DNA from: an uncultured Acidobacteriaceae bacterium
Lineage (GTDB): Bacteria > Acidobacteriota > Terriglobia > Terriglobales > Acidobacteriaceae
NCBI GenBank assembly: GCA_963810955.1
Contig: CAWEPW010000043.1
Location: 37,034-101,033 of the forward strand
Reading direction: 5' to 3'
DNA: 64,000 nucleotides
In this document: positions 1-64,000 of the stretch, piece by piece
Layout of the letters: the number at the start of each line of letters is the position of its first letter
Position numbering within the stretch: the first letter of the stretch is position 1
Notes under the pieces: model-generated
Seen by the model: the letters and a program-made list of their open reading frames with translations, nothing else
Told to the model about the DNA's origin: nothing
Databases searched by the model: none
Position numbers and translations under genes: made by a program

Positions 1-1537
1 CGAGCACAGGAATCTCTTTTGGCGCAAGCGCTCCCACGCGCAGAGCGCGCTTGGTCAGCACCACCCAAAGCAATCCCAACCCGTAAACCGCGCCTGCAAT
101 CAAAAGTTGCAGAGCCAGTTCCACGTAATGGTGCGGGATAAACCAGCTTTGCATCAGGAGAAGCGCGAACACCATCGGTATGCTGATGAGTATTGGCAGC
201 ACGTAGGCCTCGCGCAAGTAGGTGCTTACGCGAATCCCAAGTTGTTTGCACAAGTGCCCCGGCATAAAAAAGATCATGCTGACCGCCAGCGGAATGGCCG
301 TGCCGTAGGCGTCGCCCTCTATGGCTCGCTCCACCGATGTATGAATGAACAGGCGCACCAGAACGATGCTCAGAACCAGGTTGGCAATGCCTTCGGCGAG
401 CGTGACGAAGGCCCAAGTCTTGTGCTTGCTGATTCCGAAGAGCACTCGTCCAGAAGCCGCCTGCGCCCACATCAGTGTCGCTGGGATGATCAGGATCACG
501 AGCACCGGGTAGCTGGTGGCGATATATTTCTTCCCGACCCACACTTCAATAATCGACTTGCCCAGCACCAGCAAGGTCGCGGTAATGGGGAAACAGGTGA
601 AGGCGCACAAGCGGTTCCCGGCCACGAAAACTTTCCGCAGGCGGTCCATTTTCCCGGTCGCTTCCGACTCGCTGGCCAGGGGCAGAAAATTCTGCGCCAG
701 CGCCATCACCACCTGTTGCGTGTAATTCACGATGCGGGAGCCGATGGTGAAATACGTGATGGCGGCCGCCGAAATCATGCTGCCAATCACGATGTTGTCG
801 GTCTTGAACTTCAGTTGGGTCGCGATCATGATGATCAGCGTGACTCCGCTGTAGTTCGCCATCAGGTGGAAGGTTTCGCGGTCCACATATTTCATCCCAA
901 ACGGAACGGGACGAATGCGGAAAGCGATAACTCCCCGGACCAATGAATTAATAATAGGAAGAGCCACCGTAATGGCCGCCACGGTGAGCAACCCCTTGCC
1001 GTGGGTAAGAGCAGTTACGATCAGAACGACGCGAACGGCATTGCCCGCGACGCTCGTCCAGTTGTTAACGTAAAACATCTGCAGCCCATCCAGAAAACCG
1101 CCCACGACGCCGAGGGGGAAGCCGAGCGCAATTGCAACTCCGACCATCCACAGCAACAAGCGAGCGGTTGAATGGAAGCCCGGCGGAATCTTGAATAGGT
1201 TGTCGACGTAAATTCCGAGCACGGCCGTCACCATCAGACTCAGAACGCCGATGCAGCTATAGCTGAAGAAGCTGGTATTGATCAGCTTGGCCAGGTCTTC
1301 AATGTCGTCAACCGCGGTGAACTTCGAGACATAGCGGACTATCGAGGAACGGATTCCGAGATCGAACAGACCGTAGTATCCCGTGATCGTAAAAATCAAA
1401 ACCCAGATGCCGGATGCGGTATCGCCCAGTTTGTGCAGTATGAAGGGGTAGAGCAGGAAACCGACAACGACGTCGACGCCCAGGGAGAACCAACTGGAGC
1501 CGACGTTCTTCATGATTTGACGTTTGTTGATGCTCAT
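1..1537 (-). CDS. MOP/Wzx-type polysaccharide flippase; ATG at 1537, C-terminus runs past the window start (partial)
   Basis: Reverse-complement translation from the ATG at 1537 gives MSINKRQIMKNVGSSWFSLGVDVVVGFLLYPFILHKLGDTASGIWVLIFTITG..., a hydrophobic multi-TM protein with a Wzx-like N-terminus. The stop-free plus-strand shadow ORFs 107-946 and 516-725 are consistent with a long minus-strand ORF. The ORF track omits edge-truncated ORFs, so it is not listed. Confidence 0.55.
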   Translation of the reverse strand, partial: MSINKRQIMKNVGSSWFSLGVDVVVGFLLYPFILHKLGDTASGIWVLIFTITGYYGLFDLGIRSSIVRYVSKFTAVDDIEDLAKLINTSFFSYSCIGVLSLMVTAVLGIYVDNLFKIPPGFHSTARLLLWMVGVAIALGFPLGVVGGFLDGLQMFYVNNWTSVAGNAVRVVLIVTALTHGKGLLTVAAITVALPIINSLVRGVIAFRIRPVPFGMKYVDRETFHLMANYSGVTLIIMIATQLKFKTDNIVIGSMISAAAITYFTIGSRIVNYTQQVVMALAQNFLPLASESEATGKMDRLRKVFVAGNRLCAFTCFPITATLLVLGKSIIEVWVGKKYIATSYPVLVILIIPATLMWAQAASGRVLFGISKHKTWAFVTLAEGIANLVLSIVLVRLFIHTSVERAIEGDAYGTAIPLAVSMIFFMPGHLCKQLGIRVSTYLREAYVLPILISIPMVFALLLMQSWFIPHHYVELALQLLIAGAVYGLGLLWVVLTKRALRVGALAPKEIPVL

Positions 1538-1540
1538 TGC

Positions 1541-1612
1541 GCGAAACTCATTGGGCGAAACTCATCGGGCGAAACTCATTGCAGAAAACTCTGGGAGCAA
1601 CTCATTGGAAGC
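1541..1612. repeat. About 5 tandem copies of a 14-nt unit (GCGAAACTCATYGG); the minus-strand flippase start codon (..caATGAGCatc) is a degenerate copy
   Basis: Read directly: gcgaaactcattgg gcgaaactcatcgg gcgaaactcattgc agaaaactctggg agcaactcattgg. The tract lies between the sulfotransferase A stop (1689) and the flippase start (1537). Confidence 0.85.
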
Positions 1613-1688
1613 AGCCCACTCTTCCCTGCCGGCGCTCGATGGGATTGCCGTTCGTTCGTTATCATAAAAATGGTCAGGAGAGCAGTCA

Positions 1689-2564
1689 TTAAAGTGGCTG
1701 ACCCGAAAGTGGCTGGGCCGTCCGAACCCACGCCGGCACAGTCTTGTTGTCCAATTCGCGGGTCTGTAGCGGGTAGCCGAGAAAATTCAAAAGTGGAGCC
1801 CAGGCGATTTCGATCTCCTGCACGCAGTGTTGGGGGAGGGTTTCCTTCCATCCCCCAGACTTCGCCGCCCGGACAAAGGGAATTTCTTTGCGCGTATTTT
1901 TGGTTCCGGTCCATTGGTCGGCTTGTTGTTTTTCGAGCTTGCGCATGCGGTCGGCCGAGCTTCGCTGCACCGCTGCTTCGAGACGTTCCGGGCTGGCTTG
2001 AATGCCGAGAAATTCGGCAATCTTGCCGGTTTCGCCAATCGAGTCCGAAAGCAAATCTTCGTAACGAACCAGATGAAACGCAGGATTGCCGTGACGGGCG
2101 GCGATCCAACTGGCGGCGTGCTCCCACCAGGAACCGTAACCTGCTGTCGTCCCCTTGATGAAGCGCTCGACGAACTGTTCGAGTGTGACGTCGGCCTCGA
2201 TGTAACGCTTTTTCAAGTCGAAGTGGTACTCGGAGACGGCAACGTCGCGCGGATCGCGCACCAGGTAGATAACTTTTCGAAAACGAACGTCAAAGGGCTC
2301 GTGGCTTTTCAAGATGCGGGGCCGCGGCAGACTCCTGAGGAACCGTTTCGAGGAAACGCCCGGAGCAGGCAGCAACCGGTTGATATTGGCGAAGCCCACG
2401 GTTTCATTCGGGTAGATCAGATTCGCCAGCAGAAAACGCACCCACGTATTGCCTGACTTCGGATACGACACAAGAAAGGTGTCGTCGGGGAAAACAGTGA
2501 ATTCATTCCCGGCCTGGTCGCGACCCAGGAGAACTTTCACGGCGTATTTGACGTGGCCAAGCAT
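1689..2564 (-). CDS. PAPS-dependent sulfotransferase, paralog A (likely start is the ATG at 2564; the track ORF extends to 2687 through the palindromic element)
   Basis: FPDDTFLVSYPKSGNTW (5'-PSB motif), RDPRDVAVSEY (3'-PB motif) and C-terminal FVRAAKSGGW. Colinear with the two downstream paralogs. Confidence 0.8.
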   Translation of the reverse strand: MLGHVKYAVKVLLGRDQAGNEFTVFPDDTFLVSYPKSGNTWVRFLLANLIYPNETVGFANINRLLPAPGVSSKRFLRSLPRPRILKSHEPFDVRFRKVIYLVRDPRDVAVSEYHFDLKKRYIEADVTLEQFVERFIKGTTAGYGSWWEHAASWIAARHGNPAFHLVRYEDLLSDSIGETGKIAEFLGIQASPERLEAAVQRSSADRMRKLEKQQADQWTGTKNTRKEIPFVRAAKSGGWKETLPQHCVQEIEIAWAPLLNFLGYPLQTRELDNKTVPAWVRTAQPLSGQPL

Positions 2565-2567
2565 TAT

Positions 2568-2656
2568 CAATTTGTAATTTGTGATTGGTAATTGGTAATT
2601 GGAACCCTTCGGTTTTGATCTCAAATTACCAATTACAAATTGCCAATTACAAATTT
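2568..2656. repeat. Palindromic element made of AATTACCAATTACAAATT-type units; two ~32-nt inverted arms around a ~22-nt loop. It fills the gap between sulfotransferases A and B
   Basis: caatttgtaatttgtgattggtaattggtaattgg...tctcaaattaccaattacaaattgccaattacaaattt. The arms are near-perfect reverse complements. Confidence 0.85.
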
Positions 2657-3519
2657 CTCCCGCTGCCGCTGAGAACTCCCAACGCATCGTTATCTCGCAC
2701 TTTCGCGGGAACCGTCGAACTCAACTCATATCCCAGGCGTTGCATCAGCGGTCCCCAAGCCGCTTCAATTCTCGCGGCCATGGGCGCGGGCAAATCGTTG
2801 CGCCATCCGCCCGAACCGGCCGCGCGTACAAACGATAGATCCTTGCGCGAGCCTTTCATCAGTTCATTTTTGTCTGGTTGCTTCTTTTCGAGTTTCCGCA
2901 TGCTATCGGCCGAACTTCGCTCCACAGCTTGAGCAATCAGCTCAGGGCTGGCCACGAGATGCAGAAACTCCACGACCTTGGTAAGTTCGCGGGCGGTATC
3001 AGCGACCAGATCTTCGTAGCGGAGCAGAAGGAACCGCGGACTTCCCTCGCTCGTGTAAAGCCAGGTGGCAACGTTCTGTCCCCATGAACCGTGGGGACAG
3101 GTTTCCCCGGCCATAAAGCGGGTGACAAATTTCTCGATCGGCGAGTCATCGTCGAGTTTTCTAAGCTTGCGATGATAGTGGTATTGCGAGACGACGACAT
3201 CGCGCGGGTCGCGAACGATATAAACTACGAGAGGATAGCGGGGATCGAAGCACTCATGGCTTTTGATGATGCGCGGCCGCGTCATGCGGTCGAAGTCCCT
3301 TTTCGCGGTGCCCTCGGGGTCGGGAATCAGGCGATTGATGTTTTCGAAAGTCGCCGGCTGTTCGGGAAATCTGAGGTTAGCCAGGAGAAACCGCGTCCAG
3401 GTATTGCCCGACTTGGGAAAAGAAACGAGAAAAATGTCATCCGGAAGAATGAGCAGGCTGCGCGAAGGCCGGTGCAGGCCCAATCCGCGTTGTATGCCAG
3501 CCATCAGATGCTTGATCAT
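2647..3519 (-). CDS. PAPS-dependent sulfotransferase, paralog B
   Basis: MIKHLMAGIQ...FPKSGNTWTRFLLANL...IVRDPRDVVVSQYH...FVRAAGSGGW. Sulfotransferase-domain motifs present; 290 aa. Confidence 0.85.
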   Translation of the reverse strand: MIKHLMAGIQRGLGLHRPSRSLLILPDDIFLVSFPKSGNTWTRFLLANLRFPEQPATFENINRLIPDPEGTAKRDFDRMTRPRIIKSHECFDPRYPLVVYIVRDPRDVVVSQYHYHRKLRKLDDDSPIEKFVTRFMAGETCPHGSWGQNVATWLYTSEGSPRFLLLRYEDLVADTARELTKVVEFLHLVASPELIAQAVERSSADSMRKLEKKQPDKNELMKGSRKDLSFVRAAGSGGWRNDLPAPMAARIEAAWGPLMQRLGYELSSTVPAKVRDNDALGVLSGSGRNL

Positions 3520-3540
3520 TCTTCAATCCCCAAAACCTAT

Positions 3541-3646
3541 TTGTAATTGGTAATTTGTAATTGAAAGTCCGCCCGTCCAACCTTCAAAATCGTCCTCCCA
3601 CATCACGATTTTCAAATTACCAATTACAAATTACCAATTACAAATG
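3541..3646. repeat. Second copy of the palindromic TTGTAATTGGTAATT element, between sulfotransferases B and C, with a ~45-nt loop
   Basis: cctatttgtaattggtaatttgtaattgaaag...ttttcaaattaccaattacaaattaccaattacaaatg. On the minus strand the hairpin is followed by tttt and then the gene B start. Confidence 0.85.
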
Positions 3647-3648
3647 TT

Positions 3649-4506
3649 CTACAAATCTTCCAGTCCCGAATGCACCCTCCTGGCCCCTACCAGGTTCGAC
3701 GTGGACAATTCGTAGCCCATCTCGCGCATCAGGCCGCCCCATGCCGATTCAATTTGGGCGAGGCTTGCCTCGGACAACTCCGCCTTCCAACCGCCCGATT
3801 TGGCGGCGCGGACGAACGGTTTATCTTTTCGCGTCTCGCGCGTCGAGGACCACAGGTGCGCCTGCTTTTTCTCCAGCTCGCGCATCCGATCGGCGGAGCT
3901 CTGCTCTATGGCAAAAGCCAGGCGTTCTGGCGTGGCTGAGATTCCCAGGAAGCTTGCGATTCTTTCCATCTCGTCCATGGCCTGCGACTGCAGCGACTCG
4001 TATTTCACCAACAGAAATCGAGGATCGCGGCGGCGGGTATAAAACCACGACGCGGCGTTTTCAAACCACGTTCCCGACTGATGGTTCACTTCGCCGCGAA
4101 CGAAGCGCCCGACAAATTCCGTCACCGGAAAATCGTCCGGAATAGCCCGCCGTTTGATGTCGAAGTGATATTCCGACAGCACAACGTCGCGCGGATCGCG
4201 AACGATGTAGATCACTTTCGGATAGCGAGGATCGAAATATTGGTGGCTCTTGAGCAGGCGCGGGCGCGCTGCGCGCTCCAGATCCTTCTTCGCCATCGCC
4301 TCTGGATCAGGGACTAAATCATTAATATTCGAAAAATCGGGATTCTTTTCGGGATAGACCAGATTGGCAATGAGAAACCGCGTCCAGGTGTTGCCGGACT
4401 TGGGATAAGAAACCAGAAAGACGTCATCGGGAAAAACGTGCAAATTGCGGCCGGGCGGATGCAGACCGAAAAAGTATTTCCCTCCCGCGATCAAACGCTT
4501 AATCAT
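3649..4506 (-). CDS. PAPS-dependent sulfotransferase, paralog C (start taken at MIKRLIAGG by analogy with paralog B; the track ORF starts at 4557)
   Basis: FPDDVFLVSYPKSGNTWTRFLIANL, YIVRDPRDVVLSEYH, FVRAAKSGGW. Third tandem paralog on the same strand. Confidence 0.8.
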   Translation of the reverse strand: MIKRLIAGGKYFFGLHPPGRNLHVFPDDVFLVSYPKSGNTWTRFLIANLVYPEKNPDFSNINDLVPDPEAMAKKDLERAARPRLLKSHQYFDPRYPKVIYIVRDPRDVVLSEYHFDIKRRAIPDDFPVTEFVGRFVRGEVNHQSGTWFENAASWFYTRRRDPRFLLVKYESLQSQAMDEMERIASFLGISATPERLAFAIEQSSADRMRELEKKQAHLWSSTRETRKDKPFVRAAKSGGWKAELSEASLAQIESAWGGLMREMGYELSTSNLVGARRVHSGLEDL

Positions 4507-4602
4507 TGATGGTACCCAACCCTGGATGTAACCCGACCCCGACGCGACTAAACCCAAATTCCAGATGCAGACTCATGCTTATCCGTTTTCGATCCCAGGC
4601 GA

Positions 4603-5589
4603 TCAAGCCGTAGCTCCGTGGCGCATCCAACTCCAGAAAGACATGAGACGGCTAGTCGCTCCGGGCGCGATGCCCAAGCCAACGACCGCAAGGCTCAACA
4701 CCGCGCTATGCAAAAAACCGTTCGCTTCCGCAATCAACTCGCGCGCCTTGTCAAACTGGCGTTCTTCCAGCTTGCATTTGCCCTCTTCCAGCAGATAGCG
4801 GGCCCGAATCTCAGCGGCACGCTTTTCAACCACCGCGCGATCGGCGCCTTCGAGCGGCAAAGTTCGCAGGAACTTATCCAGAATACACCAGTAGGCTTCG
4901 GCCATTCTGGCCCGCGACACGCTGAGCGAACCGGGGCGGCCGATGAAGAGACGAGCCTGAACCGCGCGCCCATAGCTGATTTTCGCCCCGCTGTAGGCAG
5001 CCCGCACCCACATATCGTAATCGTCGCAGCGCGCCAGTTTTTCATCGAACAAGCCCGCGTCCATCAGACTCTTTTTTCGCGCTACCACGGTTGAAATCGG
5101 AATCTGGCAATCTTCCACGATCAAGGCGGCAAACGTAGCCTGACCATGGGACGGGCACTTCTCCATGAACGGCCTCTCGGTCGCCGGGTCGCCGACGAGA
5201 AGCGCGTTGGCATAGACCAGATCGAGCGCTGGATCGTCCGCGATCAGCTTCATCTGCGCCGCGAGGTGGTTCGGATACCAGCTGTCATCGCTGTCGAGAA
5301 AGGCTACGAACTCTCCGCGAGCCTGCCGAATGGCGTTGTTGCGCGCAGCGGCGGCGCGCTTGTTCTCCTGCTTGATGTAAACCAGCCGTTTCTCGCCGCT
5401 GATGTAAGGCTGCAAAACCTTCTCCAGTTCGGGCGTATCCGGCGATCCGTCGTTGACGACGATCGCCTCGAAATCCGCGTAGGTCTGCGCGAAAACGGAG
5501 TCGAGGCAAGCCGCGATCAAATCGGCGGTCTTATAGCTCGGGATGATCACGCTGACCCTGGGCGCCGGATTGGTTTCGGCTGCTGGCAT
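4603..5589 (-). CDS. Family 2 glycosyltransferase (GT-A fold)
   Basis: VSVIIPSYKTADLIAACLDSVFAQTYADFEAIVVNDGSPDT and a DSDD motif. 328 aa, intact. Confidence 0.8.
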   Translation of the reverse strand: MPAAETNPAPRVSVIIPSYKTADLIAACLDSVFAQTYADFEAIVVNDGSPDTPELEKVLQPYISGEKRLVYIKQENKRAAAARNNAIRQARGEFVAFLDSDDSWYPNHLAAQMKLIADDPALDLVYANALLVGDPATERPFMEKCPSHGQATFAALIVEDCQIPISTVVARKKSLMDAGLFDEKLARCDDYDMWVRAAYSGAKISYGRAVQARLFIGRPGSLSVSRARMAEAYWCILDKFLRTLPLEGADRAVVEKRAAEIRARYLLEEGKCKLEERQFDKARELIAEANGFLHSAVLSLAVVGLGIAPGATSRLMSFWSWMRHGATA

Positions 5590-5612
5590 TCTTTTAATCG
5601 CGTTAGAACTTG

Positions 5613-5707
5613 ACCATCAGTCGTTGGTCATCAGTCGTCGGTCGTTAGTCGTCGGCAGACTCAGCTTGCGAACGACTAACGACTAACGACCGACGACCAG
5701 TGACTGA
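5613..5707. repeat. Inverted-repeat element built from heptad GTCGTYR repeats in the left arm and ACGACYR repeats in the right arm; lies between the glf stop and the GT2 start
   Basis: catcagtcgttggtcatcagtcgtcggtcgttagtcgtcggc...cgaacgactaacgactaacgaccgacgaccagtgactga. A second family member lies at 53345-53465. Confidence 0.75.
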
Positions 5708-5712
5708 ATCTC

Positions 5713-7077
5713 CTACGAACTGTGAAACACCAGTTCCTTTTCTCCGGCGATGATGTTATTCGCCGCTTCCACGCCCATCATCACCGAGTGATCCATATTT
5801 CCGATTTCATAGCGCCACGCGCCAAAACGTCCGCGAGAATAAATACCTTTTTCGAGCAACGCCGGTTGCAACACCTCGAGCGCGCGGTCGCGGCCGAGCG
5901 TCGGGATCGGATACGAGTAGCCGACCGTTCGGTGATAACGCGAGACAATGCGCCCACGGTCCGATTCCTCCAGCATATTAGTCCGGATCAGTTCGGTGGT
6001 TACCTGATCAAGAATTTTTTCCGGGTCGGGCGTTTCTCCTACCCGGAATGACATTTCGCACATCAGCGAACTGTAGTGCTCGATATCGCCGTTCGGCACG
6101 TTGTTCGGCGAGTAATGCGAAAAATAGGTGGCGCGATAGCACGGCATCTGCGGGTCGGTGAAGTAAATCCAGCAGCGTCCGGTCTCTATCTTCTTCTTAA
6201 TGCCAAGGCCAACCACCAGAAGATTGTTGTGTTCGAGGCCCTGGGCGGCATCGAGCAGCCGGTTGTCGGCCGGCTTGATCATCTTCGTGAGCAGATCGAG
6301 CGGCGCGGTCGAGATCAGCAGATCGTAATTGTCGCCGGTGCCGTCGGCGAACGAAACCCGGCGTTTCTCCAGATCGACCTCGGCCAGCTTTTTGCCGGTA
6401 ATTATCTTCTTCGGAAAGTAGGCGGCCATGCGCCGGTAGATCTCGCCGGTTCCGCCGTGCAGCGGGAACTTGAACTTGTTGTTCGGACCCCAGGCCACAT
6501 CGTCGCGCTCATAAAGAACGTTTTCGAGCAGCCGTTTGAAATCTATCGCCGCCACGCGCTCGGCGATCCAGGTCTTCGACATCTGTTCGAGCGGAGTGGT
6601 CCACACCTTGGAGTTATAGGGAAACATGAATTCTTCGGCGATGCCCTCGCCCATGGTGGCCAGAATCCAGTCGCGAAAGTTTCCCGCCTCGCGTCCGCCG
6701 CCGTTCGATGCGGCTTTGGCCGCGCCGATGAGGCAACTGACCTGAACCTCTTTAGGCAAGTAGCGCAGATTGCTCTGAAACGGGTATGGAACCCACGATT
6801 CGCCTCTTACGATCCAGCTCTCGCGAATGCGCTCGTGAACTTCTTTGCCAAGAGCCTTGTCGATCAGCCGGTCGAAATAGGGATAGTGCGAAAAGATGAC
6901 GTGGCCGCCCTCATCCCAGACAAATCCATTCTTATCTACATGGGAAGTGGCGTGCCCGCCGACATACTCGGATTTCTCATAAAGAACCCAGTTATCGTAG
7001 CCCAGTTCATGGAGACGGTAGGCCGCGCCCAGTCCGGTCGGTCCTGCTCCGATAATGACAATTTTCTTGCTCGCCAT
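5713..7077 (-). CDS. glf: UDP-galactopyranose mutase, eukaryotic-type (~450-500 aa class)
   Basis: IIGAGPTGLGAA Rossmann motif. GGHVIFSHYPYFD, WVPYPFQSNLRYLPKE, CYRATYFSHYSPNN and SRGRFGAWRYEIGNMDHS closely match the conserved blocks of fungal and kinetoplastid UGMs (recalled sequence, not a database search). Confidence 0.75.
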   Translation of the reverse strand: MASKKIVIIGAGPTGLGAAYRLHELGYDNWVLYEKSEYVGGHATSHVDKNGFVWDEGGHVIFSHYPYFDRLIDKALGKEVHERIRESWIVRGESWVPYPFQSNLRYLPKEVQVSCLIGAAKAASNGGGREAGNFRDWILATMGEGIAEEFMFPYNSKVWTTPLEQMSKTWIAERVAAIDFKRLLENVLYERDDVAWGPNNKFKFPLHGGTGEIYRRMAAYFPKKIITGKKLAEVDLEKRRVSFADGTGDNYDLLISTAPLDLLTKMIKPADNRLLDAAQGLEHNNLLVVGLGIKKKIETGRCWIYFTDPQMPCYRATYFSHYSPNNVPNGDIEHYSSLMCEMSFRVGETPDPEKILDQVTTELIRTNMLEESDRGRIVSRYHRTVGYSYPIPTLGRDRALEVLQPALLEKGIYSRGRFGAWRYEIGNMDHSVMMGVEAANNIIAGEKELVFHSS

Positions 7078-7113
7078 AAGATTGAATCGAGGGATGAGCT
7101 GGTCTTTGTCTTT

Positions 7114-7196
7114 GGATTCGGATTCGCTAACTCCGGATTGGCCGACTCTGGACTCGCCAACTCCGGATTCGCTAACTCCATGGATCGGCTGACTCC
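7114..7196. repeat. About 5 tandem copies of a 15-nt unit (GGAYTSGCYRACTCC) immediately upstream of the glf start (minus-strand gene)
   Basis: ggattcgctaactcc ggattggccgactct ggactcgccaactcc ggattcgctaactcc atggatcggctgactcc. Confidence 0.8.
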
Positions 7197-8114
7197 ATGC
7201 GGACCAGCATCTCCTAATCGGACATCGAATCGAACATCGGCATGACCGCTCTGAGTTTCCGAAGAAATCTTTGCAGGAGAACCAAATTGTAGCATAGGGT
7301 TTTTGCCCTTCCTGTGTGCCGAAAGTAACCGTGGATTAACGAAAATGCGCCGTCTGCCGCTGCATCTCAGCGCTTCCCGTCTTGCTGCGGCTTGGTGCTC
7401 CGCAAAGCACAGCCGCAGGCGGAAATCGTATCCCTTCAGCGGCTAGACAAACAACGAACGGAGGAAAAAGAGGAGGGAAAATAAAATCAGCCTTACTAGC
7501 GAAACCGGCATCTCTTAAGCGAACCGCTTATTTCGTGCGCCAACGGATTTCGGAGCCAACCTTGTCGGCGCAACCTTCGGCTCGCCGGTGCAAATAGTTA
7601 CTTATGATTACTTATTCCGAGGGCAGGTACTGCCGGCTGATCGGCCAACTGCTAGAATCACGTACTTAAGTGTTGCAGAATTTCATTGATTTTGGAGGCT
7701 TTTTCGTTGGGCCGATCAAGTCGAAGCGGTTCCACCATTAATTCCCAATCCGGGATGAATATCGCAACTTTTTTCACTTCGGTCGAGACTGTCCGCGACC
7801 GCAGGAACTAGTGAGTTGATCACACAATGATTTCATTATCTTACGATGAAAGATTCGTCGAATTTCGGAAGTCGAATTGCTCGCTAAATCACACGGAAGA
7901 CTTATTGACGTACGCCTGATTGACACAATGCCTGAAACATCTACTGCCTAGAGCTAGTTTACCCAATCGGACGTGACCAGTGCGTCCAGGGTGAGGAAGG
8001 AATTTTGGGATGAGGCCCAGCGATACCGATAACAAGCAGAAACACAAATTTGAAGTCGACATTGCCCTGAAATCGGAAGGGAATGCTGCCGCAAACACCG
8101 GGAGGAATAAGGAC

Positions 8115-9858
8115 TTGACCGCTTCAGGTAGCCATCTGATCGCCCCGCATGGGGGAGAACTGGTTCAGCTGCAAGTGCCGGCCGCGCGCGCCGCGGAGTT
8201 GAAGGCGCACTCGAAAGATTGGCCTTCGTGGGACCTGACCGCCCGGCAGCTTTGCGATCTGGAATTGTTGACCAGCGGCGGCTTTTCTCCGCTGCGCGGG
8301 TTTATGAATCGCGCCGATTACGAAGGCGTGTGCCACAACATGCGCCTGGCGAACGGCACACTTTGGCCGATGCCGATCACTCTCGACGTCAGTGAAGAAT
8401 TTGCCAAGAAACTGACCCCCGGTTCGAGCAAAATCGCGCTGCGCGATCCCGAAGGCGTGATGCTCGCCGTGCTCAACGTTGAAGACGTCTGGCAACCGGA
8501 CCGCAAGAGTGAAGCTCAATCCGTCTTTGGTTCCACCAGCGCCGCGCACCCGGGTGCGGACTACGCGATCAACAAGTCGCATCCGTGGTACGTGGGCGGA
8601 ACGATCGAAGAGTTGCAGGCTCCGTCGCACTACGATTTCCGCGCCCTGCGCCTGACTCCGGCCGACCTGCGTGCCGAGTTCCGCCGCCTGGGTTGGACCA
8701 CCGTCGTAGCCTTCCAGACGCGTAATCCCATGCATCGCGCCCACGTCGAGCTGACCATGCGCGCCGCCAAGCAAGTCGAGGCGAATCTGCTCATCCATCC
8801 TTCGGTCGGCATGACCAAGCCCGGCGACGTGGACTATTTCGTCCGCACCCGCTGCTACGAGCTGCTGCTGGCCAAGTATCCGCACGGCACAGTAAAGCTC
8901 TCGATGCTGCCGCTTGCCATGCGCATGGGCGGGCCGCGCGAAGCGCTGTGGCATGGCTTGATCCGCAAGAATCATGGCTGCACTCATTTCATCGTCGGCC
9001 GCGATCATGCCGGACCGGGCAAAGACACCGATGGCAGGAACTTCTACGGACCTTACGATGCCCAGGAACTATTCAAGAAACATCAGGAAGAAATGGGCGT
9101 CAAGATGGTTCCTTTCCAGATGATGGTTTATCTGCAGAATGAAGACCGTTATGTGCCTTCAGACGAAGTCCCACAGGGCGCGAAGGTCCTCGACATTTCA
9201 GGAACGGAATTGCGTCAACGCCTCAACGAGGGCCGTGATATTCCCGCTTGGTTTACCTATCCCGAAGTGGTGCAGGAATTGCGCCGCAGCTATCCGCCAC
9301 GCCACAAACAGGGCGTCACGATTTTCTTTACCGGTCTTTCGGGCTCGGGCAAGTCGACGATCGCCAACGCCCTGATCACGAAGTTCCTGGAGATGGGCGG
9401 ACGTCCCAGTCACTCTGCTCGACGGCGACCTGGTGCGCAAGAACCTGTCGTCGGAATTGGGCTTCTCGAAGGAGCATCGCGACATCAACATTCGCCGCAT
9501 CGGCTACGTCGCTTCCGAAATCACCAAGAACGGCGGCATCGCCATCTGCGCCCCCATCGCTCCTTACCAGGCGACGCGCAAGGCGGTGCGGCAGATGATT
9601 GAGCCTTTCGGCGGCTTCATCCTAGTGCACGCGGCTACGTCGATCGAAGTCTGCGAACAGCGCGATCGCAAGGGCCTCTACGCCAAGGCGCGAGCCGGCA
9701 TTGTCAAGGAATTCACCGGCATCTCCGATCCTTATGAGGCACCTGCCGATGCCGAAGTGGTCATCGATACTGCTAAGCTGACTCCCGAAGAAGCCGCCCA
9801 GACCATTATTTTGCACCTGGAGCGCGAGGGCTTTGTCGGGGCCAACGGCAACGGATAG
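8115..9858 (+). CDS. sat/cysC: Bifunctional sulfate adenylyltransferase (Sat-type ATP sulfurylase) with a C-terminal APS kinase domain (PAPS synthase). The reading frame is interrupted by a +1 indel near 9405-9410. The likely start is TTG at 8115, preceded by GGAGGA; the track ORF starts at 8010
   Basis: [24 protein letters not shown] and GRDHAGPG are ATP sulfurylase motifs. The C-terminal [22 protein letters not shown]-loop continues after the shift in frame 9433-9858 ([30 protein letters not shown]...). One extra nucleotide in cgtcccagtcact separates the two frames. Confidence 0.8.
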
Positions 9859-10144
9859 TTATCCATCCCGGTTCCCCAGTCCGCTGTTTCAACGACTTAT
9901 CGTTACTCCGGACTGGGAAGCCGGGGCTCGCTCCGGAAGGCTGCCAGCGAAGTCAATAAAGTCTATCGTTACAGTTGGCTTTATGGGATAATAACCCCGG
10001 AGAGCGGCTTCCCGTGCCGATTTTCAGTTTCTCGGTTCCTTAACATTGTTCTGCTAAACAGGATCTCGCGAAGCAGATTTTGCTAAGCAATGTTTCGCGT
10101 CACCGGGAATTGAGAAGCCGGAACTAAAGCTCTCGAAACACCGC

Positions 10145-10915
10145 ATGGAATTCTTGCTGCTAAAAGTACTGATCGGCTTCTGCGTCGGAACGCTGATCGG
10201 CTTAACGGGTCTGGGCGGCGGCGTATTGCTTTTGCCCATGCTCATCTTTGGCCTGCACATCCCCGCCATCATCGCCGTCGGCAGCGACGCGATGTTCAAC
10301 TTCTTCACCAAGATTCCCGCCAGCATCATGCACATCTGGCGGGGCACGGTGCGGAGAAAAGTCGTGCTCGCCATGGCCATCGGCAGCATGCCCGGCTCCT
10401 ATCTCGGCGTAACTTTTCTCGTGCACCTGCGCCACGTTTACGGCAACCACGTCAACGATTTCATCAAATCCGCGGTAGGGTTATTGCTCGTCTTAATTCC
10501 CACCCTGCTGATGTTTCAGGGCCGGATCGAGGACCATCTAGCCGGCCGCACGCCGACCATGAAGTCATTCGCCTTCATGAGCGTAATCGGACTTACCGGC
10601 GGATTCCTGGTGGGCATCACCTCGGTCGGCTCGGGCAGCATCATCATGATGTTGCTTCTTTTGTTTTATTCCTTCCCTCCCAAGATCATGGTCGGCACCG
10701 ACATTGCCCATGCCGTGCTTCTCACCGGCGTGACCAGTCTGTTGCACTGGCGGGCAGGCAACGTTGACGGGCATCTGGTCGGAGCATTGCTCATCGGGTC
10801 GATTCCCGGCGGAATGCTTGGCTCGTATCTGACTACGCGTGTCCCGGTACTGTGGCTGCGGCGAATCCTGTGCACCGTCTTGCTGATCACCGGAGCGCGC
10901 ATGTTGTGGGTGTAA
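10145..10915 (+). CDS. TauE/SafE (DUF81) family anion permease; a candidate sulfate or sulfite transporter by context
   Basis: 256 aa polytopic membrane protein with two halves each carrying GxGGG-like motifs (LTGLGGGVLLLP and ITSVGSGSIIMM). It sits between sat-cysC and cysQ. Confidence 0.7.
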   Translation: MEFLLLKVLIGFCVGTLIGLTGLGGGVLLLPMLIFGLHIPAIIAVGSDAMFNFFTKIPASIMHIWRGTVRRKVVLAMAIGSMPGSYLGVTFLVHLRHVYGNHVNDFIKSAVGLLLVLIPTLLMFQGRIEDHLAGRTPTMKSFAFMSVIGLTGGFLVGITSVGSGSIIMMLLLLFYSFPPKIMVGTDIAHAVLLTGVTSLLHWRAGNVDGHLVGALLIGSIPGGMLGSYLTTRVPVLWLRRILCTVLLITGARMLWV

Positions 10916-10920
10916 GAAAC

Positions 10921-10996
10921 ATTGAATCATTTTGACATTGAGTCATTAATGAATAATTCAATGCCTCAATGCCTCAATGATTCAATGACTCAATAG
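10921..10996. repeat. AT-rich tract of ~8-nt tandem repeats (CAATGMYT) in the 5' region of cysQ
   Basis: caatgcct caatgcct caatgatt caatgact caatagcc, preceded by ttgaatc attttgac attgagtc. Local GC is far below the genome background. Confidence 0.75.
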
Positions 10997-11016
10997 CCGG
11001 CACTTACTATTTCTTC

Positions 11017-11841
11017 TTGGAGAACATCTTAGTGACTTCATCCGCAGAAACTCTGGAACGTATTCATGCCGCACTGGAAGCGGCTCGGGTTGTGCTGAAG
11101 GGCTTTACCCCCGGAGCCATCGAGGCCAAATTTAAAGTTGGCGACGATCCGGTCACGGCCGCCGACCGCGCCGTCGACGACGTTCTGCGCAAGACGCTGC
11201 TTCGTTCCGGCGAGGGTTGGCTCTCGGAAGAAACCGTCGACGATTTCAGCCGTCTCGACAAACAACGTGTATGGGTCGTCGATCCGCTCGATGGCACGCG
11301 CGAGTTCGTGCAAGGCATTCCCGAATTCTGTGTTTCCATCGCCATGGTGGAGAATGGAATTCCCGTCGCCGGAGGCATCTGCAATCCGGCGACCGACGAA
11401 CTCATACTGGGCTCGCGCGAAACCGGCGTAACCTACAATGGGAAGCCCGCGCAACCGAGCCAGCGCAAGGATCTCCACGGCGCGCTCGTCCTGGCCAGCC
11501 GCAGCGAAGTGAAGCGAGGCGAGTGGAAGCAGTTCGAATCGGCCGAGTTCAACATTCGCCCCATGGGATCGGTCGCCTACAAGCTCGGACTGGTCGCCGC
11601 CGGCCGCGCCGATCTCACCTTCACCCTGGTTCCAAAAAATGAGTGGGACGTTGCCGCCGGCGCCGCGCTGGTCGAAAGCGCCGGAGGGTGGGTGCTGAAA
11701 CTCGACAATTCTCCCTTGCGCTGCAACCAGAAAAATCCGCTGATCTCCGGCCTCCTGGCCGGTAGCCCATTCCTGCGCGCTCCATTGCTCGCCATGCTCG
11801 ACCGCCACTCCCAGACCGTCGGAGCGGACAAGCAAGTCTGA
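11017..11841 (+). CDS. cysQ: 3'(2'),5'-bisphosphate nucleotidase CysQ (inositol monophosphatase family). Start may be the GTG at 11032, which has a GGAGA upstream
   Basis: WVVDPLDGTREF and WDVAAGAALV metal-binding motifs; 274 aa. Confidence 0.8.
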   Translation: MENILVTSSAETLERIHAALEAARVVLKGFTPGAIEAKFKVGDDPVTAADRAVDDVLRKTLLRSGEGWLSEETVDDFSRLDKQRVWVVDPLDGTREFVQGIPEFCVSIAMVENGIPVAGGICNPATDELILGSRETGVTYNGKPAQPSQRKDLHGALVLASRSEVKRGEWKQFESAEFNIRPMGSVAYKLGLVAAGRADLTFTLVPKNEWDVAAGAALVESAGGWVLKLDNSPLRCNQKNPLISGLLAGSPFLRAPLLAMLDRHSQTVGADKQV

Positions 11842-12166
11842 CGCACTTACCAGCGCGTACGCACAATCTTGTCGCCACCGAACCGGACTGACGCCGGCGA
11901 ACAAAAAGCGCAATCGCTCGCTTCGCGTCACATTTTGCAAGCCAACCATTGGCCCCAGGATTCCCGATTTCGTCCCCCTATCGGCCGAAAACCCCCGTCC
12001 CACGGCTGTTTTCAGCTTATCTTTAGAAACCAGCGGACACTAGCCGCCGCGAATCGGTACATTAAGTTCCTGACCTGAGGATATCTAGGAAGCTTCCATT
12101 TACCCGGTTAGATTGAGCCTGAGGACAATCGACTGTCCCCCAATTCAGTAGGGTCGAGGGCTCATA

Positions 12167-14100
12167 ATGTTGCATGCAGAAAATGTACTTATAAGAAGCT
12201 ATTCTCCGTTTTCCGCTGCGCTCTTGCAGCGTCTTAGTCTTCTTACAATCCTGGCACTCACACTCACAACCATTCTCTCCGCCGAGACGCCGCATGGAAC
12301 TGCGATCCGTGGAACGGAGATACATGTAAGGGTAGGCGGAACGTCGGCGCAAGGTCCCGGCACAGACGGTGACAGTGGTTACGATGGCCCGGCGCAGCTG
12401 CCAATGGCCACCGTTGCCAGTTCCATGGCCGACACACCGGCGCCCGGCGCAATCATCAATGTCAATGCGGGCGGCGATCTCCAAACCGCCTTGAACACTG
12501 CCCAATGCGGCGACACGCTCGAACTGGAGGCCGGCGCAACTTTCACGGGATACTTCAGCTTTCCGGCTAAGGCATGCGATAACGAGCACTGGATCATTGT
12601 TCGAACGAGCGCGCTTGACACCGATCTTCCCGCCGAAGGTCAGCGCTTGACGCCTTGCTATGCGGGCGTGGCCTCACTGCCGGGGCGTCCACAATATACC
12701 TGCAACAACCCGCAGAATGTTCTCGCGAAGATCGTGAGTGCGGGGACTAGCGCGAGTCCGGTCACCTTCGCTTCCGGAGCGAATCACTATCGCCTCTTGG
12801 GCCTCGAAATCACGCGGCCGAGCGGAGTCGCGGGGTCGCCAGCGCTGGTCATAGTAATAAGAAAAGGCAACGCCGATCACATAGTTCTGGATCGCAGCTG
12901 GTTGCACGGGACAGCGGACGATGAAACCAGGTCTGGTATCTCTGTCGTCGGTGCGAGTTACGTGGCGGTCGTGGATTCGACCTTCACAAACTTTCAATGC
13001 ACCTCCAAGACCGGCACGTGCACGGATTCCCACGCAGTGGTTGGAGGCAATGGGGATCATCCAGGATGGTCCCTTCTTGATCCAAGACAACTTCCTGGAA
13101 GCTGCAGGAGAAGAAATTCTATTCGGCGGCGGCGCGGCCACCACGACTCCCTCCGACATCACCATCAGCTCCAATCACTTCTTCAAGCCATGGCAGTGGA
13201 TGCCCGGAAGCAAGCCCTTCCAGGGTGGAAAGGGCGGCCATCCATTCATTGTCAAGAACCACCTGGAACTGAAGAATGCTACACGGGTGCTGGCAGAAGC
13301 CAACCTGATGGAAGACGTCTGGGGAGGTTTCAGCCAGCAAGGCTTCGCAATCGTCCTCACTCCGAGCAACCAGCCTAGTCAAACAAAACCCATCGTCGAC
13401 ATGTGCCCGACCTGCGAGGTCACCGACGTGACCATCCGTTATACCCACATCATGCATGCGGGAGGGGGGATCGTTATGGCGACCCCCATTTCCGGACATG
13501 GCAAGAATGAAGGCGGAGCAGCCGCCAAGGAAGGAGCTCGCTGGAGCGTTCACGACGTGGTCTTCGATGACATCAGCCAGGGTTACACCGGCGAGGGTAG
13601 GTTGTTTTACCTGGCGAACGGCTGGCCGACGAACCCGGTGAACACCGTCACGATCAATCACATTACCGGATTCTCCGATGTAAAAGGCGGCTTTATGCTC
13701 ACGGGAAATAACCCGCCCAATCAGGAGATGTACGGCTTAGTCTTCACTAACAATATTGTCACCACCGGAGTTCACCCGATGTGGTCTGCAGAGGGTGGCG
13801 ATACCAGTTGTGCGAAATCAGATGTCCCGGTCACCGTTCTGAGCAACTGCTTCAAGACATTCACCTTCAACTATAACGCCCTCCTGGGGACGACTTCCAG
13901 TTTTGGACCAGGAACCTGGCCGGATCGGCAATATGTTCGGTCCGAGCCCCGGCGTTACCGCGTTTGCCGCATATAAGAACGGCAACGGTGGAAACTATCA
14001 GCTTCCCGCGAACAGCCCCTATAAGAATGCCGGGAGCGACGGCAAGGATCTGGGGGCCGACATCGTCGGACTCACCAAGGCTTTGGCCGGAGTCGAGTAA
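12167..14100 (+). CDS. Secreted right-handed parallel beta-helix protein (putative polysaccharide lyase or depolymerase), paralog 1. Spread over three frames (12167-13378, 12921-13976, 13903-14100), so either two frameshifts or a pseudogene
   Basis: Colinear with the intact paralog 17210-19069 (CGDTLELEAGATF, LPGRPQYT, TGTCTDS..GGNGD, ILFGGGA, FKPWQWMPG, WGGFSQQGF, CEVTDVTIRYT, C-terminal DLGADIVGL..LAGVE). Frame changes fall near 13050 and 13900. Confidence 0.6.
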
Positions 14101-14134
14101 GTTCTAGTTCGAAAGTGTTTATTTTGGAGAATGC

Positions 14135-14162
14135 TAGCGCCAAGGTCTGCGGTTCGCCGCGG
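14135..14162. terminator. GC-rich hairpin (12-bp stem, ttcg loop) between convergent genes; candidate bidirectional terminator with no clear U-tract
   Basis: caaggtctgcgg ttcg ccgcggaccttg. Confidence 0.35.
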
Positions 14163-14173
14163 ACCTTGTTCTG

Positions 14174-15363
14174 CTAGCCAGCCGGAGGACGCGTTCCCAG
14201 CTGATCAAGTTCTATCCGTGACGGAATGGCGCGCCCATGTCGCAGCGCCTGGTAGACCCACGCAAACAATGCTGAATTGATCATGCAAAAATAGTAAGGG
14301 AGCCGCAGAACTTTGGGCTTGAGGCTAGCCATAGCGCCCAGTACAGCGAGCCCATAGAAGAGCACTTGCCCGAGCAACAACCAGTCGTAAGGGAATTGTC
14401 CGCGCAAAGCGATATTCGCTCCAAGCGCGATGAGCATAAAGATGGGCACCAGCAGCCGCCCGGTTTTGTGAGAGAGCAAACAGAAGAGGACAAACGGCCG
14501 CGGCGGCCAGATCAGCCCTTTGATCTCCCGCAATTGTTCGATGTTGCCGGCCGTGATTCGCACGCGGCGGGAGAATCCCTCCATTTCATGAGCCTCTTCA
14601 TAGGCCACGGCTGCCGGTTCGTAGGCCACGCGATGTCCCTGTTCAACAATGCGCATCGGAATCGTGAAGTCGTCGTTGATGGTGTTGAGCGGCGGAAATG
14701 GATAAAGCGCGCGACGAATGGCATAAAGAGATCCGTGCGCGCCAGTAAATGCGCCGAGCTTGGCCTCTTGCACTTTCAGGAAAGTTTCATATTTCCAGTA
14801 GAGATCTTCTTGCGACCCAAGGTGGGCCTGATCTTTCTTCAGGAGCCGGTAAACTCCGCTGGCCGCGCCCACCCGCGCATCGTTGAAACTCTGCACCAGC
14901 ACGCGGAGAGAGTCGGCGGCCAACATGCTGGAAGCGTCGGAGAACGCTACGATGTCTCCGCGCAATTCGGGCACGGCATCGTTAAGAACCGCCATCTTTC
15001 CGCGATTCTTCTCATAATTGAGCAGGCGAATTCGTCCGTCGCTTCCGGTGTCGCTTCGTTTTCGCTTTTATAAAATGACCGCACAATTTCAGCCGTGGCA
15101 TCCTTCGACCCATCCGATGCGACCACGATTTCCAGCTTGTCGGCCGGGTAGTCAAGCGCAAGACTGTTGCGGATTTTGTCCGCGATAACAGCGGCTTCGT
15201 TGTAGGCGGCCACCAGCAGCGAAACGGACGGCTCAATCGGCTCCCGGCGCGGCGCGGCGCGAACCACACCCTGCAGCAGCCACAGCAGAATCGGATAACC
15301 GGCGTAGACGTAGACCGTAACCCCCGCCGAAATCCAGAACAGAAGCCTGGTCGTCATTAGCAA
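14174..15363 (-). CDS. Membrane-embedded family 2 glycosyltransferase (synthase-like, with TM segments at both ends). Split into two frames by an indel near 15040-15075
   Basis: N-terminal part (14947-15363): TM helix then LLVAAYNEAAVIADKI...LEIVVASDGSKDATAEIV. C-terminal part (14174-14995): NYEKNRGKMAVLNDAV..DIVAFSDASS..QEDLYWKYE..TGAHGSLYAIRR followed by several TM helices. Confidence 0.65.
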
Positions 15364-15370
15364 TACTGCC

Positions 15371-16056
15371 TTAGATGGCCGTAGACCGGATGCAATGCAG
15401 TTGCCCGAGAATCTCGTGCGAATCGATGCGGAATCCGGCGCGCTTCAAATAGTCTTCCGCCTGCGCCTGCGTGAAGAAATAGACCGGGCAGCCGTCCGCC
15501 TTGAGGCGCACCTTGCGAATCGATGCGCGCAGAGTCGCGGCGCGCGGCCATGCCGACAAGAAACGTCTTCTTCGTAATTCCGCGGATCACCTGCAATCTC
15601 GGCAACGGGTCGGCCACGTAATCCCAGAATCCGATCGCAATCACCTGATCGAACTTCTGGTCCGTCTTCCAGTCGAGCACATCGCTGAGCACGAACTTGC
15701 AGCGATCCGCGACACCCTTCTTTTTCCACCAGTTGCTGACTCAACCTCAGCATCTCCGGAGCAAAGTCCAGGCCGGTAACCTGCGCGCCGCGTTTGGCCA
15801 GCGTCGCGACAAAGCGTCCCGAACCGCAGCCGACGTCGCAGATCGTCATGCCGTTCAAGTCAGGGGACGGGCCTGATTCGCGCATGACCCACTCGTAGCG
15901 CTGGTAAATGTCTTTTCTCAGCCATTTATCCAGGCCGCGGCCGATCGGGCCCTTGTTGCCTGTATAGATCGCGTCGAAATCGTTGGCGATGTCGTTCCAG
16001 TATTTCGCTATCTGCTCAGATTCGTCAGTTTTTGTTTTCGTGGCTGTTCCATTCAT
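15371..16056 (-). CDS. Class I SAM-dependent methyltransferase, spread across three frames (two frame changes near 15712 and 15545)
   Basis: ICDVGCGSGRFVATLAKRGAQVTGLDFAPEMLRLSQQLVEKEG in frame 1. ..FVLSDVLDWKTDQKFDQVIAIGFWDYVADPLPRLQVIRGITKKTFL in frame 2. CPVYFFTQAQAEDYLKRAGFRIDSHEILGQ in frame 3. Confidence 0.65.
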
Positions 16057-16918
16057 AGAAATCGAAATCCTTGGCCGTATCGGCGAGTCCGCTTTCGCGG
16101 AAGCTGGTGTAATTTCCTGCCTGCAGCACGCTCTGGAAACGATCGAGAGTGCTCGACAGGTTGGTGTAGTGACGTAGACGGGAGCTCAGACGGCCCGGCA
16201 ACCGCGGCTGTTCGGGGTCGATCTCCCAGGGATGAATGTAAATCACGATGGGCAAACCTTCTTTTTGCACGCTTTTCAATCCCAATCGTGTGTAGATTCG
16301 CGGCAGCAGCCGAAGATAGCCGCCTCCGCCGACTGGCATATTGTGTCCAGCCAGGCGAAACGTGGTGATGGGAAACTCCGTCATGGGTCCCGAAGGCGTT
16401 TGAAAACGAAACGGAGCCCTCGGCGCGCCGGGCATCCCATAGCGGTCATGATGGATGGGAAAAATACTCGAGTCGTAGGTGAATCCAAGCTCGGTCAGGA
16501 TATCCAGCGCCCAAACCGAACGGTCGATCACAGAATAGGTAGGTGCACGATAACCGGTGACCGGTTGGCCGCCGATTTGCTCAATAATGTCCTTGGCGCG
16601 CCTAGTATCTTCCTTGAAATCAGCAGGTTCCAGCTTATATATCAACCGGTGCCAATAGGAATGGCAGGCCAACTCATGTCCACCTGCCGCAATCTCACGT
16701 ACCAATGCCGGAAACCGCTCCGCCACCCATCCCAGAACGAAAAACGTTCCCTGAATGTTGAGCCTAGCCATTAACTCCAATAGCCGCCGCGTGTTCGGTT
16801 CCACGCGGCTCGTATAGCTATCCCAGCGAGCGCGATCAACCACATCGGAAAAGGCTTCGGCGTGGAAATAGTCTTCCACATCCACCGACACCACATTTCT
16901 GAGTATTTTCTCTGACAT
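16025..16918 (-). CDS. Polysaccharide deacetylase family protein of the PEP-CTERM/exosortase-locus subtype
   Basis: NVVSVDVEDYFHAEAF N-terminal signature, ...GTFFVLGWVAERFP..ACHSYWH. 297 aa, intact. Confidence 0.7.
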   Translation of the reverse strand: MSEKILRNVVSVDVEDYFHAEAFSDVVDRARWDSYTSRVEPNTRRLLELMARLNIQGTFFVLGWVAERFPALVREIAAGGHELACHSYWHRLIYKLEPADFKEDTRRAKDIIEQIGGQPVTGYRAPTYSVIDRSVWALDILTELGFTYDSSIFPIHHDRYGMPGAPRAPFRFQTPSGPMTEFPITTFRLAGHNMPVGGGGYLRLLPRIYTRLGLKSVQKEGLPIVIYIHPWEIDPEQPRLPGRLSSRLRHYTNLSSTLDRFQSVLQAGNYTSFRESGLADTAKDFDFYEWNSHENKN

Positions 16919-17060
16919 TCCCCGATGGATCGTCCGCGAAAGGATTTCTCTCTTAGTATCGCCCAGCCAGCGGACATTTGGAACGTAATTTTGCCGCTCG
17001 CCGCAAGAGCACAGTTACAAAAGTAAGCCCATCGAAATGTGCTTAAAGCAAGGCTTTTCC

Positions 17061-17089
17061 GCAATTCGCCTTCCTTCGTGGTCCTTAGT
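17061..17089. repeat. Three tandem copies of a 9-10-nt unit (TCCTTMGTGG) in the 5' region of beta-helix paralog 2
   Basis: tccttcgtgg tccttagtgg ccttagtgg. Confidence 0.75.
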
Positions 17090-17209
17090 GGCCTTAGTGG
17101 TGATGCTTTCGCGGACCGCTCCACAACCGCATGTTACTATCTGCTATCGCAGCTGCTGAGAATATCCTTCATTCCACCCACGGGACGTGCCGTTAGGAGA
17201 ACCAACACC

Positions 17210-19069
17210 GTGTCCTTTTTTTGCCGTCTGAGCTTTCCGCCGAAGTTAACTTTTCGTTCGCTCAATAGTTTCGGAGTTGTGTTCGCGATTGCCTTCGCAG
17301 CACTTCTAATTCCACAGCCAGCCGCAGCCGCGAATACGCCTCCCATCGGGGAGAACGCCTATTGCGGCAAGGGAGACATACCGAAGTTCGGCGAAAAGGA
17401 CGGCCCGGCGCAACTTCCGACGTCGTGCTATTACACGGCAATGGATGGCACTCCCTCGCCCGGCAAACAGATCCGCGTCGGTGCCAGCTCCGATTTGAAT
17501 TCCGAGCTCGAGTCGGCAAAGTGCGGAGACACGCTGTTGCTCGCCGCCGGCGCGTCATTCCACATCAAGGAATTGCCGGCGAAGAAATGCGACGACCAGC
17601 ACTACATCACCATACGCACCGATACGCCAGATTCCAAACTGCCGCCGGAAGGAACCCGCATTTCGCCGGCCTGGGCCGGAGTCGCCAGCTTGCCGGGCAG
17701 GCCAACCTATTCGCAGCCAGCAGGTGGCCCGGCCAAGCTCCTGGCGACCCTGCTCGTCAAAGTACCCTCGGGAGCGACCATGGGAGACCACTATCGCTTC
17801 ATCGGCATCGAGTGGTCCGCCGACCCCGGCGCGCGTATTGCCCGCCTGGTGTCGACCGAGGGCGCCGACCACCTGATTTTCGACCGCAACTGGTTCCATC
17901 CTCCGAATGACGAGGAAATGAACAAGGGGGTCGGAATGATCCACGGCACCCGGTTCATCGCCGTGATCAATTCCTATTTTAGTGGCTTCCATTGCATAGC
18001 CCGCACGGGCACGTGCACCGATTCCTCCGCCGTCGGCGGCGGAAATGGGGACGTTCCTGTCAGCACTCTCAAGATTTATAACAACTTCCTCGAGTCGTCA
18101 GGACAGAGCATTTTATTCGGCGGCGCCAGGTCCGAGGTCAATCCCACCGATATCGAAATCCGCCGCAATCATCTGTTCAAGCCCATGATCTGGAAACAAG
18201 GCGAGCCAGGCTTCGCTCCAGACAGCTCTGGTAATCCTCCGATCGTCAAGAATCATTTCGAGTTGAAGAGCGGAATCCGCGTGCTCTTCGAAGCCAACCT
18301 GCTCGAAAATTGCTGGGGCGGTTTCTCGCAAACCGGCTTTTCCATCCTGCTGACTCCCATCAATCAAAGCGGCATGTGCCCGAAGTGCGCGGTTACGGAT
18401 ATCACCATCCGCTACAACCGTATCCGAAACGTTTCGGGTGTGATGGAGGTGGCGAATCCCTTCGCGCAACAACGCGCAGTCGCCACTGACGGAGGCCGCT
18501 ACAGCATTCACGATCTGGTGGTTGACTCGGTCCATGATCAGGACTGGAAAGGCCGCGGCGAGTTTGCGGTCGTCAGTACCAACGCTGAATTGCTGCACGA
18601 CGTTGCTTTCAATCATGTGACCGCATTTGTGGCGGGCACGCTTTTTAATATTGGCAACCACACTGCCGACAAGATTCCCAATTTCAGTGTCACCAATAGC
18701 GTGTTCAGGCTTGGTGGCAGGCAGCCGGATTTAGCCTCAGTCGGCGGTGGCCAGGCTAACTGCGCCGATCAAGCCCAGCGCGCCGGCGTGGAGGCGGTGC
18801 TCAAAGCCTGCTTCACTAACTACAAATTCGAAAACAATTTGTTCATCAATACTCACGGCCCCATTCCCAAAGACAACATCTCAGTCGGATCGGCCGAAGC
18901 CGCCGGCATTCGCGATCTCAAAGATACGGTCAGCAAAGATCCACGACTCTGCCACGCCAAAGAAGCGGGGTGTGCGAAGGCCTCTCCCGGCGCAGGCGCA
19001 GCCTCCGATGGTCGCGACATGGGCGCCGACGTCGACGCCGTAGAAGCAGCCCTCGCCGGCGTCGAGTAA
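17210..19069 (+). CDS. Secreted right-handed parallel beta-helix protein, paralog 2 (intact). Start uncertain: GTG at 17210 gives a signal-peptide-like N-terminus; the track ORF starts at 17039
   Basis: VSFFCRLSFPPKLTFRSLNSFGVVFAIAFAALLIPQPAAAA signal-like region. Repetitive beta-helix-like blocks (NNFLESSGQSILFGGA, IEIRRNHLFKP, WGGFSQTGF, VTDITIRYNRI). Confidence 0.6.
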   Translation: MSFFCRLSFPPKLTFRSLNSFGVVFAIAFAALLIPQPAAAANTPPIGENAYCGKGDIPKFGEKDGPAQLPTSCYYTAMDGTPSPGKQIRVGASSDLNSELESAKCGDTLLLAAGASFHIKELPAKKCDDQHYITIRTDTPDSKLPPEGTRISPAWAGVASLPGRPTYSQPAGGPAKLLATLLVKVPSGATMGDHYRFIGIEWSADPGARIARLVSTEGADHLIFDRNWFHPPNDEEMNKGVGMIHGTRFIAVINSYFSGFHCIARTGTCTDSSAVGGGNGDVPVSTLKIYNNFLESSGQSILFGGARSEVNPTDIEIRRNHLFKPMIWKQGEPGFAPDSSGNPPIVKNHFELKSGIRVLFEANLLENCWGGFSQTGFSILLTPINQSGMCPKCAVTDITIRYNRIRNVSGVMEVANPFAQQRAVATDGGRYSIHDLVVDSVHDQDWKGRGEFAVVSTNAELLHDVAFNHVTAFVAGTLFNIGNHTADKIPNFSVTNSVFRLGGRQPDLASVGGGQANCADQAQRAGVEAVLKACFTNYKFENNLFINTHGPIPKDNISVGSAEAAGIRDLKDTVSKDPRLCHAKEAGCAKASPGAGAASDGRDMGADVDAVEAALAGVE

Positions 19070-19099
19070 TTGCCCGTGGTGGAATAATGCCCGTGTGGG

Positions 19100-19140
19100 G
19101 GCGGGGCTCTGCCCCGCCAAGACGGGGCGAAGCCCCCGTC
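19100..19140. terminator. Two adjacent GC-rich hairpins (ggcgggg..ccccgcc and gacgggg..ccccgtc) just after the paralog 2 stop; candidate terminator
   Basis: Read directly. They overlap the first ~45 nt of track ORF 19095-20288, which argues for a later start of that gene. Confidence 0.35.
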
Positions 19141-19241
19141 ACCACGCAATCCCAGGCCAAGACGATGCAGTAACTTCAGTAACCCTGTATTCACAGGGCT
19201 TTCAAACGGCTCCGATCATCCTGCATGTTAAGATTTTTCAG

Positions 19242-20288
19242 GTGTCCAGCCCCATCTCCAGCGATCGCAAATACTCGCCAGTCTTCGTGATGGGCTGCCA
19301 CCGTTCGGGAACCAACCTGCTCTACGACATGCTGCTCTCCGCTGGCGGTTTTGCCATCTACCGTGGCATTCTGCCGGTCTATGAAACTCTGATTCCTTGC
19401 TTCGGCTCGCTGCAGAGTCGCGCGCATCGCGAAAAGCTCGTCGAGACCTGGTTCCTCAGCAAAGGCTTCCGGCGCACCGGTCTCGCTGCTGAGCACTTGT
19501 CGGCGCGAATCGTCAACGAATGCCGCACCGGCGGCGACTTCATTCGCATTGTCATGGATTCCGTAGCTGAGAGCCAACACGCGCAGCGCTGGGCCGCATA
19601 CGATCCCGACAACGTGATACACGTTGAGCAAATCAAGCGCGAGATACCCAACGCTTTGTTTCTCCACATCATCCGCGACGGACGCGACATAGCTCTCTCG
19701 CTGAAAAAAATGGGCGGCTTCGCTCCCCTGCCCTGGGACCGCACTCAGACCGAGAGCCTGGTGGCGACAGCGCTTTATTGGCAGTGGATGGTGCAGTGCG
19801 GCCGCTCGGGCGGCAGCAAGTTCCCCTCCGACTATATCGAGGTCCGCTACGAAGACCTGGTCTCCAACCCGCGCCAGACGCTCGGCAGGGTGGGCGCTTT
19901 CATCGATCACGATCTGGAATATGACCGCATTCAAAACGCCGGCCTCGGCCGTGTGTCGGACACGAACTCTTCATTTCGAGAAGAAAGCGCCCAGCACGAG
20001 ATCAACCCGCTGGGGCGCTGGCGAGAGCGCCTCTCGCATACTGAGATCGCGGCTATCGAAGCCAATGTCGGGGACTGCCTGCAGGAAAATGGCTATGAGC
20101 TTTCGCTTCCTGCTGAAGAACGCCGCCTCGGCTTGCGCCTGTCGTCGATGCGTGCCATCTATCCTGCCTATCTCAACGGCAAGTCATGGCTCAAGGCACG
20201 CACGCCGCTCGGCCGTTTTGTCAGGACATCGGTTCTCAAACTCGAAGAGGAAGAACCCTTGCAACCAGCCGAGCCGGTTCTAAAGTAA
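19242..20288 (+). CDS. Sulfotransferase of the Stf0 / Sulfotransfer_3-like family, the fourth sulfotransferase in the locus. Start likely the GTG at 19242
   Basis: YSPVFVMGCHRSGTNLLYDML (PAPS 5'-phosphate-binding loop) and LFLHIIRDGRDIALS (3'-PB-like). Confidence 0.65.
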   Translation: MSSPISSDRKYSPVFVMGCHRSGTNLLYDMLLSAGGFAIYRGILPVYETLIPCFGSLQSRAHREKLVETWFLSKGFRRTGLAAEHLSARIVNECRTGGDFIRIVMDSVAESQHAQRWAAYDPDNVIHVEQIKREIPNALFLHIIRDGRDIALSLKKMGGFAPLPWDRTQTESLVATALYWQWMVQCGRSGGSKFPSDYIEVRYEDLVSNPRQTLGRVGAFIDHDLEYDRIQNAGLGRVSDTNSSFREESAQHEINPLGRWRERLSHTEIAAIEANVGDCLQENGYELSLPAEERRLGLRLSSMRAIYPAYLNGKSWLKARTPLGRFVRTSVLKLEEEEPLQPAEPVLK

Positions 20289-20348
20289 GCAATGGAGCGA
20301 CGGGCGTCCTCAACCGTCCGGCAAGGTGACTGCCAGAAGCCGTGACTG

Positions 20349-21083
20349 CTAAAAACTAGCGATCACAACATTGGGAGCAGTGGGCAACATGAATTTCGCA
20401 CCGCGCTCCAGGTTGGCTTGCATCGTGGCCGCCGGATCGAGCGCCGAGAGCGGAATGTGTTTTGTCCAGACGCCATTCTGCCAGTCGCTGCCGCGCACGT
20501 AGATCACACCGTCGGCAATGGCATAGCCATAAATTTCTTCGCGATGGCCGTCGCGATAGACAAGAACCGTAGGCGGAAGTTCTTTTGCAACGGCTGCATC
20601 CGGCTTCGTCGTGGTCGGCAGCGATCGCGCACCGCCCGTCTCGGCATAATCCGGATGCGCCTCAGTTCCGTGTCCATCCTTCACCTGGGCGCCGCCGAAT
20701 CGCACATAACGATCTCCCTGCCACTCAATCAATAAAGGTGCAAGCCGGGCTTGCCGTGGAGCGCTTCCAGTCGAAGCCGGCTGCAAAACCACCACCTGAG
20801 GCGCGCCGTTGTCATAAGAGTTTTCAGAATTCCCAGCCAGGTAGGGACCAGCTAAGTAGGCGTCGGCGGAATCGTAATCCGAATAGAGAAAGGGAGAGCC
20901 CAGAAACCCCGCTCCCGATAGTGGCCACCTTCCGCGATGAAAACTCCTGGCGCCCGGCACTCCGCGAGCAAAGTGGGCATGCCCTCCCGAAGCCGGCCGG
21001 CCCATCCCTCCGCGCCTCTGCGCAACCGAAAACGGCATGGAAACCGCGAGTGCCAGAAGCCCGATACTAACTCGCCGAAACAT
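20349..21083 (-). CDS. Hypothetical secreted protein (N-terminal signal peptide)
   Basis: MFRRVSIGLLALAVSMPFSVAQ then low-complexity Gly/Ala-rich sequence. No family recognised. Confidence 0.4.
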   Translation of the reverse strand: MFRRVSIGLLALAVSMPFSVAQRRGGMGRPASGGHAHFARGVPGARSFHRGRWPLSGAGFLGSPFLYSDYDSADAYLAGPYLAGNSENSYDNGAPQVVVLQPASTGSAPRQARLAPLLIEWQGDRYVRFGGAQVKDGHGTEAHPDYAETGGARSLPTTTKPDAAVAKELPPTVLVYRDGHREEIYGYAIADGVIYVRGSDWQNGVWTKHIPLSALDPAATMQANLERGAKFMLPTAPNVVIASF

Positions 21084-21169
21084 ACGAACTCCGTTGCACA
21101 ATTTTACACCCTGCCAGAAACGACAAGTAGAGAAGACAAGTGAGGGCATGGCGGGCGTCAGCGCACGAA

Positions 21170-21204
21170 AGCCGGAAAGCGAGAGCTGAGAGCCGAGAGC
21201 TGAA
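21170..21204. repeat. Short tandem repeat (gaaagcc ggaaagc; gagagctga gagccga gagctga) at the 3' end of hisS
   Basis: Read directly. Confidence 0.6.
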
Positions 21205-21207
21205 CAC

Positions 21208-22491
21208 CTACTTCCGCAAAATCCTCTGCACCAACTCCCCCCGCGCTACCGTGACTTGCTCTCCCGACGCCAGATGCTTGAGCGCGAATGCGTCCGCCGC
21301 CACTTCATTTTCGCCCACGATGAGAATGTATCGCGATCCGATCTTATCCGCCGCTTCGAACGACTTCTTCAAGCGAAACGACTCGTCGCCCAACTCAACC
21401 ACCAGATCGTGTCTCCGCAGTTCCCGCGCCAGCCGCGCCGCCTCGCGGTTCATCCCAGCGCCCAGCGGAGCAATATAAACGTCCGGCTTGCGCACGACCG
21501 ACTGCGCCGCCGTCGTCTCCATGAGCGACAACACCAGCCGGTCTTCCCCAATAGCAAAACCAATCCCCGGAGCCGCCGGACCACCCAGCGCCTCCGACAA
21601 ACCGTCGTAGCGTCCGCCCCCCAGAATCGCATTCTGCGCTCCCAGCGCGCCATGGGTAAATTCAAACGCAGTTTTTTGATAGTAGTCCAAACCCCGCACC
21701 AGGCGCGGATTTTCGACGTAGGGCACACCGACTGCATCCAGAATCTTCTTTACCTCCTCGTAATGCTTGCGGCAATCCTCGTCGAGAAACTGGCTGATGG
21801 TCGGGAGAGTTTCAATGATCGGCTGGTCTTCAAGAACCTTGCAATCAAAAACACGCAGCGGATTAGTAACCGCGCGCCGCCTGCAATCGACGCACATTTT
21901 GTCGACCACCGGCGCGAGCGCCTGCCGCAGCGCCTCGTTGAACTTCGCGCGGTCGGCCGGGCAACCCACCGAATTCAGCACAAGCGTCCAATTAGTGATG
22001 CCAACGCGATCCAGCAGCGTAGCCAGCAATTCGAGAATCTCCGCGTCTCGTGCCGGAGACTGGCTCCCCGACGAAGGAGGCCCGATGATTTCCGCGTCAA
22101 TCTGGTAGAACTGGCGATAGCGCCCCTTTTGCGGCCGCTCACGCCGAAACATGGGCCCGATCGAAAAGAATTTATTCAGCCCTCGCTCCCACAGTTTGTG
22201 CTCGATGTAGGCGCGAACGATGCCGGCGGTATTTTCCGGCCGCAGCGTCAGCGATTGTCCTTTATCGCTCTCGGCGCGCCCGCGATCTTCCCACGTAAAC
22301 ATCTCTTTCGAGACGATGTCGGTCTCTTCGCCCACGCCGCGAGCGAAAAGTTCCGTCGACTCAAAAATCGGCGTGCGTATTTCATGAAAGTTGTAGGCGC
22401 GGAAAACGTCGCGCGCTGCGGCCTCAACAAAGTTCCAGAGCGCAGTATCGGGCGGAAGAAGGTCGCGGGTTCCTCGGGGAGACTTGATCAT
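21208..22491 (-). CDS. hisS: Histidine--tRNA ligase
   Basis: Class II aaRS motifs: FRRERPQKGRYRQFYQIDAEIIG, GGGRYDGL. 427 aa, intact. Confidence 0.9.
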   Translation of the reverse strand: MIKSPRGTRDLLPPDTALWNFVEAAARDVFRAYNFHEIRTPIFESTELFARGVGEETDIVSKEMFTWEDRGRAESDKGQSLTLRPENTAGIVRAYIEHKLWERGLNKFFSIGPMFRRERPQKGRYRQFYQIDAEIIGPPSSGSQSPARDAEILELLATLLDRVGITNWTLVLNSVGCPADRAKFNEALRQALAPVVDKMCVDCRRRAVTNPLRVFDCKVLEDQPIIETLPTISQFLDEDCRKHYEEVKKILDAVGVPYVENPRLVRGLDYYQKTAFEFTHGALGAQNAILGGGRYDGLSEALGGPAAPGIGFAIGEDRLVLSLMETTAAQSVVRKPDVYIAPLGAGMNREAARLARELRRHDLVVELGDESFRLKKSFEAADKIGSRYILIVGENEVAADAFALKHLASGEQVTVARGELVQRILRK

Positions 22492-22553
22492 CGGGTCGTC
22501 ATCACTAGTCTAACGTCGAATCTAAGAATTTACTCGTTCGCTCTCAAGGTTCT

Positions 22554-22583
22554 CCTTCGTGGACCTTCGTGACCTTTGTGGTT
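22554..22583. repeat. Three tandem ~10-nt units (CCTTCGTGGA / CCTTCGTGAC / CTTTGTGGTT) in the divergent hisS-aspS intergenic region
   Basis: Read directly. Same motif family as 17061-17089. Confidence 0.7.
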
Positions 22584-22713
22584 ATCGCTTGGGCAAATTG
22601 AGCCACTACCGCTGCCGTCCCCCCGGCTGTCCGCGCACCTGTCCCATTTATAATTGCTGCTTCAATTCAGCCCAGAAGTTTCAGTCGCATAATTCAGAAG
22701 ACAAGGCGAAAAC

Positions 22714-24528
22714 GTGCTTGATTTTTTAGGCGATCTTAAACGAACTCATATGTGCGGAGAGCTTCGGCCCTCTGATGCGGGCAAGAGGGCGGTACTCATG
22801 GGATGGGTCAACCGCCGCCGTGATCTTGGTCAGATTATCTTTGTCGACCTGCGCGACCGTACGGGCGTCACGCAAGTCGTCTTCAATCACGAACTGAGCG
22901 CTTCCGTTCATGAAAAAGCTGAAGCGCTGCGCAACGAATTTGTGATTGCCGCCATCGGAACGGTAAAGCGGCGCGATGCCGATACGATCAACCCTAATAT
23001 TCCCACCGGAGAAGTTGAACTGGTGGTGGAGGAGTTGCGCATTCTGAACGTATCGAAGTGCTTACCGTTCCTTCCCTCGGATACAGTTCTGGCGAACGAA
23101 GAGATCCGTCTGAAGTATCGGTATATCGATCTGCGGCGCGATGCGATGCAATTTAACATCGAGCTGCGACACAAGGTGGCTCTGGCGATCCGCGACAATC
23201 TGGCGTCCCAGGGCTTCTTTGAAATCGAAACGCCATTCATGACGCGTTCGACGCCTGAAGGCGCACGGGATTACCTTGTCCCCAGCCGCGTGCAGCCAGG
23301 ATCGTTCTACGCGCTGCCGCAATCGCCACAACTGTTCAAGCAGATCCTGATGATCTCGGGCTTCGACAAGTATTTCCAGATTGTGCGTTGCTTTCGCGAT
23401 GAAGACCTGCGGGCCGACCGTCAGCCGGAATTCACGCAGATTGACCTCGAAATGTCATATCCGCAACCAGAGCGGGTGTGGGAGGTAGTCGAAGGCTTTC
23501 TGGCGGCCGCGTTCAAGACGGCGGGGCATGAGATCAAGACGCCTTTCCCGCGCATGAACTATGACGATGCAATGCGGCAGTATGGTATAGACAAGCCTGA
23601 TCTGCGCCTGCCGGCCTTAACTGAGGTTGGTGACTGTTTTACCGCTCCCGACCTGGAGGCACTGGCGATTCACAAAGAGCTGCCGGTGATTGCGATTCGC
23701 ATTCCGCATGTCGGCGAACTGTCACGCAAAGAACGAGATGACATCAAGACACTGTTCGTCGCCAAGGGCGGTGCACGCGTATTTGAAGACTTCAAACGCA
23801 TCGAAAACAAGTTTCCTGAGGCGGCGGCAAAGGTACGGGCGAAAGCGGCCGCGGTAGAAGACGATCTGCTCGTACTGGTGGTGGGCTCGGCGCAATCGAC
23901 TGCATCGGATGCGCATCCCGCAGGAAAACGAAAAGTAACGGCGGCGGAAATGGCCGTCTACGCGTCCGCGGGGCTGCTGCGTGTGGCGCTCGGGCAGAAA
24001 TATTCGGAACGCCACAAACTTTTTCAGAAAGGCGACTTTCGCTTCCTGTGGGTCACGAACTTTCCCATGTTCGAGTACGACGAGGGTGATAAGCGCTGGA
24101 TGGCGGCGCATCATCCGTTCACTTCACCGCATGAAGAAGACATGGACAAACTGGAAAGCGATCCTGCCATGGTGCGCGCACTTGCCTATGACATCGTGCT
24201 GAACGGAACGGAGTTGGGATCGGGCTCGATCCGTATCCACCGACAGGACGTGCAGAGCAGAATTTTTCACGCGCTTGGAATGACGGACGAAGAAGCGCAC
24301 TCTCGCTTCGGCTTCTTTCTTGAAGCTCTGGAATATGGAACACCTCCGCACGGAGGTATCGCACTCGGCCTCGATCGCATCGTGATGATTCTAGCCGGGG
24401 CGGAGAGCCTGCGTGAAGTCATTCCCTTCCCCAAGACCGCAGCTGCCAAAGACCTCATGATGGAAGCGCCGACACCCGTGGCTGAGAGCCAGTTGAGGGA
24501 ACTGGGTATTGGCGTGGTGAAGAGGTAA
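22714..24528 (+). CDS. aspS: Aspartate--tRNA ligase
   Basis: RTHMCGELR, WVNRRRDLGQIIFVDLRDR, FQIVRCFRDEDLRADRQPEFTQID, GSGSIRIH, LDRIVM. 604 aa, intact. Confidence 0.9.
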   Translation: MLDFLGDLKRTHMCGELRPSDAGKRAVLMGWVNRRRDLGQIIFVDLRDRTGVTQVVFNHELSASVHEKAEALRNEFVIAAIGTVKRRDADTINPNIPTGEVELVVEELRILNVSKCLPFLPSDTVLANEEIRLKYRYIDLRRDAMQFNIELRHKVALAIRDNLASQGFFEIETPFMTRSTPEGARDYLVPSRVQPGSFYALPQSPQLFKQILMISGFDKYFQIVRCFRDEDLRADRQPEFTQIDLEMSYPQPERVWEVVEGFLAAAFKTAGHEIKTPFPRMNYDDAMRQYGIDKPDLRLPALTEVGDCFTAPDLEALAIHKELPVIAIRIPHVGELSRKERDDIKTLFVAKGGARVFEDFKRIENKFPEAAAKVRAKAAAVEDDLLVLVVGSAQSTASDAHPAGKRKVTAAEMAVYASAGLLRVALGQKYSERHKLFQKGDFRFLWVTNFPMFEYDEGDKRWMAAHHPFTSPHEEDMDKLESDPAMVRALAYDIVLNGTELGSGSIRIHRQDVQSRIFHALGMTDEEAHSRFGFFLEALEYGTPPHGGIALGLDRIVMILAGAESLREVIPFPKTAAAKDLMMEAPTPVAESQLRELGIGVVKR

Positions 24529-24595
24529 ATGTGCGATGTCGCGTCCGGGTAAGCTCGGAACCGCCGCTTTGCTGTCGGAAAGGACTCTACACCGA

Positions 24596-25570
24596 ATGGT
24601 TTTCAAGGGATCGCTCGCGATTTGGCTCGTGGCTGTATTGCTGATCACTTCGGCTGTAGTTGCACAGACAGCCTCTCCTCTTCTACTGGTGCTTGAAAAA
24701 GAGGATCGATCCTTGGCCATCGTTGATCCGAGCAGCTTGAAGGTCGTGGCGCGCGTGCCCGCCGGCGATGATCCGCACGAGGTGGTCGCTTCCGAGGATG
24801 GCAGATTCGCGTACATTTCCAACTACGGCGCATTCGCGACGCCCCTGCATACGCTTTCGGTCGTGGACATTCGCGAGCGCAAACCGCTTCCCGCGATCGA
24901 CCTCGGAGCTCTGCTAGCGCCGCACGGGCTGGCGCTGGTGGAAGGTAAGATTTACTTCACGGCGGAGGGCAGCAAGGCGATTGGCCGCTACGATCCCGTC
25001 AGCCAGCGGATTGATTGGATTCTCGGCATCGGCCAGAACCGCACGCACATGTTGGAAGTTGCAAAAGACGGCAGCCGGATCTTCACCTCGAATGTGAATT
25101 CCAACAGCATCGGCATCATTGAGCGCGACAGGAATGCCGACGTTTCAGGATGGAGTGAGACATACGTTCCCGTTGGCAAGGGGCCAGAAGGATTCGATGT
25201 TTCGCCCGACGGCAAGGAGCTGTGGACGGCAAATTCCCATGACGGCAGCGTCTCGATTATCGATATTGCGAGCAAAAAGGTGACGCAGACGCTCGAACTG
25301 CACACACAAGCAATAAACCGCTTGAAGTTCACGCCCGATGGAAGACTGGTGCTTATGTCGGACCTCGGAACCGGTGACTTGGTTGTGCTTGATGCTGTGG
25401 GCCGCAAAGAGATCAAACGCATTCGGTTAGGGCACGGCGCGGCCGGCATTCTGGTCTCGCCCGACGGTTCGCTGGCTTATGTCGCCGTGAGCAGGGATAA
25501 CTACGTCGCAGTTGTCAATTTGAAGAGCTTGTCGGTGCGCGGTCGCATCGCCACGTGGCAAAGGCCCTGA
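24596..25570 (+). CDS. YVTN-family beta-propeller repeat protein with an N-terminal signal or TM segment
   Basis: Repeated ~40-aa units (..VVDPSSLKVVARVPAGDDPHEV.., ..SIIDIASKKVTQTLELH.., ..VVNLKSLSV..). Confidence 0.55.
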   Translation: MVFKGSLAIWLVAVLLITSAVVAQTASPLLLVLEKEDRSLAIVDPSSLKVVARVPAGDDPHEVVASEDGRFAYISNYGAFATPLHTLSVVDIRERKPLPAIDLGALLAPHGLALVEGKIYFTAEGSKAIGRYDPVSQRIDWILGIGQNRTHMLEVAKDGSRIFTSNVNSNSIGIIERDRNADVSGWSETYVPVGKGPEGFDVSPDGKELWTANSHDGSVSIIDIASKKVTQTLELHTQAINRLKFTPDGRLVLMSDLGTGDLVVLDAVGRKEIKRIRLGHGAAGILVSPDGSLAYVAVSRDNYVAVVNLKSLSVRGRIATWQRP

Positions 25571-25648
25571 TGGAATGGCCTGGGCTGCAGAGAACTAATC
25601 CGGGAATACCAACGCTGCGCGCGGGGCGAAGCGATCAACTCCCGCCTC

Positions 25649-26338
25649 TCAACGGCTGGCCATCAGCCGTTGCTCAACCAAGTCCTCGATCCGATTGAGG
25701 ACTTCGTCTTCGGTCATATTCGTGGAGTCGAGAACTACAGCATCTTCGGCTGCTACAAGTGGGGAGGCTGCGCGCGTGCGGTCGCGCCGGTCACGTTCGC
25801 GAAGTTCGGCTGCCATCGCTTGCGCGGACGGGCCTTTCACTCTCTGCTGGTCAAGACGCCGCTGCTCGCGGATGACGGGATCGGCATCGAGAAAAATTTT
25901 TAGGTCTGCGTGGGGAAAAACCTTTGTTCCTATGTCGCGGCCTTCCATCACTATGCCGCCACCGACGCCCATCTCGCGCTGACGCGCCACCATCCAAGCA
26001 CGGACCCTGGGATGTACCGAGACGCGAGACGCGGCTTCGGTGACATCGCGCTCGCGAATGCGGGCAGAAACGTCTCTTCCGTTGACCAGTACGCGATTGC
26101 CGCCGATGGTGCGTTCGAGAACAATGTTCGAATCCTGTGCCATTTTGAGCAGCGCGGCTTCGTCGTCGAATGAGACATCCCATTCAATGGCCCGAAGCGC
26201 AAGAGCACGGTACATCGCTCCGCTCTCGAGGTTTACATAACCGAGTTTGCGCGCGAGGCGGGAGGCGATCGTGCTTTTGCCGGCTCCGGCGGGGCCGTCT
26301 ATGGCGATGATTAATTTGCGATGAGCGGGATCGGCCAT
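25649..26338 (-). CDS. cmk: Cytidylate kinase
   Basis: IIAIDGPAGAGKSTIASRLA P-loop; 229 aa. Confidence 0.9.
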   Translation of the reverse strand: MADPAHRKLIIAIDGPAGAGKSTIASRLARKLGYVNLESGAMYRALALRAIEWDVSFDDEAALLKMAQDSNIVLERTIGGNRVLVNGRDVSARIRERDVTEAASRVSVHPRVRAWMVARQREMGVGGGIVMEGRDIGTKVFPHADLKIFLDADPVIREQRRLDQQRVKGPSAQAMAAELRERDRRDRTRAASPLVAAEDAVVLDSTNMTEDEVLNRIEDLVEQRLMASR

Positions 26339-26458
26339 TGGGCGAAGTGAGAATTGTACACGGACGGCGCGCTCGACCGATCACCGCAGCGGGCACAGAG
26401 AAACCCGGGGACGAGTTCGCCTCCTTGGGAGGGGCGACATATTACTATTTATGCGATT

Positions 26459-27338
26459 TCAGCCGATGCGTGCCGGGCGCGGCTTGGGAACGTAGGCTTG
26501 TTTTGGCGGAGTCACCTGCAGCAGCGACCTGCTCCCGACGTGCATGAAGCTCAACTCGCGCGCCGAAAGCAAGGCATGGATGGACTCTTTAACGCGGGTG
26601 CGAGGAACGAAGTTTGCGAGAAATGTTTCGGCCTCTGCTTCATCGACAGCCACCATGCAGCCGAGATATTTCGAGGCCAGCGCCGAGAGTGCTTGCGGTA
26701 CAGAAAGGCCAACGCCTTCGCGAACGACCTCCGGCGCCCAGCGCGACAACTCGTCCCACACCGAACCTTCTTCAACTGTGTAATCGACGCGTGTGATGCG
26801 GAGCTTGCTCCACAATTCACTGAGAGCGCGATCGAGGCCAGCGTCAGAAAGGGAGCCACCGAGCAATTCTCCCAACTTCGATTTAGAAATCGGGCCGCGG
26901 CGGCGGATGATCTCGAAGGCGTCGCAGGCTAGCTGTGAATAAGGAGAGCGTGGTCCCGCTCGCGGGCGGTTGCTTCGGGTTACGCTCGCCAACTAGAGAA
27001 TAAAAATAAGGGAATACGGAAGGCGCGAGCAGGAAGGCGTTGTTCTCTTCGAAAAGCGGGGCCTCGTAAGCCGCCCGATCGCGGAGGGCGCGCACCATCA
27101 ATTCAGTCGCTTCTTTGGCTCGCGGATCGTTATAGGCGTGCTGGCGGGTGGGCAGGTTGTCGTCAGCTCCGACCCAAGCGCCGATGAAAGTCGGCACCAG
27201 CACCGCTGGACGCATCGGATACATCAGGCAGAATCCGACTTCCTCCAGAAACGCACGTGCGTCGTCGAGAGTTCGCATGGGCTGGCCGTCGACGCGCCAC
27301 TTTTGGGCTCGGGCCTGTTGGAGTTCTAGGTCAGTCAT
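26459..27338 (-). CDS. Hypothetical protein in two overlapping frames (26883-27338 and 26459-26992); possibly a winged-helix domain protein interrupted by an indel
   Basis: Two adjacent same-strand ORFs overlap by ~110 nt with no recognisable gene boundary. Function not established. Confidence 0.3.
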
Positions 27339-27480
27339 TGACTTCAGATTAGAACACAGGCCAGCTCGCAGCTCTCAACCTAAGATCTCAGAGGGATATC
27401 CCGCGCCGACGGTCAGTCGCTTTTCCGCGTTCCTAAGACACGCAGCTTGCCGATCCCATTCTAGCGCCTAGGGTGACAGA

Positions 27481-29585
27481 CTAGATTCTTTTGAATGCCT
27501 TCTGAATATCCTGCATGGAGTAGCGCAGCACGACTGGCCTGCCATGTGGGCAGGTCATGGGATGGTCGGTCTTGGACAGTTCGGAGAGCAGCCATTCCAT
27601 TTTGTTTTGTTCCAGTGGCATGTTGACCTTGATAGCGGCGTGGCAGGCTATGGAGGCGGCAATTCGAGTGCGCACGGCTTCGAGATTGATGGCTTGCTCT
27701 TCGCGAGTCAACTGTTCGAGGATTTCGTTGAGCAGGTGCTCGATTTGCGCGGCGTCTACGCCGGCAGGGGCGAGTTTGACCGCAACGCTGCGGGCTCCGA
27801 AGGGTTCGGCCTCAAAACCGTTGTGGGACAGTTCTTCGGCAATTTGCTGAAGAATAGCTTGCTGCGCAGGCGTCAGTTCGATGATGAGCGGCATCAGCAG
27901 GCGTTGGCTTTCCACCTGCTGGCCTGCGCGCTGGCGCACGATGCGTTCGAAGAGCACGCGCTCGTGAGCGACGTGCTGATCGATGATCCAGAGGCCATCT
28001 TCGTTGACGGCCAAAATAAACGAGTTTCGAATCTGGCCTAACGGTCGCAGCGTGCGACAGCGATTCGAGGGTCGGCGAGTTTGCGGTTCCTGCGCGATGG
28101 GCGGAGCACAGCCATGATCGGGAACCGGTTCTGGATTCATCGTCAGTGGCGCAACTGCGCTTCTGGCACTCCCGCAAGCGACAGGGCGGCGTTTCCTCGA
28201 CTGCGATTCCGGCGGCAAACTCAAAACGCGCCGTGACTGCGGGAATAGCCGGCGCTTGCAGTCGCGAATCCCCGGCCGCCGCCGGTTCATACAAGTCGCG
28301 CCATGGGCTGCGACGGTGCAGTGCATCGGTCTGCTGCCGCCATCGGCGAAGCGGGAGTTACCTGTGCCGGGGCTGCTAAGCCCGGGAGTCGCCGAAGGCT
28401 GCGCTTTGATTTCCTTCAGGAATTGCGGCACCGGCCGCGCTTTCATCAACGCCGCCCGCACCGACTCGCGCACGAAATCATGAATCACCGTCTGCTGGCG
28501 GAACCGCACTTCAGTCTTTGAAGGATGCACATTCACATCCACCTCGGCGGTGGGCATTTCGATAAAAAGCAGAACGACTGGAAAGACCGTCGGCGGCAGA
28601 ATATTGCGATAGGCCTCGACGATGGCATGTTGCATAAGCCGATCGCGAATCAGCCGTCCATTGACGAAAATGAAAATCGAATTGCGATTGAGCTTCTGAA
28701 TTTCCGGCTTGGAAACAAAACCGTGCAGCCGCAATTCACCGAAATCTGGGGCGCCGACACTGTCCGCGAGTCCGCTGCTGTCTCATCTGGAGGTGCTGCT
28801 TCCCCTGCCTTAGAGGGGGCTTCGCGGACAAGAGTGTTCGCGCCACCCGTTTCGCTGCGCCGCCACGGCGGGGGCTGCGGAAGCCCAACCCGCTCCAGCG
28901 GCTGCACCGCCGCCAGCGGAATCAACTGGTCGAGCGTCTCGCCTCCGAATACCTGGTAGACACGTTCGCGATGGCCGGCCACGGGCGGCGCCACCAGCAA
29001 TGCATTCGTGGCCGAGTGCAACTCAAAATGCTTTTCAGGATGCGCCAGCGCGTAGTGCGTTACAAGCGATGCGATATGCGATAGTTCAGTCGACTCCGAA
29101 CGCAGAAATTTTTTGCGCGCCGGCGTATTAAAGAAGAGATCGCGAATCGTGATCGCAGTTCCCAGTGGCAGGCCTGCCTCTTCGACGCGGATGATTTTGC
29201 CGCCGTTGATCTCGAGAACCGTTCCCGCCGCTTCTTCGTCGGCACGCGTTTCCAGATGCAGGCGCGCAACCGAAGCAATGGACGGCAGCGCCTCGCCGCG
29301 AAAACCCAGGGTCGCAATGCTCAGCAGGTCGTCGGTATCTTTGATCTTGGAAGTCGCGTGGCGCTCAAATGCGAGCATGGCATCGTCGCGCACCATGCCG
29401 CAGCCGTTGTCGGTGATCTGGATCAGCTTCTTCCCTCCCGCCTCAACCTGTATGCGAATGCGCGTGGAACCAGCGTCCAGCGCGTTCTCGAGCAACTCCT
29501 TCACCACCGACGCGGGACGTTCGACCACTTCGCCGGCGGCGATCTGGTTGGCGACTCTTTCGGGAAGAACGTGAATTTTGCCCAT
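27481..29585 (-). CDS. mutL: DNA mismatch repair protein MutL, split into an N-terminal ATPase ORF (28650-29585) and a middle-plus-C-terminal ORF (27481-28734) that overlap in different frames
   Basis: N-terminus: HVLPERVANQIAAGEVVERPASVVKELLENALDAGSTRIRI..ITDNGCGM (GHKL ATPase). C-terminal ORF: LHGFVSKPEIQKLNRNSIFIFVNGRLIRDR...TDHPMTCPHGRPV. The junction region (28740-28900) is unusually long and frame-shifted. Confidence 0.8.
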
Positions 29586-29718
29586 GGGGGATCAGCGGCT
29601 AATGACTAGTGGCCAGTGTGACAGATTCGGAGGCCGAGCGTAAAGGCGCGTCGAAGCAGGATGCTGCCGCATCCAAAACCTTGTCGTATTAGTTCACCCT
29701 GGTTCACGGGAGCGCTGC

Positions 29719-30594
29719 ATGAAACACGCAATTCTGGGTGCGGGAGCGATCGGCGGCTTACTAGGCACAGCTTTTGCCTCGGTTGGCGAAGACGTGACGA
29801 TGATAGTGCGAGCGGAGAGGTTGCAGAGCTATCCTCCGATGCTGACCCTCGAACGTCCTTCCGGCACTCTCACCGCGCCGGCAAAAGCTGTCGCTGCGCT
29901 GACTGCGCCGGTTGACGTGCTGTGGATCGCAACCAAGACTTATCAACTGAAGACTGCGCTCAAAGCTGTGCGATCGTTGCCGCGCTGCGTCGTTCCGTTG
30001 CTCAACGGTGTGGATCACATCGCGGTGCTACGCTCGCAGTTTGGACACGATCGTGTGGTTCCGGCAACCATCGCGATAGAAGCGGAGAAGCTTGCGCCGG
30101 GACGATTCATCCAGCGCTCCCCGGTCGTTCGCTTAAACCTCGCCGCCAGCGGAGAGCCCCTCTTGGGCACGAGCATAGGAAAGTTAACCCCTCTCGGATT
30201 CGCCTCCAAGTTCATTGCGAACGAGCAGACTCTGTTGTGGAGCAAGCTCTGCTTCCTCGGGCCGTTTGCGCTGGTAACGTCGGCCTCGGGCATGAATGCC
30301 GGAGAGATTCTCGCTGACGCGGCGTGGAGTCGAAAACTGAGCAGTGCCGTCGCCGAGGCTTGCGCGGTAGCAAACGCGAGCGGCGCAGAGATCGACGCGG
30401 CGCAGATTCAAGCGATTATTGCCGGTTCTCCGCCGGGCATGCGCAGCTCTATGCAGAAAGACGTGGCCGCTGGGCGTCAGCCTGAGTTGGATGCCATTGG
30501 CGGGCCGATCTTGCGCGGCGGAGAAAAATATGGGATCGATGTATCGACCACGGCGGGGCTCATGACGGCGATCCGTAAAAGGGCGGCGGCCTAA
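29719..30594 (+). CDS. panE: 2-dehydropantoate 2-reductase (ketopantoate reductase, ApbA/PanE family)
   Basis: MKHAILGAGAIGGLLG N-terminal Rossmann motif; 291 aa. Confidence 0.7.
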   Translation: MKHAILGAGAIGGLLGTAFASVGEDVTMIVRAERLQSYPPMLTLERPSGTLTAPAKAVAALTAPVDVLWIATKTYQLKTALKAVRSLPRCVVPLLNGVDHIAVLRSQFGHDRVVPATIAIEAEKLAPGRFIQRSPVVRLNLAASGEPLLGTSIGKLTPLGFASKFIANEQTLLWSKLCFLGPFALVTSASGMNAGEILADAAWSRKLSSAVAEACAVANASGAEIDAAQIQAIIAGSPPGMRSSMQKDVAAGRQPELDAIGGPILRGGEKYGIDVSTTAGLMTAIRKRAAA

Positions 30595-30781
30595 GTCGCG
30601 GAAGTTATCAATCGTGCCGCGAGGGACTGCCTACCATCATCGCTTCTCGGCTGGAGGTGATGATAAGCTTTCTGTTCGGACTTTCACGTGCGAGGCGAGC
30701 TTAGCATTTTCGAAGAGCGAAATTCCGCGCTTGCCGCCAGGACGACAGATGGAGCCCGACCACGATCCCGATCCCAGTACA

Positions 30782-31878
30782 ATGACCACGCCCGAGCCGG
30801 CATATGGAGTGCCCGCCCTTGCCCAGGCGGTAGCTTCGCCGCTTACACGCGCCGCTATCTTTCTGGTCGCCACGCTCAAACCGGGCTCTGACAATCGCGC
30901 AACCTTGCGCTCGTTCTGCGGCGACCTCGCCGCGCTGTTGCGCGCGGTGGAATTTCGCGACCTGGAGGGACAACTTTCCTGCGTCATGGGATTTGGGTCC
31001 GACGCATGGGACCGCCTCTTCGGGACGCCGCGGCCGGCAGAACTGCACCCGTTCCGGGAGATTCGCGCCGGAGCGCGCCATGCGGTCTCCACCCCGGGCG
31101 ACTTGCTGTTTCACATCCGCGCCAAGCGCATGGATCTTTGCTTCGAGCTGGCCACGTCAGTTTATGGCTCGCATCGGAAATGCTGTTTCGCCGGTGGACG
31201 AAGTGCAGGGCTTCCGTTACTTTGACGATCGCGATCTCATGGGTTTCGTCGACGGTACGGAGAATCCCGAGAGGAGCAGCTGTAAACGACGCCGTCCTCA
31301 TCGGCGCCGAGGATGCTGGCTTTGCCGGCGGCAGCTACGTGCATCGTGCAGAAATATCTTCACAACCTTGACGCATGGAATGCGCTCTCCACCGAAGCGC
31401 AGGAACGCGTCATTGGCCGCACCAAGCTTTCCGACATCGAATTGGACGACTCCGTCAAGCCAACGTCGGCGCACAGCGCGCTCACTACCATCGTCGAGAA
31501 CGGGAAAGAGATCAAGATTCTGCGCGACAATATGCCTTTCGGCCGGCCCTCGCAGGGTGAATTTGGCACCTATTTTATCGGCTACAGCCGTTCGCCCCGC
31601 ACCATCGAGCAGATGCTCGAGAACATGTTCGTCGGCCGGCCGCCCGGCAACTACGACCGGATACTCGATTTCAGCCGCGCTGTCACCGGAAGTCTGTTCT
31701 TCGTGCCATCCGCGACATTTCTGGAAAACGTGACTGAAGATCCGGCTGTGGTTGTGGATTCCTCCGCTGCACCAGTGGCGGCCGAACCGCAGTTCATCTG
31801 CACCGTCTTCATCCACATCGGCGTGCCGAGGGTTCGCTCGGCATCGGTTCCCTCAAAGGAGACATACGACATGAATAA
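30782..31878 (+). CDS. Dyp-type peroxidase (encapsulin cargo) with a C-terminal targeting peptide. The reading frame changes about four times (near 31162, 31245, 31345 and 31835)
   Basis: AIFLVATLKPG, GDLLFHIRAKRMDLCFELA (frame 2). ARIGNAVSPVDEVQGFRYFDDRDLMGFVDGTENP (frame 0). RGAAVNDAVLIGAEDAGFAGGSYV (frame 1). IVQKYLHNLDAWN...GRPSQGEFGTYFIGYSRSP...TGSLFFVPS (frame 2). EGSLGIGSLKGDIRHE-stop (frame 1), where the stop overlaps the encapsulin start. Confidence 0.7.
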
Positions 31879-32689
31879 TCTGCATCGCGAGCTTGCTCCC
31901 ATTTCCGATTCGGCGTGGGCTCAGATCGAAGAGGAGACAACGCGCACGCTCAAGCGCTACCTCGCCGGTCGGCGCGTTGTCGACGTGAAGGGGCCGGCGG
32001 GCACGGGCCTTTCTGCCGTCGGCACCGGCCACCTGCGGACGATCACCGCCCCGGCGAAGGGCATCGTCGCGAGGCAGCGCGAGGTGAAGGCGCTGGTCGA
32101 GCTGCGTGTTCCATTCGAACTGGATCGCCAGGCGATCGACGACGTCGATCGTGGCGCGAACGACTCAGACTGGCAACCGGCGAAGGACGCCGCGCGACAG
32201 ATCGCCTTTGCCGAGGATGCCGCGATATTCGAGGGTTATGCCGCCGCCGGCATTGAGGGCATCCGTCAGGGGACCAGCAATCCGATCATGACGCTGCCGG
32301 CCGACGTGCGCGAATACCCGGAAGCCATTGCGCAAGGCTTGAGCCAGTTGCGTCTCGTCGGCGTCAACGGCCCCTATTCCGTGCTGCTTGGCGCCGACGC
32401 CTACACCGCACTCGCCGAGACCAGCGACCACGGATACCCGGTGCTGGAGCACGTCAAGCGGCTGGTCAAAGATGAAATCATCTGGGCGCCCGCCATTGCC
32501 GGCGCTTTCGTGCTGACCACTCGTGGCGGCGATTTCGACCTGCACATCGGCCAGGACGTCTCCATCGGCTATCTCAGCCACACCGATACCGCCGTCCGCT
32601 TGTATCTGCAGGAGACGTTTACCTTCCTCCTGCTCACCAGCGAGGCTGCCGTCGCGCTGGCTTCTCCCGCAAAGGCAAGAAAAACCTGA
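31871..32689 (+). CDS. Family 1 encapsulin shell protein (linocin M18 / CFP29-like)
   Basis: MNNLHRELAPISDSAWAQIEEE..GRRVVDV..LVELRVPF..IDDVDRGANDSDW..FEGY..GIEGI..GPYSVLLGADAYT..SDHGYPV..IIWAPAI.GAFVLTTRGGDFDL..VRLYLQETFTF, colinear with M. tuberculosis Enc Rv0798c. 272 aa, intact. Confidence 0.85.
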   Translation: MNNLHRELAPISDSAWAQIEEETTRTLKRYLAGRRVVDVKGPAGTGLSAVGTGHLRTITAPAKGIVARQREVKALVELRVPFELDRQAIDDVDRGANDSDWQPAKDAARQIAFAEDAAIFEGYAAAGIEGIRQGTSNPIMTLPADVREYPEAIAQGLSQLRLVGVNGPYSVLLGADAYTALAETSDHGYPVLEHVKRLVKDEIIWAPAIAGAFVLTTRGGDFDLHIGQDVSIGYLSHTDTAVRLYLQETFTFLLLTSEAAVALASPAKARKT

Positions 32690-32714
32690 AGCTAGACAGG
32701 GACTCAAATCGAGC

Positions 32715-33494
32715 ATGCTCATAGAAATCGGACATGTGGAGGCGATCTTCCGCTATCCCGTCAAGTCTATGGCCGGCGAACGACTCGATGCCGCCGATCT
32801 GGGCTGGCACGGCCTCGATGGCGACAGACGCCTGGCATTCCGGAGGGTGAACACTGACGACCGCAGCGGGTTCCCGTGGCTAACCGCAAGCAAGCTGCCC
32901 GATCTGCTCCTGTTTGCTCCGCAGCGTCGCGAAGCCGAGGTTCGTGAGGACGGTGCTCAGCGAGACCTTCACCTTCCCACGCATGTTCGCACGCCGGATG
33001 GCGAGGACTTGCCTGTCTTCGGCGGAGACCTGGCCGCGGAGGTGGGACGGCGATATGGGGCTCCCGTGGAGATGATGCAGATGAAGCATGGCATCTTCGA
33101 TGACGCGAGCGTCTCCGTGATCGCCTCCGAGACAGTGCGCGAGATCGGACGACTTGCGGGACAAAACCCCGACGTGCGACGATTTCGCCCGAATGTCGTG
33201 GTTCGTTCACTGCGACCGGTTCCGTTTCAGGAGGATGAGTGGGTGGGCGGAGTGCTGTCATTCGGCGAAGGGGACGACGCGCCCTCCATTGCGGTCACGA
33301 TGCACGACGTCCGCTGCTCGATGGTGAACCTTGATCCTGACTCGGCAAGCCCAGCGCCGGAAGTGCTGAAGGCGGTCGTTCGCGCGAACCAGAACAACGC
33401 GGGAATCTACGGCACAGTCACTCGCACCGGTCGACTGGCGGTCGGACAGACCATACTGCTCCGAGGGGCGACGGAGAAAAAGGAACATGCGTGA
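32715..33494 (+). CDS. MOSC domain protein (MOSC N-terminal beta-barrel plus MOSC domain)
   Basis: MLIEIGHVEAIFRYPVKSMAGERLDAADLGWHGLDGDRRLAF...RPNVVV. The ATG at 32715 lies inside the longer track ORF 32523-33494. Confidence 0.65.
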   Translation: MLIEIGHVEAIFRYPVKSMAGERLDAADLGWHGLDGDRRLAFRRVNTDDRSGFPWLTASKLPDLLLFAPQRREAEVREDGAQRDLHLPTHVRTPDGEDLPVFGGDLAAEVGRRYGAPVEMMQMKHGIFDDASVSVIASETVREIGRLAGQNPDVRRFRPNVVVRSLRPVPFQEDEWVGGVLSFGEGDDAPSIAVTMHDVRCSMVNLDPDSASPAPEVLKAVVRANQNNAGIYGTVTRTGRLAVGQTILLRGATEKKEHA

Positions 33495-33582
33495 TCGAAA
33501 GTCGTATACGACAAATCTGCGGAGAAATCATTTGCGACAGGACGCGGCACTCGCCTGAGACGAACCCGTCAGATGCCGGCGT

Positions 33583-34341
33583 TCAGATGCCGGCGTACCA
33601 GGCGTAGCCCCCTTCTGGAGCCGCCGAGCCGAGGCCTTTGCCGAAACCTTTCAGACTGTCGGTGACCGTCAGGTGAGTGATGAATTTCACGCTCTTGTAG
33701 CCGAGTTGGCGGGCGACCCGCAGGCGAAGCGGTCCGCCGTTGCCCACGGGCAGTTCACCGCCATTCATCCCATAGGTCAGAAAAGTCTGGGGGTGCAACG
33801 CGTCGGCCATATCGATGCTTTCCCACCAGTCGGGCTCGATTGAGAAGTAGACAACGTATCTGGCTTGCGGGTGGACTTCCACCGTTTGCAGAATTTGAGA
33901 GAGAGGCACGCCGATCCATTCGGCAATATAGGACCATCCCTCTTCACACTGCACCATCGTGATCTGGCTGTGAGACGGATAGCTTTTCAACTGGTCAAGA
34001 GAAAAAGACGTCGGCCGGGCGACCATACCGCTGACGGAAAGCCGCCAATCAGCGAATCCCCCGGCCTGGAGACTCTTGAACGCCTCATTCGGTGGGGCTA
34101 ATTCATTCGCGAAAGGGGGGTTCGAGATCTGGCTCCTCGAGAATTCACGCGCTAAAGAGTGCTTGGTCAGCAGACGCTGCGAGGCATAGGTCAGGGTTTC
34201 GCCGAGACCCCAGATTCCACCATGATCGGGCGGGATGAGCCCGTACTTTTGCGCAAGGAGCGCGGCCGCTCCGAGGCCCGCTGCTCCGGCCGTAGCCGCG
34301 AGTCCGGTGGTGATCAGTTTGCGGCGTGAAATATCGCTCAT
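33583..34341 (-). CDS. Molybdopterin-dependent oxidoreductase of the sulfite-oxidase / MsrP (YedY)-like family with a Tat signal
   Basis: MSDISRRKLITTGLAATAGAAG twin-arginine motif; Oxidored_molyb-like body. The start overlaps the upstream gene's stop (ATGA). Confidence 0.65.
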   Translation of the reverse strand: MSDISRRKLITTGLAATAGAAGLGAAALLAQKYGLIPPDHGGIWGLGETLTYASQRLLTKHSLAREFSRSQISNPPFANELAPPNEAFKSLQAGGFADWRLSVSGMVARPTSFSLDQLKSYPSHSQITMVQCEEGWSYIAEWIGVPLSQILQTVEVHPQARYVVYFSIEPDWWESIDMADALHPQTFLTYGMNGGELPVGNGGPLRLRVARQLGYKSVKFITHLTVTDSLKGFGKGLGSAAPEGGYAWYAGI

Positions 34342-35195
34342 GTGCGTTCCATATATGTATCGGCGTGAGGTGTAGCGGCGCGTCCCGTGATCATCGCTCG
34401 CATGCGGCTGATGAATCCGGCACGCCAAACCATTACAACGTGGACCAGGAAGAAAACCAGGATCGCCAGGGAGACGAAGAAGTGAAGCGTGCGCGCCGAT
34501 TGTTGGCCGCCTAAGATGTTGACCGTCGCCGGAAACGCGGAAACGAACGTGGGAGACATGGCCAGGCCCGTCCAGATTACCAGGGGGAACAGAACAAAGA
34601 TCACGAACAAATAGGAGAGCCGCTGGAGCAAGTTATACGACCACGCTTCTGCCTCATTCGGTCGCCTGAACCGGACATGGCCGGCGACTGACTTCGAGAA
34701 CGTTCTCCACGACAGATCGGTTCTATCGGGGAGCAGGCTCTTGCGGAAATGGCCGGTGAAGAAGCCGAAAATTACATACAGCACGCCGGTGAATATGATC
34801 ACCCATGCGGATTGAAAATGAAGGTATCGGCTCCAGCCATTCTCGTCCGGCAACACGTATCCATAACCGGTCGGCACCAAACGCCTTGATGCGGGAATGT
34901 GCAGTTTGAACAAGGTTGGAGTCAAATCGTTGCCGGTCTCGCCCCAATAGAAGCGCGGGTGAGAGAAAACGATTGCAGATCCGCTGACCAACAGGGCCAG
35001 AAAACACAGAGTAGTAATCCAGTGCGTGACGCGAACCAGGGCAGAATGCCGCGCAGGAACCGTCTTCGTCAGGACGGTGTTTGAGACGGCCAATAGGGCA
35101 CTTGGGACGCAGGCGGAGTCGCCCATGCTGGAAATGGTACCATGCGGCGCCAGCGTTGCGCGTGCTAGACGGACCACGGAATCGCCATCTTCCAA
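34338..35195 (-). CDS. b-type cytochrome membrane subunit (cytochrome b561 / MsrQ-like), partner of the upstream molybdoenzyme. The true start is probably downstream of 35195
   Basis: RHSALVRVTHWITTLCFLALLVSGSAIVF and multiple TM helices with conserved His. Confidence 0.55.
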   Translation of the reverse strand: MEDGDSVVRLARATLAPHGTISSMGDSACVPSALLAVSNTVLTKTVPARHSALVRVTHWITTLCFLALLVSGSAIVFSHPRFYWGETGNDLTPTLFKLHIPASRRLVPTGYGYVLPDENGWSRYLHFQSAWVIIFTGVLYVIFGFFTGHFRKSLLPDRTDLSWRTFSKSVAGHVRFRRPNEAEAWSYNLLQRLSYLFVIFVLFPLVIWTGLAMSPTFVSAFPATVNILGGQQSARTLHFFVSLAILVFFLVHVVMVWRAGFISRMRAMITGRAATPHADTYMERT

Positions 35196-35250
35196 TTGAA
35201 GGGCTTAGCGAAATCTATAGCGATGGGTCCGGTTAGCCGCGCTCAGATTG

Positions 35251-38200
35251 CTATTCCGCAGGGTCGTAGTTCAGGTTTTGCCCGAGCCATCGCTCGATCT
35301 CGGCCACGCTCATCCCCTTGCGTTTGCTATAGTCGGCGACTTGATCGCGGTCGATCTTGCCGAGACTGAAATATCGCGACTCCGGATGCGCGAAGTAAAG
35401 CCCGCTCACGCTCGAACCAGGCCACATCGCAAACGATTCCGTGATCAGCATCCCTGTATTGGCCCGCACATCGAGCAATCGCCAAAGGGTGCCCTTCTCC
35501 GTGTGATCCGGGCAAGCCGGATAGCCCGCAGCCGGCCGTATGCCCCTATATTTCTCGTGGATGAGATCCGCGTTGCTCAGACCTTCGCCACAACCGTAAC
35601 CCCATTGTTCCCGCACCCGCTTGTGCAGGCACTCGGCGAAAGCTTCAGCCAGGCGATCGGCAATCGCCTCGGCCATGATCGCGTTATAGTCGTCGTTCTT
35701 CGCGCGGAACCCGTCGCACAGTTCCTTCAATCCGATTCCGCTCGTTACGGCGAATGCACCGACGTGATCGGACAACCCCGTTTCCTTGGGCGCGATGAAG
35801 TCAGCAAGCGATCGGCACGGCTCGCTGCCCTCTTTATTGGATTGCTGACGAAGGAAGTGGAAACGCTCGAGCGTCTTTTCGTGTTTGTTATCCGTGTAGA
35901 GTTCGACATCGTCGCCCACGGCATTGGCTGGAAACAAGCCGTAAACGCCCCGCGCCGTGATCAGGTTTTTCCCCACGATCTGATCCAGCAGCGCATTGGC
36001 TTCGGCAAAGATCTGCCGGGCCTGTGCGCCTTGTCCTTCGTGCTCAAGAATGCGGGGATAAACTCCCTTCAGCCCCCAGGTGTGAAAAAACGGCGTCCAG
36101 TCAATGAAGTCGCGGAGCGTCGCCAGCGGAAAGTTGTCGAGCACCCGCACACCGGTAAATGACGGTGTAGGCAGGTCTTCGGCACGCCACTCAATGGGAG
36201 TTCGTCTCTTTCGCGCGGCCTCAAGCGAGATGACGCTTATCTTCTGCGCGGAATGGGACTTGCGAAGCGCATCGTAATCCGCGCGATGTTGCGCCACGAA
36301 TGCCGGCTTGCCCTCGTCGCTCAGAAGGCTGGTCGTCACCGGCACCGCCCGGCTGGCATCCAGGATGTGCACCACCGGCTCGCTATAGTGAGGCGCGATC
36401 TTGACGGCGGTGTGCGCCCGGCTCGTGGTTGCCCCGCCGATAAGCAGCGGCAATTTGAAGCCCTGCCGCTCCATCTCGCGGGCAACGTGCACCATCTCGT
36501 CGAGAGAGGGCGTGATCAGGCCGCTGAGTCCGATGAGATCCGCCTTTTCCGCCTTGGCGCGTTCCAGGATTTTTTCGCACGGGACCATCACTCCCATATC
36601 GATCACTTCATAGTTATTGCAAGCAAGGACCACGCCGACTATATTCTTGCCGATGTCGTGAACGTCGCCCTTGACGGTAGCGAGAAGGATTTTTCCCTGC
36701 GCCTTGACCACCTGGCCAGAGGCAGCCATCGCGACTTTCTCGGCCTCCATGAACGGCGTCAGGTGCGCCACCGCCTTCTTCATCACGCGGGCCGACTTGA
36801 CCACTTGAGGCAAGAACATCTTTCCCGCGCCGAACAGATCGCCGACCACACCCATGCCGGCCATCAAGCGGGCCCTCGATCACCAACAGAGGGCGGCCGA
36901 GCTTCAAGCGGGCTTCTTCGGTATCGAGTTCAATATAGGCGTCGATTCCCTTCACCAGCGCGTGGGAAAGACGCTCCTCGACCGTGCCGTTGCGCCATTC
37001 TTCGGCCTTTTTCTCACTTACTGCCTTGCCGACGCCTTTTAGCTTTTCGCCATAGTCCACCAGCCGCTCGGTCGCATCTGGACGGCGATTCAGCAGCACA
37101 TCCTCGACCAGAACCTTCAGCTCAGGCTCAATTTCTTCATAGACCTCGAGCATTCCGGCATTGACGATACCCATGTCCATGCCCGCGGTGATGGCGTGAT
37201 AAAGAAACGCGGAGTGCATGGCCTCACGCACCTTGTTATTGCCCCGGAAGCTGAAGGAGATATTCGAGACGCCGCCGCTGACTTTTGCGTGCGGCAGATT
37301 GGCCTTGATCCAACGCGTGGCGTTGATGAAATCAACCGCGTAGTTGTTGTGCTCCTCCATGCCGGTGGCAACGGTGAGGATGTTCGGATCGAAGATGATG
37401 TCTTCGGGGGGAAAGTCAACTTCGTCAACCAATATCCTGTAGGCGCGCTCGCAGACGCGGATCTTGTCGTCGAAAGTCGCGGCCTGGCCCTGCTCGTCGA
37501 AGGCCATCACCACCACAGCCGCGCCATACTTCATGACCGTGGCGGCGTTGTGGCGAAACTTCTCTTCGCCTTCTTTCAGCGAGATTGAATTGACAATACC
37601 CTTGCCCTGTAGACACTTCAGCCCCGCCTCGATAACCTCCCATTTCGAGGAGTCGATCATGAAAGGCACCTTGGCGACTTCGGGTTCGCTGGCCAGCAGT
37701 TGCAGGAAGCGCGTCATGGCGATGACGCCATCGATCATGCCCTCGTCCATACAAATATCGAGGACATTCGCTCCATTCTCAACCTGCTGACGGGCAACGC
37801 TTACCGCTTCTTCGTATTTACCCGCCTTGATGAGTTGCGCGAATTTGGGCGAACCTGCCACATTGGTTCGTTCGCCGATCACGATATAAACCCCAGGTTG
37901 TTGCGTGAACGGCTGCGATCCTGAGAGACGAAGCGGCTTGATCTCCCCCGCCTCGGGCACACTTATGATATCGGCCACACTCACTCTCTGCTCTCGCTTT
38001 GAATTGCGTAGGACCCCTCAACGAGCGTCGTGCCCCATCTTCGCGGGGGCTGGCCTTCGAGCGCCTTGGCGATAGCCGCGATGTGCTCGGGCGTATTGCC
38101 GCAGCAACCGCCAGCGATGTTGATCAGCCCTCCTCGCGCGAAGTCGCCGAGATAACGAGCCATATCCTGCGGCCTGAGATCGAAGCCGGTTTCCGACAGC

Positions 38201-39111
38201 GGATTCGGCAACCCTGCATTCGGGTAACACGAGATCGCCACGTCCGCCTTTTCCGAGAGATCTTCGAGAAATGGATACATCAGATCGGGACCGAGAGAGC
38301 AGTTGAGTCCGACTGATAACGGTTTCACGTGCCGCACCGCGTTCCAGAACGCCTCGGTCGTCTGCGCCGAGATCATCGTCTCGCCGCCACGTCCCACCGC
38401 CGCCGAGATCATCACTGGCAGTTCTTTGACATCATGGTCGAACACCTCACGGATTGCGACAAGTGCGGCTTTGGCGTTCAGCGAGTCGAAGATCGTCTCG
38501 ACTAAAAGCAAATCCACGCCGCCAGCGATAAGACCTCTTACCTGCTGCGCGTAGGCTGTCTTCACCTGATCGAAAGTGACCACTCGAAAGCCTGGATCGT
38601 CGGCATCGGGCGAGTTCGACAGAGAAACGGTCAGCGGCCCAATCGCTCCCGCCACGAATCGCTCACGCGAGGTTGCGGTTCCGATGCGGTCGGCCCATTC
38701 ACGGCACTGCCGCGCCGATTGCTCATTGATATCCCAAGTCAGGCCGTTAAGAAACGGATCGTCGACGACCTTTTGGTAGAACGCGGGGTCTTTGCGGCCG
38801 CCGCGTTCCCGCGGATCTTCGACAAAGAATTCGCTCTGGGTGATACTGGTTGCTCCGAACGTATTGGTCTCGATAATGTCCGCTCCCGCCTCCAGAAACC
38901 GGCGATGGATGTCACCGATCATTTCCGGCTTAGTAAGCGAGAAAAGATCACCGTTGTTCAGAAGGCTCTTCGTCGCGTCCTTGAATCGTTCTCCCCGGAT
39001 GTCCGCTTCTGTCATGCCGTAGCTGCGGATGGTCGTGCCCATCGCTCCATCGATGATGACAATGCGATCTTCGAGGATCTTCTCAAGAGTATGTTGGCGG
39101 GCTTTTATCAT
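35251..39111 (-). CDS. metH: Cobalamin-dependent methionine synthase MetH, present as three consecutive ORFs in different frames: Hcy-binding 37981-39111, pterin-binding 36614-37984, B12-binding plus AdoMet-activation 35251-36867
   Basis: All four MetH modules are present and colinear. At the junction near 36865, EGPL / [32 protein letters not shown] is separated by one extra g (cttgatg). The junction near 37985 changes frame by 2. Confidence 0.85.
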
Positions 39112-39466
39112 ATCTTTTCGATGATGTTAGGCAGCCTTAGATTCGGCCTTAACTGGGCGACATTTCCGCGAAGTACGCCTTATTTATTATAGCGATTGGC
39201 AGGATGCCCAAGCCCTGAGGCGTGTGGTCACTGAAGTAATGGTGGCACAGCGACGGATTACTATGCGCGACGATTTCAGGATTATTTTCATCAGCTTATG
39301 GCCTAAGCTCTAGTTCCCCTGCGGAGCATATAGCCGCCAACCCAGCGAGCTATGTGGATGCTCTATGACTGGTTCATCCCAGTCGCTGGTCACAATCGAA
39401 CCATCGGATGGCAGATTGCGTCCGCTATACTGCTTTCTCCCCATCTCTCTCTTCTGGAGTAGCTGA

Positions 39467-40711
39467 GTGAAGCAAATTACCCTCGCCGTCATTTTGCTTG
39501 TCTGCGTGCTGCTGGCCACACAGGCCGCTCCCATTGCAACCCCTTCTTCGAATCCGAAGGTCAGGACAATTACTGCATTCGTCCGGCTGGATAGAGACAA
39601 ATACCAACAGCAAATCGCGGAGGCTCTCGTCGTTTTGCGAAAGGTCAAGGCCGATTTCGAATCCGCTGGCTACGAAGTGCAAACAATACGCGTGACCACG
39701 CAACCCCTGGCAGAGCTCGTCGCCGATCTACCAGAAGATCAGGCGCTGGCATTTCTCACAAAGTTTGACGAGCTCTCCGCGAAAGAACATTTCATTCCGA
39801 ACGTTGGACCGGGCATGATGCATGAGAGCGACGATCCTGCGACGATGCACCTGCTGGAGAGGGCTCTGTCGAATCTGCCGAACATCCAGGCCAGCGCCAT
39901 CATCGCGGATGATGCCGGGATTCACTGGAAGACAATTCGTCGCACAGCTGAGCTTGTGAAATATGTCAGCGAACACAGTCCCCATAGCCAGGGAACCTTC
40001 AACTTCACGGCCACCGCGATGCTGAAGCCGCTGTCACCCTTCTTCCCTGGCTCGTACCACACCGGCGCTGGCAGACAATTCGCCATTGGTTTCGAAGGCG
40101 CCAATGTTGTTGGCGACGTCTTCTTAAAGGACAAAGGGAACGCTGACGCTGCCATCGCCGACCTCACCGCTGCGCTGACCAAACATGCATCAGTCGCAGA
40201 CAGGGTCGGCCGCAAGGTGGCTGCGGAGACGGGTTGGATCTACGTGGGAGTCGACCCTACCCCGGCGCCTCTTGGGGACGTTTCCATCGGGGCCGCCATC
40301 GAAGCCTTTACAGGCGCGAAATTCGGCTCCAGCGGAACCCTGACTGCAGCTCGCATCATCACCACGGCAGTCAAGGCTGTGCCAGTGAAACAAGTTGGCT
40401 ACTCAGGATTGATGGTGCCGGTTATGGAGGACAGACTCTTGGCCCAACGCTGGGCGGAGTCCACCTACAACATCGACTCCTTGCTCGCTTACTCGGCCGT
40501 TTGCGGTACCGGCCTGGATACGATCCCACTTCCCGGCGAGATCGGCCTCGATCAATTGGAACGTATCTACGGTGACGTTGCTTCGCTCGCGACGAAGTGG
40601 AACAAACCGCTCTCGGCACGTTTGCAGCCGGTTCCGAACAAGGAGCCAGGCGACCAGACGGACTTTCAGGGCCCCTACTTGTTCAACACCACAGTGCACC
40701 CGCTGCCCTAG
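39467..40711 (+). CDS. DUF711 (UPF0210) family protein with a hydrophobic N-terminus
   Basis: VRTITAFVRL.. and overall similarity to UPF0210 proteins; 414 aa. Confidence 0.5.
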   Translation: MKQITLAVILLVCVLLATQAAPIATPSSNPKVRTITAFVRLDRDKYQQQIAEALVVLRKVKADFESAGYEVQTIRVTTQPLAELVADLPEDQALAFLTKFDELSAKEHFIPNVGPGMMHESDDPATMHLLERALSNLPNIQASAIIADDAGIHWKTIRRTAELVKYVSEHSPHSQGTFNFTATAMLKPLSPFFPGSYHTGAGRQFAIGFEGANVVGDVFLKDKGNADAAIADLTAALTKHASVADRVGRKVAAETGWIYVGVDPTPAPLGDVSIGAAIEAFTGAKFGSSGTLTAARIITTAVKAVPVKQVGYSGLMVPVMEDRLLAQRWAESTYNIDSLLAYSAVCGTGLDTIPLPGEIGLDQLERIYGDVASLATKWNKPLSARLQPVPNKEPGDQTDFQGPYLFNTTVHPLP

Positions 40712-40730
40712 TTTGGTCCGCTCGCCGCCG

Positions 40731-40751
40731 TGCTGCCAACCCTTGGCAGCA
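40731..40751. terminator. Perfect 9-bp hairpin (tgctgccaa ccc ttggcagca) 20 nt after the preceding stop; candidate terminator without a U-tract
   Basis: Read directly. Confidence 0.3.
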
Positions 40752-41050
40752 TCAATACCCATGCCGTTGGCCCGGTTGACGGGCAAGTAATCCCGATCTC
40801 AAAGGAAGGATTGCCGACAACCTGGTAGGAACCACCTCCGCGGATTTCCAGTACACAAGTGTTGGTAGACCATAATGCATGCTATAGGCAAGGTTTTCAG
40901 GACTCCTAACTTCCATGGCGAACAAGGTTAGCTCCTGCGGAATCTGCCGCTGACGCGGATCATCGAATAACCATGCTTCTTCAGCCTGCCCGGCGAGATG
41001 GCCGTCGCTATGTTAATCCCGTGCCGACGAAGATCGGTGGACTTTCAATT

Positions 41051-41992
41051 ATGTTCAAGGTCGGACCGCGGTTCTTTCTGGACGCTAAGGCACGCGCGCC
41101 ACAGAGGCCGCTTGGTCCGTTTTATACGGACACGAGAATTTACAGCAGGAGCCCGCGCTCGGGACTGCGCATCACGTGGATGGGACATGCCTCGTCGATG
41201 ATCGAGATCGATGGTGTACGCATCCTGACCGACCCGCTTTGGGATGAGCGCGCGGCGCCGATGAGCTGGATTGGACCCAAGCGGTTTTTCCCTCCGCCCC
41301 TGGAACTACACGATCTTCCGCGCATCGACGCAGTGATTATTTCGCACGATCACTACGATCACCTGGGCGCGGGTTCTGTACGGGCATTGGCGCAGTTGGC
41401 CGCACTCGACAGGGCGGAATGGATCGTGCCCCTCGGAGTTGGGGCGTTGCTGAAACGGTTCGGTGTGCCGACAGTGCGTTGCCTGGAGTTGAACTGGATG
41501 GACAGCACGCGAGTGGGCCCAGTAAAGGCAACGGCGCTTCCAGCACGGCATTTTTCGGGCCGCAGCCTGTTCAATCGCTGCGAAACGCTGTGGGCATCGT
41601 TTACATTGGCCGGTCCGCAGCACTCTGTTTACTATGGAGCCGATTCTGGTGAGTGGGAGGGCTTCCGCGAAATCGGTGAGCAGTTTGGGCCCTTCGACGT
41701 GGCCATGCTCGAGATTGGCGCCTCGGATCCTTTGTGGGCGGATATTCATATGGGGCCGGAAGGTGCCGTGCGCAGCTTTCGTGCTCTGGGTGGCCATGGC
41801 CTGCTCATGCCGATTCATTGGGGACTATTCGATCTAGCTCGGCATCACTGGAGCCAGCCCATCGAGACAATCTCTCGGGTTGAAGGATTGCAGCTTTGGT
41901 CGCCGACGCCGGGCGTCCCTTCGGAGGTAGTCGCTGGCGAGGAACTGCGGTCGGAGTGGTGGCGTCAAGGCCTCAGCCCGGCGCCGAGTTAG
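41051..41992 (+). CDS. MBL-fold metallo-hydrolase
   Basis: AVIISHDHYDHLG metal-binding motif; 313 aa from the ATG at 41051. Confidence 0.6.
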   Translation: MFKVGPRFFLDAKARAPQRPLGPFYTDTRIYSRSPRSGLRITWMGHASSMIEIDGVRILTDPLWDERAAPMSWIGPKRFFPPPLELHDLPRIDAVIISHDHYDHLGAGSVRALAQLAALDRAEWIVPLGVGALLKRFGVPTVRCLELNWMDSTRVGPVKATALPARHFSGRSLFNRCETLWASFTLAGPQHSVYYGADSGEWEGFREIGEQFGPFDVAMLEIGASDPLWADIHMGPEGAVRSFRALGGHGLLMPIHWGLFDLARHHWSQPIETISRVEGLQLWSPTPGVPSEVVAGEELRSEWWRQGLSPAPS

Positions 41993-42336
41993 TAGTGAAA
42001 CAACACGCTTGCAGTTACCCCGCCCGAAAATGGTGAAGCCAGATATGAGGGAACATCCTGTCGAAGAACAGCGGCATCATCGGCGATATCAGACTATTAT
42101 TCCGGTGGCATGCACCACAAGGTTTCAGATTGCATCTGACCTACGAACGTGCGTTTTGATGGGGCCAGAAGACTACTGATGACAGCGGCAGGTACACACG
42201 GAAGCAGTTGGGAACTGGGGACTCGCTTCGGCCGCCGCTGGATCGGCTCAGGTCTGGCGGTATTCGCAGCTGCATTTTGGCTGGCTTCGGGGCGTTGGTG
42301 AGGACCTCGTCCGGCCCGTTCGCGAACATTCTGTTT

Positions 42337-43116
42337 ATGATCGGAACGCTTCTACTGTGGACTCATTTCACAGCGGCTCAGAACGACGTGGCCGGCATCA
42401 TTCGTCGTTCCGTTGAGGCGAACAACCGCGACTGGGCCGCAGCTCCGGACTTCGATAATTCTGAACGCGACCGAACGAAAGACGGAGATAAGACATACGC
42501 GGTCACGATGTTGGACGGTTCTCCATATAGACGCCTTATTGCAATGAATGGACATCATCTCAGTGCCCAAAAACAACAGGAAGAACAGAAGAAATACCAG
42601 GATGCAGTAGCGGCACGGCAACATGAATCGCCGGACAAACGATCGGAGAGAATCGCGAAGTACGAGGCCGAAAGAAAACGCGACCATACGATGCTTGAAC
42701 AAATGACGTCCGGGTTCGACTTTCATCTGGTTGGCAAACGCAGGCTCAGCGGCCACAAGGTGTATGTACTTAAGGCGACACCGCGCAAAGGCTATAAGCC
42801 TCCCGATCACGACAGCCAGATGCTCACTGGAATGGAAGGAACGCTATGGATCGATCAGAAGGCATTCCAATGGGTGAAGGTTGAGGCACACGTCGTTCAT
42901 CCGGTCAGGATCGAAGGCTTCATCGCAGAAGTAGAACCGGGTACGCGCTTCGAAGTTGAAAAACGGCCGGTCACCAGCAATGTCTGGCTGACATCGCATT
43001 ATTCGATGAAGTCGAATGCCAAAGTTATGCTTCTGATACCACACAAAGACGAGGAAGACGATACATTTTTCAACTATCACAAAGCAGCGGAATCGAAATC
43101 TGTTGCGCACCCATAG
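42337..43116 (+). CDS. Hypothetical secreted protein
   Basis: [15 protein letters not shown] signal-like N-terminus; no family recognised. Confidence 0.35.
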
Positions 43117-43277
43117 TTTGCGAATGATCTCAGCAGCTTCCACCAGGCGCTCGGAACGCTCGGCCACTTGGGCCAGGAGCCAACTGCCGCCTCTTCATTC
43201 AATGCTTCGCCTGAGCCAATACCGAGGAAAATACGGCCGGGATGCAGAAGGCTCAGCGACGCGAAGCCCTCGGCCAC
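43077..43277 (-). pseudogene. Remnant (~66 aa) of a luciferase-like (LLM-class) flavin-dependent oxidoreductase
   Basis: [25 protein letters not shown] matches the conserved PGRxxLGxGxGxxxxE..G block of LLM oxidoreductases. There is no room for the rest of the protein before the neighbouring genes. Confidence 0.4.
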
Positions 43278-43375
43278 GACGCCGGGGTTTAAGCATACGG
43301 GTACTTGACCTCGGTCCCTGTATGAGAGCGAGACTCAGATCATTGTGAAAATCAACCGCCCCTAGCCTCGGATGT

Positions 43376-44074
43376 CTAACGCGTGAATTCCAGTTTTCGA
43401 ATCGCAGGGTGAGCGCTTAACTCCTGAACGGCACTGGGAAGGTTAGTGTCTTCGTGTTTGCCTTTCCATTCGAGCTTCCATGCGTAGACCTTGTCTGTAC
43501 TCGGTGAACTCTCAACGGAGAGAGCGGGTTCACTGACCGAAAGACCATCACGGGTAAGAAGCGCGGCGATTTCACCTTGTGTTGGCCCGTTCGGCGAAAC
43601 ATTTACGCGAAGTATTCCACTGTGCTGGCGCGGGATTCGAATTTCAATTTTCTTCAATCCTCTGAGCACCAGAAAGCCCGCGGCAAAACCCTCCAAGCCA
43701 AGTCCAAGCTGTCCGCCTCCGAAACAGAGGCCCATGACCGTGACGAACCAGATGGTGGCGGCGGTTGTGACTCCCACCGTCAATTCACCTCGCTTCACGA
43801 TTGCGCCACCCCCGATAAAGCCAATTCCTGTAAGAATCCCAAGAGGAAGTCGCATGATATCCATCACTACAAACGAATCCGCGGGCTTGCCGTTTGAATT
43901 GATCAGCCAGTTCGCCTGGATCATGGCAAGACAAGCGGCAAGTCCGACGAGCAGATTGGTGCGGAGTCCCGCCGCCCGGCCTCGTTCGTCACGATCAAAG
44001 CCAAGTATTCCGGCACACAGGAGGGTCAGCGCCAAACGCACGGTGATCGATTGCCACGTCAGAATGTTTGGCAT
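43376..44074 (-). CDS. mgtC: MgtC/SapB family membrane protein
   Basis: RLALTLLCAGILGFDRDERGRAAGLRTNLLVGLAACL; 232 aa. Confidence 0.8.
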   Translation of the reverse strand: MPNILTWQSITVRLALTLLCAGILGFDRDERGRAAGLRTNLLVGLAACLAMIQANWLINSNGKPADSFVVMDIMRLPLGILTGIGFIGGGAIVKRGELTVGVTTAATIWFVTVMGLCFGGGQLGLGLEGFAAGFLVLRGLKKIEIRIPRQHSGILRVNVSPNGPTQGEIAALLTRDGLSVSEPALSVESSPSTDKVYAWKLEWKGKHEDTNLPSAVQELSAHPAIRKLEFTR

Positions 44075-44512
44075 AGTGTGTCTCCGTTTGTACGACGACT
44101 GTGCGGGCGATTCTAAGATTGTTGACCTGCCAATGCCAATCGTTTCCAGGTCAAGGATACTCCTGCGCAGACTATGTCATTACGCCAAGTGCCAACACCG
44201 ACAATTGTGAACCGAACACTCGTGTTAACACGCTTACGAACAGAGTACGGCCTGGGCGTGTAATGATGCGATTCGAGAGAGCGTCATTGAATGGCACTAG
44301 CTGCCATCGACAAATGGTGAATCTTGAGGCTACTTCTATTTTGCTTTTCCCTTCTCGATCGGCAACTTTTATGCCGTTTATTTCATCTGCCAACGTAATC
44401 CCTTTCAAGCGCATCCCATAGCGACACCGGTCTGATATAAGCTCGCCAGGTGGATTCGCTCGGCAGCCGGAAACGCGCGGGCGCGGGTGCAATCAAAGTC
44501 GAGCGGCTGCCT

Positions 44513-47449
44513 ATGCGTTTTTCGGTATTGTCTTTATTGCTCTTCGGCGCGCTTAGTGGGGCCGCCCAAGTTTTCTCTACGGCTGCGCAAGCGCTCTATG
44601 ACGGGCAACAGGTAACCGCTGTCGACCTTATTGCCAATCCCCATCGCAACGTGGAACCTCTACGAGATTACATTACGCAACATGCCGGAGAACCATATTC
44701 CGAAGCGAAGGTGGAGGCCAGCATCAACGCGCTGCAAAAAAACGGAGGTTTCCAAAAAGTCACGGCCGATGTTGTTCCGGACATCTCCGGCGTGCGGCTG
44801 AATTTTATTCTTGAGCCTGCCTATTACCTGGGAGTGATCGAATTTCAGGGAGTCGCAAAGTCGTTTTCTTATTCACGCCTGCTTCTAACGGTAAATTTGC
44901 AAGACGAAGATCCTTATGACCAAGCGCGCATCCCGATGGCGAAGGCAGCGTTATTGCACTTTCTCCAACACGATGGATATTTTCTGGCAACGGTGGCGGT
45001 TGAGCCGCATATCGACGATACCAATCAAATAGTAAATATTACCTTCACGGTGGCCATGGGAAAGCAGGCCCGCATTGGGCGCGTCGCGGTTGAAGGTCCG
45101 GCGGAGCCGGCACAGGCCTCGTTGGTTCATAGCACGCGTTCGCTGCGCGCGAGGTTCACAGGCGCACTGCTCAAGCCGGGAAAGCCTTACACCCCGGCAC
45201 GGATAAAAGCTGCAATCAAGGCGATGAAGAGGTCACTCAGGCAACAGCATCGACTGGCCAGCACGGTCACCGAACTACCTCCCCAATATCATACGGAGAC
45301 GAATCGGGTGGACGTCTCGTTCAAGATTGAAACGGGGCCCGTGGTGATCATTCGCACTACAGGCGCGCGTCTTTCTTCGATCCCTTTCATGTCAAGCCGG
45401 GAAATGAAGAGACTCATCCCCATTTACTCCGAGGGCGCGATCGATTCCGACCTGGTCCAGGAGGGACAGAACAATCTCGTGGACTACTTTCAGAAGAAGG
45501 GCTTCTTCGACGTCAAGGTAACCACAGATTTCGAGAAGCAAGCTGATCAACTTTCGCTCGTATATAAAATCGATCGCGGCAAAAAGCACAAGGTGGGACG
45601 GATTGCCTTCCGCGGCAATAATCAGATAGCCGCAAAGGCCTTGTTACCCCAGGTCGCAATCCACAAATCTCACATCTGGTCACATGGCAACATTAGTCAG
45701 AAGCTGATTAAACAGAGTGTCGATAACCTCGAAGGCTTCTATCGCGATAAGGGTTTTGAGGATGTGAAGGTTACCCCACTGGTCGCGGAACATGATCCGC
45801 AAATCGACGTCACGTTTGAAATCACTGAGGGACAGCAGACACTCATCGACAGCATACGTGTAACCGGAAACCGCAGCGTGCCGCAAAATCAACTGGCCGC
45901 TCCAAAAGGCTTTAAATTAAAGGTTGGCGCGCCATTTTCCGCGCGGCGAGTGACCGACGATCGTAATCGTATCTCGGCAACCTATTTGGAGCGCGGATAT
46001 CTCAATGCCGAAGTTAAAGCGAGCGTGAGCCGCCATTCCGGCGACCAACACCGCGTGGACGTGACTTACACCATCGAAGAGCATCAATTGGTAAGTATGA
46101 AAAACGTTATCTACCTGGGCCAAGAACACACGCGGCTGTTGTTGATCAAGAAAACCGCGAACCTGCGGCCCGAGGCTCCGATGGAAAGAGGCCAGATGCT
46201 CGCGGCGGAGAGCCGACTTTATGACTTGAATGTGTTCGATTGGTCGAGCGTTGGACCGCGGAAGCCAATCACCGATCAGATGGACGAAGACGCCATCGTC
46301 AAAGTGCACGAAGCTCAGCGCAACGAGATTACATACGGGTTCGGATTTGAGGTGTCGCATCGTGGAGGCAACATACCCAGCGGAACCGTCGCCGTGCCGG
46401 GTCTGCCGGTCGTTGGCTTGGGGAGCAATCAGATTGCACCGAGCCAGGCTCTCTATGCCAGCCCTCTGGGGTCGATCGATTTCACGCGGCGAAATATGAG
46501 GGGGCTGGCGGAGACCGCGAGCGCTTCGATTCTGTTGTCGCGGCTCGACCAGCGCGTGCTCGCCACTTATTTGCAGCCGCACTTTCTTGGGTCGGGATGG
46601 AGTTCGCTGACCAGCTTCTCTGTTGAGCGCACTACCGAGAATCCGCTGTTTGCGGCAGGCCTGGGCGATGTGTCATTCCAACTCGAGAAACTCATCAGCC
46701 GGAAGGATCATACGAGGCTGCAGCTCCGCTACGATTTCAATAAGACCGACTTGTCGCACCTGCTGGTGCCTGAACTGGTGCTGCCGCAGGATCGCAACAT
46801 TCACCTCTCCACGTTTTCGGGGACACTCATTCGCGACAGCAGGGACAAACCCTTGGACGCGCATCGCGGTGTTTTCGCGACTCTCGACTTGAGGATTACG
46901 CCGATTAGTCTTGGCTCCAGCGCAAATTTTGCCAAGGTCTTCGGACAATATTCTTTCTATAAGCCGATTCATTCGCTGGTTTTCGCCAACAGCGTACGGC
47001 TGGGATTGGCGAAGGCATTCAATGGAAGTTTTGTGCCCACCAGCCAACTTTACTTCTCCGGGGGTGGAACGACTCTGCGCGGCTTTCCAATTAATGAAGC
47101 CGGGCCGCAACGTCTGGTGCCGTTCTGCAACGTCCTCAAGGGTCAGACGGGATGCGTCAACGTCACCCTGCCGGTCGGCGGGAGGCAGTTGTTCATCTTG
47201 AACTCGGAGATGCGTTTTCCGCTTCGGGTCATGAAGGATCTGGGAGGAGTCGTATTTTACGACGGGGGAAACGTTGACAGCGCCATCAGCTTCCACGACT
47301 TTACGAACAACTATACGAACACCGTCGGGATTGGCTTGCGGTATGCAACGCCGATCGGGCCCATTCGCATCGATTTGGGGCGCAACTTAAACCCTGTGCC
47401 CGGGATCAATCCGACACAGTACTTCATCACGTTAGGTCAGGCGTTTTGA
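44513..47449 (+). CDS. Omp85 (BamA/TamA) family outer-membrane protein with POTRA repeats and a C-terminal beta-barrel
   Basis: Signal peptide MRFSVLSLLLFGALSGAAQ. Repeated POTRA-like units, then a C-terminal barrel ending ..YFITLGQAF. Intact, ~980 aa. Confidence 0.75.
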   Translation: MRFSVLSLLLFGALSGAAQVFSTAAQALYDGQQVTAVDLIANPHRNVEPLRDYITQHAGEPYSEAKVEASINALQKNGGFQKVTADVVPDISGVRLNFILEPAYYLGVIEFQGVAKSFSYSRLLLTVNLQDEDPYDQARIPMAKAALLHFLQHDGYFLATVAVEPHIDDTNQIVNITFTVAMGKQARIGRVAVEGPAEPAQASLVHSTRSLRARFTGALLKPGKPYTPARIKAAIKAMKRSLRQQHRLASTVTELPPQYHTETNRVDVSFKIETGPVVIIRTTGARLSSIPFMSSREMKRLIPIYSEGAIDSDLVQEGQNNLVDYFQKKGFFDVKVTTDFEKQADQLSLVYKIDRGKKHKVGRIAFRGNNQIAAKALLPQVAIHKSHIWSHGNISQKLIKQSVDNLEGFYRDKGFEDVKVTPLVAEHDPQIDVTFEITEGQQTLIDSIRVTGNRSVPQNQLAAPKGFKLKVGAPFSARRVTDDRNRISATYLERGYLNAEVKASVSRHSGDQHRVDVTYTIEEHQLVSMKNVIYLGQEHTRLLLIKKTANLRPEAPMERGQMLAAESRLYDLNVFDWSSVGPRKPITDQMDEDAIVKVHEAQRNEITYGFGFEVSHRGGNIPSGTVAVPGLPVVGLGSNQIAPSQALYASPLGSIDFTRRNMRGLAETASASILLSRLDQRVLATYLQPHFLGSGWSSLTSFSVERTTENPLFAAGLGDVSFQLEKLISRKDHTRLQLRYDFNKTDLSHLLVPELVLPQDRNIHLSTFSGTLIRDSRDKPLDAHRGVFATLDLRITPISLGSSANFAKVFGQYSFYKPIHSLVFANSVRLGLAKAFNGSFVPTSQLYFSGGGTTLRGFPINEAGPQRLVPFCNVLKGQTGCVNVTLPVGGRQLFILNSEMRFPLRVMKDLGGVVFYDGGNVDSAISFHDFTNNYTNTVGIGLRYATPIGPIRIDLGRNLNPVPGINPTQYFITLGQAF

Positions 47450-50400
47450 TGATGTCATGGCGTAGATTCGCGGGCTGGACGTTGACGGCGCTCGGCGTGT
47501 TGCTGCTGGTTGGGGCGCTGGGCGGATACCTGTTTCTCGAGAGCAACAGTTTCCGGAGAACGGCAATACGCACAATCGTCAAGGACGCGAATGAGGCCAC
47601 TGGCGGCAGAACTGAGATTGGCGGTCTTGACATTCAGCTATCGACGCTGACTGCGCGCCTTTACAACATCACGCTGCATGGCACGGAGTCGCCTGCGCAA
47701 CCGCCCTTGCTGAGGATCGACAAACTTACCGTTGGCATAAGAATTGAGTCACTGCTGCGCCGGAAGGTCAGTTTCGGTGAGCTTGAAATCGAACACCCGG
47801 TTGCCCATGTGTTCGTCGACCTGCAGGGACACAGCAACATTCCATCACCACCACCAACGGCGAGCAATTCGACTGGCAGGCAAACGAATGTTTTCGATCT
47901 GGCCGCCCGGCATGTGCTGCTGACTGGCGGAGAAATCACCTACAACGACACGACGACTCCTTTGGAGGCCGAGCTTTACGGTCTGCGAACCGAGATAGGC
48001 TTCGATCCGCTCGCCACGCGTTACCACGGATCCATTTCATACAGCAGCGGACTGCTGCGCTATGCGAATGACGCTCCTTTCCAACACAGTCTGGACGCCA
48101 ATTTTGATGCGACTCCCTCGCGCTTTACGCTTGATTCGGCAAAGTTGAACGTCGGGTCATCCGCGATATCCCTGCACGCCGAACTCGCCGACTACAGCAA
48201 TCCTACGATTGAAGGCGAATACGATATTCGCATTCACACGCAGGACTTCGCGGCGATGGCGCAACCCATCATCCCTGCGGGCGATCTCTCGCTGGCCGGC
48301 ACTCTTCATTATCACAGGGTAAGCGATCAGCCGCTGTTGCAGAACATTGCGTCTAATGGACAAGTCGAGAGCGCCAGGCTCGTCATCCGGTCAAGCGACG
48401 GGCAGGTCGACGTGCGTAAGCTGCAGGGCAAATATCAGCTTTTGAACGGGGTGTTACAGCTGCACGACATGGCCTTTAATGCGCTCGACGGACGCGTAGT
48501 CTCCGACGTCGGGATTCAGAATCTTGATAAACTTCCCATCGCACATTTGCGAACCACAATGACCGGAATTTCTTTGCGGAGTGTGCAGCACGCTGTGCGC
48601 AAATTGGGCGTCCCCCCCTTGGAGTTACTCGGCAAAGTCGATGGGACTGTCGAAGCTTCATGGACAGATAACATCAGCAATATCCGAGCACATACCGATC
48701 TGCGTGTCCTGGCTCCCGCGAGCAGCGAGCTCTCCTCAAAGGCAATTCCGCTGAGTGGAGCCATTCACGCGTCTTACGACGGATCTCGGAATATCATCGG
48801 CCTTTCTCAAACTACGCTCCATATTCCTTCGCTAACTATCGATGCTCAGGGGCAGCTCGGTAGCCGTTCGAATTCGAATCTGCAGATTCGCGGAAACGCC
48901 AGCGATCTGCATCAACTGTCGGAATTGCTGGGAGCGCTTCGCGGAGGGCACGCTCCGACCGAGATTACCGGTGCGGCTTCCTTTCAAGCCGTGGTACGAG
49001 GCTCGATGCAAAAGCCCACTCTGACGGGGCAGGTGGAAGCCCATAACCTCCAGGTCGAAGGCAGCGAGTGGAGCAGCGCCAGTTTCAAGGTCCAGGCAAG
49101 TTCTTCGGAAATCGTGTTGCAAGAGGCTGGTCTGGTCAGCGCTCATCAGGGCAACGCGTCGCTAAGCGCTCATGTTGGATTGACTAACTGGTCTTATCTG
49201 CCTTCGAGTCCAATCTCGGGAAGCCTGGCCGTGCAACGCCTGTCTATCGCCGACTTACAACATCTGGCTAACTTGCACTATCCCGTTTCCGGCGACTTAT
49301 CGGCTAAGATTTTCTTCCACGGTTCTCAACTCCAACCGGCCGGGAATGGAACGGCGACAATCGACAATGCTCGCGCATATGGCGAAGCGGTTCACCATTT
49401 CGCAGCGACTTTCCGAACGAATCAGGATTCATTGGTCTCGACGTTGGAGGTCATCATGCCCGCAGGCTCGGCCAGGGGCACAATCTCCTATACTCCAAAG
49501 ACAAAGGCGTACAGAGTGCGGCTTGATGCTCCGTCAGTTGCTTTGCAGAAATTGCAAATAGTTGAGGAGAAGAATCTTGGAATCGCAGGGACGCTGCAGG
49601 CAGCCGCCAGCGGTGAGGGAACGTTAGACAATCCGCAGTTAACGGCGACCGTTGCAATACCTCGATTGCAGCTGCGCGATAAATCGATCTCGCAATTAAA
49701 GGGAGAACTGCACATCACGAATGAGCGCGCGGAGTGGACGCTTGATTCAAATGTAGCTCAAGCTTCGGTTCGTTCCCGCGGCACGGTCAATCTAGCTGGA
49801 GATTATTACGCCGAAGCGACGATCGATACTGGCGATGTGTCCCTCAATCCCCTGCTGGCGATGTATGTACCCAATTTGCCGCCGGGCTTTCAGGGCGAAA
49901 CGGAACTGCATGCCACTCTAAAAGGCCCGTTGAAGGATAAATTGAGAATCGAGGCCCACGTCACGATTCCTATGCTGAAGGCGAGTTACCAATCCCTGGA
50001 AATCGGCGCCACCAGCCCGATTCGAGTGGACTACGATCATTCCGTCATCATGCTGCAGCCGGCCGAAATTCACGGCACCGCGACGTCTCTTCGATTGCAA
50101 GGGAATATTCCGCTCAATGGAAGTTCGGTCACCCACGCTCAGCGCTCAGGGCTCGGTGGATTTACGAATCATTCGCATACTGGAGCCTGATGTGCAGAGC
50201 TCGGGCACTCTTTTGCTTGACCTTCATGCCTCGGGGAGCGCCACGAACCCTGCAGTTCAAGGGCAAGTTCATCTTCGAGACGTTGCTTTGTCCACTCCTT
50301 CCGCTCCACTCGGGGTGCAGAACCTTAGCGGCGATCTAGACATCAGCAACAGCACCATACAGGTATCCAAACTCGCGGGAGAAGTCGGAGGCGGCCAGAT

Positions 50401-51374
50401 GTCTTTGGGCGGTTCAATTTCTTACCGGCCTAAACTCCAGTTCAACCTAACCATGCAGAGCGAATCGGTTCGATTGCTCTATCCCAATGGAATCAGGACG
50501 GTGCTGGATGGGAACCTGGCTCTGAACGGGACGAAGGACGCATCGACACTAAATGGCCGCGTGCTCATCGACAGTCTTTCGTTTACACCCGATTTTGATC
50601 TGGCAAAGTTCAGCTCTCAATTCGGTGAAAGCAGCCTGCCCGCCCAGCCGCGGCTTGCCGATAACATTAGACTTGCTATCAGTTTGCAGTCCAAGGGAGA
50701 TCTTAGCGCGAACAGTTCCCAAGTCAGCTTGGCAGGGCAAGTGAACCTGCAGGTGACCGGCACGGCGGCAAACCCCGTAATTATTGGTCGAACCGATCTG
50801 ACATCCGGAGAGGTTTTTTACCGTAATGTCAGGTACCAGTTGGAGCGCGGAATCATTACCTTCGACAATCCCAACGAGACAGAGCCGGTGTTGAACATCG
50901 CCGCCACCACGACCATTGAACAATACAATTTGACCATTGCGGTGCGAGGAACGTTCGACAAGTTATTGACCACTTACACCTCTGATCCGCCGCTGGCTAC
51001 CGCAGACGTCATCAACCTTATTGCCCAGGGACATACCACCCAGGACCAGAATGCCGGCCAGTCAAAGTACGGATTCGATAATTGCTTCTCAGGTTACAAG
51101 CCAGGTTACCAGCAGCATTCAGCAACTGGCGGGTATTTCCAGTTTGCAAATTGACCCGCTGTTGGGCGGAAACAATCAGAATCCCTCCGCGCGGGTTGCG
51201 CTTCAGCAGCGCGTGTCCAAGAATTTCTTGTTTACGTTTTCGACTGATCTCTCGCAACCCGGCACCGAAGTCGTGGAAGGCGACTACCAACTGAACAAAC
51301 ACTGGTCGGTCAGCGTTACGCGAAATGAAGTAGGAGGAATCTCGGTCGACGGAAGGTATCGCAAGAAGTTTTGA
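47449..51374 (+). CDS. tamB: TamB-like translocation and assembly module protein (DUF490 C-terminus), present as three ORFs in different frames (47446-50190, 50117-51154, 51021-51374)
   Basis: N-terminal membrane anchor MMSWRRFAGWTLTALGVLLLVGALGGYLF. Long repetitive beta-rich body. C-terminus ..LFTFSTDLSQPGTEVVEGDYQLNKHWSVSV. The start overlaps the Omp85 stop. Confidence 0.7.
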
Positions 51375-51387
51375 TACAGAGCTCGAT

Positions 51388-52266
51388 CTACGGGGAGGGT
51401 TTAGCCGGGTGCAGCTCGGCATGATTCGCCTTGGCCAACTCCGCATTCAGTTCGCCGCCGGCTAGAAAAATAAAGTGTGCCCAATAAAGCCAGGTCATCA
51501 AAGCCATTACCCCACCTAGAGCTCCATAGATTCGGTTGTAGTTCTCGAAATATCGAAAGTAGATGCCAAGCAGAAACGACAGCCCCATCCAGCCGGCAAG
51601 GCAGAGGATGGCGCCCGGCAACGTAGATAGGAATCTTTGTTTAACGTTGGGAGCCAGCAGATAAATCATCTGCATAGCCACCACCGCGGATACAACCGCG
51701 ATAGCCCCGTGGATGAGCGGCCAGAATAAGAGGAAGACTCCGGACATGCGGAAGTAGCCGGCTAGCCGCGCACCCAGCTGTGGACCCAGCACCAGTGCAG
51801 CAATGGCGATCATGAGCAAAAAGCCGGTGACAACTGCCAACCAAACAGCCAGAAGGCGAGTCTTCCACATGGGGCGGTGGTCGATCACGTCGTAGGCAGT
51901 GTCCAGAGCGTCGATCATCTCATCGAAAGCTGAAGATACCACCCAAAGAGTGCCTATGGTTCCCAGCGAAAGCCACGCGCGCAGATTCGCACCGAGCACG
52001 CCTATCAGAACCGAATAGACGATTGGCATAGTACCTCCCGGCAATACTCGCGCCATCGCGGCCAGGGCATCCTGGAAAAAGTTGGGAAGTGGAATGTAGG
52101 CCATGACCGCGGAGAGCAAAATCAGCGCCGGAAAAATAGACAGGATCGAGTAGTAGGAGAGCGCAGCGGCGGCCTGAAAAGTCTGGTTCTTGATTACGTC
52201 ATTAGAGGCGCGGGCGATCGCATGTCTATAGTTCGCAAATGTCACAGGTTTGAGATGCATTTTCAA
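51388..52266 (-). CDS. YihY/BrkB family membrane protein
   Basis: AAALSYYSILSIFPALILLSAVMAY and 6 TM helices. Confidence 0.7.
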   Translation of the reverse strand: MKMHLKPVTFANYRHAIARASNDVIKNQTFQAAAALSYYSILSIFPALILLSAVMAYIPLPNFFQDALAAMARVLPGGTMPIVYSVLIGVLGANLRAWLSLGTIGTLWVVSSAFDEMIDALDTAYDVIDHRPMWKTRLLAVWLAVVTGFLLMIAIAALVLGPQLGARLAGYFRMSGVFLLFWPLIHGAIAVVSAVVAMQMIYLLAPNVKQRFLSTLPGAILCLAGWMGLSFLLGIYFRYFENYNRIYGALGGVMALMTWLYWAHFIFLAGGELNAELAKANHAELHPAKPSP

Positions 52267-52431
52267 CCATACAATGCGCGTTGCTCTGCAGAATGCATAA
52301 TCGCCTCCATCCCAGCACGCAACCGACGCGGGGGTTGGTTTTCGATCTAAGGCCGCCGGGCAACCTCCTCCGACGACAATTAATCCTAGAGCGGCAGCCT
52401 TGAGAGATGCATACCCCTGAAGGCCAAGGCA

Positions 52432-52541
52432 AATGGTGCCATCGTAATTGGCGCGGAAATTTCTGGACCTGCGGCCGCTTGCAAGCTGGCCAGTTCGGGC
52501 CTTCCGGTGACGGTGTTCGAGCCGCGGAATCGGATTCTCTG
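52432..52541 (+). pseudogene. Isolated fragment resembling the N-terminal Rossmann fold of an FAD-dependent oxidoreductase, with a degenerate GxGxxG (GAEISG) and no start codon
   Basis: AIVIGAEISGPAAACKLASSGLPVTVFEPRNRIL then a stop. An in-frame stop lies just upstream, with no ATG, GTG or TTG start. Confidence 0.3.
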
Positions 52542-52591
52542 AGAAGAGCCACAGATCTCAATTTGTGAAATGGGGAACTGCACGATTCCCT

Positions 52592-53341
52592 TCAGATCGA
52601 CTTCACCGGGATAGCCACCACATCCTCTACCAGCGCGACTTCCTTCTGCACGAACGGCTCGGCATATGTGACCCCGCCGAGCAAGCCGTAATAGCGGGCC
52701 ATGGATTCTATGCGCGCGCGAATTTCCTTTTGCGCGGGGAAGATTCCGCTGCCTGCTTCCTGGTCGGTGAATTGCGATTTGTAGGCCATGAGTGAGGCGA
52801 GGCGCGTCTCAAACTGGTCGGTAATGTCTACGACAAACGTAGGCCGCACGTCGCGGTAAAGGCTGGCATAAATAATTTTGAAGGGACGATGAGGCGCAGC
52901 CGAAGCCACTGTGGGATCGCTGAGGGCTGATGGCTGTTGGCTGACGGCTAACTTGGCAAGTCCCGACAAAAACGCCGCTTCATATCCGAGGATCGAGGCG
53001 GTGTAGTGATCGGGATGACGGCCCTCCCAGTAAGGGAGAATCAGCACCCGCGGCCGCTGTTCGCGCAGCACGCGAACGACTCTCAAGCGATTTTCCCAGG
53101 TATTTTCGACGCGCCCGTCGGGAATATCGAGCGCCTGGCGCCACGAAACTTTCAGGATGCGAGCCGCCTCAGCGGCTTCGCTGGCACGGTCTTCGGCGGT
53201 GCCGCGTGTTCCCATCTCGCCTTGCGTGAGGTCGAGGATGCCGGTGCGGTATCCGCGCTCGGCCATTTTAAGCAGGGTGCCGGCGCAGGTTTGTTCCACG
53301 TCGTCGCGGTGCGCGGCTAGGGCGAGAATGTCTATGGGCAT
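52592..53341 (-). CDS. PIG-L/LmbE family N-acetylglucosaminyl deacetylase (BshB1-like)
   Basis: ILALAAHRDDVEQTCAGTL..RVLILPYWEGRHPDH. Confidence 0.7.
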   Translation of the reverse strand: MPIDILALAAHRDDVEQTCAGTLLKMAERGYRTGILDLTQGEMGTRGTAEDRASEAAEAARILKVSWRQALDIPDGRVENTWENRLRVVRVLREQRPRVLILPYWEGRHPDHYTASILGYEAAFLSGLAKLAVSQQPSALSDPTVASAAPHRPFKIIYASLYRDVRPTFVVDITDQFETRLASLMAYKSQFTDQEAGSGIFPAQKEIRARIESMARYYGLLGGVTYAEPFVQKEVALVEDVVAIPVKSI

Positions 53342-53344
53342 AAA

Positions 53345-53465
53345 AGCGTCGTTCGTCGTCAGTCTTTTGTCGTTCGCGCAGGTCTACCCATTGCAGGTCT
53401 GCTGTAGGTCTCAGAATTTTAGAATGCCAACGACTGACGACTAACGACCATCGACCAACGACCGC
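53345..53465. repeat. Inverted-repeat element with heptad GTCGTYR and ACGACYR arms around a core holding three AGGTCT repeats; second member of the family seen at 5613-5707
   Basis: gcgtcgttcgtcgtcagtcttttgtcgttcgcg caggtctaccc attg caggtctgctg taggtctca...ccaacgactgacgactaacgaccatcgaccaacgaccgc. Confidence 0.75.
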
Positions 53466-53467
53466 TC

Positions 53468-54316
53468 CTACGCTGCCGGTTTCGTTGTGCGGCGATTCGC
53501 CAGCACAAAGGCCAGCCCGAACATGAAGAGCGAAAAGAGCACCAGGGTCAAAATCGATGCGGTCAGCGAAAAGTCGAACGAGAATGAACTGGGCGCTCCG
53601 GGATACATTAGTATGCGCAGAGCTTCGACGCCATAGGTCAAAGGATTGGCATACATGAGCCAGCGAATCCATCCCGAGGCTTTGGAAATAGGAAAGAGCG
53701 CTCCGGAAAGCAGCCAGAGCGGAATTAGAAATAAGTTGATGATGGCGTGAAAGGCTGCAGTGGAATCCATGGGCCAGGCGATAGCAAAACCGAGCGCGGT
53801 TAACGCAAACGACACCAGGAATACGGTGAGTGCGATCAAGCCGAACGAGCCAAGCGTCATGTGTATGCCGACGAAGGGTGAGAAGATGAGGAAAATCAAT
53901 CCCTGGGCGGCTGCGAGCGTCGTGCCGCCTAACACCTTTCCCAGAACAATGGCGGCGCGCGGAACGGGCGCGACCATCACGGAAAGCAGGAACCCCTCGT
54001 TGCGGTCTTCGATCACCGACATCATGGTGAAGATCGAGGTGAAAAGCACGATCATGACCAGCGTTCCCGGATAGAAATAATCCAGATAGTTCTGCTGGCC
54101 GGCGGCCTGCCCGGAACGGAATGATGTTCCGAAGCCGGAGCCGAGGACGAGCCAGAACAAAAGCGGAGAAAGGATTACGCCCACCACGCGCGCTTTTTGC
54201 CGATAGAAGCGTATGACTTCACGCCACCAGAGCGTGAAAGCGGGGAGCAGAACTCCGGCAGACACGGGAGCAGTTGTGGTGGCGGTCGCGGGAAAGTTTG
54301 CCGTCTGGGTAGACAT
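53468..54316 (-). CDS. ABC-2 type transporter permease (no adjacent ATPase gene in the window)
   Basis: Six predicted TM helices; ABC-2 permease-like. ATG at 54316 inside track ORF 53468-54364. Confidence 0.6.
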   Translation of the reverse strand: MSTQTANFPATATTTAPVSAGVLLPAFTLWWREVIRFYRQKARVVGVILSPLLFWLVLGSGFGTSFRSGQAAGQQNYLDYFYPGTLVMIVLFTSIFTMMSVIEDRNEGFLLSVMVAPVPRAAIVLGKVLGGTTLAAAQGLIFLIFSPFVGIHMTLGSFGLIALTVFLVSFALTALGFAIAWPMDSTAAFHAIINLFLIPLWLLSGALFPISKASGWIRWLMYANPLTYGVEALRILMYPGAPSSFSFDFSLTASILTLVLFSLFMFGLAFVLANRRTTKPAA

Positions 54317-54450
54317 CGCTTCTAGTCTAGCAGCGTTAAGGCGCCGGTCGCAGCTTTCCCTCAATCTCCCAGCCTTAGGAAGCGCGTGCTTTGTAGTCAG
54401 GTACTCTCAGTTCAGCAATGGCCGGCGAGACGCTGGCGCTACTGGACTCT

Positions 54451-55693
54451 CTAACGTCCCAGCGCCTCGATCATCTTTTGCGCCTGCGCATGTCCGGGAT
54501 GCTGTTTGAGCAGATCGAGCAGCACGGCTCGGGCTTTCTCGGGCGCGCCCTCCAGGGCATAAACTCGCGCCAGATTCAGGTAGGACTGATCGAAGGCAGG
54601 CGCCACGCGGATGCTCTCTTCAAAACTTGCCACGGCGTCATTGCGCCGCTGTGTGCGCAGGTAAAGAATCCCGAGATTGTTGAGCGCCTCGGGATAGACG
54701 GGACGGAGTTTCAGCGCCTTCTGCAGAAAATCAAACGCCTGCGCCGTGTCGTCACTCTGCGCAAAGACCATGCCCAATCCATAATTTGCCTCAGCATCGC
54801 TCGAGTCAACTTCCAGCGCGCGCTCGTAAGTTTTGCGAGCATCGTCCCAGAGCTTCTGCTGGCGATAAGCGCTGCCGAGGTTATTAAGCGCAATCAGGTG
54901 ATCGGGACTCAGCTTGAGCGCCCGGCGAAAGTCATCGATCGCCTCGTCAGTGCGCCCGTCGCGCGCGGAAAGCAAGCCCAGGTTGTTCCAAGAATTTGCC
55001 ATGGTCTCGGGATAGCTCGCGCGAAGTTTAAGCGCTGCTTCAAAACTCCGCCGGGCCTCGGCCGTTTTCTGCTGATTCAGATACACGCTGCCGATGCCAT
55101 AGAGAGCCTCGGCGCTCGAAGGGTCGTCACGCAATGCAATCTGAAACGACGCTGCCGCCTGATCCATGTAGCCGCGCTGAAACAACACGGAGCCATAAGA
55201 GCGATAATTGCGCCCAAACTCGACCGTGTCGGTCACTCCGGGAAAGGGCAATCCTCTGGCTAAGCGCTCCGCGCCGGTTTGGGGGATGTTTCGAAAATCG
55301 TAGTCAACGTGGTCGGCATCGACTGGACCTTGATAGACCTTGACGATCTCGCCTTTGGCGTTAACCAGAAACGATGTAGGCAGTGCGAGATCGCGATGGC
55401 GATCAAAAAGGTAACGATAGAGAATGTTGTAGACGGCAGCCACGTCGGGCGACCCGAGCAGGATCGGAAACGCACAGCCCTTGCTGCCGCGCCAATGCCG
55501 TGATGCGCGCCGTATCGGATGGCTCGTCCAGATTCACCGAGAGTAGCTGCAGACCATGCGCCGACCAACTGGCGTGGCGCTGATTGAAGACGAGCCAGTC
55601 TTTCTTGCACTGCTCCGCTTCGGAAGCCCAGAGGTTAAGCAGCACCGGCTTTCCCCGCAGGGAAGATAGAGTGACCATCTTTCCCTCTAACAT
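54451..55693 (-). CDS. TlpA-like thioredoxin-fold domain fused to TPR repeats, split across two frames near 55440-55500
   Basis: KPVLLNLWAS (redoxin) in ORF 55403-55693. PTSFLVNAKGEIVKVYQG followed by about seven TPR units in ORF 54451-55443. Confidence 0.5.
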
Positions 55694-55717
55694 CGGAAAG
55701 AGAAAAATCTGGCGCCT

Positions 55718-58418
55718 CTATTGGCGCCAGCAGCCAGGTTTCGGCGATTGCAGGCAGCATTTCGATGGCTGACCGGCTGCCTGTGTTGTCTTGGCGTCAG
55801 TGGACCGGGTGCGGTCGGAATCACTTGTGAAGGCCTCGAAGCGAAGTACCTCGGAGCCTTCTTCCACTAATACGCGGTGGTTGACCGGCAGATCGCGGAG
55901 TTCCTGCACCGCTCCGCTCGGCCAGCGGATCGAGGCGTGCACCGGGCCAACCGCTGCACCCAAGCCAAAGTAGAGGTCTTTGCTGTGCTGCGAAAGGAAT
56001 CCCGATCCGGCTTGCAGCGATCTGACCTGTAACGATTGAGTTTGGCGCCCCACCTGAGTTTCCAGTATGACCACCGCGCCGATCGCGTCGCGATTGCTTT
56101 TTGTGCCGCGCAGGCGGAAGGCGATGGATGGAGGCAGATTCTCCATCGCATTTTTTAAGAGCCTCAGCTGCGGCGCATTGCGGTTCTTGAGAAATATTTC
56201 TTGACGGCCGTCGTGATCGAAATCCGCGAGCGCAAAGGCGCGACCATCTTCTGGGAAGTCGAGGCCTATGACGCCCGAGACATCGGAAAACGTTCCATCT
56301 CCGTTGTTCGCGTAGAAAACATTTCGCTCGTAGCCACTCCACGTGCCATCGGCGCGGATCAATTCGTTGATCGCACTCCAGCCTTGTTCGTATTGCTGCG
56401 ACGGCTTCGCGTCATTGGGAGAATTGGCGACGACCTGCCGCCAGAAAAAACTGTTCAGGTCTTCAGCAGAGCGCGAGGGCCCGCTGACAAAGCCGTTGGT
56501 GATGTAGAGATCGGGAAATCCGTCATGGTCGAAATCCCAGGCATCGCTCGACCAGGCCCAGCGGCCGACGCCGACTCCGGCGGATTGCGTCGTGTCTTCA
56601 AAAGAACGCGCTTCCCTCTCGGAGCCCCTTGCGGGAAATATTTTTGAACAGCGAATTGCCCATGGCGTGTTTGTGATAGAGTGCGCGCGTTTCCGGAGGC
56701 GCATTTTTCTGGAAGATATCTTGCGTCGAAATCCGCTCGCCAGCCGCTGTCCACATGTTGGCGACGTAGAGGTCTTCCGAGCCGTCGTTGTTATTGTCAT
56801 AGTCGAAGCAGCAGACGCTCATGCCCGCGCCGATGTCTTCAACCCCCGCTTGCCGGGCGATATCGGTGAAGGTTCCGTCGCCATTGTTGCGGTAGAGATT
56901 TTTCCGTCCGAAATCGTTGACCACGTAGAGATCGGGCCAGCCGTCGCCGTTGAAATCGTTCCAGGCGCAGCAAAAGCTATAGCGCGTGTTGTTTTGGTTG
57001 AGGCCGGTCTCGGCGGTTACGTCGCGAAACGTGCCATCGCGCTGGTTCCGCATCATGAAATTCGGCGGACCATTTTCGGCCGCATAATAAGGAGACGGAT
57101 ACTTGTACTGATCCGCGCCCTGGTAATAGACGTAGAGGCAGAAATAAATATCTAGCCATCCGTCGCGGTCATAATCGGCAACCGCAGCGCCTGTGAAAGT
57201 CCCTTGCGGCGGAGTGGCAAACTGAAACGCATTAGCTTTCTGCCGGAACTTGCCGCCCCCTTCGTTCAGGAATAGCATCGGACCGCTGGCGCGCACGACG
57301 ATCAAATCCTGCCGTCCATCGTTATCGATGTCCACAAAAAGAGCGCATGCTGTATTTTCGATAACGCCAACGCCCGACGCTTCCGTAATGTCCTCGAAAG
57401 TGCCGTCGCCGCGATTGCGATAAAGGCGGTTGGGAAGTCCACCCGGCTGGCAGACGTATAGATCGTCAAATCCATCGCCATCGATGTCGCCAACTGAAAC
57501 GCCATTATGCCCATAGATATCGATGCCGCAAGCGCCATCGAGCACGGTGCGCCAGTAGTCGGTGCCGTGCATAAGCTGCGCGGCATAAGACGCATTGCCG
57601 CCGAGCGCCGCGGCCGTGATGTCGATATAGGCGGGCGCGGAACCCATGTAGCGGCTCTGAGTTTCGTCCAGTGTCTCCCAGCGGCGAACGCGAACCTCAC
57701 CCGATGCCGACCGTTGCCACGCGATCTGCCAATGCCCGAGGCTCTGCTGGCGATAGAAACCATTGCCGGTGGCAACCCACTCATAGCGTATGCGCGTCTG
57801 CAACTCGGCGGGAGATGCCTCCTCCGCTGATATCGAATGAGCGCCGGTCGAGCCAGCACCGGTCTCGGCGTCAATGCTCGTCACCTGAAATTCAGCGGTA
57901 AGAATTTTCGAAAAGCTGCTCAGTGCCCGACGCAGCTCCTCTAAAAACTTGTCGCGCCCGAGTTCAGTCGCATCCTGGAACGATTGGCGGCGAACCTCGA
58001 TGGCCGCGCTTTGGCGTATCAACCTCGAATCGATCACACGCAGAGAAGCTCCCGAGAAATTCGGCAGAAGAACATTCTCAATGGCACTTATATCTTGCGG
58101 AGAATGCAGCAGTCCTGAACTCCATTGCGCAAGAATCGCTGCAATCTCGTCGGCGTATTTTTCCGTAACAAAATCGTCGAGGCCCGCTTGCGTCTTGAGC
58201 AGCAGGGCATCGAGAGGCCCGGGCATCTTATAGTGAGGATGCAGATGGAATTCCGTTGCCGACGCAGATGCTTCGGCGGGGTCAACAGCATTGAGAAAAG
58301 GCCAGCCGCGACCACCGACGCCTGCAGGTATCAGCATCACTGAGGCGCTTTGGCAGAACTGAATCAGGAAGTCGCGTCGACTATATTCCACGGAGCCGGG
58401 AGCGGCCAGTGATCGCAT
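55718..58418 (-). CDS. CRTAC1-family protein (FG-GAP/VCBS repeats plus ASPIC/UnbV C-terminal domain), split across two frames near 56600-56800
   Basis: Repeated DxDGDGxxDLYV motifs (DIDGDGFDDLYV, DFNGDGWPDLYVVN, DFDHDGFPDLYITN). C-terminal UnbV-like block GSGFLSQHSKDLYFGLG. Confidence 0.6.
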
Positions 58419-58723
58419 CTTAGCTGCTCTATTCAGAACGATGTCTCCCGGATGCCCACTGGTGGCCTGAAATTAACACCCTCACAAAAGCGCGTCAAGA
58501 TTTGGAGTCGCGCAATTTGCGAAGTGCTTAACCACCAAGACCACGAGGTTGCACGAAAAAAACAAACACACCCCCATTGACCGCCTGCAAACATAACTCT
58601 GAACCTTTCAATAATTGCGCTGCCGACGCTGGCCAGGCGTTACAATGGCCCACTCTTGTTCTGGAGCAAAACGGTTTGGTTAAGCCAGGAAAAGTCCGGC
58701 CAGCGAAAAAAATCTCGCCCGCC

Positions 58724-59107
58724 ATGCGCGAGCGCCTTTTGCGTGCCGCGCGCAATGTCATACAAAACGCCTACGCTCCCTTCTCCAACTTCAGAGTCGG
58801 AGCGGCCATTTTAACTTCGAACGGCGAGGTCTTTGTGGGATGCAACGTCGAAAATGCATCTTACGGAATGACCAACTGCGCCGAGCGTACAGCGATCTTT
58901 TCGGCAGTTGCGAAACTCGGTCCGGAACTTGAAGTCACAGCCGTCGCCGTCGCCAACGATCACGGTGTTCCCTGCTCCCCTTGTGGAGCTTGCCGCCAGG
59001 TCATCTATGAATTTGGGCCGCGCGCTGTCATCTTTTACCAGGGCAAAAAGGGCCCAAAGCAAAGCCAGATCACCGATCTTTTGCCGGAGGGTTTTCGCCT
59101 GAAGTGA
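58724..59107 (+). CDS. cdd: Cytidine deaminase
   Basis: CNVENASYGMTNCAERTAIF ... PCGACRQV zinc-binding motifs. Confidence 0.8.
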   Translation: MRERLLRAARNVIQNAYAPFSNFRVGAAILTSNGEVFVGCNVENASYGMTNCAERTAIFSAVAKLGPELEVTAVAVANDHGVPCSPCGACRQVIYEFGPRAVIFYQGKKGPKQSQITDLLPEGFRLK

Positions 59108-60449
59108 ACTCGCCGAGCGTATCCCAGTTTCGCGTCATCGATCTCATCCGCAAAAAGCGTGACGGCGGAGCGTTGTCTGCCGCTGAAATTGAATATCTGG
59201 TCGCAGGCTGTACCGACGGCACGATTCCCGATTACCAGATGGCGGCGTGGCTTATGGCTGTCGTGCTGCGCGGGATGACGCGCGAGGAGACCGCCGCGCT
59301 CACCCACGCCATGCTGCACTCCGGCGAAGTTCTCGATCTGAGTTTTCTCGCCGCAAAGAAAGTCGACAAGCATTCTACCGGCGGCGTCGGCGACAAGACT
59401 TCGCTCGTGCTTGCTCCTCTGGTCGCTGCCGGCGGGCTTTTCGTCCCCATGATCAGCGGCCGCGGACTGGGCCACACCGGAGGCACGCTCGATAAACTCG
59501 AATCTATCCCCGGCTTTCGCGTAGGCCTATCCGTGCCCGAATTTCATCGCGTGCTCAAGGCCTGCGGATGTTCGATGATCGGCCAGACCGAGAAGGTCGC
59601 TCCGGCGGATCGCAAACTTTATGCGCTGCGTGACGTTACCGGCACGGTCGAGAGCCCTTATCTCATTTGCGCGTCGATCATGAGCAAGAAGCTGGCCGAA
59701 GGCACCGACGCGCTTGTGCTTGATGTGAAGACCGGTTCGGGCGCGTTTATGAAAAAGGAGGAAGACGCCGTTTTCCTAGCCGAACTCATGGTCGAAACTG
59801 GCGAGCGGATGGGTAAACAGATGGTTGCGCTCATTACCGACATGAATCAGCCGCTCGGCCGCATGGTAGGCAACGCGCTCGAAGTGCAGGAGTGCATCGA
59901 AATCTTGCATGGCCGCGGCCCTGACGATCTGCGCGAGCTTTGCTTCGACCTGGCGGCTTGGATGTTTTATCTTGGCGGCGCGTCGAAGACGGTGGCGGAG
60001 GGAAAGCGGCTGGCGCAGGAACTCATAGCGTCGGGCAGAGCGCTTCGATAGATTTCGCCAAATGGTCGAGTTGCAGGGAGGGGACATCAGCGTAATCGAC
60101 GATCCCGCGCGGCTTCCGAGCGCCGATCATCGCGTAGAGGTGACCCAGCGCCAAGCACGGATATGTAACAGCAATTGCGTGCGAACAAGTTGGTACTGCC
60201 TGTGTCATCCTCGGCGGAGGCCGCGAACGTAAGGAAGATTCGGTCGATCCTTCTGTGGGCATCGAGGTTCATAAAAAGATCGGCGATAGAGTTTCCGAGG
60301 GCGAGTCGTTGTGCACCATTCATTGCCATTCCGACGCTCAGGCCGCGCGCGCAAAAACATTGCTGGAAGAGAGCTACCAGATTGAAGCTGCGCCGCCCGC
60401 GACGAAACAATCCATGATTCATCGCGTGATCTACAAAGGCGAGCATTAG
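59104..60449 (+). CDS. pdp: Thymidine/pyrimidine-nucleoside phosphorylase, interrupted. The N-terminal 315 aa are in one frame (59104-60051) and the C-terminal 64 aa in another (60255-60449)
   Basis: DLIRKKRDGGALS, KHSTGGVGDKTSL, ISGRGLGHTGGTLDKLESIPG. C-terminal GIEVHKKIGDRVSEGESLCTIH. The GTG start overlaps the cdd stop (GTGA). Confidence 0.75.
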
Positions 60450-60480
60450 TTTATAAACGCCGATTCGTAAAGGGGGAAAG

Positions 60481-61710
60481 ATGGGACGTTTCACCGGCAT
60501 TCTCGGATTGATCACCATGTTGGGCCTGGCCTATGCTTTCTCCACGAACCGGCGCGCCATTCGCCTGAAGACGGTGGCTTGGGGGCTGGGGCTGCAGATT
60601 GCCTTCGCCATTTTTGTTCTAAAGATTGAGCTCGGCCGCACGCTTTTTCAAAAAGCGGGAGATGCCGTGAACCGGCTCCTCAGCTACGCTTTCGCCGGCT
60701 CGCAATTTGTTTTTGGAGATCTCGGCAAACAGGGCTCGCACCTCGGTTTTTATTTTGCATTTCAGGTTCTGCCGACGGTGATCTTCATCTGCGCGCTCTT
60801 CGCGGTGCTTTATTACTTCGGCGTTATGCAGGTGGTCATCAAGGCCGCCGCGTGGCTGATGATCCGGCTGATGGGAGTGAGCGGCGCGGAGTCATTGAAC
60901 GTGGCCGCCAGCATTTTCATGGGCCAGACCGAGGCGCCGCAGACGATTCGGCCTTTTCTGCCCGACCTGACATATTCGGAGTTGATGACGGTGATGACGA
61001 GCGGCATGGCGCACGTGTCGGGCAGCATCATGGCGGCTTACATCGCCTTCGGTATCGAGCCAAAGCACCTGCTGAGCGCCGTCATCATGACCGCTCCCGG
61101 CACGCTCCTGATGGCCAAGATGCTGGTGCCCGAGACTGAAGTGCCCAAAACCGCGGGCCGCGTTGTTATGAGCGAGGACGAAGTCGAGCGCGAGAAGAAC
61201 GAAAATCTGCTGGGCGCCATCGCCCGCGGCACCACCGACGGTTTGCACATGGCACTGAACATCGCCGCCATGCTGATTTCATTCCTCGCGTTGATCGCTT
61301 TGTTGGATGGCGTCATGGGCGGAATTCACGCGCACCTTGCATGGTTCCCTTCGAGCCTCGAAGGCATACTCGGCTGGCTGTTTGCGCCCATCGCATGGGT
61401 GATCGGAGTTCCCTGGCATGACTGCCGTCTGATTGGCGATCTGCTTGGAGTTCGCATGGTGCTGAATGAACTGGTGGCGTTCTCGATGCTTGGCCCGCAG
61501 AAGGCTGCCCTCGATCCGCGCTCGTTCACCATCGCGACCTTCGCGCTTTGCGGCTTTGCCAACTTCAGCTCCATCGGAATTCAAATGGGCGGAATCGGCG
61601 CGCTGGCTCCCAACAAAAAAGCGGACCTGGCGAAGCTTGGCATTCGCGCCATGCTGGCCGGAACCATGGCCAACCTGATGTCGGCCTCGATTGCGGGCAT
61701 GCTCTTGTGA
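60481..61710 (+). CDS. nupC: NupC-family concentrative nucleoside transporter
   Basis: 409 aa polytopic protein; GILGLITMLGLAYAFSTNRRAI..; CNT-family topology. Confidence 0.8.
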   Translation: MGRFTGILGLITMLGLAYAFSTNRRAIRLKTVAWGLGLQIAFAIFVLKIELGRTLFQKAGDAVNRLLSYAFAGSQFVFGDLGKQGSHLGFYFAFQVLPTVIFICALFAVLYYFGVMQVVIKAAAWLMIRLMGVSGAESLNVAASIFMGQTEAPQTIRPFLPDLTYSELMTVMTSGMAHVSGSIMAAYIAFGIEPKHLLSAVIMTAPGTLLMAKMLVPETEVPKTAGRVVMSEDEVEREKNENLLGAIARGTTDGLHMALNIAAMLISFLALIALLDGVMGGIHAHLAWFPSSLEGILGWLFAPIAWVIGVPWHDCRLIGDLLGVRMVLNELVAFSMLGPQKAALDPRSFTIATFALCGFANFSSIGIQMGGIGALAPNKKADLAKLGIRAMLAGTMANLMSASIAGMLL

Positions 61711-62449
61711 AATCTTGTGGACCGACTGACGTCTCGCCGTCTGCCGAGCTCTGCGCATCACGGTTGCCGGGCGGGGATGGCCGGCGCTCCATTGTGGGAT
61801 GATGCGGTGACGACTTCAGGCGTTCGAGATTAGACGTGTCGATCTTATGCCGTTTGACGATTTCTTCGGTCGTGACGAGCCTCGCTCCCAGACGCTGCAA
61901 CTCAACGAGTGTGTTATCGCCCGCTTCGGACGCTAAAGTTTCGATCGCATCTCGAACCACTGCTACTCTTCTTTTTCGCTTCAGCAAGCCCTCAACCGCG
62001 TAACTGACGCAGTATTCCGTTACCACGCCAAACACCACGAATTCGGCGGCGCTGCCCAGGCGTTCCACCAGGGCGTCGGCGTTGCGAGTTTCAAAGATAT
62101 CCAGCGTTTGTTTCTCGAGAATGATTTGCTGATACTGGAAAAGATCTTCCGGCAACTTGGCATCGACGGTGTTTTCTACGCGGATGAAATTATCAGTCAA
62201 CGCTTCCGGCACAAACTCCGCGCCGGGAGAGCCTTTCACGCAATGTGGCGGAAACTGCTTGAACTCCGGATCGTCCGGCGCATGAAAGCAGCCATGCGAC
62301 ACCAGAAACACTTCGCCACGCCGCGCCGCATCTGTTAGTTTGCGGATGTTAGGGAGAATCTTCTCGGCGCCGGGCACGTAGAGCTTGCCTCCAGGCAGCA
62401 TGAAGTCCGCCTGCACATCGACTTCCCACAAAATCACGTTAGCTTTCAT
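61565..62449 (-). CDS. Isochorismatase-family cysteine hydrolase. The last ~90 aa look like a spurious read-through that overlaps nupC by ~145 nt
   Basis: VILWEVDVQADFMLPGGKLYVPGAEKI..VSHGCFH..HCVKGSPGAEF..VVFGVVTEYCVSYA. Homology stops near ..TTEEIVKRH. Confidence 0.55.
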   Translation of the reverse strand: MKANVILWEVDVQADFMLPGGKLYVPGAEKILPNIRKLTDAARRGEVFLVSHGCFHAPDDPEFKQFPPHCVKGSPGAEFVPEALTDNFIRVENTVDAKLPEDLFQYQQIILEKQTLDIFETRNADALVERLGSAAEFVVFGVVTEYCVSYAVEGLLKRKRRVAVVRDAIETLASEAGDNTLVELQRLGARLVTTEEIVKRHKIDTSNLERLKSSPHHPTMERRPSPPGNRDAQSSADGETSVGPQDFTRACPQSRPTSGWPWFRPAWRECQASPGPLFCWEPARRFRPFEFRWS

Positions 62450-62640
62450 CGGATCGAGTTAGCGTATCAGATGCAGCCGAATGCGGGTGCGGTCTGTCTG
62501 ACGATCAAAGGCCCCGCCCAACCGAAGATTGGACGGGCCACCCTTCAGGGTTTTGAAAGGTATAGGGCGTGCCGCGCGCCCGAGGAGTAGACCCAAACGG
62601 CCGTAATCGGTCAAACCATTCCCAAACAAAGGAGATGAGA

Positions 62641-62940
62641 ATGAAATACGTGATCAGTTGGGATGAACGCCCGCAATCGCCGGCGGAGTACGAGAATGCG
62701 CAGAAGCGAATCCTGGACGTATTTGGTCAGTGGAAGGCGCCAGCGAATTTCAAGGTCGAGTTCTTCGTGGTGCGTGTGGGCGATAGGGGCGGGCTCCTTT
62801 GGCAGGCCGATCTAATTCTCGCGTTCAGCAACGACAGTGAACTTTACGCCGAGAGCGTGCAGAACGGAATTGATGGTTTCGAAACGTGGATGTGCGCCTG
62901 CACTCAGGGTTTTGTAGAGGCTCTCCCGGCCGAGGCCTGC
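62641..62940 (+). CDS. DUF3303-like small protein. The 3' end is uncertain because the track ORF runs to 63366 without a stop
   Basis: MKYVISWDERPQSPAEYENAQKRILDVFGQWKAPANFKVEFFVVRVGDRGG resembles DUF3303. Confidence 0.3.
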
Positions 62941-63117
62941 GTCTTTCGCAATCTGGGCCATGCCTCGCGCTTTAGCCACGTCGCCGAGCGCAGCGACGAA
63001 GACATCGGGATTGGGGTCTTCGGCAGCCGCCGAGAGATATTCCGCAATGACCACATCGTTATCGAGATACGCCGCGGCGTCGAATGGTCTGTAGGTTGTT
63101 TTCTTTTTCTTCATCTT
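62812..63117 (-). CDS. higA: HigA-like addiction-module antidote protein (XRE-type HTH)
   Basis: YRPFDAAAYLDNDVVIAEYLSAAAEDPNPDVFVAALGDVAKARGMAQIAKDAGLGRESLYKTLSAGAHPRFETINSVLHALGVKF. Confidence 0.6.
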   Translation of the reverse strand, partial: KMKKKKTTYRPFDAAAYLDNDVVIAEYLSAAAEDPNPDVFVAALGDVAKARGMAQIAKDAGLGRESLYKTLSAGAHPRFETINSVLHALGVKFTVVAEREN

Positions 63118-63159
63118 CATTCGTTTTCTCAATGTATCCGAGTGGATACTATTCCGCAA

Positions 63160-63326
63160 GGATTATCGCCCACCGATTTTTTCATCACATCCAGCCTGTG
63201 CGCGCCATCACAGACACACCACCCGCCATCCCTGAAAATGGGAACAAAAATGATCGGCCAAGCCAGCAGCGCGTCCCTCGCAGGACTTCTCGATGCCATC
63301 CAGAACCCCTTTGTCAGACCCAGCAT
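63160..63326 (-). pseudogene. Degraded remnant of a HigB/RelE-type killer gene upstream of higA, spread over two frames and internally truncated
   Basis: One frame gives ..GVLDGIEKSCEGRAAGLADHF; a second gives ..RVVCLCDG..LDVMKKSVGDNP. Neither is a full-length toxin. Confidence 0.3.
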
Positions 63327-63596
63327 TTCGCCGCTAAGTCCTTATTCCCGAATACTTTGTGTATAAAGCCTTATTTATGAATACTTTAACCCAAATTGGG
63401 GGAGGGGGGAGGGGTACGAATTAACCCAAAAATGATACCCAAACCCAACTAAACAAAGAACAAAACGTGAAATCGGAAAAGCGGTTTTCGTCCCTGTGCG
63501 AAGTCCGCGCCGTATAATAATCGGTTCCTCATATCCGTCGACGCGCTTCGCGGCTCCCTCTCGAGTCTTGCGGCCCGACGCACAGGAGATCCCATC

Positions 63597-64000
63597 ATGT
63601 CTGCTCTTACCGAATCTGCCGCGCCGAAACGAATGCCGGCTCAAATACAATTCCGCACCGAATCCGACAGCATGGGCAAGATCGAAGTTCCCTCCAATGT
63701 TTATTGGGGAGCGCAGACGCAGCGCTCGCTGCTGCATTTTGATATTGGGCGCGACACCATGCCTCCCGAGCTGATTCACGCCTTTGGGACGCTGAAGAAG
63801 GCTTGCGCGCTGGTCAATCAGGATTTCGGCAAACTCCAGCCGGAGTTGGCGAAGCTCATCGTCCAGGCCGCCGATGAGGTTATCGCCGGCAAATTGGATG
63901 ACCAGTTTCCGCTGCGCATCTGGCAGACGGGTTCGGGCACGCAGACCAACATGAATGTGAATGAGGTCATCTCGAATCGCGCGATTGAGATTGCGGGCGG
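63597..64000 (+). CDS. fumC: Class II fumarate hydratase, N-terminal part (continues past the window end)
   Basis: [25 protein letters not shown]...[23 protein letters not shown]. Confidence 0.85.

Follow-up and report, generated by a model that had tools for sequence, protein, structure and literature searches.

A bacterial member of the long-form ('eukaryotic-type') UDP-galactopyranose mutase class at the head of an acidobacterial sulfation locus

Within the window, by which we mean the whole 64-kb stretch of DNA that was analysed, an intact open reading frame at positions 5713-7077 of the minus strand begins with ATG and encodes a 454-residue protein, which we identify as a long-form ('eukaryotic-type') UDP-galactopyranose mutase (UGM) by ORF analysis, phmmer, active-site mapping and AF2 modelling. 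The start codon is supported because more than 100 homologues, each spanning 100% of the query, measure 453-455 residues. All four sequence blocks that the original prediction had quoted as hallmarks of fungal and trypanosomatid UGMs are present in the protein: GGHVIFSHY at residues 57-65, WVPYPFQ at residues 95-101, CYRATYFSHYSP at residues 313-324 and SRGRFGAWRYEIGNMDHS at residues 414-431. An N-terminal Rossmann FAD-binding motif of the GxGxxG type, GAGPTG, occupies residues 10-15 (codons 7033..7050, minus strand) and lies within a Pfam NAD_binding_8 match covering residues 8-74 (E=3e-12); in an alignment of 54 homologues its residues G10, G12, P13, T14 and G15 are invariant. With a GC content of 0.56 and a GC3 of 0.70, compared with window gene means of 0.577 and 0.685, the composition of the gene is native.

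The gene stands at the head of a conserved module, in which it is followed by a family 2 glycosyltransferase (GT2) and three sulfotransferases of the PAPS type, while the genes for a PAPS synthase, a TauE-family permease and a CysQ-like nucleotidase are divergently oriented. The GT2 gene (4603..5589, minus strand; Pfam Glycos_transf_2, E=6e-30) is directly downstream and occupies this place in 70 of the 80 related Acidobacteriota loci on which all synteny counts are based. Its best match among PDB chains is the GT2 domain of chondroitin synthase; no similarity to the E. coli galactofuranosyltransferase WbbI was detected, and the solved structures likewise yielded nothing specific, so that it is by position only that the enzyme is a candidate user of UDP-galactofuranose (UDP-Galf). 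Next come the three tandem sulfotransferase genes, which run from 4557 to 3649, 3519 to 2647 and 2687 to 1689 (together 1689..4557, minus strand; Pfam Sulfotransfer_1, E=1e-38 to 1e-44), and at least one sulfotransferase is found near the UGM gene in 69/80 loci. Their closest solved relatives belong to the cytosolic SULT family (E=1e-24): Since these act on small molecules, the three enzymes may use an acceptor other than the Galf glycan.

On the opposite side, a bifunctional ATP sulfurylase/APS kinase, that is, a PAPS synthase, is encoded on the plus strand at 8010..10031. It scores 655.7 bits against NCBIfam NF004040, just under the cut-off of 669, and aligns to profile positions 5-427 of 572. 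In the assembly this gene is frameshifted, with one extra base near position 9406 relative to five orthologous loci, and the remainder of the APS-kinase domain is found in the +1 frame; a genuine frameshift would compromise sulfation in the strain. Downstream follow a TauE/SafE-family anion permease with six hydrophobic segments (10145..10915, plus strand; Pfam TauE, E=1e-44), which may transport sulfate or sulfite, and a CysQ-like 3'(2'),5'-bisphosphate nucleotidase (11017..11841, plus strand; Pfam Inositol_P, E=2e-49), which would clear PAP, the by-product of sulfotransfer. The best NCBIfam match of the latter is TIGR01331 (CysQ) with 131.9 bits, below the cut-off of 228.8. The ATP sulfurylase, TauE and CysQ-like genes are syntenic in 42, 41 and 38 of the 80 loci, respectively.

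Further genes for glycan modification extend over 14174..20288 and show partial synteny across related loci: a GT2-like gene (14174-14995, minus strand; Pfam), a methyltransferase gene (15445-16056, minus strand; Pfam), an XrtA-system polysaccharide deacetylase (16025-16918, minus strand; TIGR03006 with 353.7 bits, cut-off 276.2), a secreted protein of 676 residues that belongs to no family (17039-19069, plus strand) and a Sulfotransfer_3 protein (19095-20288, plus strand; Pfam). Rfam gave no match in the window. The GT2 genes and the deacetylase, whose score exceeds its cut-off, bear out the original prediction of a glycan (EPS) locus, which had, however, overlooked that the locus serves sulfation, for which it encodes four sulfotransferases and the supply of PAPS. 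PAPS-dependent sulfotransferases, PAPS synthesis, PAP removal and linked glycosyltransferases occur here together, and the module predicts a sulfated, galactofuranose-containing glycan.

For the protein itself, a phmmer search of PDB chains returned the UGM of Trypanosoma cruzi (TcUGM, 4dsg) as the best match (E=1.1e-111, query residues 3-444 against chain residues 9-453), and that of Aspergillus fumigatus (AfUGM, 3uka) matched query residues 5-451 with E=6.2e-106; the homology to these characterised eukaryotic enzymes is therefore full-length and well outside what chance would produce. An AF2 model of the protein (pLDDT 91, pTM 0.90) superposes on TcUGM 4dsg with a TM score of 0.93 and an rmsd of 2.2 Å at 41% identity, and on AfUGM chains with TM scores of 0.90-0.93, and is thus predicted to adopt the three-domain UGM fold with its eukaryote-specific additions. 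TcUGM (PDB 4dsg, 4dsh), an enzyme that NADPH reduces, is the closest relative in both sequence and structure: The two proteins are nearly equal in length, with no more than three short indels (3-4 residues each) between them, and share the same active site. Unlike TcUGM, however, our protein comes from a bacterium, its gene shares an operon with those of a GT2 and of sulfotransferases, and it has methionine at residue 428. AfUGM (also UgmA or GlfA; PDB 3uka, 3ute and others) is 44% identical across 441 aligned residues, but it has about 20 additional residues inserted behind the one aligned to position 330, and it extends about 30 residues beyond the end of our protein, which has 454 residues as opposed to 510.

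With the classical bacterial enzyme Glf (~370-400 residues), the protein has in common the predicted reaction and flavin chemistry and the N-terminal FAD motif, as well as the catalytic residues found in both UGM classes (AfUGM H63, Y162, W167, R182, R327, E373, Y419, R447 and Y453). The similarity does not extend to full length: No classical bacterial UGM chain was found at E<0.01 in the phmmer search of PDB chains, and BLASTP aligned E. coli K-12 Glf (b2036) over 175 residues of the FAD-binding N-terminus only (20% identity, E=2e-4). The Pfam GLF domain PF03275, which matches E. coli Glf with E=6e-86, is absent from our protein, whose Pfam matches are confined to Amino_oxidase and NAD_binding_8. 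The claim that the protein does not resemble classical Glf is therefore borne out, and no classical glf gene was found in the 64-kb window.

We next turn to the active site, for which the 20-residue table of AfUGM (PMC3322874) served as the reference. Nineteen of the 20 tabulated residues are identical in our protein, the exception being Q458, which is replaced by methionine; AfUGM Y104, Q107, G61-G62, W204 and Y334 are likewise identical. Overall, 27/28 AfUGM active-site and loop residues are kept. The positions that distinguish the two UGM classes are in the eukaryotic state, unlike in classical Glf: AfUGM F66, R91, N163, P206, N207, W315 and Y317 correspond to F62, R85, N155, P198, N199, W303 and Y305. 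The one exception is Met428, the counterpart of Q458, which represents the classical bacterial state. The histidine loop contains two glycines, G57-G58-H59 (AfUGM G61-G62-H63; codons 6901..6909, minus strand), all invariant in the 54-sequence alignment, and this double glycine has been described as unique to eukaryotic UGMs (PMC3624792). R174 (codon 6556..6558, minus strand) corresponds to the mobile-loop arginine R182 of AfUGM, which positions the diphosphate and the galactose (PMC3322874), and R315 (codon 6133..6135, minus strand) to the essential R327, whose replacement by alanine inactivates AfUGM (PMC3322874). In the C-terminal substrate-binding block within SRGRFGAWRYEIGNMDHS, R417, Y423 and N427 (codons 5797..5829, minus strand) map to AfUGM R447, Y453 and N457; moreover, Y305 and Y389 map to Y317 and Y419. 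R174, R315, R417, Y305, Y389 and Y423 are invariant among the 54 homologues. In total, 23 of the positions that match AfUGM are invariant in these homologues and highly conserved among 141 diverse representatives of the family. Sequence, active site and predicted fold support the assignment of the protein to the long-form class. Instead of an unrelated amine oxidase as best match and a lost active site, the outcome under which the original prediction was to be given up, UGMs rank first and the active site is kept.

The substitution at residue 428 raises the question of the substrate, as it is the one pocket residue that differs from AfUGM. A mutase that interconverts pyranose and furanose by the same mechanism might act on another nucleotide sugar (UDP-GalNAc, UDP-arabinopyranose or a 6-deoxyhexose such as fucose) and furnish the glycan with a furanose other than Galf, and there is precedent in HS41.17, a flavin-dependent CDP-D-fucopyranose/CDP-6-deoxy-L-altropyranose mutase (PMC12369002). 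However, the position varies freely across the long-form family (glutamine in 69 and methionine in 62 of the diverse representatives), all AfUGM residues that contact the uracil (Y104, Q107, N163, W167, F158 and Y162) or the galactose (R182, N207, W315, R327 and N457) are identical in our protein, and the locus yielded neither a 4,6-dehydratase nor a reductase gene for making 6-deoxy sugars. We therefore consider a different substrate improbable and UDP-galactopyranose (UDP-Galp) the probable one.

To our knowledge, the long-form class has so far been characterised in eukaryotes only, and a literature search of incomplete coverage returned neither a description nor biochemistry of a prokaryotic long-form UGM. 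The family is nevertheless large and mostly prokaryotic, with 992 clusters at 50% identity (E<=1e-30) and named members in at least eight prokaryotic lineages. At least 80 species representatives of the Acidobacteriota carry orthologues with 72-94% identity and conserved synteny, and probably about 180 Acidobacteriota species possess one. Homologues at 40-50% identity were found in Streptomyces, Gemmatimonadota, Armatimonadota, Sumerlaeia, Bdellovibrionota, Desulfuromonadaceae and one Nanoarchaeota MAG. The prokaryotic long-form homologues, among them those from Streptomyces plasmids and from MAGs including Chthonomonadales, comprise ~450-475 residues with 40-49% identity and retain the UGM active site; those of Streptomyces, Chthonomonadales, Gemmatimonadota and Nanoarchaeota adjoin glycosyltransferases, as our gene does, whereas the sulfation module is absent from all examined contexts of non-acidobacterial homologues. 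A distant tier related to PRK07208-type 'hypothetical' flavoproteins (~25-30% identity) belongs to the same superfamily and served solely as the tree outgroup; one example, the C-terminal domain of a 1251-residue Pantoea plasmid protein (~30% identity), differs in architecture and context. PRK07208 sub-models are also the best NCBIfam matches of our protein, all far under their cut-offs.

Identity levels and NJ trees speak to the history of the gene. A 'core' prokaryotic group is 47-54% identical to eukaryotic UGMs, whereas the acidobacterial clade reaches 40-44%. When the 141 diverse representatives were placed in one NJ tree, the deep nodes were unresolved, with bootstraps near 0; the final NJ tree was built from a smaller set of taxon-labelled sequences, from which P0174, P0186 and P0206 were left out. 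Here, the acidobacterial clade grouped with any eukaryote in 0/1000 bootstraps, and the eukaryotic UGMs joined a different prokaryotic group with 98% support: The split that separates core prokaryotes and eukaryotes from Acidobacteria, Streptomyces, Actinobacteria and the outgroup received 97.9%. That the host or its immediate ancestors recently acquired the gene from a fungus or protist, as might be imagined for a class hitherto characterised only in eukaryotes and for bacteria that share soil and peat habitats with fungi, is thus very improbable, and we reject it: The syntenic orthologues in 80 species representatives, the native GC and GC3, and an identity to eukaryotes no higher than the 41-49% shared with other bacteria all contradict it, as do the bootstraps. 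The earlier suggestion of a move between domains calls for revision: What stands is the long-form enzyme in a bacterium; the acidobacterial clade lies apart from the eukaryotes, and the gene is native in composition and widespread with synteny. Because the family is large and prokaryotic, the gene syntenic and native, and the acidobacteria separated from eukaryotes in NJ trees, any inter-domain movement was ancient and more probably directed from prokaryotes to eukaryotes. We take the gene to be native and vertically inherited within Terriglobales, as part of a large prokaryotic family whose members are not identified as UGMs in public annotation.

All named prokaryotic members that we saw are labelled either "FAD-dependent oxidoreductase" or "protoporphyrinogen oxidase". 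Since this database gives fungal UGMs such generic labels too, the label reflects the absence of a family model. What public annotation suggests is a redox flavoenzyme akin to amine oxidase, protoporphyrinogen oxidase or phytoene desaturase. This reading can be dismissed almost entirely, given that the Pfam Amino_oxidase match (E=6e-23) is at superfamily level only, that protoporphyrinogen oxidases, though the next-best fold matches, reach a TM score of about 0.77 at 15-17% identity (0.77 at 16% compared with 0.93 at 41% for UGM), that solved protoporphyrinogen oxidase chains match at E of about 1e-5 (1sez with E=2.8e-5 on residues 2-73), whereas UGMs match along the full length with 1e-111, and that the UGM-specific active site is conserved. 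The JGI label, protoporphyrinogen oxidase (HemY), was likewise rejected: TIGR00562, the NCBIfam model of this enzyme, gives 44.2 bits on residues 4-74 only, below its cut-off of 97.85, and the similarity is confined to the FAD motif.

We thus favour, with a probability of about 0.82, a functional flavin-dependent long-form UGM whose product UDP-Galf is used by the GT2 and whose glycan is then sulfated, encoded by a native gene that is inherited vertically in Terriglobales. By homology with AfUGM and TcUGM we infer the following course of the reaction. The N-terminal Rossmann domain would bind FAD, which would then be reduced, presumably by NAD(P)H, the direct reductant of eukaryotic UGMs (PMC3624792). 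When UDP-Galp binds, its uracil would stack on Y98 and form a hydrogen bond with Q101, while R174, R315 and R417 would hold the diphosphate. Attack of the reduced-flavin N5 on the galactose C1 would displace UDP; the resulting flavin iminium would permit ring opening and reclosure via O4, and re-attack by UDP would release UDP-Galf. The UDP-Galf would be consumed by a glycosyltransferase, for which the neighbouring GT2 is the likeliest candidate, to build the acceptor glycan, and the co-operonic PAPS-dependent sulfotransferases may sulfate this same product, with the divergent PAPS synthase, TauE permease and CysQ-like genes serving to supply PAPS and remove PAP. We know of no description of a sulfated extracellular glycan with galactofuranose from Acidobacteriota; our literature search, of incomplete coverage, found neither acidobacterial Galf nor sulfated EPS.

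In fungi, kinetoplastids and nematodes, the eukaryotic UGM is a drug target; it is usually presented as a class apart from the bacterial enzyme. The protein described here is a new bacterial member of this known class, which is common in bacteria yet unrecognised there. As a broader and tentative proposal, to which we give somewhat less than even odds, the 'eukaryotic' class may be ancestrally prokaryotic, rooted in bacteria and DPANN archaea with eukaryotes as recipients, and its deep-branching Terriglobales member may build a sulfated extracellular Galf glycan. With the class spread across prokaryotic phyla and the eukaryotes placed beside one prokaryotic subgroup, the origin of eukaryotic Galf metabolism becomes testable. 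Thousands of prokaryotic UGMs appear to be hidden under the names "protoporphyrinogen oxidase" and "FAD-dependent oxidoreductase", and galactofuranose biosynthesis is therefore under-counted in environmental bacteria; a dedicated long-form UGM family model would mend this annotation. At 454 residues, the compact bacterial enzyme could offer a tractable model of the class activated by NAD(P)H, and the conserved locus for Galf and sulfation in Terriglobales from peat and soil suggests that abundant soil bacteria make a sulfated glycan so far undescribed.

A minus-strand open reading frame (ORF), 5713..7077, begins with ATG and encodes 454 aa; its boundaries are sound because more than 100 homologues of 453-455 aa cover 100% of it in a database search. 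The original prediction of a UDP-galactopyranose mutase (UGM) of the long, eukaryotic type had been based on four sequence blocks, all of which are present (residues 57-65, 95-101, 313-324, and 414-431). Domain libraries are uninformative about the family: Pfam finds Amino_oxidase (E=6e-23) and NAD_binding_8 and nothing else, and NCBIfam returns PRK07208-type "hypothetical protein" models, all far under their cut-offs. In contrast, a search against sequences of solved structures bears out the proposed likeness to trypanosomatid and fungal UGMs, with matches to Trypanosoma cruzi UGM (TcUGM, 4dsg; residues 3-444, E=1.1e-111) and to Aspergillus fumigatus UGM (AfUGM, 3uka) plus 12 variants (residues 5-451, E about 1e-105); the next best matches reach only E about 1e-5 and are limited to the FAD motif, and no classical bacterial UGM chain is among the matches. 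The predicted dissimilarity to classical Glf was likewise confirmed by BLASTP, in which the alignment with Escherichia coli K-12 Glf is confined to the N-terminal 175 residues (20% identity), and by Pfam GLF (PF03275), which matches E. coli Glf (6e-86) and is missing from the ORF. AfUGM has an insertion of ~20 residues and ~30 C-terminal residues that the ORF lacks, whereas TcUGM is just a few small indels apart. An AlphaFold2 model computed from a 54-sequence alignment (mean pLDDT 91, pTM 0.90) was compared with the PDB by Foldseek, yielding TcUGM (TM 0.93, rmsd 2.2 Å, 41% identity) and AfUGM chains (TM 0.90-0.93), followed by protoporphyrinogen oxidases (TM about 0.77, 15-17% identity), which explains the JGI label "protoporphyrinogen oxidase". 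An oxidase annotation is contradicted by this fold comparison, the solved-structure matches, the active-site identity described below, and the NCBIfam protoporphyrinogen oxidase model, whose score of 44 bits falls short of its cut-off (97.85) and comes from the first 74 residues only.

For the active site, we mapped the 20 AfUGM residues that van Straaten et al. 2012 (PMC3322874, Table 2) list with their counterparts in four prokaryotic UGMs onto the ORF via a HMMER alignment: 19 of them are identical, as are G61, G62, Y104, F106, Q107, E181, W204, and Y334 (27/28 in total). The ORF carries the eukaryotic state at F66, R91, N163, P206, N207, W315, and Y317, that is, at every position where eukaryotic and classical enzymes differ except Q458, and it has the double-glycine histidine loop described as unique to eukaryotic UGMs (PMC3624792). 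The sole mismatch, Met428 in place of Q458, corresponds to the classical state; among 141 diverse family representatives this position is Q in 69 and M in 62. Across the 54-sequence alignment, which spans 42-88% identity, 23 of these active-site residues are invariant. By homology with AfUGM and TcUGM (PMC3322874, PMC3624792), N5 of the reduced FAD would attack C1 of UDP-Galp while R174, R315, and R417 hold UDP; the galactose ring would open and reclose as a furanose, and re-attack by UDP would release UDP-Galf. Conservation of the class-specific residues leads us to predict that NAD(P)H activates the enzyme directly, as it does the eukaryotic ones. Action on another nucleotide sugar, for which PMC12369002 can be cited, is possible yet disfavored, since the contacts to uracil and galactose are fully identical to those of AfUGM.

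The window derives from an acidobacterium of the order Terriglobales, and the family extends well beyond this locus. The best 120 database matches are 78-93% identical to the ORF, and those named by organism belong to Terriglobales or Candidatus Sulfotelmatobacter; a scan of GTDB species representatives gave 180 coding matches, the best 80 of which (72-94% identity) derive nearly all from Acidobacteriota MAGs of peat and soil. When cluster representatives at the 50% identity level were searched exhaustively, 992 clusters passed E<=1e-30 and 3712 passed E<=1e-10, among which AfUGM and TcUGM would rank only ~25th to 40th; 47 of the top representatives retain 25/25 scored active-site residues and most retain at least 21. 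Named prokaryotic members are found on Streptomyces plasmids (40-41% identity, E about 1e-105) and in MAGs of Actinobacteria, Gemmatimonadota, Chthonomonadales, Sumerlaeia, Desulfuromonadaceae, Bdellovibrionota, and Nanoarchaeota, all labeled "FAD-dependent oxidoreductase", "NAD(P)-binding protein", "protoporphyrinogen oxidase", or "hypothetical protein". Labels just as generic are attached to many fungal UGMs of the same database. A distant tier at ~25-30% identity, whose proteins may not be UGMs, comprises the C-terminal domain of a 1251-aa "FAD-dependent oxidoreductase" of Pantoea megaplasmids (L083:4673-8428 on Pantoea piersonii plasmid p527820) and matches on two unannotated human-gut phage contigs (MT835622, MT835980). 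The metamonad Carpediemonas membranifera has a 1551-aa protein annotated as UDP-galactopyranose mutase (KAG9393200.1) in which a full-length UGM domain occurs twice in tandem (residues about 66-527 and 862-1322), the two copies sharing 99% identity; either the gene model has fused the copies of a very recent tandem duplication, or the repeat is an artefact of assembly or annotation.

The original prediction had also raised the possibility that the enzyme moved between domains. In pairwise comparisons, a core group of prokaryotic homologues is 47-54% identical to AfUGM and TcUGM, which matches the closeness of these two enzymes to one another (49%) and exceeds that of the acidobacterial clade to eukaryotic sequences; the latter share 40-44% identity with the window protein, the core group 42-49%, and Streptomyces sequences 41%. 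We computed two neighbor-joining bootstrap trees, the later one from taxon-verified sequences only (1000 replicates); both are distance trees that use a simple correction and one outgroup, and long branches may have affected where the acidobacterial and Streptomyces sequences fall. The split of core prokaryotes plus eukaryotes from Acidobacteria, Streptomyces, the Actinobacteria MAG, and the Pantoea outgroup received 97.9%, acidobacterial monophyly 100%, eukaryote monophyly 49%, and a grouping of Acidobacteria with any eukaryote 0%. Bacterial lineages thus lie on both sides of the eukaryotes, which favors a prokaryotic origin of the long-form class. Together with the trees, the window-typical composition of the gene (GC 0.56, GC3 0.70) shows the acidobacterial gene to be native and old. 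A recent import from a eukaryote is contradicted by the GTDB distribution of 72-94% identical orthologues, the conserved synteny of their loci, the pairwise identities, GC/GC3, and the bootstrap value of 0%.

The UGM gene (7077-5713) heads a minus-strand run that continues with a GT2 glycosyltransferase (5589-4603) and three tandem Sulfotransfer_1 paralogues (4557-1689), for which the closest solved structures are those of animal cytosolic SULTs (E=1e-24); the glycopeptide sulfotransferases Teg12 and StaL rank lower. An unusually long divergent intergenic region of 932 bp, without a family match in Rfam, separates it from a plus-strand run of a bifunctional ATP sulfurylase/APS kinase (8010-10031; NF004040, 655.7 bits), a TauE/SafE permease, and a CysQ-like phosphatase. 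Within this spacer, a 15-bp tandem repeat (7119-7179; consensus CGGATTCGCCAACTC, 4.1 copies, 78% matches) begins ~40 bp upstream of the UGM start codon. Beyond the plus-strand run come genes for a GT2-like protein and a methyltransferase and, at 19095-20288 (plus strand), a Sulfotransfer_3 gene; the housekeeping genes hisS, aspS, and cmk follow the glycan-modification genes. A polysaccharide deacetylase (16025-16918, minus strand) exceeds the cut-off of the XrtA/PEP-CTERM model TIGR03006 (353.7 versus 276.2 bits), which implies that the region is part of an exosortase-associated exopolysaccharide system, but the window showed no gene for an exosortase or for export. Two secreted paralogues of ~600-680 aa on the plus strand (17039-19069, 676 aa; 12167-13976, split into two ORFs) carry a hydrophobic segment at the N-terminus, match nothing in Pfam or NCBIfam, and are conserved in about 29/80 related loci; the pattern of their sequences is suggestive of a repeat or beta-helix-like fold, possibly that of a glycan-modifying or depolymerising enzyme.

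Among the 80 related loci, GT2 directly follows UGM in 70 and sulfotransferases are close to it in 69; ATP sulfurylase (42), TauE (41), and CysQ-like (38) counts are limited by contig ends. Long-form homologues of Streptomyces, Chthonomonadales, Gemmatimonadota, and Nanoarchaeota also directly adjoin glycosyltransferases, so the association of UGM with glycan synthesis is general; among the contexts examined, the sulfation module was seen in acidobacterial loci only. Four sulfotransferase genes and a dedicated PAPS supply in one locus suggest that the product is sulfated, an uncommon feature in bacteria. UDP-Galf would pass to the adjacent GT2, whose product the sulfotransferases would modify, supplied by the divergent PAPS genes. 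Homology, active-site identity, predicted fold, synteny, and distribution are results of this analysis; enzyme activity, substrate, reductant, acceptor, and the connection with sulfation are inferences.

The 530-aa "ATP sulfurylase" ORF continues its APS-kinase domain in the +1 frame after an extra base in a CCC run (around 9400-9410) relative to five orthologous loci (L001, L008, L010, L012, L015); either the assembly is wrong here or the gene is a pseudogene. Overlapping ORFs in different frames also divide mutL (two pieces, 27481-29585), metH (three, 35251-39111), a tamB-like gene (two, 47446-51154), and the secreted paralogue at 12167-13976; several split genes suggest an indel-prone, long-read assembly, despite which the UGM ORF is intact. 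One further ORF (31313-32689, plus strand, within 30614-32689) joins Dyp_perox_C (residues 10-135) and a complete encapsulin shell domain, Linocin_M18 (187-437), in one frame, and is either a DyP-encapsulin fusion or a frameshift artefact in a pair of DyP cargo and encapsulin.

A literature search of incomplete coverage, and hence weak as evidence, found no description of prokaryotic long-form UGMs, galactofuranose in Acidobacteriota, or sulfated acidobacterial exopolysaccharide. The ORF adds a new bacterial member to a known enzyme class and does not represent a novel kind of system. Two broader points hold moderate interest for glycobiologists and annotators: the "eukaryotic" UGM class is common in prokaryotes but goes unrecognised there, and Terriglobales combine a long-form UGM with a sulfation module.

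Follow-up and report, generated by a model that had tools for sequence, protein, structure and literature searches.

We consider it likely that the 64-kb stretch of DNA analysed here (the window) carries a working sulfate-activation operon of a member of the Terriglobales (Acidobacteriota), feeding PAPS to four sulfotransferases that would decorate a Wzx-exported glycan, and that the break in the reading frame of its first gene is an error, with sat-cysC encoding one 580-amino-acid protein from a TTG codon at position 8115. The gene set itself is an ordinary, widely conserved soil-acidobacterial PAPS supply: in 26 of 68 loci, synteny is conserved, a TauE permease gene lying between sat-cysC and a phosphatase gene. 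In the cycle we propose, the permease would import sulfate, the Sat domain would convert ATP and sulfate to APS, and the C-terminal CysC domain would convert APS to PAPS, the last two steps being suggested by strong homology and intact catalytic motifs. The sulfotransferases would then consume PAPS and release PAP, which the inositol-monophosphatase-family protein, judging by conserved gene linkage, may hydrolyze to AMP and phosphate.

As sequenced, sat-cysC is divided between two forward-strand open reading frames. The first (8010..9602) holds the PUA_2 and ATP-sulfurylase domains and the kinase P-loop GLSGSGKST, and the second (9433..9858), in the next frame, holds the remainder of the APS kinase domain. 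Removal of one base at 9405-9408 restores a bifunctional ATP sulfurylase/APS kinase gene (8115..9858, forward strand). The repaired protein scores 937.4 bits against NCBIfam NF004040 (cutoff 669; E 2.6e-282), with residues 8-574 covering profile positions 5-570 of 572, although the unrepaired sequence lacks the uninterrupted frame expected of that family because of the +1 shift at 9405-9408. An earlier note on this DNA had proposed a fusion with Sat at the N-terminus and APS kinase at the C-terminus, as in the Aquifex and fungal enzymes, and had called for a domain search; that search found sat-cysC, TauE and Inositol_P domains, and the fusion order is confirmed by Pfam, NF004040 and PDB matches. 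Within the protein, PF14306 (PUA_2) spans residues 9-168, PF01747 (ATP-sulfurylase) 177-391 and PF01583 (APS_kinase) 399-551, corresponding to approximately 8139-8618, 8643-9287 and 9309-9769 of the window. We looked for the QTRNP/HRAH and GRDHAG motifs of the sulfurylase and for the GxxxxGKST P-loop and DGD of the kinase; the catalytic motifs of both domains are present and can be aligned with those of the Aquifex structure 2GKS. The repaired protein keeps the sulfurylase VGRDHAG, the kinase P-loop GLSGSGKST and LLDGD, and it is therefore predicted to act as a genuine PAPS synthase. The TTG start at 8115, preceded by GGAGGA at 8101-8106, was also put forward in the earlier note and holds up well in the Terriglobia relatives shown, which have a TTG seven codons before HLIAP with GGAGG ahead of it (a GTG in locus L027, and with different spacing in some). 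In-frame stops lie just upstream of the TTG in several of these relatives, and conservation does not reach into the 35 codons that a start at ATG 8010 would add.

The second gene (10145..10915, forward strand) encodes a 256-amino-acid TauE/SafE (TSUP, DUF81) permease that matches PF01925 over profile positions 2-237 of 237 at 153.3 bits (gathering score 32.6); none of the NCBIfam models matched it. Characterized TSUP members include sulfite and sulfonate exporters, and substrate is not readable from sequence. A precedent comes from CysZ (Cg3112) of Corynebacterium glutamicum, a TSUP/DUF81 protein needed for growth on low sulfate, which its deletion abolishes (PMC1266029, PMC5840216). Both CysZ and the TauE homologue are TSUP membrane proteins encoded in sulfate-activation operons, and by analogy we read the latter as a putative sulfate importer, although CysZ belongs to an assimilatory operon, cysIXHDNYZ, and TSUP clades are diverse. 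Upstream of the permease gene, at 9955..9992 on the forward strand, comparison among relatives reveals a conserved imperfect palindrome, AAAGTCTAT-N-TTGGCTTT, followed by TGGGATAAT, which resembles an extended -10 box. Of 93 regions upstream of TauE, 30 carry the palindrome, mostly at a distance of 80-120 nt from the ATG, and its arms co-vary, GTC/GAC with GCC/GGC. There was no Rfam match to the palindrome or leader region. Together, the palindrome and the -10-like box are a candidate operator and promoter of the permease and phosphatase genes.

The third gene (11032..11841, forward strand) encodes an inositol-monophosphatase-family protein (PF00459, 168.7 bits) with the metal-binding motifs VVDPLDGT and NEWDVAAG. 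Its listed reading frame begins at TTG 11017, but GTG 11032, with GGAGAA at 11019-11024, is the likelier start because orthologues begin MTSS..ETLERIH. The earlier note had called this protein CysQ. Its family and its conserved linkage to sat-cysC favor that name, but the CysQ cutoffs do not: CysQ TIGR01331 is the best-scoring NCBIfam model (131.9 against a cutoff of 228.8), followed by HisN at 118.6, and NF008182 gives 97.6 against 379. Like the PAP phosphatases CysQ and Mycobacterium tuberculosis Rv2131c (3B8B, 5DJF), which are linked to PAPS synthesis, the protein has the inositol-monophosphatase fold with DPLDGT and WDxAAG, but it scores 82 and 68 bits against those structures and higher, 93-101 bits, against the inositol monophosphatases 5ZHH and 2QFL. 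Existing names are similarly divided, two 90%-identical orthologues being called CysQ by NCBI and inositol monophosphatase by JGI. A homologue lies downstream of sat-cysC on the same strand and within 4 kb in 39 of 68 loci, at distances from overlapping to about 1.2 kb, and these loci span several phyla, with members from Terriglobia, Thermoanaerobaculia, Vicinamibacteria, Acidimicrobiia and Pirellulales. We suggest that the protein is a CysQ-like PAP phosphatase.

The module sits in a cluster of about 21 kb that includes four sulfotransferases, glycosyltransferases, a deacetylase and a Wzx flippase. The gene of the putative Wzx-type polysaccharide flippase (1..1520, reverse strand) is cut by the start of the window, leaving a 519-amino-acid open frame with multiple hydrophobic segments; positions 364-1519 share about 65% nucleotide identity with the upstream neighbor of sat-cysC in locus L001 (open reading frame 8045-9610), a flippase counterpart that matches Polysacc_synt PF01943. 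Next on the reverse strand come three tandem Sulfotransfer_1 genes (1689-2687, 2647-3519 and 3649-4557; PF00685, E 1e-38 to 1e-44, near the full length of the profile), whose products are presumed consumers of PAPS. A GT2 glycosyltransferase (4603-5589; PF00535) and an FAD amine-oxidase-like oxidoreductase (5713-7077; PF01593), both on the reverse strand, are divergent from sat-cysC, and the same layout is found in the related locus L003. Beyond the phosphatase gene lie a conserved hypothetical protein (12167-14100, forward strand) and, on the reverse strand, a GT2 (14177-15455), a methyltransferase (15374-16185) and a polysaccharide deacetylase (16025-16918), the last three assigned with Pfam. 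The first three of these four genes have two frame breaks each; frame changes across 12167..16918 were read by blastx against intact orthologues in loci L002, L003 and L022. The fourth sulfotransferase (Sulfotransfer_3; 19095..20288, forward strand; PF13469, 91.3 bits) marks the far end of the cluster.

The interruption of sat-cysC is due to one extra base within CGTCCCAGTC (9402-9411), beyond which the kinase domain is read in the +1 frame. The switch in translation frame, together with blastn, which places a 1-nt insertion at 9405-9408 relative to loci L001, L003 and L004, agrees with the earlier note on the position of the break. The single extra nucleotide claimed there is upheld, and since relatives read CGT CCG/CCA/CCC GTC at this site, it may be a C (CCA to CCCA) as well as the A proposed in the note. 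The earlier note had left the choice between an error and a genuine frameshift undecided. We believe that the extra base most probably arose in sequencing or assembly and is not a feature of the organism, because at least 12 other frame breaks occur in the window, because the reading frame runs on through this site in every one of the 138 complete relatives (80/80 genome loci and 58/58 complete metagenome loci), and because selection does not appear relaxed beyond it, dN/dS being 0.03-0.05 after the break as before it. With the nearest relative only 86% identical in DNA, the error is one that we infer. If the frameshift were real, the APS kinase would have been inactivated recently, with its P-loop and its remaining part on separate polypeptides, the latter a 141-amino-acid fragment, and the cell would make APS without PAPS unless another cysC were encoded elsewhere. 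The given sequence does contain the extra base and mutL also looks broken, a true defect in which would raise frameshift rates, but we find such a loss quite improbable: a load of at least 13 breaks over 64 kb (about one per 5 kb), affecting mutL, metH and tamB among others, is far beyond the tolerance expected of a free-living bacterium, no relative has the break in common, and the PAPS-dependent sulfotransferases are intact. Those breaks that could be pinned down are all 1-nt insertions, not all of them in homopolymers, and Pfam domains are divided between overlapping reading frames in mutL, metH, DyP, tamB and an FG-GAP/ASPIC gene. A related metagenome-assembled genome of the MFD series has its own break elsewhere in sat-cysC. 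Given the frequency of breaks, apparent pseudogenes and gene splits in the window, such as the Sat/CysC split, mutL, metH and the DyP-encapsulin "fusion", should not be annotated as biology. It is also conceivable that tRNA-Pro slips by +1 at CCC-A, in a programmed or spontaneous manner, yielding full-length enzyme; the required shift is indeed +1 and this tRNA is known to slip at CCC-N. This seems to us vanishingly improbable, as the shift site is absent from all 138 relatives, CCC is followed in the zero frame by AGT rather than by a stop, the nearest GGAG is about 14 nt upstream, and similar breaks occur at unrelated sequences across the window. Programmed +1 recoding of the prfB type was considered and rejected, neither a conserved shift site nor a stimulator having been found.

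Taking the enzyme to be intact apart from a sequence error, its PAPS could serve sulfation or assimilation. Sulfotransfer_3 (9) and Sulfotransfer_1 (6) top the list of the 136 nearest neighbors of sat-cysC in 55 loci, and no genes are commoner near the fusion than those for sulfotransferases and polysaccharides; among the 25 neighbor families listed for these loci there is neither a PAPS reductase nor a sulfite reductase family. These neighbors, with the glycan-cluster setting, support the use of the module for sulfation. The earlier note had gone further, in holding that the module serves sulfotransferases and not assimilation. The link to sulfotransferases is sustained, but the exclusion of assimilation is not, as the absence of cysH/cysIJ-type domains applies to open reading frames of at least 150 amino acids, the likely genes, scanned in the 64-kb window. 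The module could instead be the organism's general sulfate-activation route, its PAPS going also, or mainly, to assimilatory sulfate reduction by a PAPS reductase whose gene lies elsewhere in the genome. Escherichia coli provides the paradigm of PAPS-dependent assimilation with CysQ, and most related sat-cysC/TauE/phosphatase loci have no sulfotransferase in their flanks (10 kb where the contig allowed). Set against the neighbor families and the scanned window, assimilation as the additional or main use appears rather unlikely to us.

The locus is a further well-conserved case, from Acidobacteria that are abundant in soil and peat, of sulfotransferase genes clustered with a PAPS supply of their own, and it lends comparative support to a TSUP permease as sulfate importer and to an unclassified inositol-monophosphatase clade as PAP phosphatase. 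A more ambitious proposal, which we offer tentatively and with somewhat more doubt than belief, is that Terriglobales of peat and soil produce a multiply sulfated surface polysaccharide exported by Wzx, its four sulfotransferases fed by a private module for sulfate import by the TSUP protein, PAPS synthesis and PAP removal, with permease and phosphatase levels set by a palindromic operator and a structured leader (9955-10144) that have not been described before. To our knowledge, sulfated bacterial polysaccharides are rare, and the literature searched held no report of a sulfated glycan from Acidobacteria. A sulfated exopolysaccharide would bear on the binding of cations and water and on the holding of organic sulfur in acidic soils.

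Of known systems, the bifunctional SAT/APS kinase of Aquifex aeolicus (2GKS; NF004040/PRK05537) has the same order of PUA-like, ATP sulfurylase and C-terminal APS kinase domains and aligns with residues 38-574 of the window protein at 600 bits. Its kinase motifs are TGLPCAGKST and LLDGD, and the P-loop GxxxxGKST and LDGD are common to both proteins. The (I/V)SPY motif differs, with Ala replacing Ser in the window protein (APIAPY versus ALVSPY), as do the interruption by an extra base and the operon partners, a TSUP permease and a phosphatase. The best match among solved structures is the Penicillium chrysogenum ATP sulfurylase 1I2D (690 bits, residues 10-574), which, like 1M8P from the same fungus, has the same two-domain layout; its C-terminal domain carries a degenerate P-loop, TGYMNSGKDA (YMNSGKDA), and LLLGD, and serves as an allosteric binding site for PAPS rather than as a kinase, whereas in the window protein the catalytic motifs are retained. 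At the level of gene organization, Bacteroides has CysDN, a CysC that is not fused to it, and a transporter from a different family. A parallel in layout is BT_0411-BT_0416 of Bacteroides thetaiotaomicron, where PAPS synthesis genes and a putative sulfate importer are found with a cholesterol sulfotransferase (PMC9417993). There, as in the window, importer and PAPS enzymes adjoin the consuming sulfotransferase, but the product is a sulfated sterol and not a glycan.

The ATP sulfurylase/APS kinase gene, sat-cysC (8115..9858, + strand), is spread over two open reading frames of the + strand, 8010..9602 and, one frame over, 9433..9858. In a three-frame translation, frame 0 loses sense after the start of the kinase and the next frame carries on. 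Removal of one base from CGTCCCAGTC (9402-9411) fuses the two, and translation from TTG 8115 then yields a protein of 580 amino acids in which a domain search found PUA_2 (residues 9-168), ATP-sulfurylase (177-391) and APS_kinase (399-551). Over its full length the repaired protein scores 937.4 bits (cutoff 669) against the NCBIfam equivalog NF004040, 'bifunctional sulfate adenylyltransferase/adenylylsulfate kinase'. Together with the PF01925 and PF00459 matches of the two following genes, these results bear out the gene content given in the earlier note, a sulfurylase-kinase fusion, a TauE permease and a phosphatase. The start proposed there, TTG 8115 with GGAGGA at 8101-8106, is supported as well, because most of the Terriglobia relatives shown have a TTG seven codons ahead of HLIAPHGG with GGAGG before it (the related locus L027 has GTG instead), and several have in-frame stops immediately 5' of the start. 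The stretch of 35 codons that a start at ATG 8010 would add is not conserved in relatives.

Among solved structures, the repaired protein scores highest against the ATP sulfurylase of Penicillium chrysogenum (1I2D/1M8P, 690 bits); against the bifunctional SAT/APS kinase of Aquifex aeolicus (2GKS) it reaches 600 bits. In these alignments the sulfurylase domain of the window protein has VGRDHAG, alongside an 11-residue motif. The C-terminal domain of the fungal enzyme is allosteric, not catalytic, and its kinase-like motifs (YMNSGKDA, LLLGD) differ from the GLSGSGKST and LLDGD of the window protein, whereas the Aquifex kinase domain likewise has GLPCAGKST and LLDGD. Because the kinase motifs resemble those of Aquifex and not those of the fungal allosteric domain, the repaired protein is predicted to make PAPS, and of the two likenesses originally suggested, Aquifex or fungal, the former is the more accurate.

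Scanning species-representative genomes gave 80 related loci, none from the same species as the window; the nearest belong to MAGs of Terriglobales and Acidobacteriaceae recovered from peat and soil, with at most 95% protein and ~85% DNA identity. Metagenomes, scanned with the phosphatase protein as query, added 80 further loci, again none of the same species, the best at 93% protein and only 86% DNA identity. Neither the TauE nor the phosphatase protein had an exact sequence match on record, and an exact-pattern scan of metagenome contigs, built to detect the same strain in either its shifted or its in-frame form, had no match. All loci that cover the break site (80/80 genome and 58/58 metagenome loci) read GGRPVT(L/I/M)LDGD in one frame. 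This agrees with the position claimed for an extra nucleotide, near 9405-9410, but the identification of that base as an A is not unique: since relatives read CGT CCG/CCA/CCC GTC here, a C (CCA to CCCA) may be the extra base instead.

Purifying selection is as strong on the kinase segment past the break as on the part ahead of it, with pairwise dN/dS to eight relatives at 0.03-0.05 on either side; these values average over a long divergence and so exclude only an old pseudogene. The related MAG L067 (MFD series) has its own sat-cysC break at another site, near residue 105 (gene at 10001-11732 of L067), and therefore such breaks arise in other assemblies too. The window itself holds at least 12 frame breaks beyond that at 9405-9408, that is, at least 13 in 64 kb, some of them in housekeeping genes. 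They fall within 12167-16185, 27481-29585, 30614-32689, 35251-39111, 47446-51154 and 55718-58418, at ~13058, 13925, 15058, 15370, 15564, 15719, 28650-28900, 30993-31733, 36614-36867, 50117-50190 and 56598-56800. Alignment to intact orthologues in the related loci L002, L003 and L022 reveals two changes of frame in the 12167-14100 gene, around 13058 and 13925; alignment to L003 reveals two each in the GT2 gene (14177-15455) and the methyltransferase gene (15374-16185), and blastn placed 1-nt insertions at 15564 and 15719. Every break pinned to a base (~13058, ~13925, 15564 and 15719) is a 1-nt insertion. In mutL, DNA_mis_repair begins at profile position 23 at residue 1 of ORF 27481..28734, with the ATPase domain in the overlapping ORF 28650..29585; in metH, B12-binding_2 is divided between ORF 36614..37984 (profile 1-38) and ORF 35251..36867 (38-73). 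A DyP peroxidase is spread over three ORFs by two breaks, and Pfam domains run across overlapping ORFs in tamB (50117-50190) and an FG-GAP/ASPIC gene (56598-56800). ORF 31313-32689 joins the C-terminal part of DyP (profile 40-165/166) to a complete encapsulin shell domain (Linocin_M18); this is probably no real fusion, frame errors having joined the gene of a DyP cargo to that of an encapsulin.

So many breaks are much easier to reconcile with an error-prone assembly than with the genome of a viable free-living bacterium. We infer from the relatives, the dN/dS values, the other breaks and L067 that the break in sat-cysC is most likely a sequence error. A genuine break, which would make the kinase a pseudogene, is improbable: dN/dS leaves room for a recent one, but all 138 covering relatives are in frame, dN/dS is low and the window is full of breaks. 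Programmed +1 slippage would let translation bypass the break, but it lacks both conservation in relatives and stimulators, and has next to no probability; we rejected programmed frameshifting because the shift is not conserved. With breaks so dense in housekeeping genes, a real hypermutator, through the broken mutL, is very unlikely. Whatever looks like a pseudogene in this window should be put down to assembly error, and the split kinase is the feature that had made the finding look unusual.

The full-length TauE/SafE gene (PF01925; 10145..10915, + strand) stands between sat-cysC and the phosphatase gene in 26/68 loci, nearly all of them Terriglobia-type MAGs. Substrates of TSUP permeases are not readable from sequence. 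Corynebacterium glutamicum needs CysZ, a product of a sulfate-activation operon, to grow below 5 mM sulfate (PMC1266029), and CysZ has been placed among the TSUP (PMC5840216). Following this precedent, sulfate import would be the most economical reading for TauE; the context is less favourable to sulfite export, the activity implied by the family name. In the spacer after sat-cysC, an imperfect palindrome (AAAGYCNAT-N7-9-ATNGRCTTT; 9955-9992 in the window) is conserved in the window and 29/92 relatives (30/93 TauE upstream regions), its arms co-varying between GTC/GAC and GCC/GGC. Directly 3' of it is a TGnGATAAT box, ~80-120 nt ahead of the TauE ATG (153 nt in the window). The two together look like a candidate operator and promoter of the permease and phosphatase genes, so that the 'operon' of this clade may be two transcription units. 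The leader from the box to 10144, a candidate structured leader, contains a UUCUCAGU...ACUGAGAA hairpin and GAGAACU repeats; the hairpin is a single-sequence observation, because RNAalifold found no consensus structure in a crude alignment of 30 TauE leaders. Rfam had no match in the whole window at gathering thresholds, nor in 7000-12200 at E up to 1, and promoter and terminator consensus sites were no more numerous than in shuffles. Just past the sat-cysC stop codon, at 9875-9917, lies a 9-bp hairpin, CCCAGTCCG ... CGGACTGGG, with a 25-nt loop and no T-run after it; relatives form theirs in the same place from a different repeat (TTCTCAG / CTGAGAA). The gap between TauE and the phosphatase gene holds a tandem repeat of TCAATGAC (x4.6; 10958-10994).

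The third gene (ORF 11017..11841, + strand, PF00459) encodes a member of the inositol monophosphatase family. Its orthologues (n=120) begin MTSS/MSSS..ETLERIH, so GTG 11032, with GGAGAA at 11019-11024, is the more probable start, although the ORF offers TTG 11017 first. Its designation as CysQ stands only in part. The best NCBIfam model is indeed CysQ TIGR01331, but at 131.9 bits it falls under the 228.8 cutoff, with HisN barely behind (118.6 bits); among solved structures the protein comes closest to inositol monophosphatases and SuhB (93-101 bits), against 82 and 68 bits for the CysQ proteins 3B8B and 5DJF. Orthologues with 90% identity are named CysQ by NCBI and inositol monophosphatase by JGI. 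Context is a stronger argument than these scores: a homologue lies downstream of sat-cysC on the same strand in 39/68 loci with enough flank, often overlapping it or a few bases away, and these 39 span several acidobacterial classes, Acidimicrobiia and Pirellulales. We consider it likely that the third gene encodes a PAP phosphatase; its membership of CysQ is no more than putative.

Upstream of sat-cysC, all on the - strand, are a Wzx-type flippase gene running off the window start, three Sulfotransfer_1 genes, a GT2 gene and an FAD oxidoreductase gene; the 1-kb spacer between the last and sat-cysC contains a 15-nt unit repeated 4.1 times (7119-7179). The sulfotransferase calls rest on full-length Pfam matches, because regular expressions for PAPS-binding loops, which are simple patterns, matched nothing. 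Downstream follow a conserved protein, GT2, methyltransferase and polysaccharide deacetylase genes, then a paralogue of the conserved protein and a Sulfotransfer_3 gene. The entire arrangement recurs in L003. The two large paralogues (12167-14100, ~640 aa; 17039-19069, 676 aa), which have no Pfam match, are conserved beside the sulfation module in L002, L003, L004, L008, L022 and L027, and may be part of the glycan machinery.

When 136 nearest-neighbour ORFs of the fusion in 55 loci were scanned against Pfam, the most frequent families were Sulfotransfer_3 (9), Glycos_transf_2 (7), the phosphopantetheinyl transferase family ACPS (7), Sulfotransfer_1 (6), Polysacc_deac_1 (6) and Wzx-type Polysacc_synt (5). 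PAPS reductase and sulfite reductase families were absent from the 25 neighbour families listed for these loci, and their domains from the scanned ORFs of the 64-kb window. A molybdopterin oxidoreductase gene (Oxidored_molyb) adjoining a cytochrome b561 gene at 33583-35195, an MsrPQ-like pair, might pass for a sulfite oxidase but has no link to the sulfation module. The neighbour survey supports use of the PAPS module for sulfation, as the earlier note held, but not its exclusion of assimilation: most related loci have no sulfotransferase within the flanks examined and the 64 kb of the window cover little of a genome, so the module may have a second, assimilatory role. Literature on Acidobacteria or Sulfotelmatobacter, searched for sulfated polysaccharides or for PAPS use, gave nothing specific.

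The gene content and the link to sulfation are thus confirmed, and ordinary. The fusion family is already known from a curated model and solved structures, and so is a private PAPS supply beside sulfotransferases. Rhizobia have such a private supply in NodPQ/NodH, and mycobacteria in their sulfolipid system. In Bacteroides, BT_0411-0416 combine a sulfate importer and PAPS synthesis genes with a cholesterol sulfotransferase (PMC9417993), and there, as at the window locus, the PAPS supply adjoins a sulfotransferase.

Follow-up and report, generated by a model that had tools for sequence, protein, structure and literature searches.

Six single-base frame changes split the mutL gene of a Terriglobales acidobacterium, most probably as indel errors in the sequence record

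Introduction

Model MutL proteins have a length of ~615-630 aa, and the endonuclease domain of the family is defined by the motif DQHA(X)2E(X)4E together with ACR / C(P/N)HGRP. When mismatch repair (MMR) is deficient, the resulting indels concentrate in homopolymeric runs. The mutL gene considered here lies in a stretch of 64,000 nucleotides of acidobacterial DNA, hereafter called the window, and its product combines the GHKL ATPase plus transducer N-terminus and the flexible linker known from Escherichia coli LN40 (1B63/1NHJ) and the MutL C-terminal domain (CTD) of Bacillus subtilis (3GAB/3KDK). With endonuclease-type bacterial MutL it also shares the C-terminal metal-site motifs DQH(A/V)xxExxxxE, ACR-like and CPHGRP, as well as a QxxLxP-type clamp motif. 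Unlike the model proteins, the window MutL carries a loop of ~55 aa in the transducer domain and linker motifs that are conserved within the Terriglobales, and it reaches ~700 aa as against the length given above.

Two described situations can produce a frameshifted mutL such as the one found here. Natural mutators due to frameshifting lesions of MMR genes do exist and can revert, as in the case of the 41-bp insertion in mutS of Pseudomonas fluorescens ATCC948; in a naturally MMR-null Pseudomonas, 97.5% of the substitutions are transitions and indels account for 6.8% of the mutations (PMC4316635). The window resembles the ATCC948 mutator in having a frameshifted MMR gene, which a real lesion would render null, but differs from it (97.5% transitions, ~7% indels) in a transition to transversion ratio of 47:32, in the lack of a substitution excess and in the presence of six indels inside the MMR gene itself (PMC4316635). 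The second situation is technical: long-read assemblies are documented to contain indels that fragment genes (PMC12007338). The window is like such error-prone, especially long-read, assemblies in having single-base indels only, many split genes, fragments that are fully homologous to intact orthologues and proteins that are restored by correction; it is unlike textbook assembly errors in that the sequence contexts are mostly non-homopolymeric and the lesions form clumps of the same sign (deletions in mutL, insertions in the Dyp peroxidase gene).

Results

The split gene as the record reads

As written, mutL occupies two minus-strand ORFs that share 85 nt and are read in different frames:

28650..29585, minus strand: ORF1 as written, 311 aa, with authentic MutL residues 1-281 followed by ~30 out-of-frame residues
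27481..28734, minus strand: ORF2 as written, 417 aa, its first possible start being the TTG at 28734

ORF1 shows 96% identity over its N-terminal 281 aa, in one frame (tblastn), to protein P0001 from JGI contig L001, the nearest homologue among those listed. It matches the Pfam profiles HATPase_c_3 and also HATPase_c, which identifies the GHKL ATPase domain, and aligns with residues 5-225 of E. coli LN40. ORF2 holds the latter half of the transducer domain, then a linker that is out of frame for most of its length, and finally the C-terminal endonuclease/dimerisation domain, with Pfam matches to DNA_mis_repair (profile positions 23-118) and to the complete MutL_C profile (positions 1-140; 6e-39); in the ORF2 frame, the similarity to P0001 is lost across the linker (tblastn). 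The original prediction that mutL falls into two overlapping ORFs in separate frames, with the ATPase part at 28650-29585 and the C-terminus at 27481-28734, thus proved exact in its coordinates, and the Pfam domains agree with it.

The transducer (DNA_mis_repair) domain starts in ORF1 and has its profile positions 23-118 in ORF2, becoming contiguous with the ATPase domain only once one base is restored at 28746/28747. This is the frame change that separates ORF1 from ORF2, and it lies within the 28700-28900 stretch that had been singled out beforehand. A single polypeptide of ~600-730 aa, as found in relatives, is not encoded by the sequence as written and is obtained only from the corrected sequence; this failure belongs to the record and is no argument against MutL homology.

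Six single-base frame changes

Frameshift-aware protein-to-DNA alignments with four independent Terriglobales relatives (L001, L002, L088 and L083) agree on six single-base frame changes in mutL, and the DNA alignment with L001 (87% identity) likewise gives six single-base indels, so that the damage exceeds the single frame change described earlier. The identity of the base lost at each site is taken from relatives, of which the closest is 87% identical in DNA. The lesions are the following:

28746..28751 (~28747), minus strand: lesion 1, codon CA[N] (His/Gln/Tyr position), flanked by CCC (Pro) and GAT (Asp), lacking one base
28314..28353 (best ~28338), minus strand: lesion 2, at the variable beginning of the linker, base missing (GGC GG- CAG CAG)
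28195..28198 (~28198), minus strand: lesion 3, conserved Glu codon within the IAVE(A/G)NAA motif lacking one base
28154..28160 (~28159), minus strand: lesion 4, base missing (GAA GC- GCA)
28077..28080 (~28078), minus strand: lesion 5, base missing just upstream of the stretch coding for the invariant PTLESL
28056..28058 (~28057), minus strand: lesion 6, surplus T within the invariant PTLESLRTLRP, after CTG (Leu) and before CGC (Arg), compensating lesion 5

At lesion 1, which is placed at 28748-28751 with the four guide relatives, the window reads GCG CCC CA- GAT TTC and its relatives CCA CAC GAT TTC; it is this lesion that separates ORF1 from ORF2. At lesion 3 the window has GTC GA- GGA AAC as against GTC GAG/GAA GCA AAC, and at lesion 6 it has CCG ACC CTC GAA TCG CTG [T] CGC ACG as against TCG CTG CGC ACG. 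Together with lesions 2 and 3, lesion 4 brings the reading back to the ORF2 frame.

Five of the six lesions cancel within the linker, lesions 2-4 summing to -3 and lesions 5-6 to 0. Because these shifts add up to zero and create no stop codon, they escape notice and the conserved domains of ORF2 stay in frame; within this seemingly intact ORF, ~90 linker codons are read out of frame. These five lesions fall within a linker span of 282 nt (p ~2e-4 for a pre-specified span). Clustering of this kind in a linker with an open frame could also be produced by selection for frame restoration.

The corrected protein

With the six indels corrected, mutL encodes a protein of 702 aa that aligns end to end with those of eight Terriglobales relatives:

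27481..29585, minus strand: complete mutL, encoding an endonuclease-type MutL of 702 aa after correction of six indels
28743..28925, minus strand: clade-typical transducer-domain loop of ~55-60 aa (LERVGLPQPPPWRR...VSAP), query residues 221-275, flanked by LN40 residues 225/227
28048..28405, minus strand: interdomain linker of ~115 aa, with the clade-conserved APWRDLYEP, EANAAxSLA and IPDHGCAPPIAQEP in the alignment of the corrected protein with the eight relatives
27484..28047, minus strand: C-terminal dimerisation/endonuclease domain (MutL_C), intact and in one frame, with the motifs DQHVAHERVLFE, ACHAAIK, CPHGRP and clamp-type QRLLMPL

Each of the listed homologues, which come from Terriglobales MAGs and from peat and soil metagenomes, is a single protein; their lengths span 679-737 aa and mostly fall within 688-712. 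The linker had been thought longer than usual, a view that does not hold, because the homologues are of the same size as the corrected protein and both its length and its linker are thus normal for the clade. A search of genome and metagenome contig collections for a sequence of the same species with an intact mutL found none, the closest DNA being that of L001 (87%).

Residues 4-220 match residues 5-225 of E. coli LN40 (2e-78) and residues 276-380 match LN40 227-332. Since the flanking residues match consecutive blocks of LN40, residues 221-275 constitute a clade-typical loop insertion, which is present in all eight relatives (8/8) and absent from E. coli MutL; lesion 1 is situated at the C-terminal end of this loop. 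The ATPase motifs ELLENALDAG, DNGCGM, GFRGEAL and LGTAI can be read directly in the protein, as expected for the GHKL fold with its signatures ExxxN, DxGxG, GFRGEAL and GT. Residues 512-702 match the CTD of B. subtilis MutL (3GAB/3KDK), and the C-terminal domain carries the endonuclease motifs of the MutL/MLH family: we take DQHVAHERVLFE, ACHAAIK and CPHGRP to be these motifs and QRLLMPL to be the clamp-type motif, in line with established knowledge. The invariant PTLESLRTLRPLGQIRNSF at the start of this domain is aligned between the corrected protein and the eight relatives.

The linker motifs are encoded in three different frames in the window. The codons of invariant or conserved motifs such as PTLESLRTLRP are preserved exactly, merely out of frame.

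Sequence context of the lesions

Codon-level comparison with the eight relatives places none of the six mutL lesions in a run of more than three bases, and several fall at unique bases. Five lesions in the Dyp peroxidase gene and one in MetH likewise occur at non-repeated bases or in runs of no more than three. The window contains 153 runs of five or more bases, none of which coincides with a mapped lesion. The lesions had been described as single-base indels in mononucleotide runs; those that could be mapped are single-base indels indeed, and they affect either unrepeated bases or runs two to three bases long. For the mapped lesions, this context rules out homopolymer slippage, whether it arises from MMR deficiency or from sequencing. 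Nor do the contexts resemble the homopolymer errors classically seen in consensus sequences from nanopore, 454 or Ion Torrent data.

Broken and intact genes elsewhere in the window

The other genes of the window were checked by Pfam scans of stop-to-stop ORFs and by comparison with relatives, which revealed the following:

near 9400: ATP-sulfurylase/APS-kinase fusion, split at APS_kinase profile position 30/31
near 15040: GT2, split at profile position 51
26957: conserved gene of ~300 aa just downstream of mutL, extra base
31157, 31269, 31341, 31789 and 31828: Dyp peroxidase, five single-base insertions
36865 and near 38000: MetH, in three ORFs, with +1 at 36865 inside B12-binding_2 and net -1 near 38000
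methyltransferase, truncated
TamB-like and FG-GAP/ASPIC genes, split

At least eight genes besides mutL are broken. Every mapped lesion is a 1-nt indel, and the total for the 64 kb of the record comes to at least ~25 such changes. The claim that frameshifts extend across the window is accordingly borne out in the Dyp, MetH, APS kinase, GT2, 300-aa, TamB-like and FG-GAP genes. In the Dyp gene the insertions throw the conserved FVDGTENP stretch out of frame, and three insertions of the same sign restore the frame despite a stop codon between them; as the frame is restored across a stop codon, apparent frame compensation can arise without selection.

Comparison with relatives showed no lesion in HisRS, AspRS, Cmk or PanE. 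By Pfam, BamA keeps its full set of domains within one frame, a check that is blind to short compensated shifts. All four clearly essential genes of the window (HisRS, AspRS, Cmk and BamA) are thus free of uncompensated frameshifts and all the broken genes are dispensable in principle, but under random clumps such avoidance of essential genes has a probability of ~0.3, which gives too little power to discriminate. Clean essential genes next to broken dispensable ones would also be expected from selection acting on real mutations.

The lesions are clumped, ~12 of them lying in 26.9-31.8 kb and none in 21.2-26.4 kb. Clumping of this kind is what a local loss of consensus quality would give. Changes of one sign also run together, with five deletions in the case of mutL and five insertions in that of Dyp, a pattern that does not fit a textbook error profile. 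A codon-usage Viterbi frame track, some training segments of which were misframed, recovered the known shifts and serves as a rough map that misses short compensated shifts. Scans of the window for tRNA genes and Rfam families returned no matches and hence no structural RNA that could serve as an independent gauge of error.

Substitution pattern of mutL

The relative-rate comparison of the window with L001 used 604 columns showing the same residue in six or more of seven outgroups. There the window carries 17 amino-acid changes of its own, each of them conservative, as against 13 in L001. Its nucleotide branch is longer (79 changes vs. 47), with an excess that is synonymous: third-position changes number 54 vs. 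28, and changes at codon positions 1+2 number 25 vs. 19 (p = 0.45), an excess of 6. Third positions take 68% of the window-specific substitutions in mutL (chi-square p = 2e-10). This bias persists downstream of the first frameshift (39 / 15 / 9 at positions 3 / 1 / 2), in sequence that would be untranslated if lesion 1 were real and old. Inside the shifted segments the window-specific substitutions lack third-position bias, with 4, 7 and 7 at the three codon positions.

Corrected mutL, Dyp, MetH and the 300-aa gene contain no in-frame stop codons. The mutL gene shows no decay, and the relative-rate and codon-position tests rule out the decay of an old pseudogene. The spectrum of window-specific changes comprises 47 transitions and 32 transversions, as against 36 and 11 in L001, and is thus less rich in transitions, in a test of limited power since most of the branch predates any putative inactivation. 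At the indel share of 6.8% reported for a natural MMR-null Pseudomonas (PMC4316635), six neutral indels would be accompanied by ~83 substitutions, which are not seen given that the excess at codon positions 1+2 is only 6.

Discussion

Indel errors as the origin of the split

It is highly probable that the split of mutL stems from indel errors in the record and is not a real feature of the organism. We favour this reading because the lesions consist of indels only, hit single genes several times, leave the coding signal perfectly preserved once the frames are corrected, affect catalytic cores and clump locally. Single-base corrections restore full-length collinear homology without nonsense or missense decay, and the same type of lesion is found in many unrelated genes of the contig, catalytic cores included. 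Among 141 public assemblies of relatives, mutL is split in six, three of which are nanopore MAGs, and is in a single frame in the other 135. The suggestion that the split is one more sequencing error therefore finds support in the six indels, in the lack of any other sign of decay and in the at least eight other genes that are broken likewise in clumps, catalytic motifs being among the sites hit.

The gene would then be an ordinary functional-type mutL of a Terriglobales acidobacterium, with six indel errors introduced by sequencing, consensus calling or assembly. The missing base at 28746/28747 would split the gene, and four missing bases and one extra base (28338-28057) would shift the linker through three frames, cancelling each other. 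The same error process would have damaged the neighbouring genes in clumps, and in the organism the gene would most likely be one ORF of ~702 codons.

Real lesions

A real frameshifted null allele of mutL, that is a natural MMR-deficient hypermutator in which some or all of the other frameshifts of the window would be real consequences, appears unlikely. The ORF split is present in the sequence, ORF1 would end inside the LN40 fold and give a null, and the mutS mutator of ATCC948 provides a precedent of a frameshifting and revertible lesion (PMC4316635); the broken genes of the window are also dispensable in principle and the essential ones clean, an outcome that chance would give with a probability of ~0.3. 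Against these points, the gene has accumulated six indels without the accompanying substitutions, of which ~83 would be expected as against an excess of 6 at positions 1+2, and the third-position bias continues past the first lesion. Two properties of MMR-deficient mutators are lacking: the indels lie outside homopolymers instead of being concentrated in mononucleotide runs, and the spectrum (47:32) shows neither the dominance of transitions nor the excess of substitutions. Nonsense mutations are missing from the corrected genes, and the restoration of the Dyp frame by three same-sign insertions across a stop codon indicates that compensation there did not come from selection. The alternative that a defective mutL was the cause of the other lesions is consequently not sustained, for the reasons of non-homopolymer indels, spectrum and missing substitutions, and also because the damage to mutL is of the same kind as that of its neighbours, so that the gene appears to have suffered from the process and not to have started it.

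Considered more broadly, real lesions could reflect either a mutL-null hypermutator or a mutagenic burst leaving clusters of single-base indels in tracts of uniform sign, ~0.7-1 kb long, by which dispensable genes (mutL, Dyp, MetH, sulfation/EPS and TamB) would be freshly pseudogenised with the essential genes left intact, the frame of the linker being regained by three -1 deletions; we hold this to be distinctly unlikely.

Mixed origins and recoding

A mixed origin, in which the lesions of the linker, namely three deletions together with a deletion/insertion pair, would be real, compensated frameshifts tolerated in a disordered linker and lesion 1 at 28747 would be either the only error or the only real inactivation, is in our estimate very improbable. 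It would account for the five linker lesions that sum to zero with the frame staying open, for the concentration of 5/6 lesions within 282 nt and for the substitutions of the shifted segments, which lack third-position bias (4, 7, 7). However, the linker does not evolve freely, given the conservation or invariance of APWRDLYEP, EANAAxSLA and above all PTLESLRTLRP among the eight relatives, and the frame of the window destroys these motifs and yet their codons persist out of frame. Five independent indels fixed on a branch of only ~80 substitutions are moreover implausible, and the pattern recurs in Dyp, which gains nothing from compensation.

That mutL is expressed as written, whether through a programmed frameshift of the ribosome or slippage during transcription at 28747, or in the form of two polypeptides that each function separately, has next to no probability, for its one support, the 85-nt overlap of the ORFs, is set against the absence of a slippery heptamer at GCG CCC CAG ATT, the encoding of MutL in one frame by 135/141 complete relatives, five more frame changes that would need recoding too, a break inside the LN40 fold and the lack of any Rfam element found in the window; the single-frame relatives, the absent slippery site and the five additional shifts rule out programmed frameshifting and a split functional protein.

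Implications

If the split were real, the organism would be a natural MMR-null soil acidobacterium and would bear on how mutation rates evolve in soil bacteria that grow slowly; the evidence does not support this. If the indels are errors, as we consider highly probable, an ORF that looks intact may hide compensated frameshifts, as ORF2 illustrates, and gene calls, pseudogene counts and inferences of mutators or of genome decay that are drawn from this assembly would be wrong until it is polished.

Split mutL in relatives and the distribution of lesions

Division of mutL across frames recurs in 6 of the 141 complete genes from related public assemblies, at the loci designated L007, L013, L028, L056, L118 and L156. 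Half of these relatives are long-read MAGs (L007, L013 and L028, all nanopore MFD MAGs), and both L013 and L028 have the gene in three frames.

Within the window, the lesions clump at 26957-31828, 12-16 kb, 50-51 kb and 55-57 kb and come in series of the same sign, with five deletions in mutL and five single-base insertions in the gene for a Dyp-type peroxidase, the inserted base being G at four of the five Dyp sites. When 15 lesions were ordered by sign, a runs test counted 4 runs, where 8.2 would be expected. Such clumping and same-sign series may arise from local consensus quality or strain mixture.

Other interrupted genes

Features discussed with mutL (coordinates, strand, description)
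26465-27356, minus: conserved gene of about 300 aa, directly downstream of mutL
30740-32686, plus: Dyp-type peroxidase and adjoining Linocin_M18 encapsulin gene
35254-39126, minus: MetH, B12-dependent methionine synthase, in three ORFs
47278-51151, plus: TamB/AsmA-like gene adjoining BamA, apparently in at least two frames (Pfam and frame track only)
55721-58472, minus: FG-GAP/ASPIC repeat gene, apparently in at least two frames (Pfam and frame track only)

The gene of about 300 aa, which is without a Pfam match, retains its synteny with mutL in the related loci L002-L006 and L033, and is broken in the window by one surplus base at about 26957. MetH, about 1275 aa long in relatives, carries a net change of -1 in its interdomain linker near 37970-38050 and of +1 in the B12-binding cap domain at 36865; each of its three pieces is about 91% identical, free of gaps, to the homologous protein P0121. 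Judging from Pfam and the frame track, the TamB/AsmA-like and FG-GAP/ASPIC genes likewise appear to be broken across frames.

As written, the C-terminal part of Dyp continues in frame into the encapsulin ORF. Its C-terminal tail, SLGIGSLKGD, may be an encapsulin-targeting peptide, and the two neighbours would form a Dyp-encapsulin cargo pair.

Gene content of the window

By its gene content, the region 1-20300 looks like a sulfated-polysaccharide locus.

Features within 1-20300
four sulfotransferase genes
ATP-sulfurylase/APS-kinase fusion, frameshifted near 9400
TauE exporter
CysQ-like inositol monophosphatase family protein
GT2 glycosyltransferases, one frameshifted near 15040
polysaccharide deacetylase
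Polysacc_synt flippase

Over the whole 64 kb (1-64000), neither a tRNA gene nor an Rfam family scores at or above threshold.

Conserved features of MutL in Terriglobales

28048-28405, minus: MutL interdomain linker

Comparison of the window with the related loci L001-L003, L082-L085 and L088 reveals that the transducer domain of MutL in this Terriglobales clade has an inserted loop of about 55 aa, and that the linker has conserved motifs: APWRDLYEP, ARxEFxGGIAVEANAAxSLA and IPDHGCAPPIAQEP. Whereas the MutL interdomain linker is usually viewed as unconserved, that of this Terriglobales clade has conserved motifs.

Follow-up and report, generated by a model that had tools for sequence, protein, structure and literature searches.

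Encapsulated DyP peroxidases are the most abundant cargo of family 1 encapsulins, accounting for 1,505 of 2,383 such systems (PMC8346489). The family 1 shell protein self-assembles into an icosahedral compartment with the HK97 fold, and as it forms, a DyP oligomer is taken in by means of a C-terminal GSLxIGSLK peptide that docks on the lumenal side of the shell wall; the haem peroxidase inside is believed to detoxify peroxide and to aid resistance to oxidative stress (PMC8346489, PMC10960027, PMC12140327). The locus described here was compared with the DyP systems of Klebsiella pneumoniae (8u4z and 8u50; PMC10960027), the enterobacterial DyP encapsulin (PMC12140327) and Mycobacterium Cfp29/DyP (7boj and 7bok), and also with Brevibacterium linens Linocin-M18 (6i9g) and Rhodococcus jostii DypB (3qnr). 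It lies near the middle of a 64,000-nucleotide stretch of DNA from an uncultured Acidobacteriaceae bacterium (the window), and comprises a gene for a B-type DyP peroxidase of the encapsulated subgroup (30749-31878) and a gene for a family 1 encapsulin shell protein (31871-32689), both on the forward strand. The shell gene is intact; the peroxidase gene, as deposited, is not.

The 819-nt shell gene encodes a protein of 272 amino acids. The Pfam domain Linocin_M18 (PF04454) spans it over the entire model (1-253 of 253, E 5e-101), and the equivalog model NF041155 of NCBIfam (encap_f1, defined as 'family 1 encapsulin nanocompartment shell protein') whose cut-off is 100, is likewise matched from end to end (1-261 of 261), scoring 362.7 bits. 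In comparisons with the solved shells 9i8d, 7boj, 6i9g and 8u50 (E values of 1e-105 to 1e-114), residues 1-264 are paired with the same positions, 1-264. Aligned with these HK97-fold encapsulins, the protein shows no extension of the kind typical of family 2, either in the E-loop or at the N-terminus. The shell is predicted to be icosahedral and self-assembling. The cargo gene lies directly upstream on the same strand, which is the architecture of family 1 DyP operons, and its TAA stop codon (31876-31878) falls beyond the shell ATG (31871), giving an overlap of 8 nt contained within ATGAATAA. It is proposed, as part of the explanation preferred below, that this overlap couples translation of the two genes. 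A scan for promoters and terminators around the operon gave no signal above the expectation from shuffled sequence.

In the deposited sequence the match to DyP is divided among three frames, and the gene has no uninterrupted open reading frame. Pfam places Dyp_perox_N in 30782-31225. Of Dyp_perox_C, positions 1-21 match in a second frame, at 31143-31300, and the remainder lies in 31313-31870; the C-terminal tail is read in the third frame. Translation is taken to start at the ATG at 30749, with the ATG at 30782 as an alternative. When five single bases are removed, a frame of 374 amino acids is opened that has no internal stop. The corrected protein matches TIGR01413 of NCBIfam in a single stretch (299 bits, model positions 2-322 of 323), its residues 24-373 match the encapsulin-associated DyP of K. 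pneumoniae (8u4z) with an E value of 1e-135, and the E value against R. jostii DypB (3qnr) is 3e-114. Lack of haem-peroxidase motifs would have told against the family assignment, but on re-analysis they are present: FVDGTENP (the GXXDG motif bearing the distal Asp), KPTSAHSALT (the SAH segment) and ILRDNMPFG all align in 8u4z and 9e5e with residues that are the same or equivalent; in 8u4z the SAH segment is matched by AH, and ILRDNMPFG recurs unchanged. From what is known of DypB, we take the corresponding residues of the corrected protein to serve as distal Asp, distal Arg and proximal His. Beyond a Ser/Pro linker, the C-terminus of the corrected protein is the targeting peptide EGSLGIGSLKGDIRHE, which with the TAA stop occupies 31828-31878 of the forward strand; its counterpart in the K. 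pneumoniae DyP is GSLNIGSLK, to which it aligns, and a tblastn search found it to be 100% identical to the tails of three related loci (L029, L008 and L043). The frame breaks are judged below to be errors of assembly, and therefore lower confidence in the sequence and not in the assignment to the DyP family.

The initial annotation of this DNA had described a B-type DyP with a C-terminal targeting peptide, its stop overlapping the ATG of a family 1 encapsulin colinear with that of M. tuberculosis, in the established peroxidase-cargo arrangement. All of this is borne out by the Pfam, TIGR01413 and PDB alignments, by the collinearity of residues 1-264 with Cfp29 (7boj) and the other solved shells, by the 8-nt overlap, and by the match of the whole to family 1 DyP systems; the shell gene also proved free of frame changes, as claimed, over its full-length Pfam match and the alignment of residues 1-264. 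Judged by its sequence, the locus is a standard two-gene family 1 DyP encapsulin operon, of a type already known. The same annotation had followed the cargo frame through about four changes. That the frame is broken was confirmed both by alignment and by a codon-usage HMM, but the number is five, and every break is the insertion of a single base (+1).

The five insertions were found by alignment with MAFFT to 12, and then to 40, intact relatives, and their positions were refined by choosing the removals that maximised similarity to seven relatives. Three are in the catalytic core and two in the Ser/Pro linker, all on the forward strand. Insertion 1, at 31156/7 (context ccacGTcag), leaves ACG/T where the relatives have one Thr codon ACN, and is opposed by a gap in 12 of 12 and 40 of 40 relatives. 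Insertion 2, at 31265-31269 (context aaTCCCGaga), falls in AAT CCC G, immediately downstream of the GXXDG motif, and gives CCC/G. Insertion 3, at 31341/2 (context cgtGCatc), gives GTG/C for one Val codon GTN of the relatives, and here the original frame is regained. Three shifts of +1 amount to a full codon, and the N-terminal part of the peroxidase is therefore in frame 2, as is its C-terminal half. Insertion 4, at 31789/90 in the linker (context accGCagt), gives CCG/C, and insertion 5, at 31823-5, also in the linker (context ggcGTGccg), gives GCG/T and moves the reading into the frame of the targeting peptide; together they lead from frame 2 via frame 3 to frame 1. Independently of any alignment, the codon-usage HMM switched frame within the gene at 31157, 31271 and 31342; it was used in place of a filter based on GC content by codon position, which was too noisy for frame calls.

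These positions differ in several respects from those first suggested. The ttt run near 31162 and the site near 31345 give way to insertions at 31156/7 and 31341/2, neither of which is in a homopolymer run, and the CCC run placed near 31245 is actually at 31266-31268. The 'missing g near 31835' is equivalent in frame to the two linker insertions, which are better supported, as the frame between them reads SSSAPSSSTS and resembles the linkers of relatives. The two linker insertions also put the C-terminal half of the DyP in frame with the encapsulin, and hence the apparent 458-aa 'fusion' (31313-32689, forward strand) is regarded as an artefact. This 458-aa ORF is present as an exact match in the public protein collection, together with a 158-aa DyP N-terminal fragment from 30749; two further frameshifted products from the window, a 203-aa methyltransferase fragment and a 384-aa fragment of MutL, are there exactly, and all four lie on one NCBI/ENA contig of 138,581 bp. 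As these fragments are public gene calls, the errors were already there when the sequence was deposited.

Searches among species-representative genomes and in JGI metagenomes gave 160 related loci (L001-L160), with shell proteins 84-95% identical to that of the window; none of them exceeded 95% identity. Nearly all are from Acidobacteriota MAGs (Terriglobales, Acidobacteriaceae, 'Sulfotelmatobacter' and 'Acidoferrales') or from soil and peat contigs. Conservation of the DNA is limited to a cassette of 2.06 kb (30647-32705 in the window) at 80-87% identity, and does not extend to the flanks. In 160 of 160 loci a stop codon ends 8 nt into the shell gene, and the motif GSLGIGSLKG is found in nearly all. 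The DyP gene is intact (uninterrupted, at least 340 codons long and ending ...GSLGIGSLKGD..HE) in 132 loci, cut by the end of a contig in 22, and broken in the remaining six (L010, L018, L020, L037, L046 and L058). All six broken genes belong to Microflora Danica MAGs with bin names of the form 'MFDxxxxx.bin.N.N', so that breakage affects six of about 52 MFD-named loci against none of 108 others, about 86 of which could be evaluated (Fisher p ~0.001). We infer from these bin names that the six are long-read (nanopore) assemblies. Their breaks are mostly single-base insertions outside homopolymers, L020 providing one homopolymer case, and in two of the six MAGs the insertion falls in the same alignment column.

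The corrected gene bears the marks of continuing constraint. Over 308 core codons it reaches 92.5% protein identity to relatives, and its dN/dS is 0.099, compared with a mean of 0.094 among intact relatives (298 relative-to-relative pairs, 5th-95th percentile 0.066-0.134). Over the same codons and against 132 relatives it has no private nucleotide state; its only private amino acid occupies a variable position, and control relatives have 0-7 such residues. Five private indels accompanied by neither a private substitution nor a stop codon are not the spectrum of natural pseudogene decay.

The initial annotation had implied something peculiar to this operon in the pairing of a scrambled cargo gene with an intact shell gene. 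The damage proved not to be operon-specific: Pfam domains or close homologues are divided between frames in no fewer than seven further genes of the window. In mutL (~28750-28785), the match to DNA_mis_repair in a new ORF opens only at model position 23, and the homologue P0122 maps to two frames, with a -1 deletion at SAP/DFGEL. In metH (~36867), positions 1-38 of B12-binding_2 are in one ORF and 38-73 in another, with the doublet CTT/G at the break; in sat/cysC (~9400), APS_kinase is similarly divided into 1-30 and 31-152, at CCC/A. The tamB gene has two switches (~50131 and ~51100) and its C-terminal end is in a third frame, an FG-GAP/ASPIC protein (~56600) is split between two ORFs, and a GT2 glycosyltransferase (~15050) is cut into positions 1-51 and 51-159, which fall in different ORFs, with a deletion-like offset at the junction. 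The methyltransferase gene is spread over three frames when compared with a 227-aa homologue (91-96% identity), which corresponds to two insertions at 15714-9 and 15557-64. The codon-usage HMM flagged about 14 candidate frameshifts outside DyP, nearly all of them +1. The idea that every event is an insertion was given up in view of the mutL deletion and the offset in GT2; the mutL event in itself indicates an error profile that is not purely insertional.

On average the window carries about 0.15-0.25 events per kb, at which density an intact shell gene of 0.82 kb is unremarkable. Two clusters stand well above this average, one in DyP, with five events in 1.13 kb, and the other in the methyltransferase/GT2 stretch. 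If five events are spread over the 1.95-kb operon, all of them miss the 0.82-kb shell gene with a probability of ~0.065, and the difference between cargo and shell is therefore not significant. Five events in 1.13 kb do call for a local cause, for which locally high strain divergence or cross-recruited reads would suffice.

The context of the insertions offers a clue to their origin. Each of the nine finely mapped insertions in the window fits a pattern in which two synonymous third-position alleles stand side by side: ACG/T (Thr), CCC/G (Pro), GTG/C (Val), CCG/C (Pro) and GCG/T (Ala) in DyP, CCC/A in sat/cysC, CTT/G in metH, and two cases in the methyltransferase. When single bases were inserted at random, in a simulation, into the encapsulin gene or the corrected DyP, 48% of the insertions were compatible with such a doublet, so that nine of nine corresponds to p ~1e-3; the test is only moderately strong, given this null of 48% and the fact that several sites also fit the extension of a short homopolymer. 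Six of seven core events in the broken relatives show the same pattern, and for the window and the relatives together the count is 15 of 16 mapped insertions (p ~1.4e-4).

The window most likely derives from a long-read assembly of a strain-mixed soil metagenome, the sequencing platform being presumed. At SNPs between co-assembled strains the consensus would keep both alleles in tandem, and one base would thereby be added. As strain SNPs are mostly synonymous third-position changes, such doubling may account at once for the events' sign, their context and their clustering. The long-read MAGs of Microflora Danica come from highly microdiverse soils and were obtained from nanopore reads assembled with Flye and polished once with Medaka (PMC12313526), and indels in long-read consensus sequences are a recognised source of frameshifted gene calls, Flye being known to collapse close strains (PMC9262707, PMC8302730). 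The present case resembles the frameshift errors of long-read assemblies in that gene calls are cut short or joined by single-base indels in many genes unrelated to one another, and in that short-read assemblies of the gene family are free of such indels. It differs in that such errors are classically deletions in homopolymers, whereas most of those seen here are insertions at synonymous sites outside homopolymers, and this would point to collapsed strain variation in preference to base-calling bias. The breaks in DyP are almost certainly an assembly artefact of one kind or another, and very probably one that arose in the consensus when long reads from a mixture of strains in a metagenome were assembled.

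A different reading of the same breaks is that they are genuine, real indels having inactivated the cargo gene, perhaps under the influence of a mutator caused by the broken mutL, so that an orphan shell was left behind. It is true that the breaks exist in the deposited sequence, that mutL is frameshifted as well, and that five events are crowded into 1.13 kb of DyP next to a clean shell gene. Against this, selection on the corrected gene is not relaxed, and it has no private substitutions; no stop codon remains after correction; conserved genes such as metH, tamB and sat/cysC are broken in a similar way; and among the relatives the defect is confined to MAGs with bin names of the long-read type. 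The insertions moreover lie outside homopolymer runs, which is where mismatch-repair mutators make indels, and they take the form of allele doublets at synonymous third positions. The suggestion of a mutL mutator was itself rejected, as the indels are not in homopolymer runs and there is no substitution load. Genuine pseudogenisation is accordingly rated as highly unlikely. The chance is slim indeed that the insertions are real in the fuller sense that the cargo was recently lost, that the shell is intact and still under selection, and that the 458-aa ORF is a real product; were it so, the family 1 encapsulin, now an orphan, could be either empty or filled with another cargo.

An artefact need not involve a mixture of strains, and the spread of frameshifts over the whole window, the single deletion in mutL and the one homopolymer case in L020 are all in keeping with random indel noise in a long-read consensus of low coverage, errors of a kind known from long-read assemblies (PMC9262707). 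Such noise would make only 48% of insertions compatible with doublets, against the 15 of 16 that were found (p ~1.4e-4), and the events are both clustered and nearly all insertions. Nanopore noise usually consists mainly of deletions and of errors in homopolymers. Noise of this type is therefore considered a very improbable source of the DyP breaks. It is harder still to credit the breaks to programmed recoding, whether through +1 shifts of the ribosome or through slippage during transcription at the five sites, since nothing speaks for it beyond the +1 sign that all five events share. The sites have neither slippery runs nor a common motif, none of the 132 intact orthologues needs recoding, and unrelated genes in the window show the same breaks; we know of no precedent for five independent recoding events in one gene, and recoding can be regarded as effectively excluded. 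The collapse of strain variation into one consensus remains the preferred account of the five insertions.

The biology of the locus adds little to what is known; DyP encapsulins are the commonest type, and hundreds of near-identical cassettes are already present in assemblies of soil Acidobacteriota. The consequences for annotation may be of wider use. The artefactual proteins that are now public (the 158-aa DyP, the 458-aa 'fusion', and the truncated MutL and methyltransferase) could be mistaken for evidence of pseudogenes, orphan shells or new fusions, and caution is called for when such entries are met. The signature of tandem synonymous alleles could in turn serve as a cheap diagnostic of strain-collapse errors in long-read MAGs.

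Set against the known family 1 DyP systems, the locus is set apart by its host, an uncultured member of the Acidobacteriota (Terriglobales-like), whereas a published census found DyP systems mostly in Actinobacteria and Proteobacteria. It is set apart also by the five extra bases in the deposited cargo gene, with no functional difference evident. The roughly 160 cassettes of soil and peat Acidobacteriota have the same 8-nt overlap and the same targeting peptide, and differ from it in their flanks and in the uninterrupted DyP gene that 132 of them carry. With the characterised systems the locus has in common the two-gene operon with the cargo upstream, a DypB-like peroxidase, a Ser/Pro linker leading to a C-terminal GSLxIGSLK peptide, and a shell protein which, like the known family 1 shells of 265-272 amino acids, is collinear over residues 1-264.

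In the public record, the region at 31313-32689 on the forward strand is called as a single protein of 458 aa (P0241), in which the C-terminal half of the DyP peroxidase is joined to the encapsulin shell protein. The apparent fusion arises solely because the two insertions in the linker bring the DyP and encapsulin genes into one frame, and P0241 runs the risk of being taken for a natural cargo-shell fusion.

Frameshifts cluster a second time at 14174-16056 on the reverse strand, in a gene for a SAM methyltransferase (227 aa) and the adjoining gene for a GT2 glycosyltransferase. The methyltransferase gene carries two single-base insertions, at 15714-9 and 15557-64, and the GT2 gene a single break at about 15043-15064. 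The second-best match to the methyltransferase is P0002, an ENA entry of 348 aa whose N-terminus is normal, whereas the rest is read out of frame and continues into the next gene. P0002 is itself a frameshift product, from another assembly, and artefactual proteins of this kind therefore exist in the public protein collection.

Further genes in the window are broken. A net shift of -1 splits mutL (27481-29585, reverse strand) at about 28750-28785, where the translation reads SAP|DFGEL in place of the SAPYDFGEL or APHDFGE of relatives; the public record calls a 384-aa fragment of this gene (P0121). This is the single resolved deletion within the window, and the offset at the GT2 junction is a candidate for another, being likewise deletion-like. 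The metH gene (35251-39111, reverse strand) is broken within the B12-binding_2 domain at about 36867, at a CTT|G doublet, which can be read as two synonymous third-position alleles standing side by side, with one extra base. Its homocysteine-binding and pterin-binding ORFs overlap by 4 nt at 37981-37984, a boundary that could be either a second frameshift or a truly split gene. Also split are tamB (47446-51374, forward strand; at about 50131 and 51100), the bifunctional sat/cysC (7995-9858, forward; at about 9400, CCC|A), a gene for a CRTAC1-like FG-GAP/ASPIC protein (55718-58472, reverse; at about 56600) and possibly that for an AhpC-TPR protein (54451-55717, reverse; at about 55474). Candidate frameshifts, predicted by the codon HMM as changes of frame on the same strand, fall at 13050, 13898 and 26924, in ORFs without Pfam hits at 12167-14097 (forward) and 26459-27374 (reverse).

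Downstream of the operon, 25 nt separate the encapsulin stop from the start of a MOSC-domain gene (32715-33494). Beyond it, on the opposite strand, lies an MsrP/MsrQ-like pair (33583-35195) that consists of a molybdopterin oxidoreductase, which carries a Tat signal, and a cytochrome b561; neither gene is broken, and the two overlap by 4 nt (ATGA).

Among the 160 related loci, the 2.06-kb DyP-encapsulin cassette (30647-32705) recurs with 80-87% DNA identity across many Acidobacteriota MAGs, and its flanking genes vary between loci. Bins that bear the labels Xanthobacteraceae, Bryobacterales, Steroidobacteraceae and Alphaproteobacteria contain very similar cassettes too, which suggests either that the cassette is horizontally mobile or that these bins are mis-binned. 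In two independent Microflora Danica MAGs (loci L010, at about 5450, and L018, at about 5434), DyP has single-base insertions in the same alignment column and the same Leu codon, reading CTC|G and CTT|A, a hint that consensus errors of this type recur where sites are naturally polymorphic.
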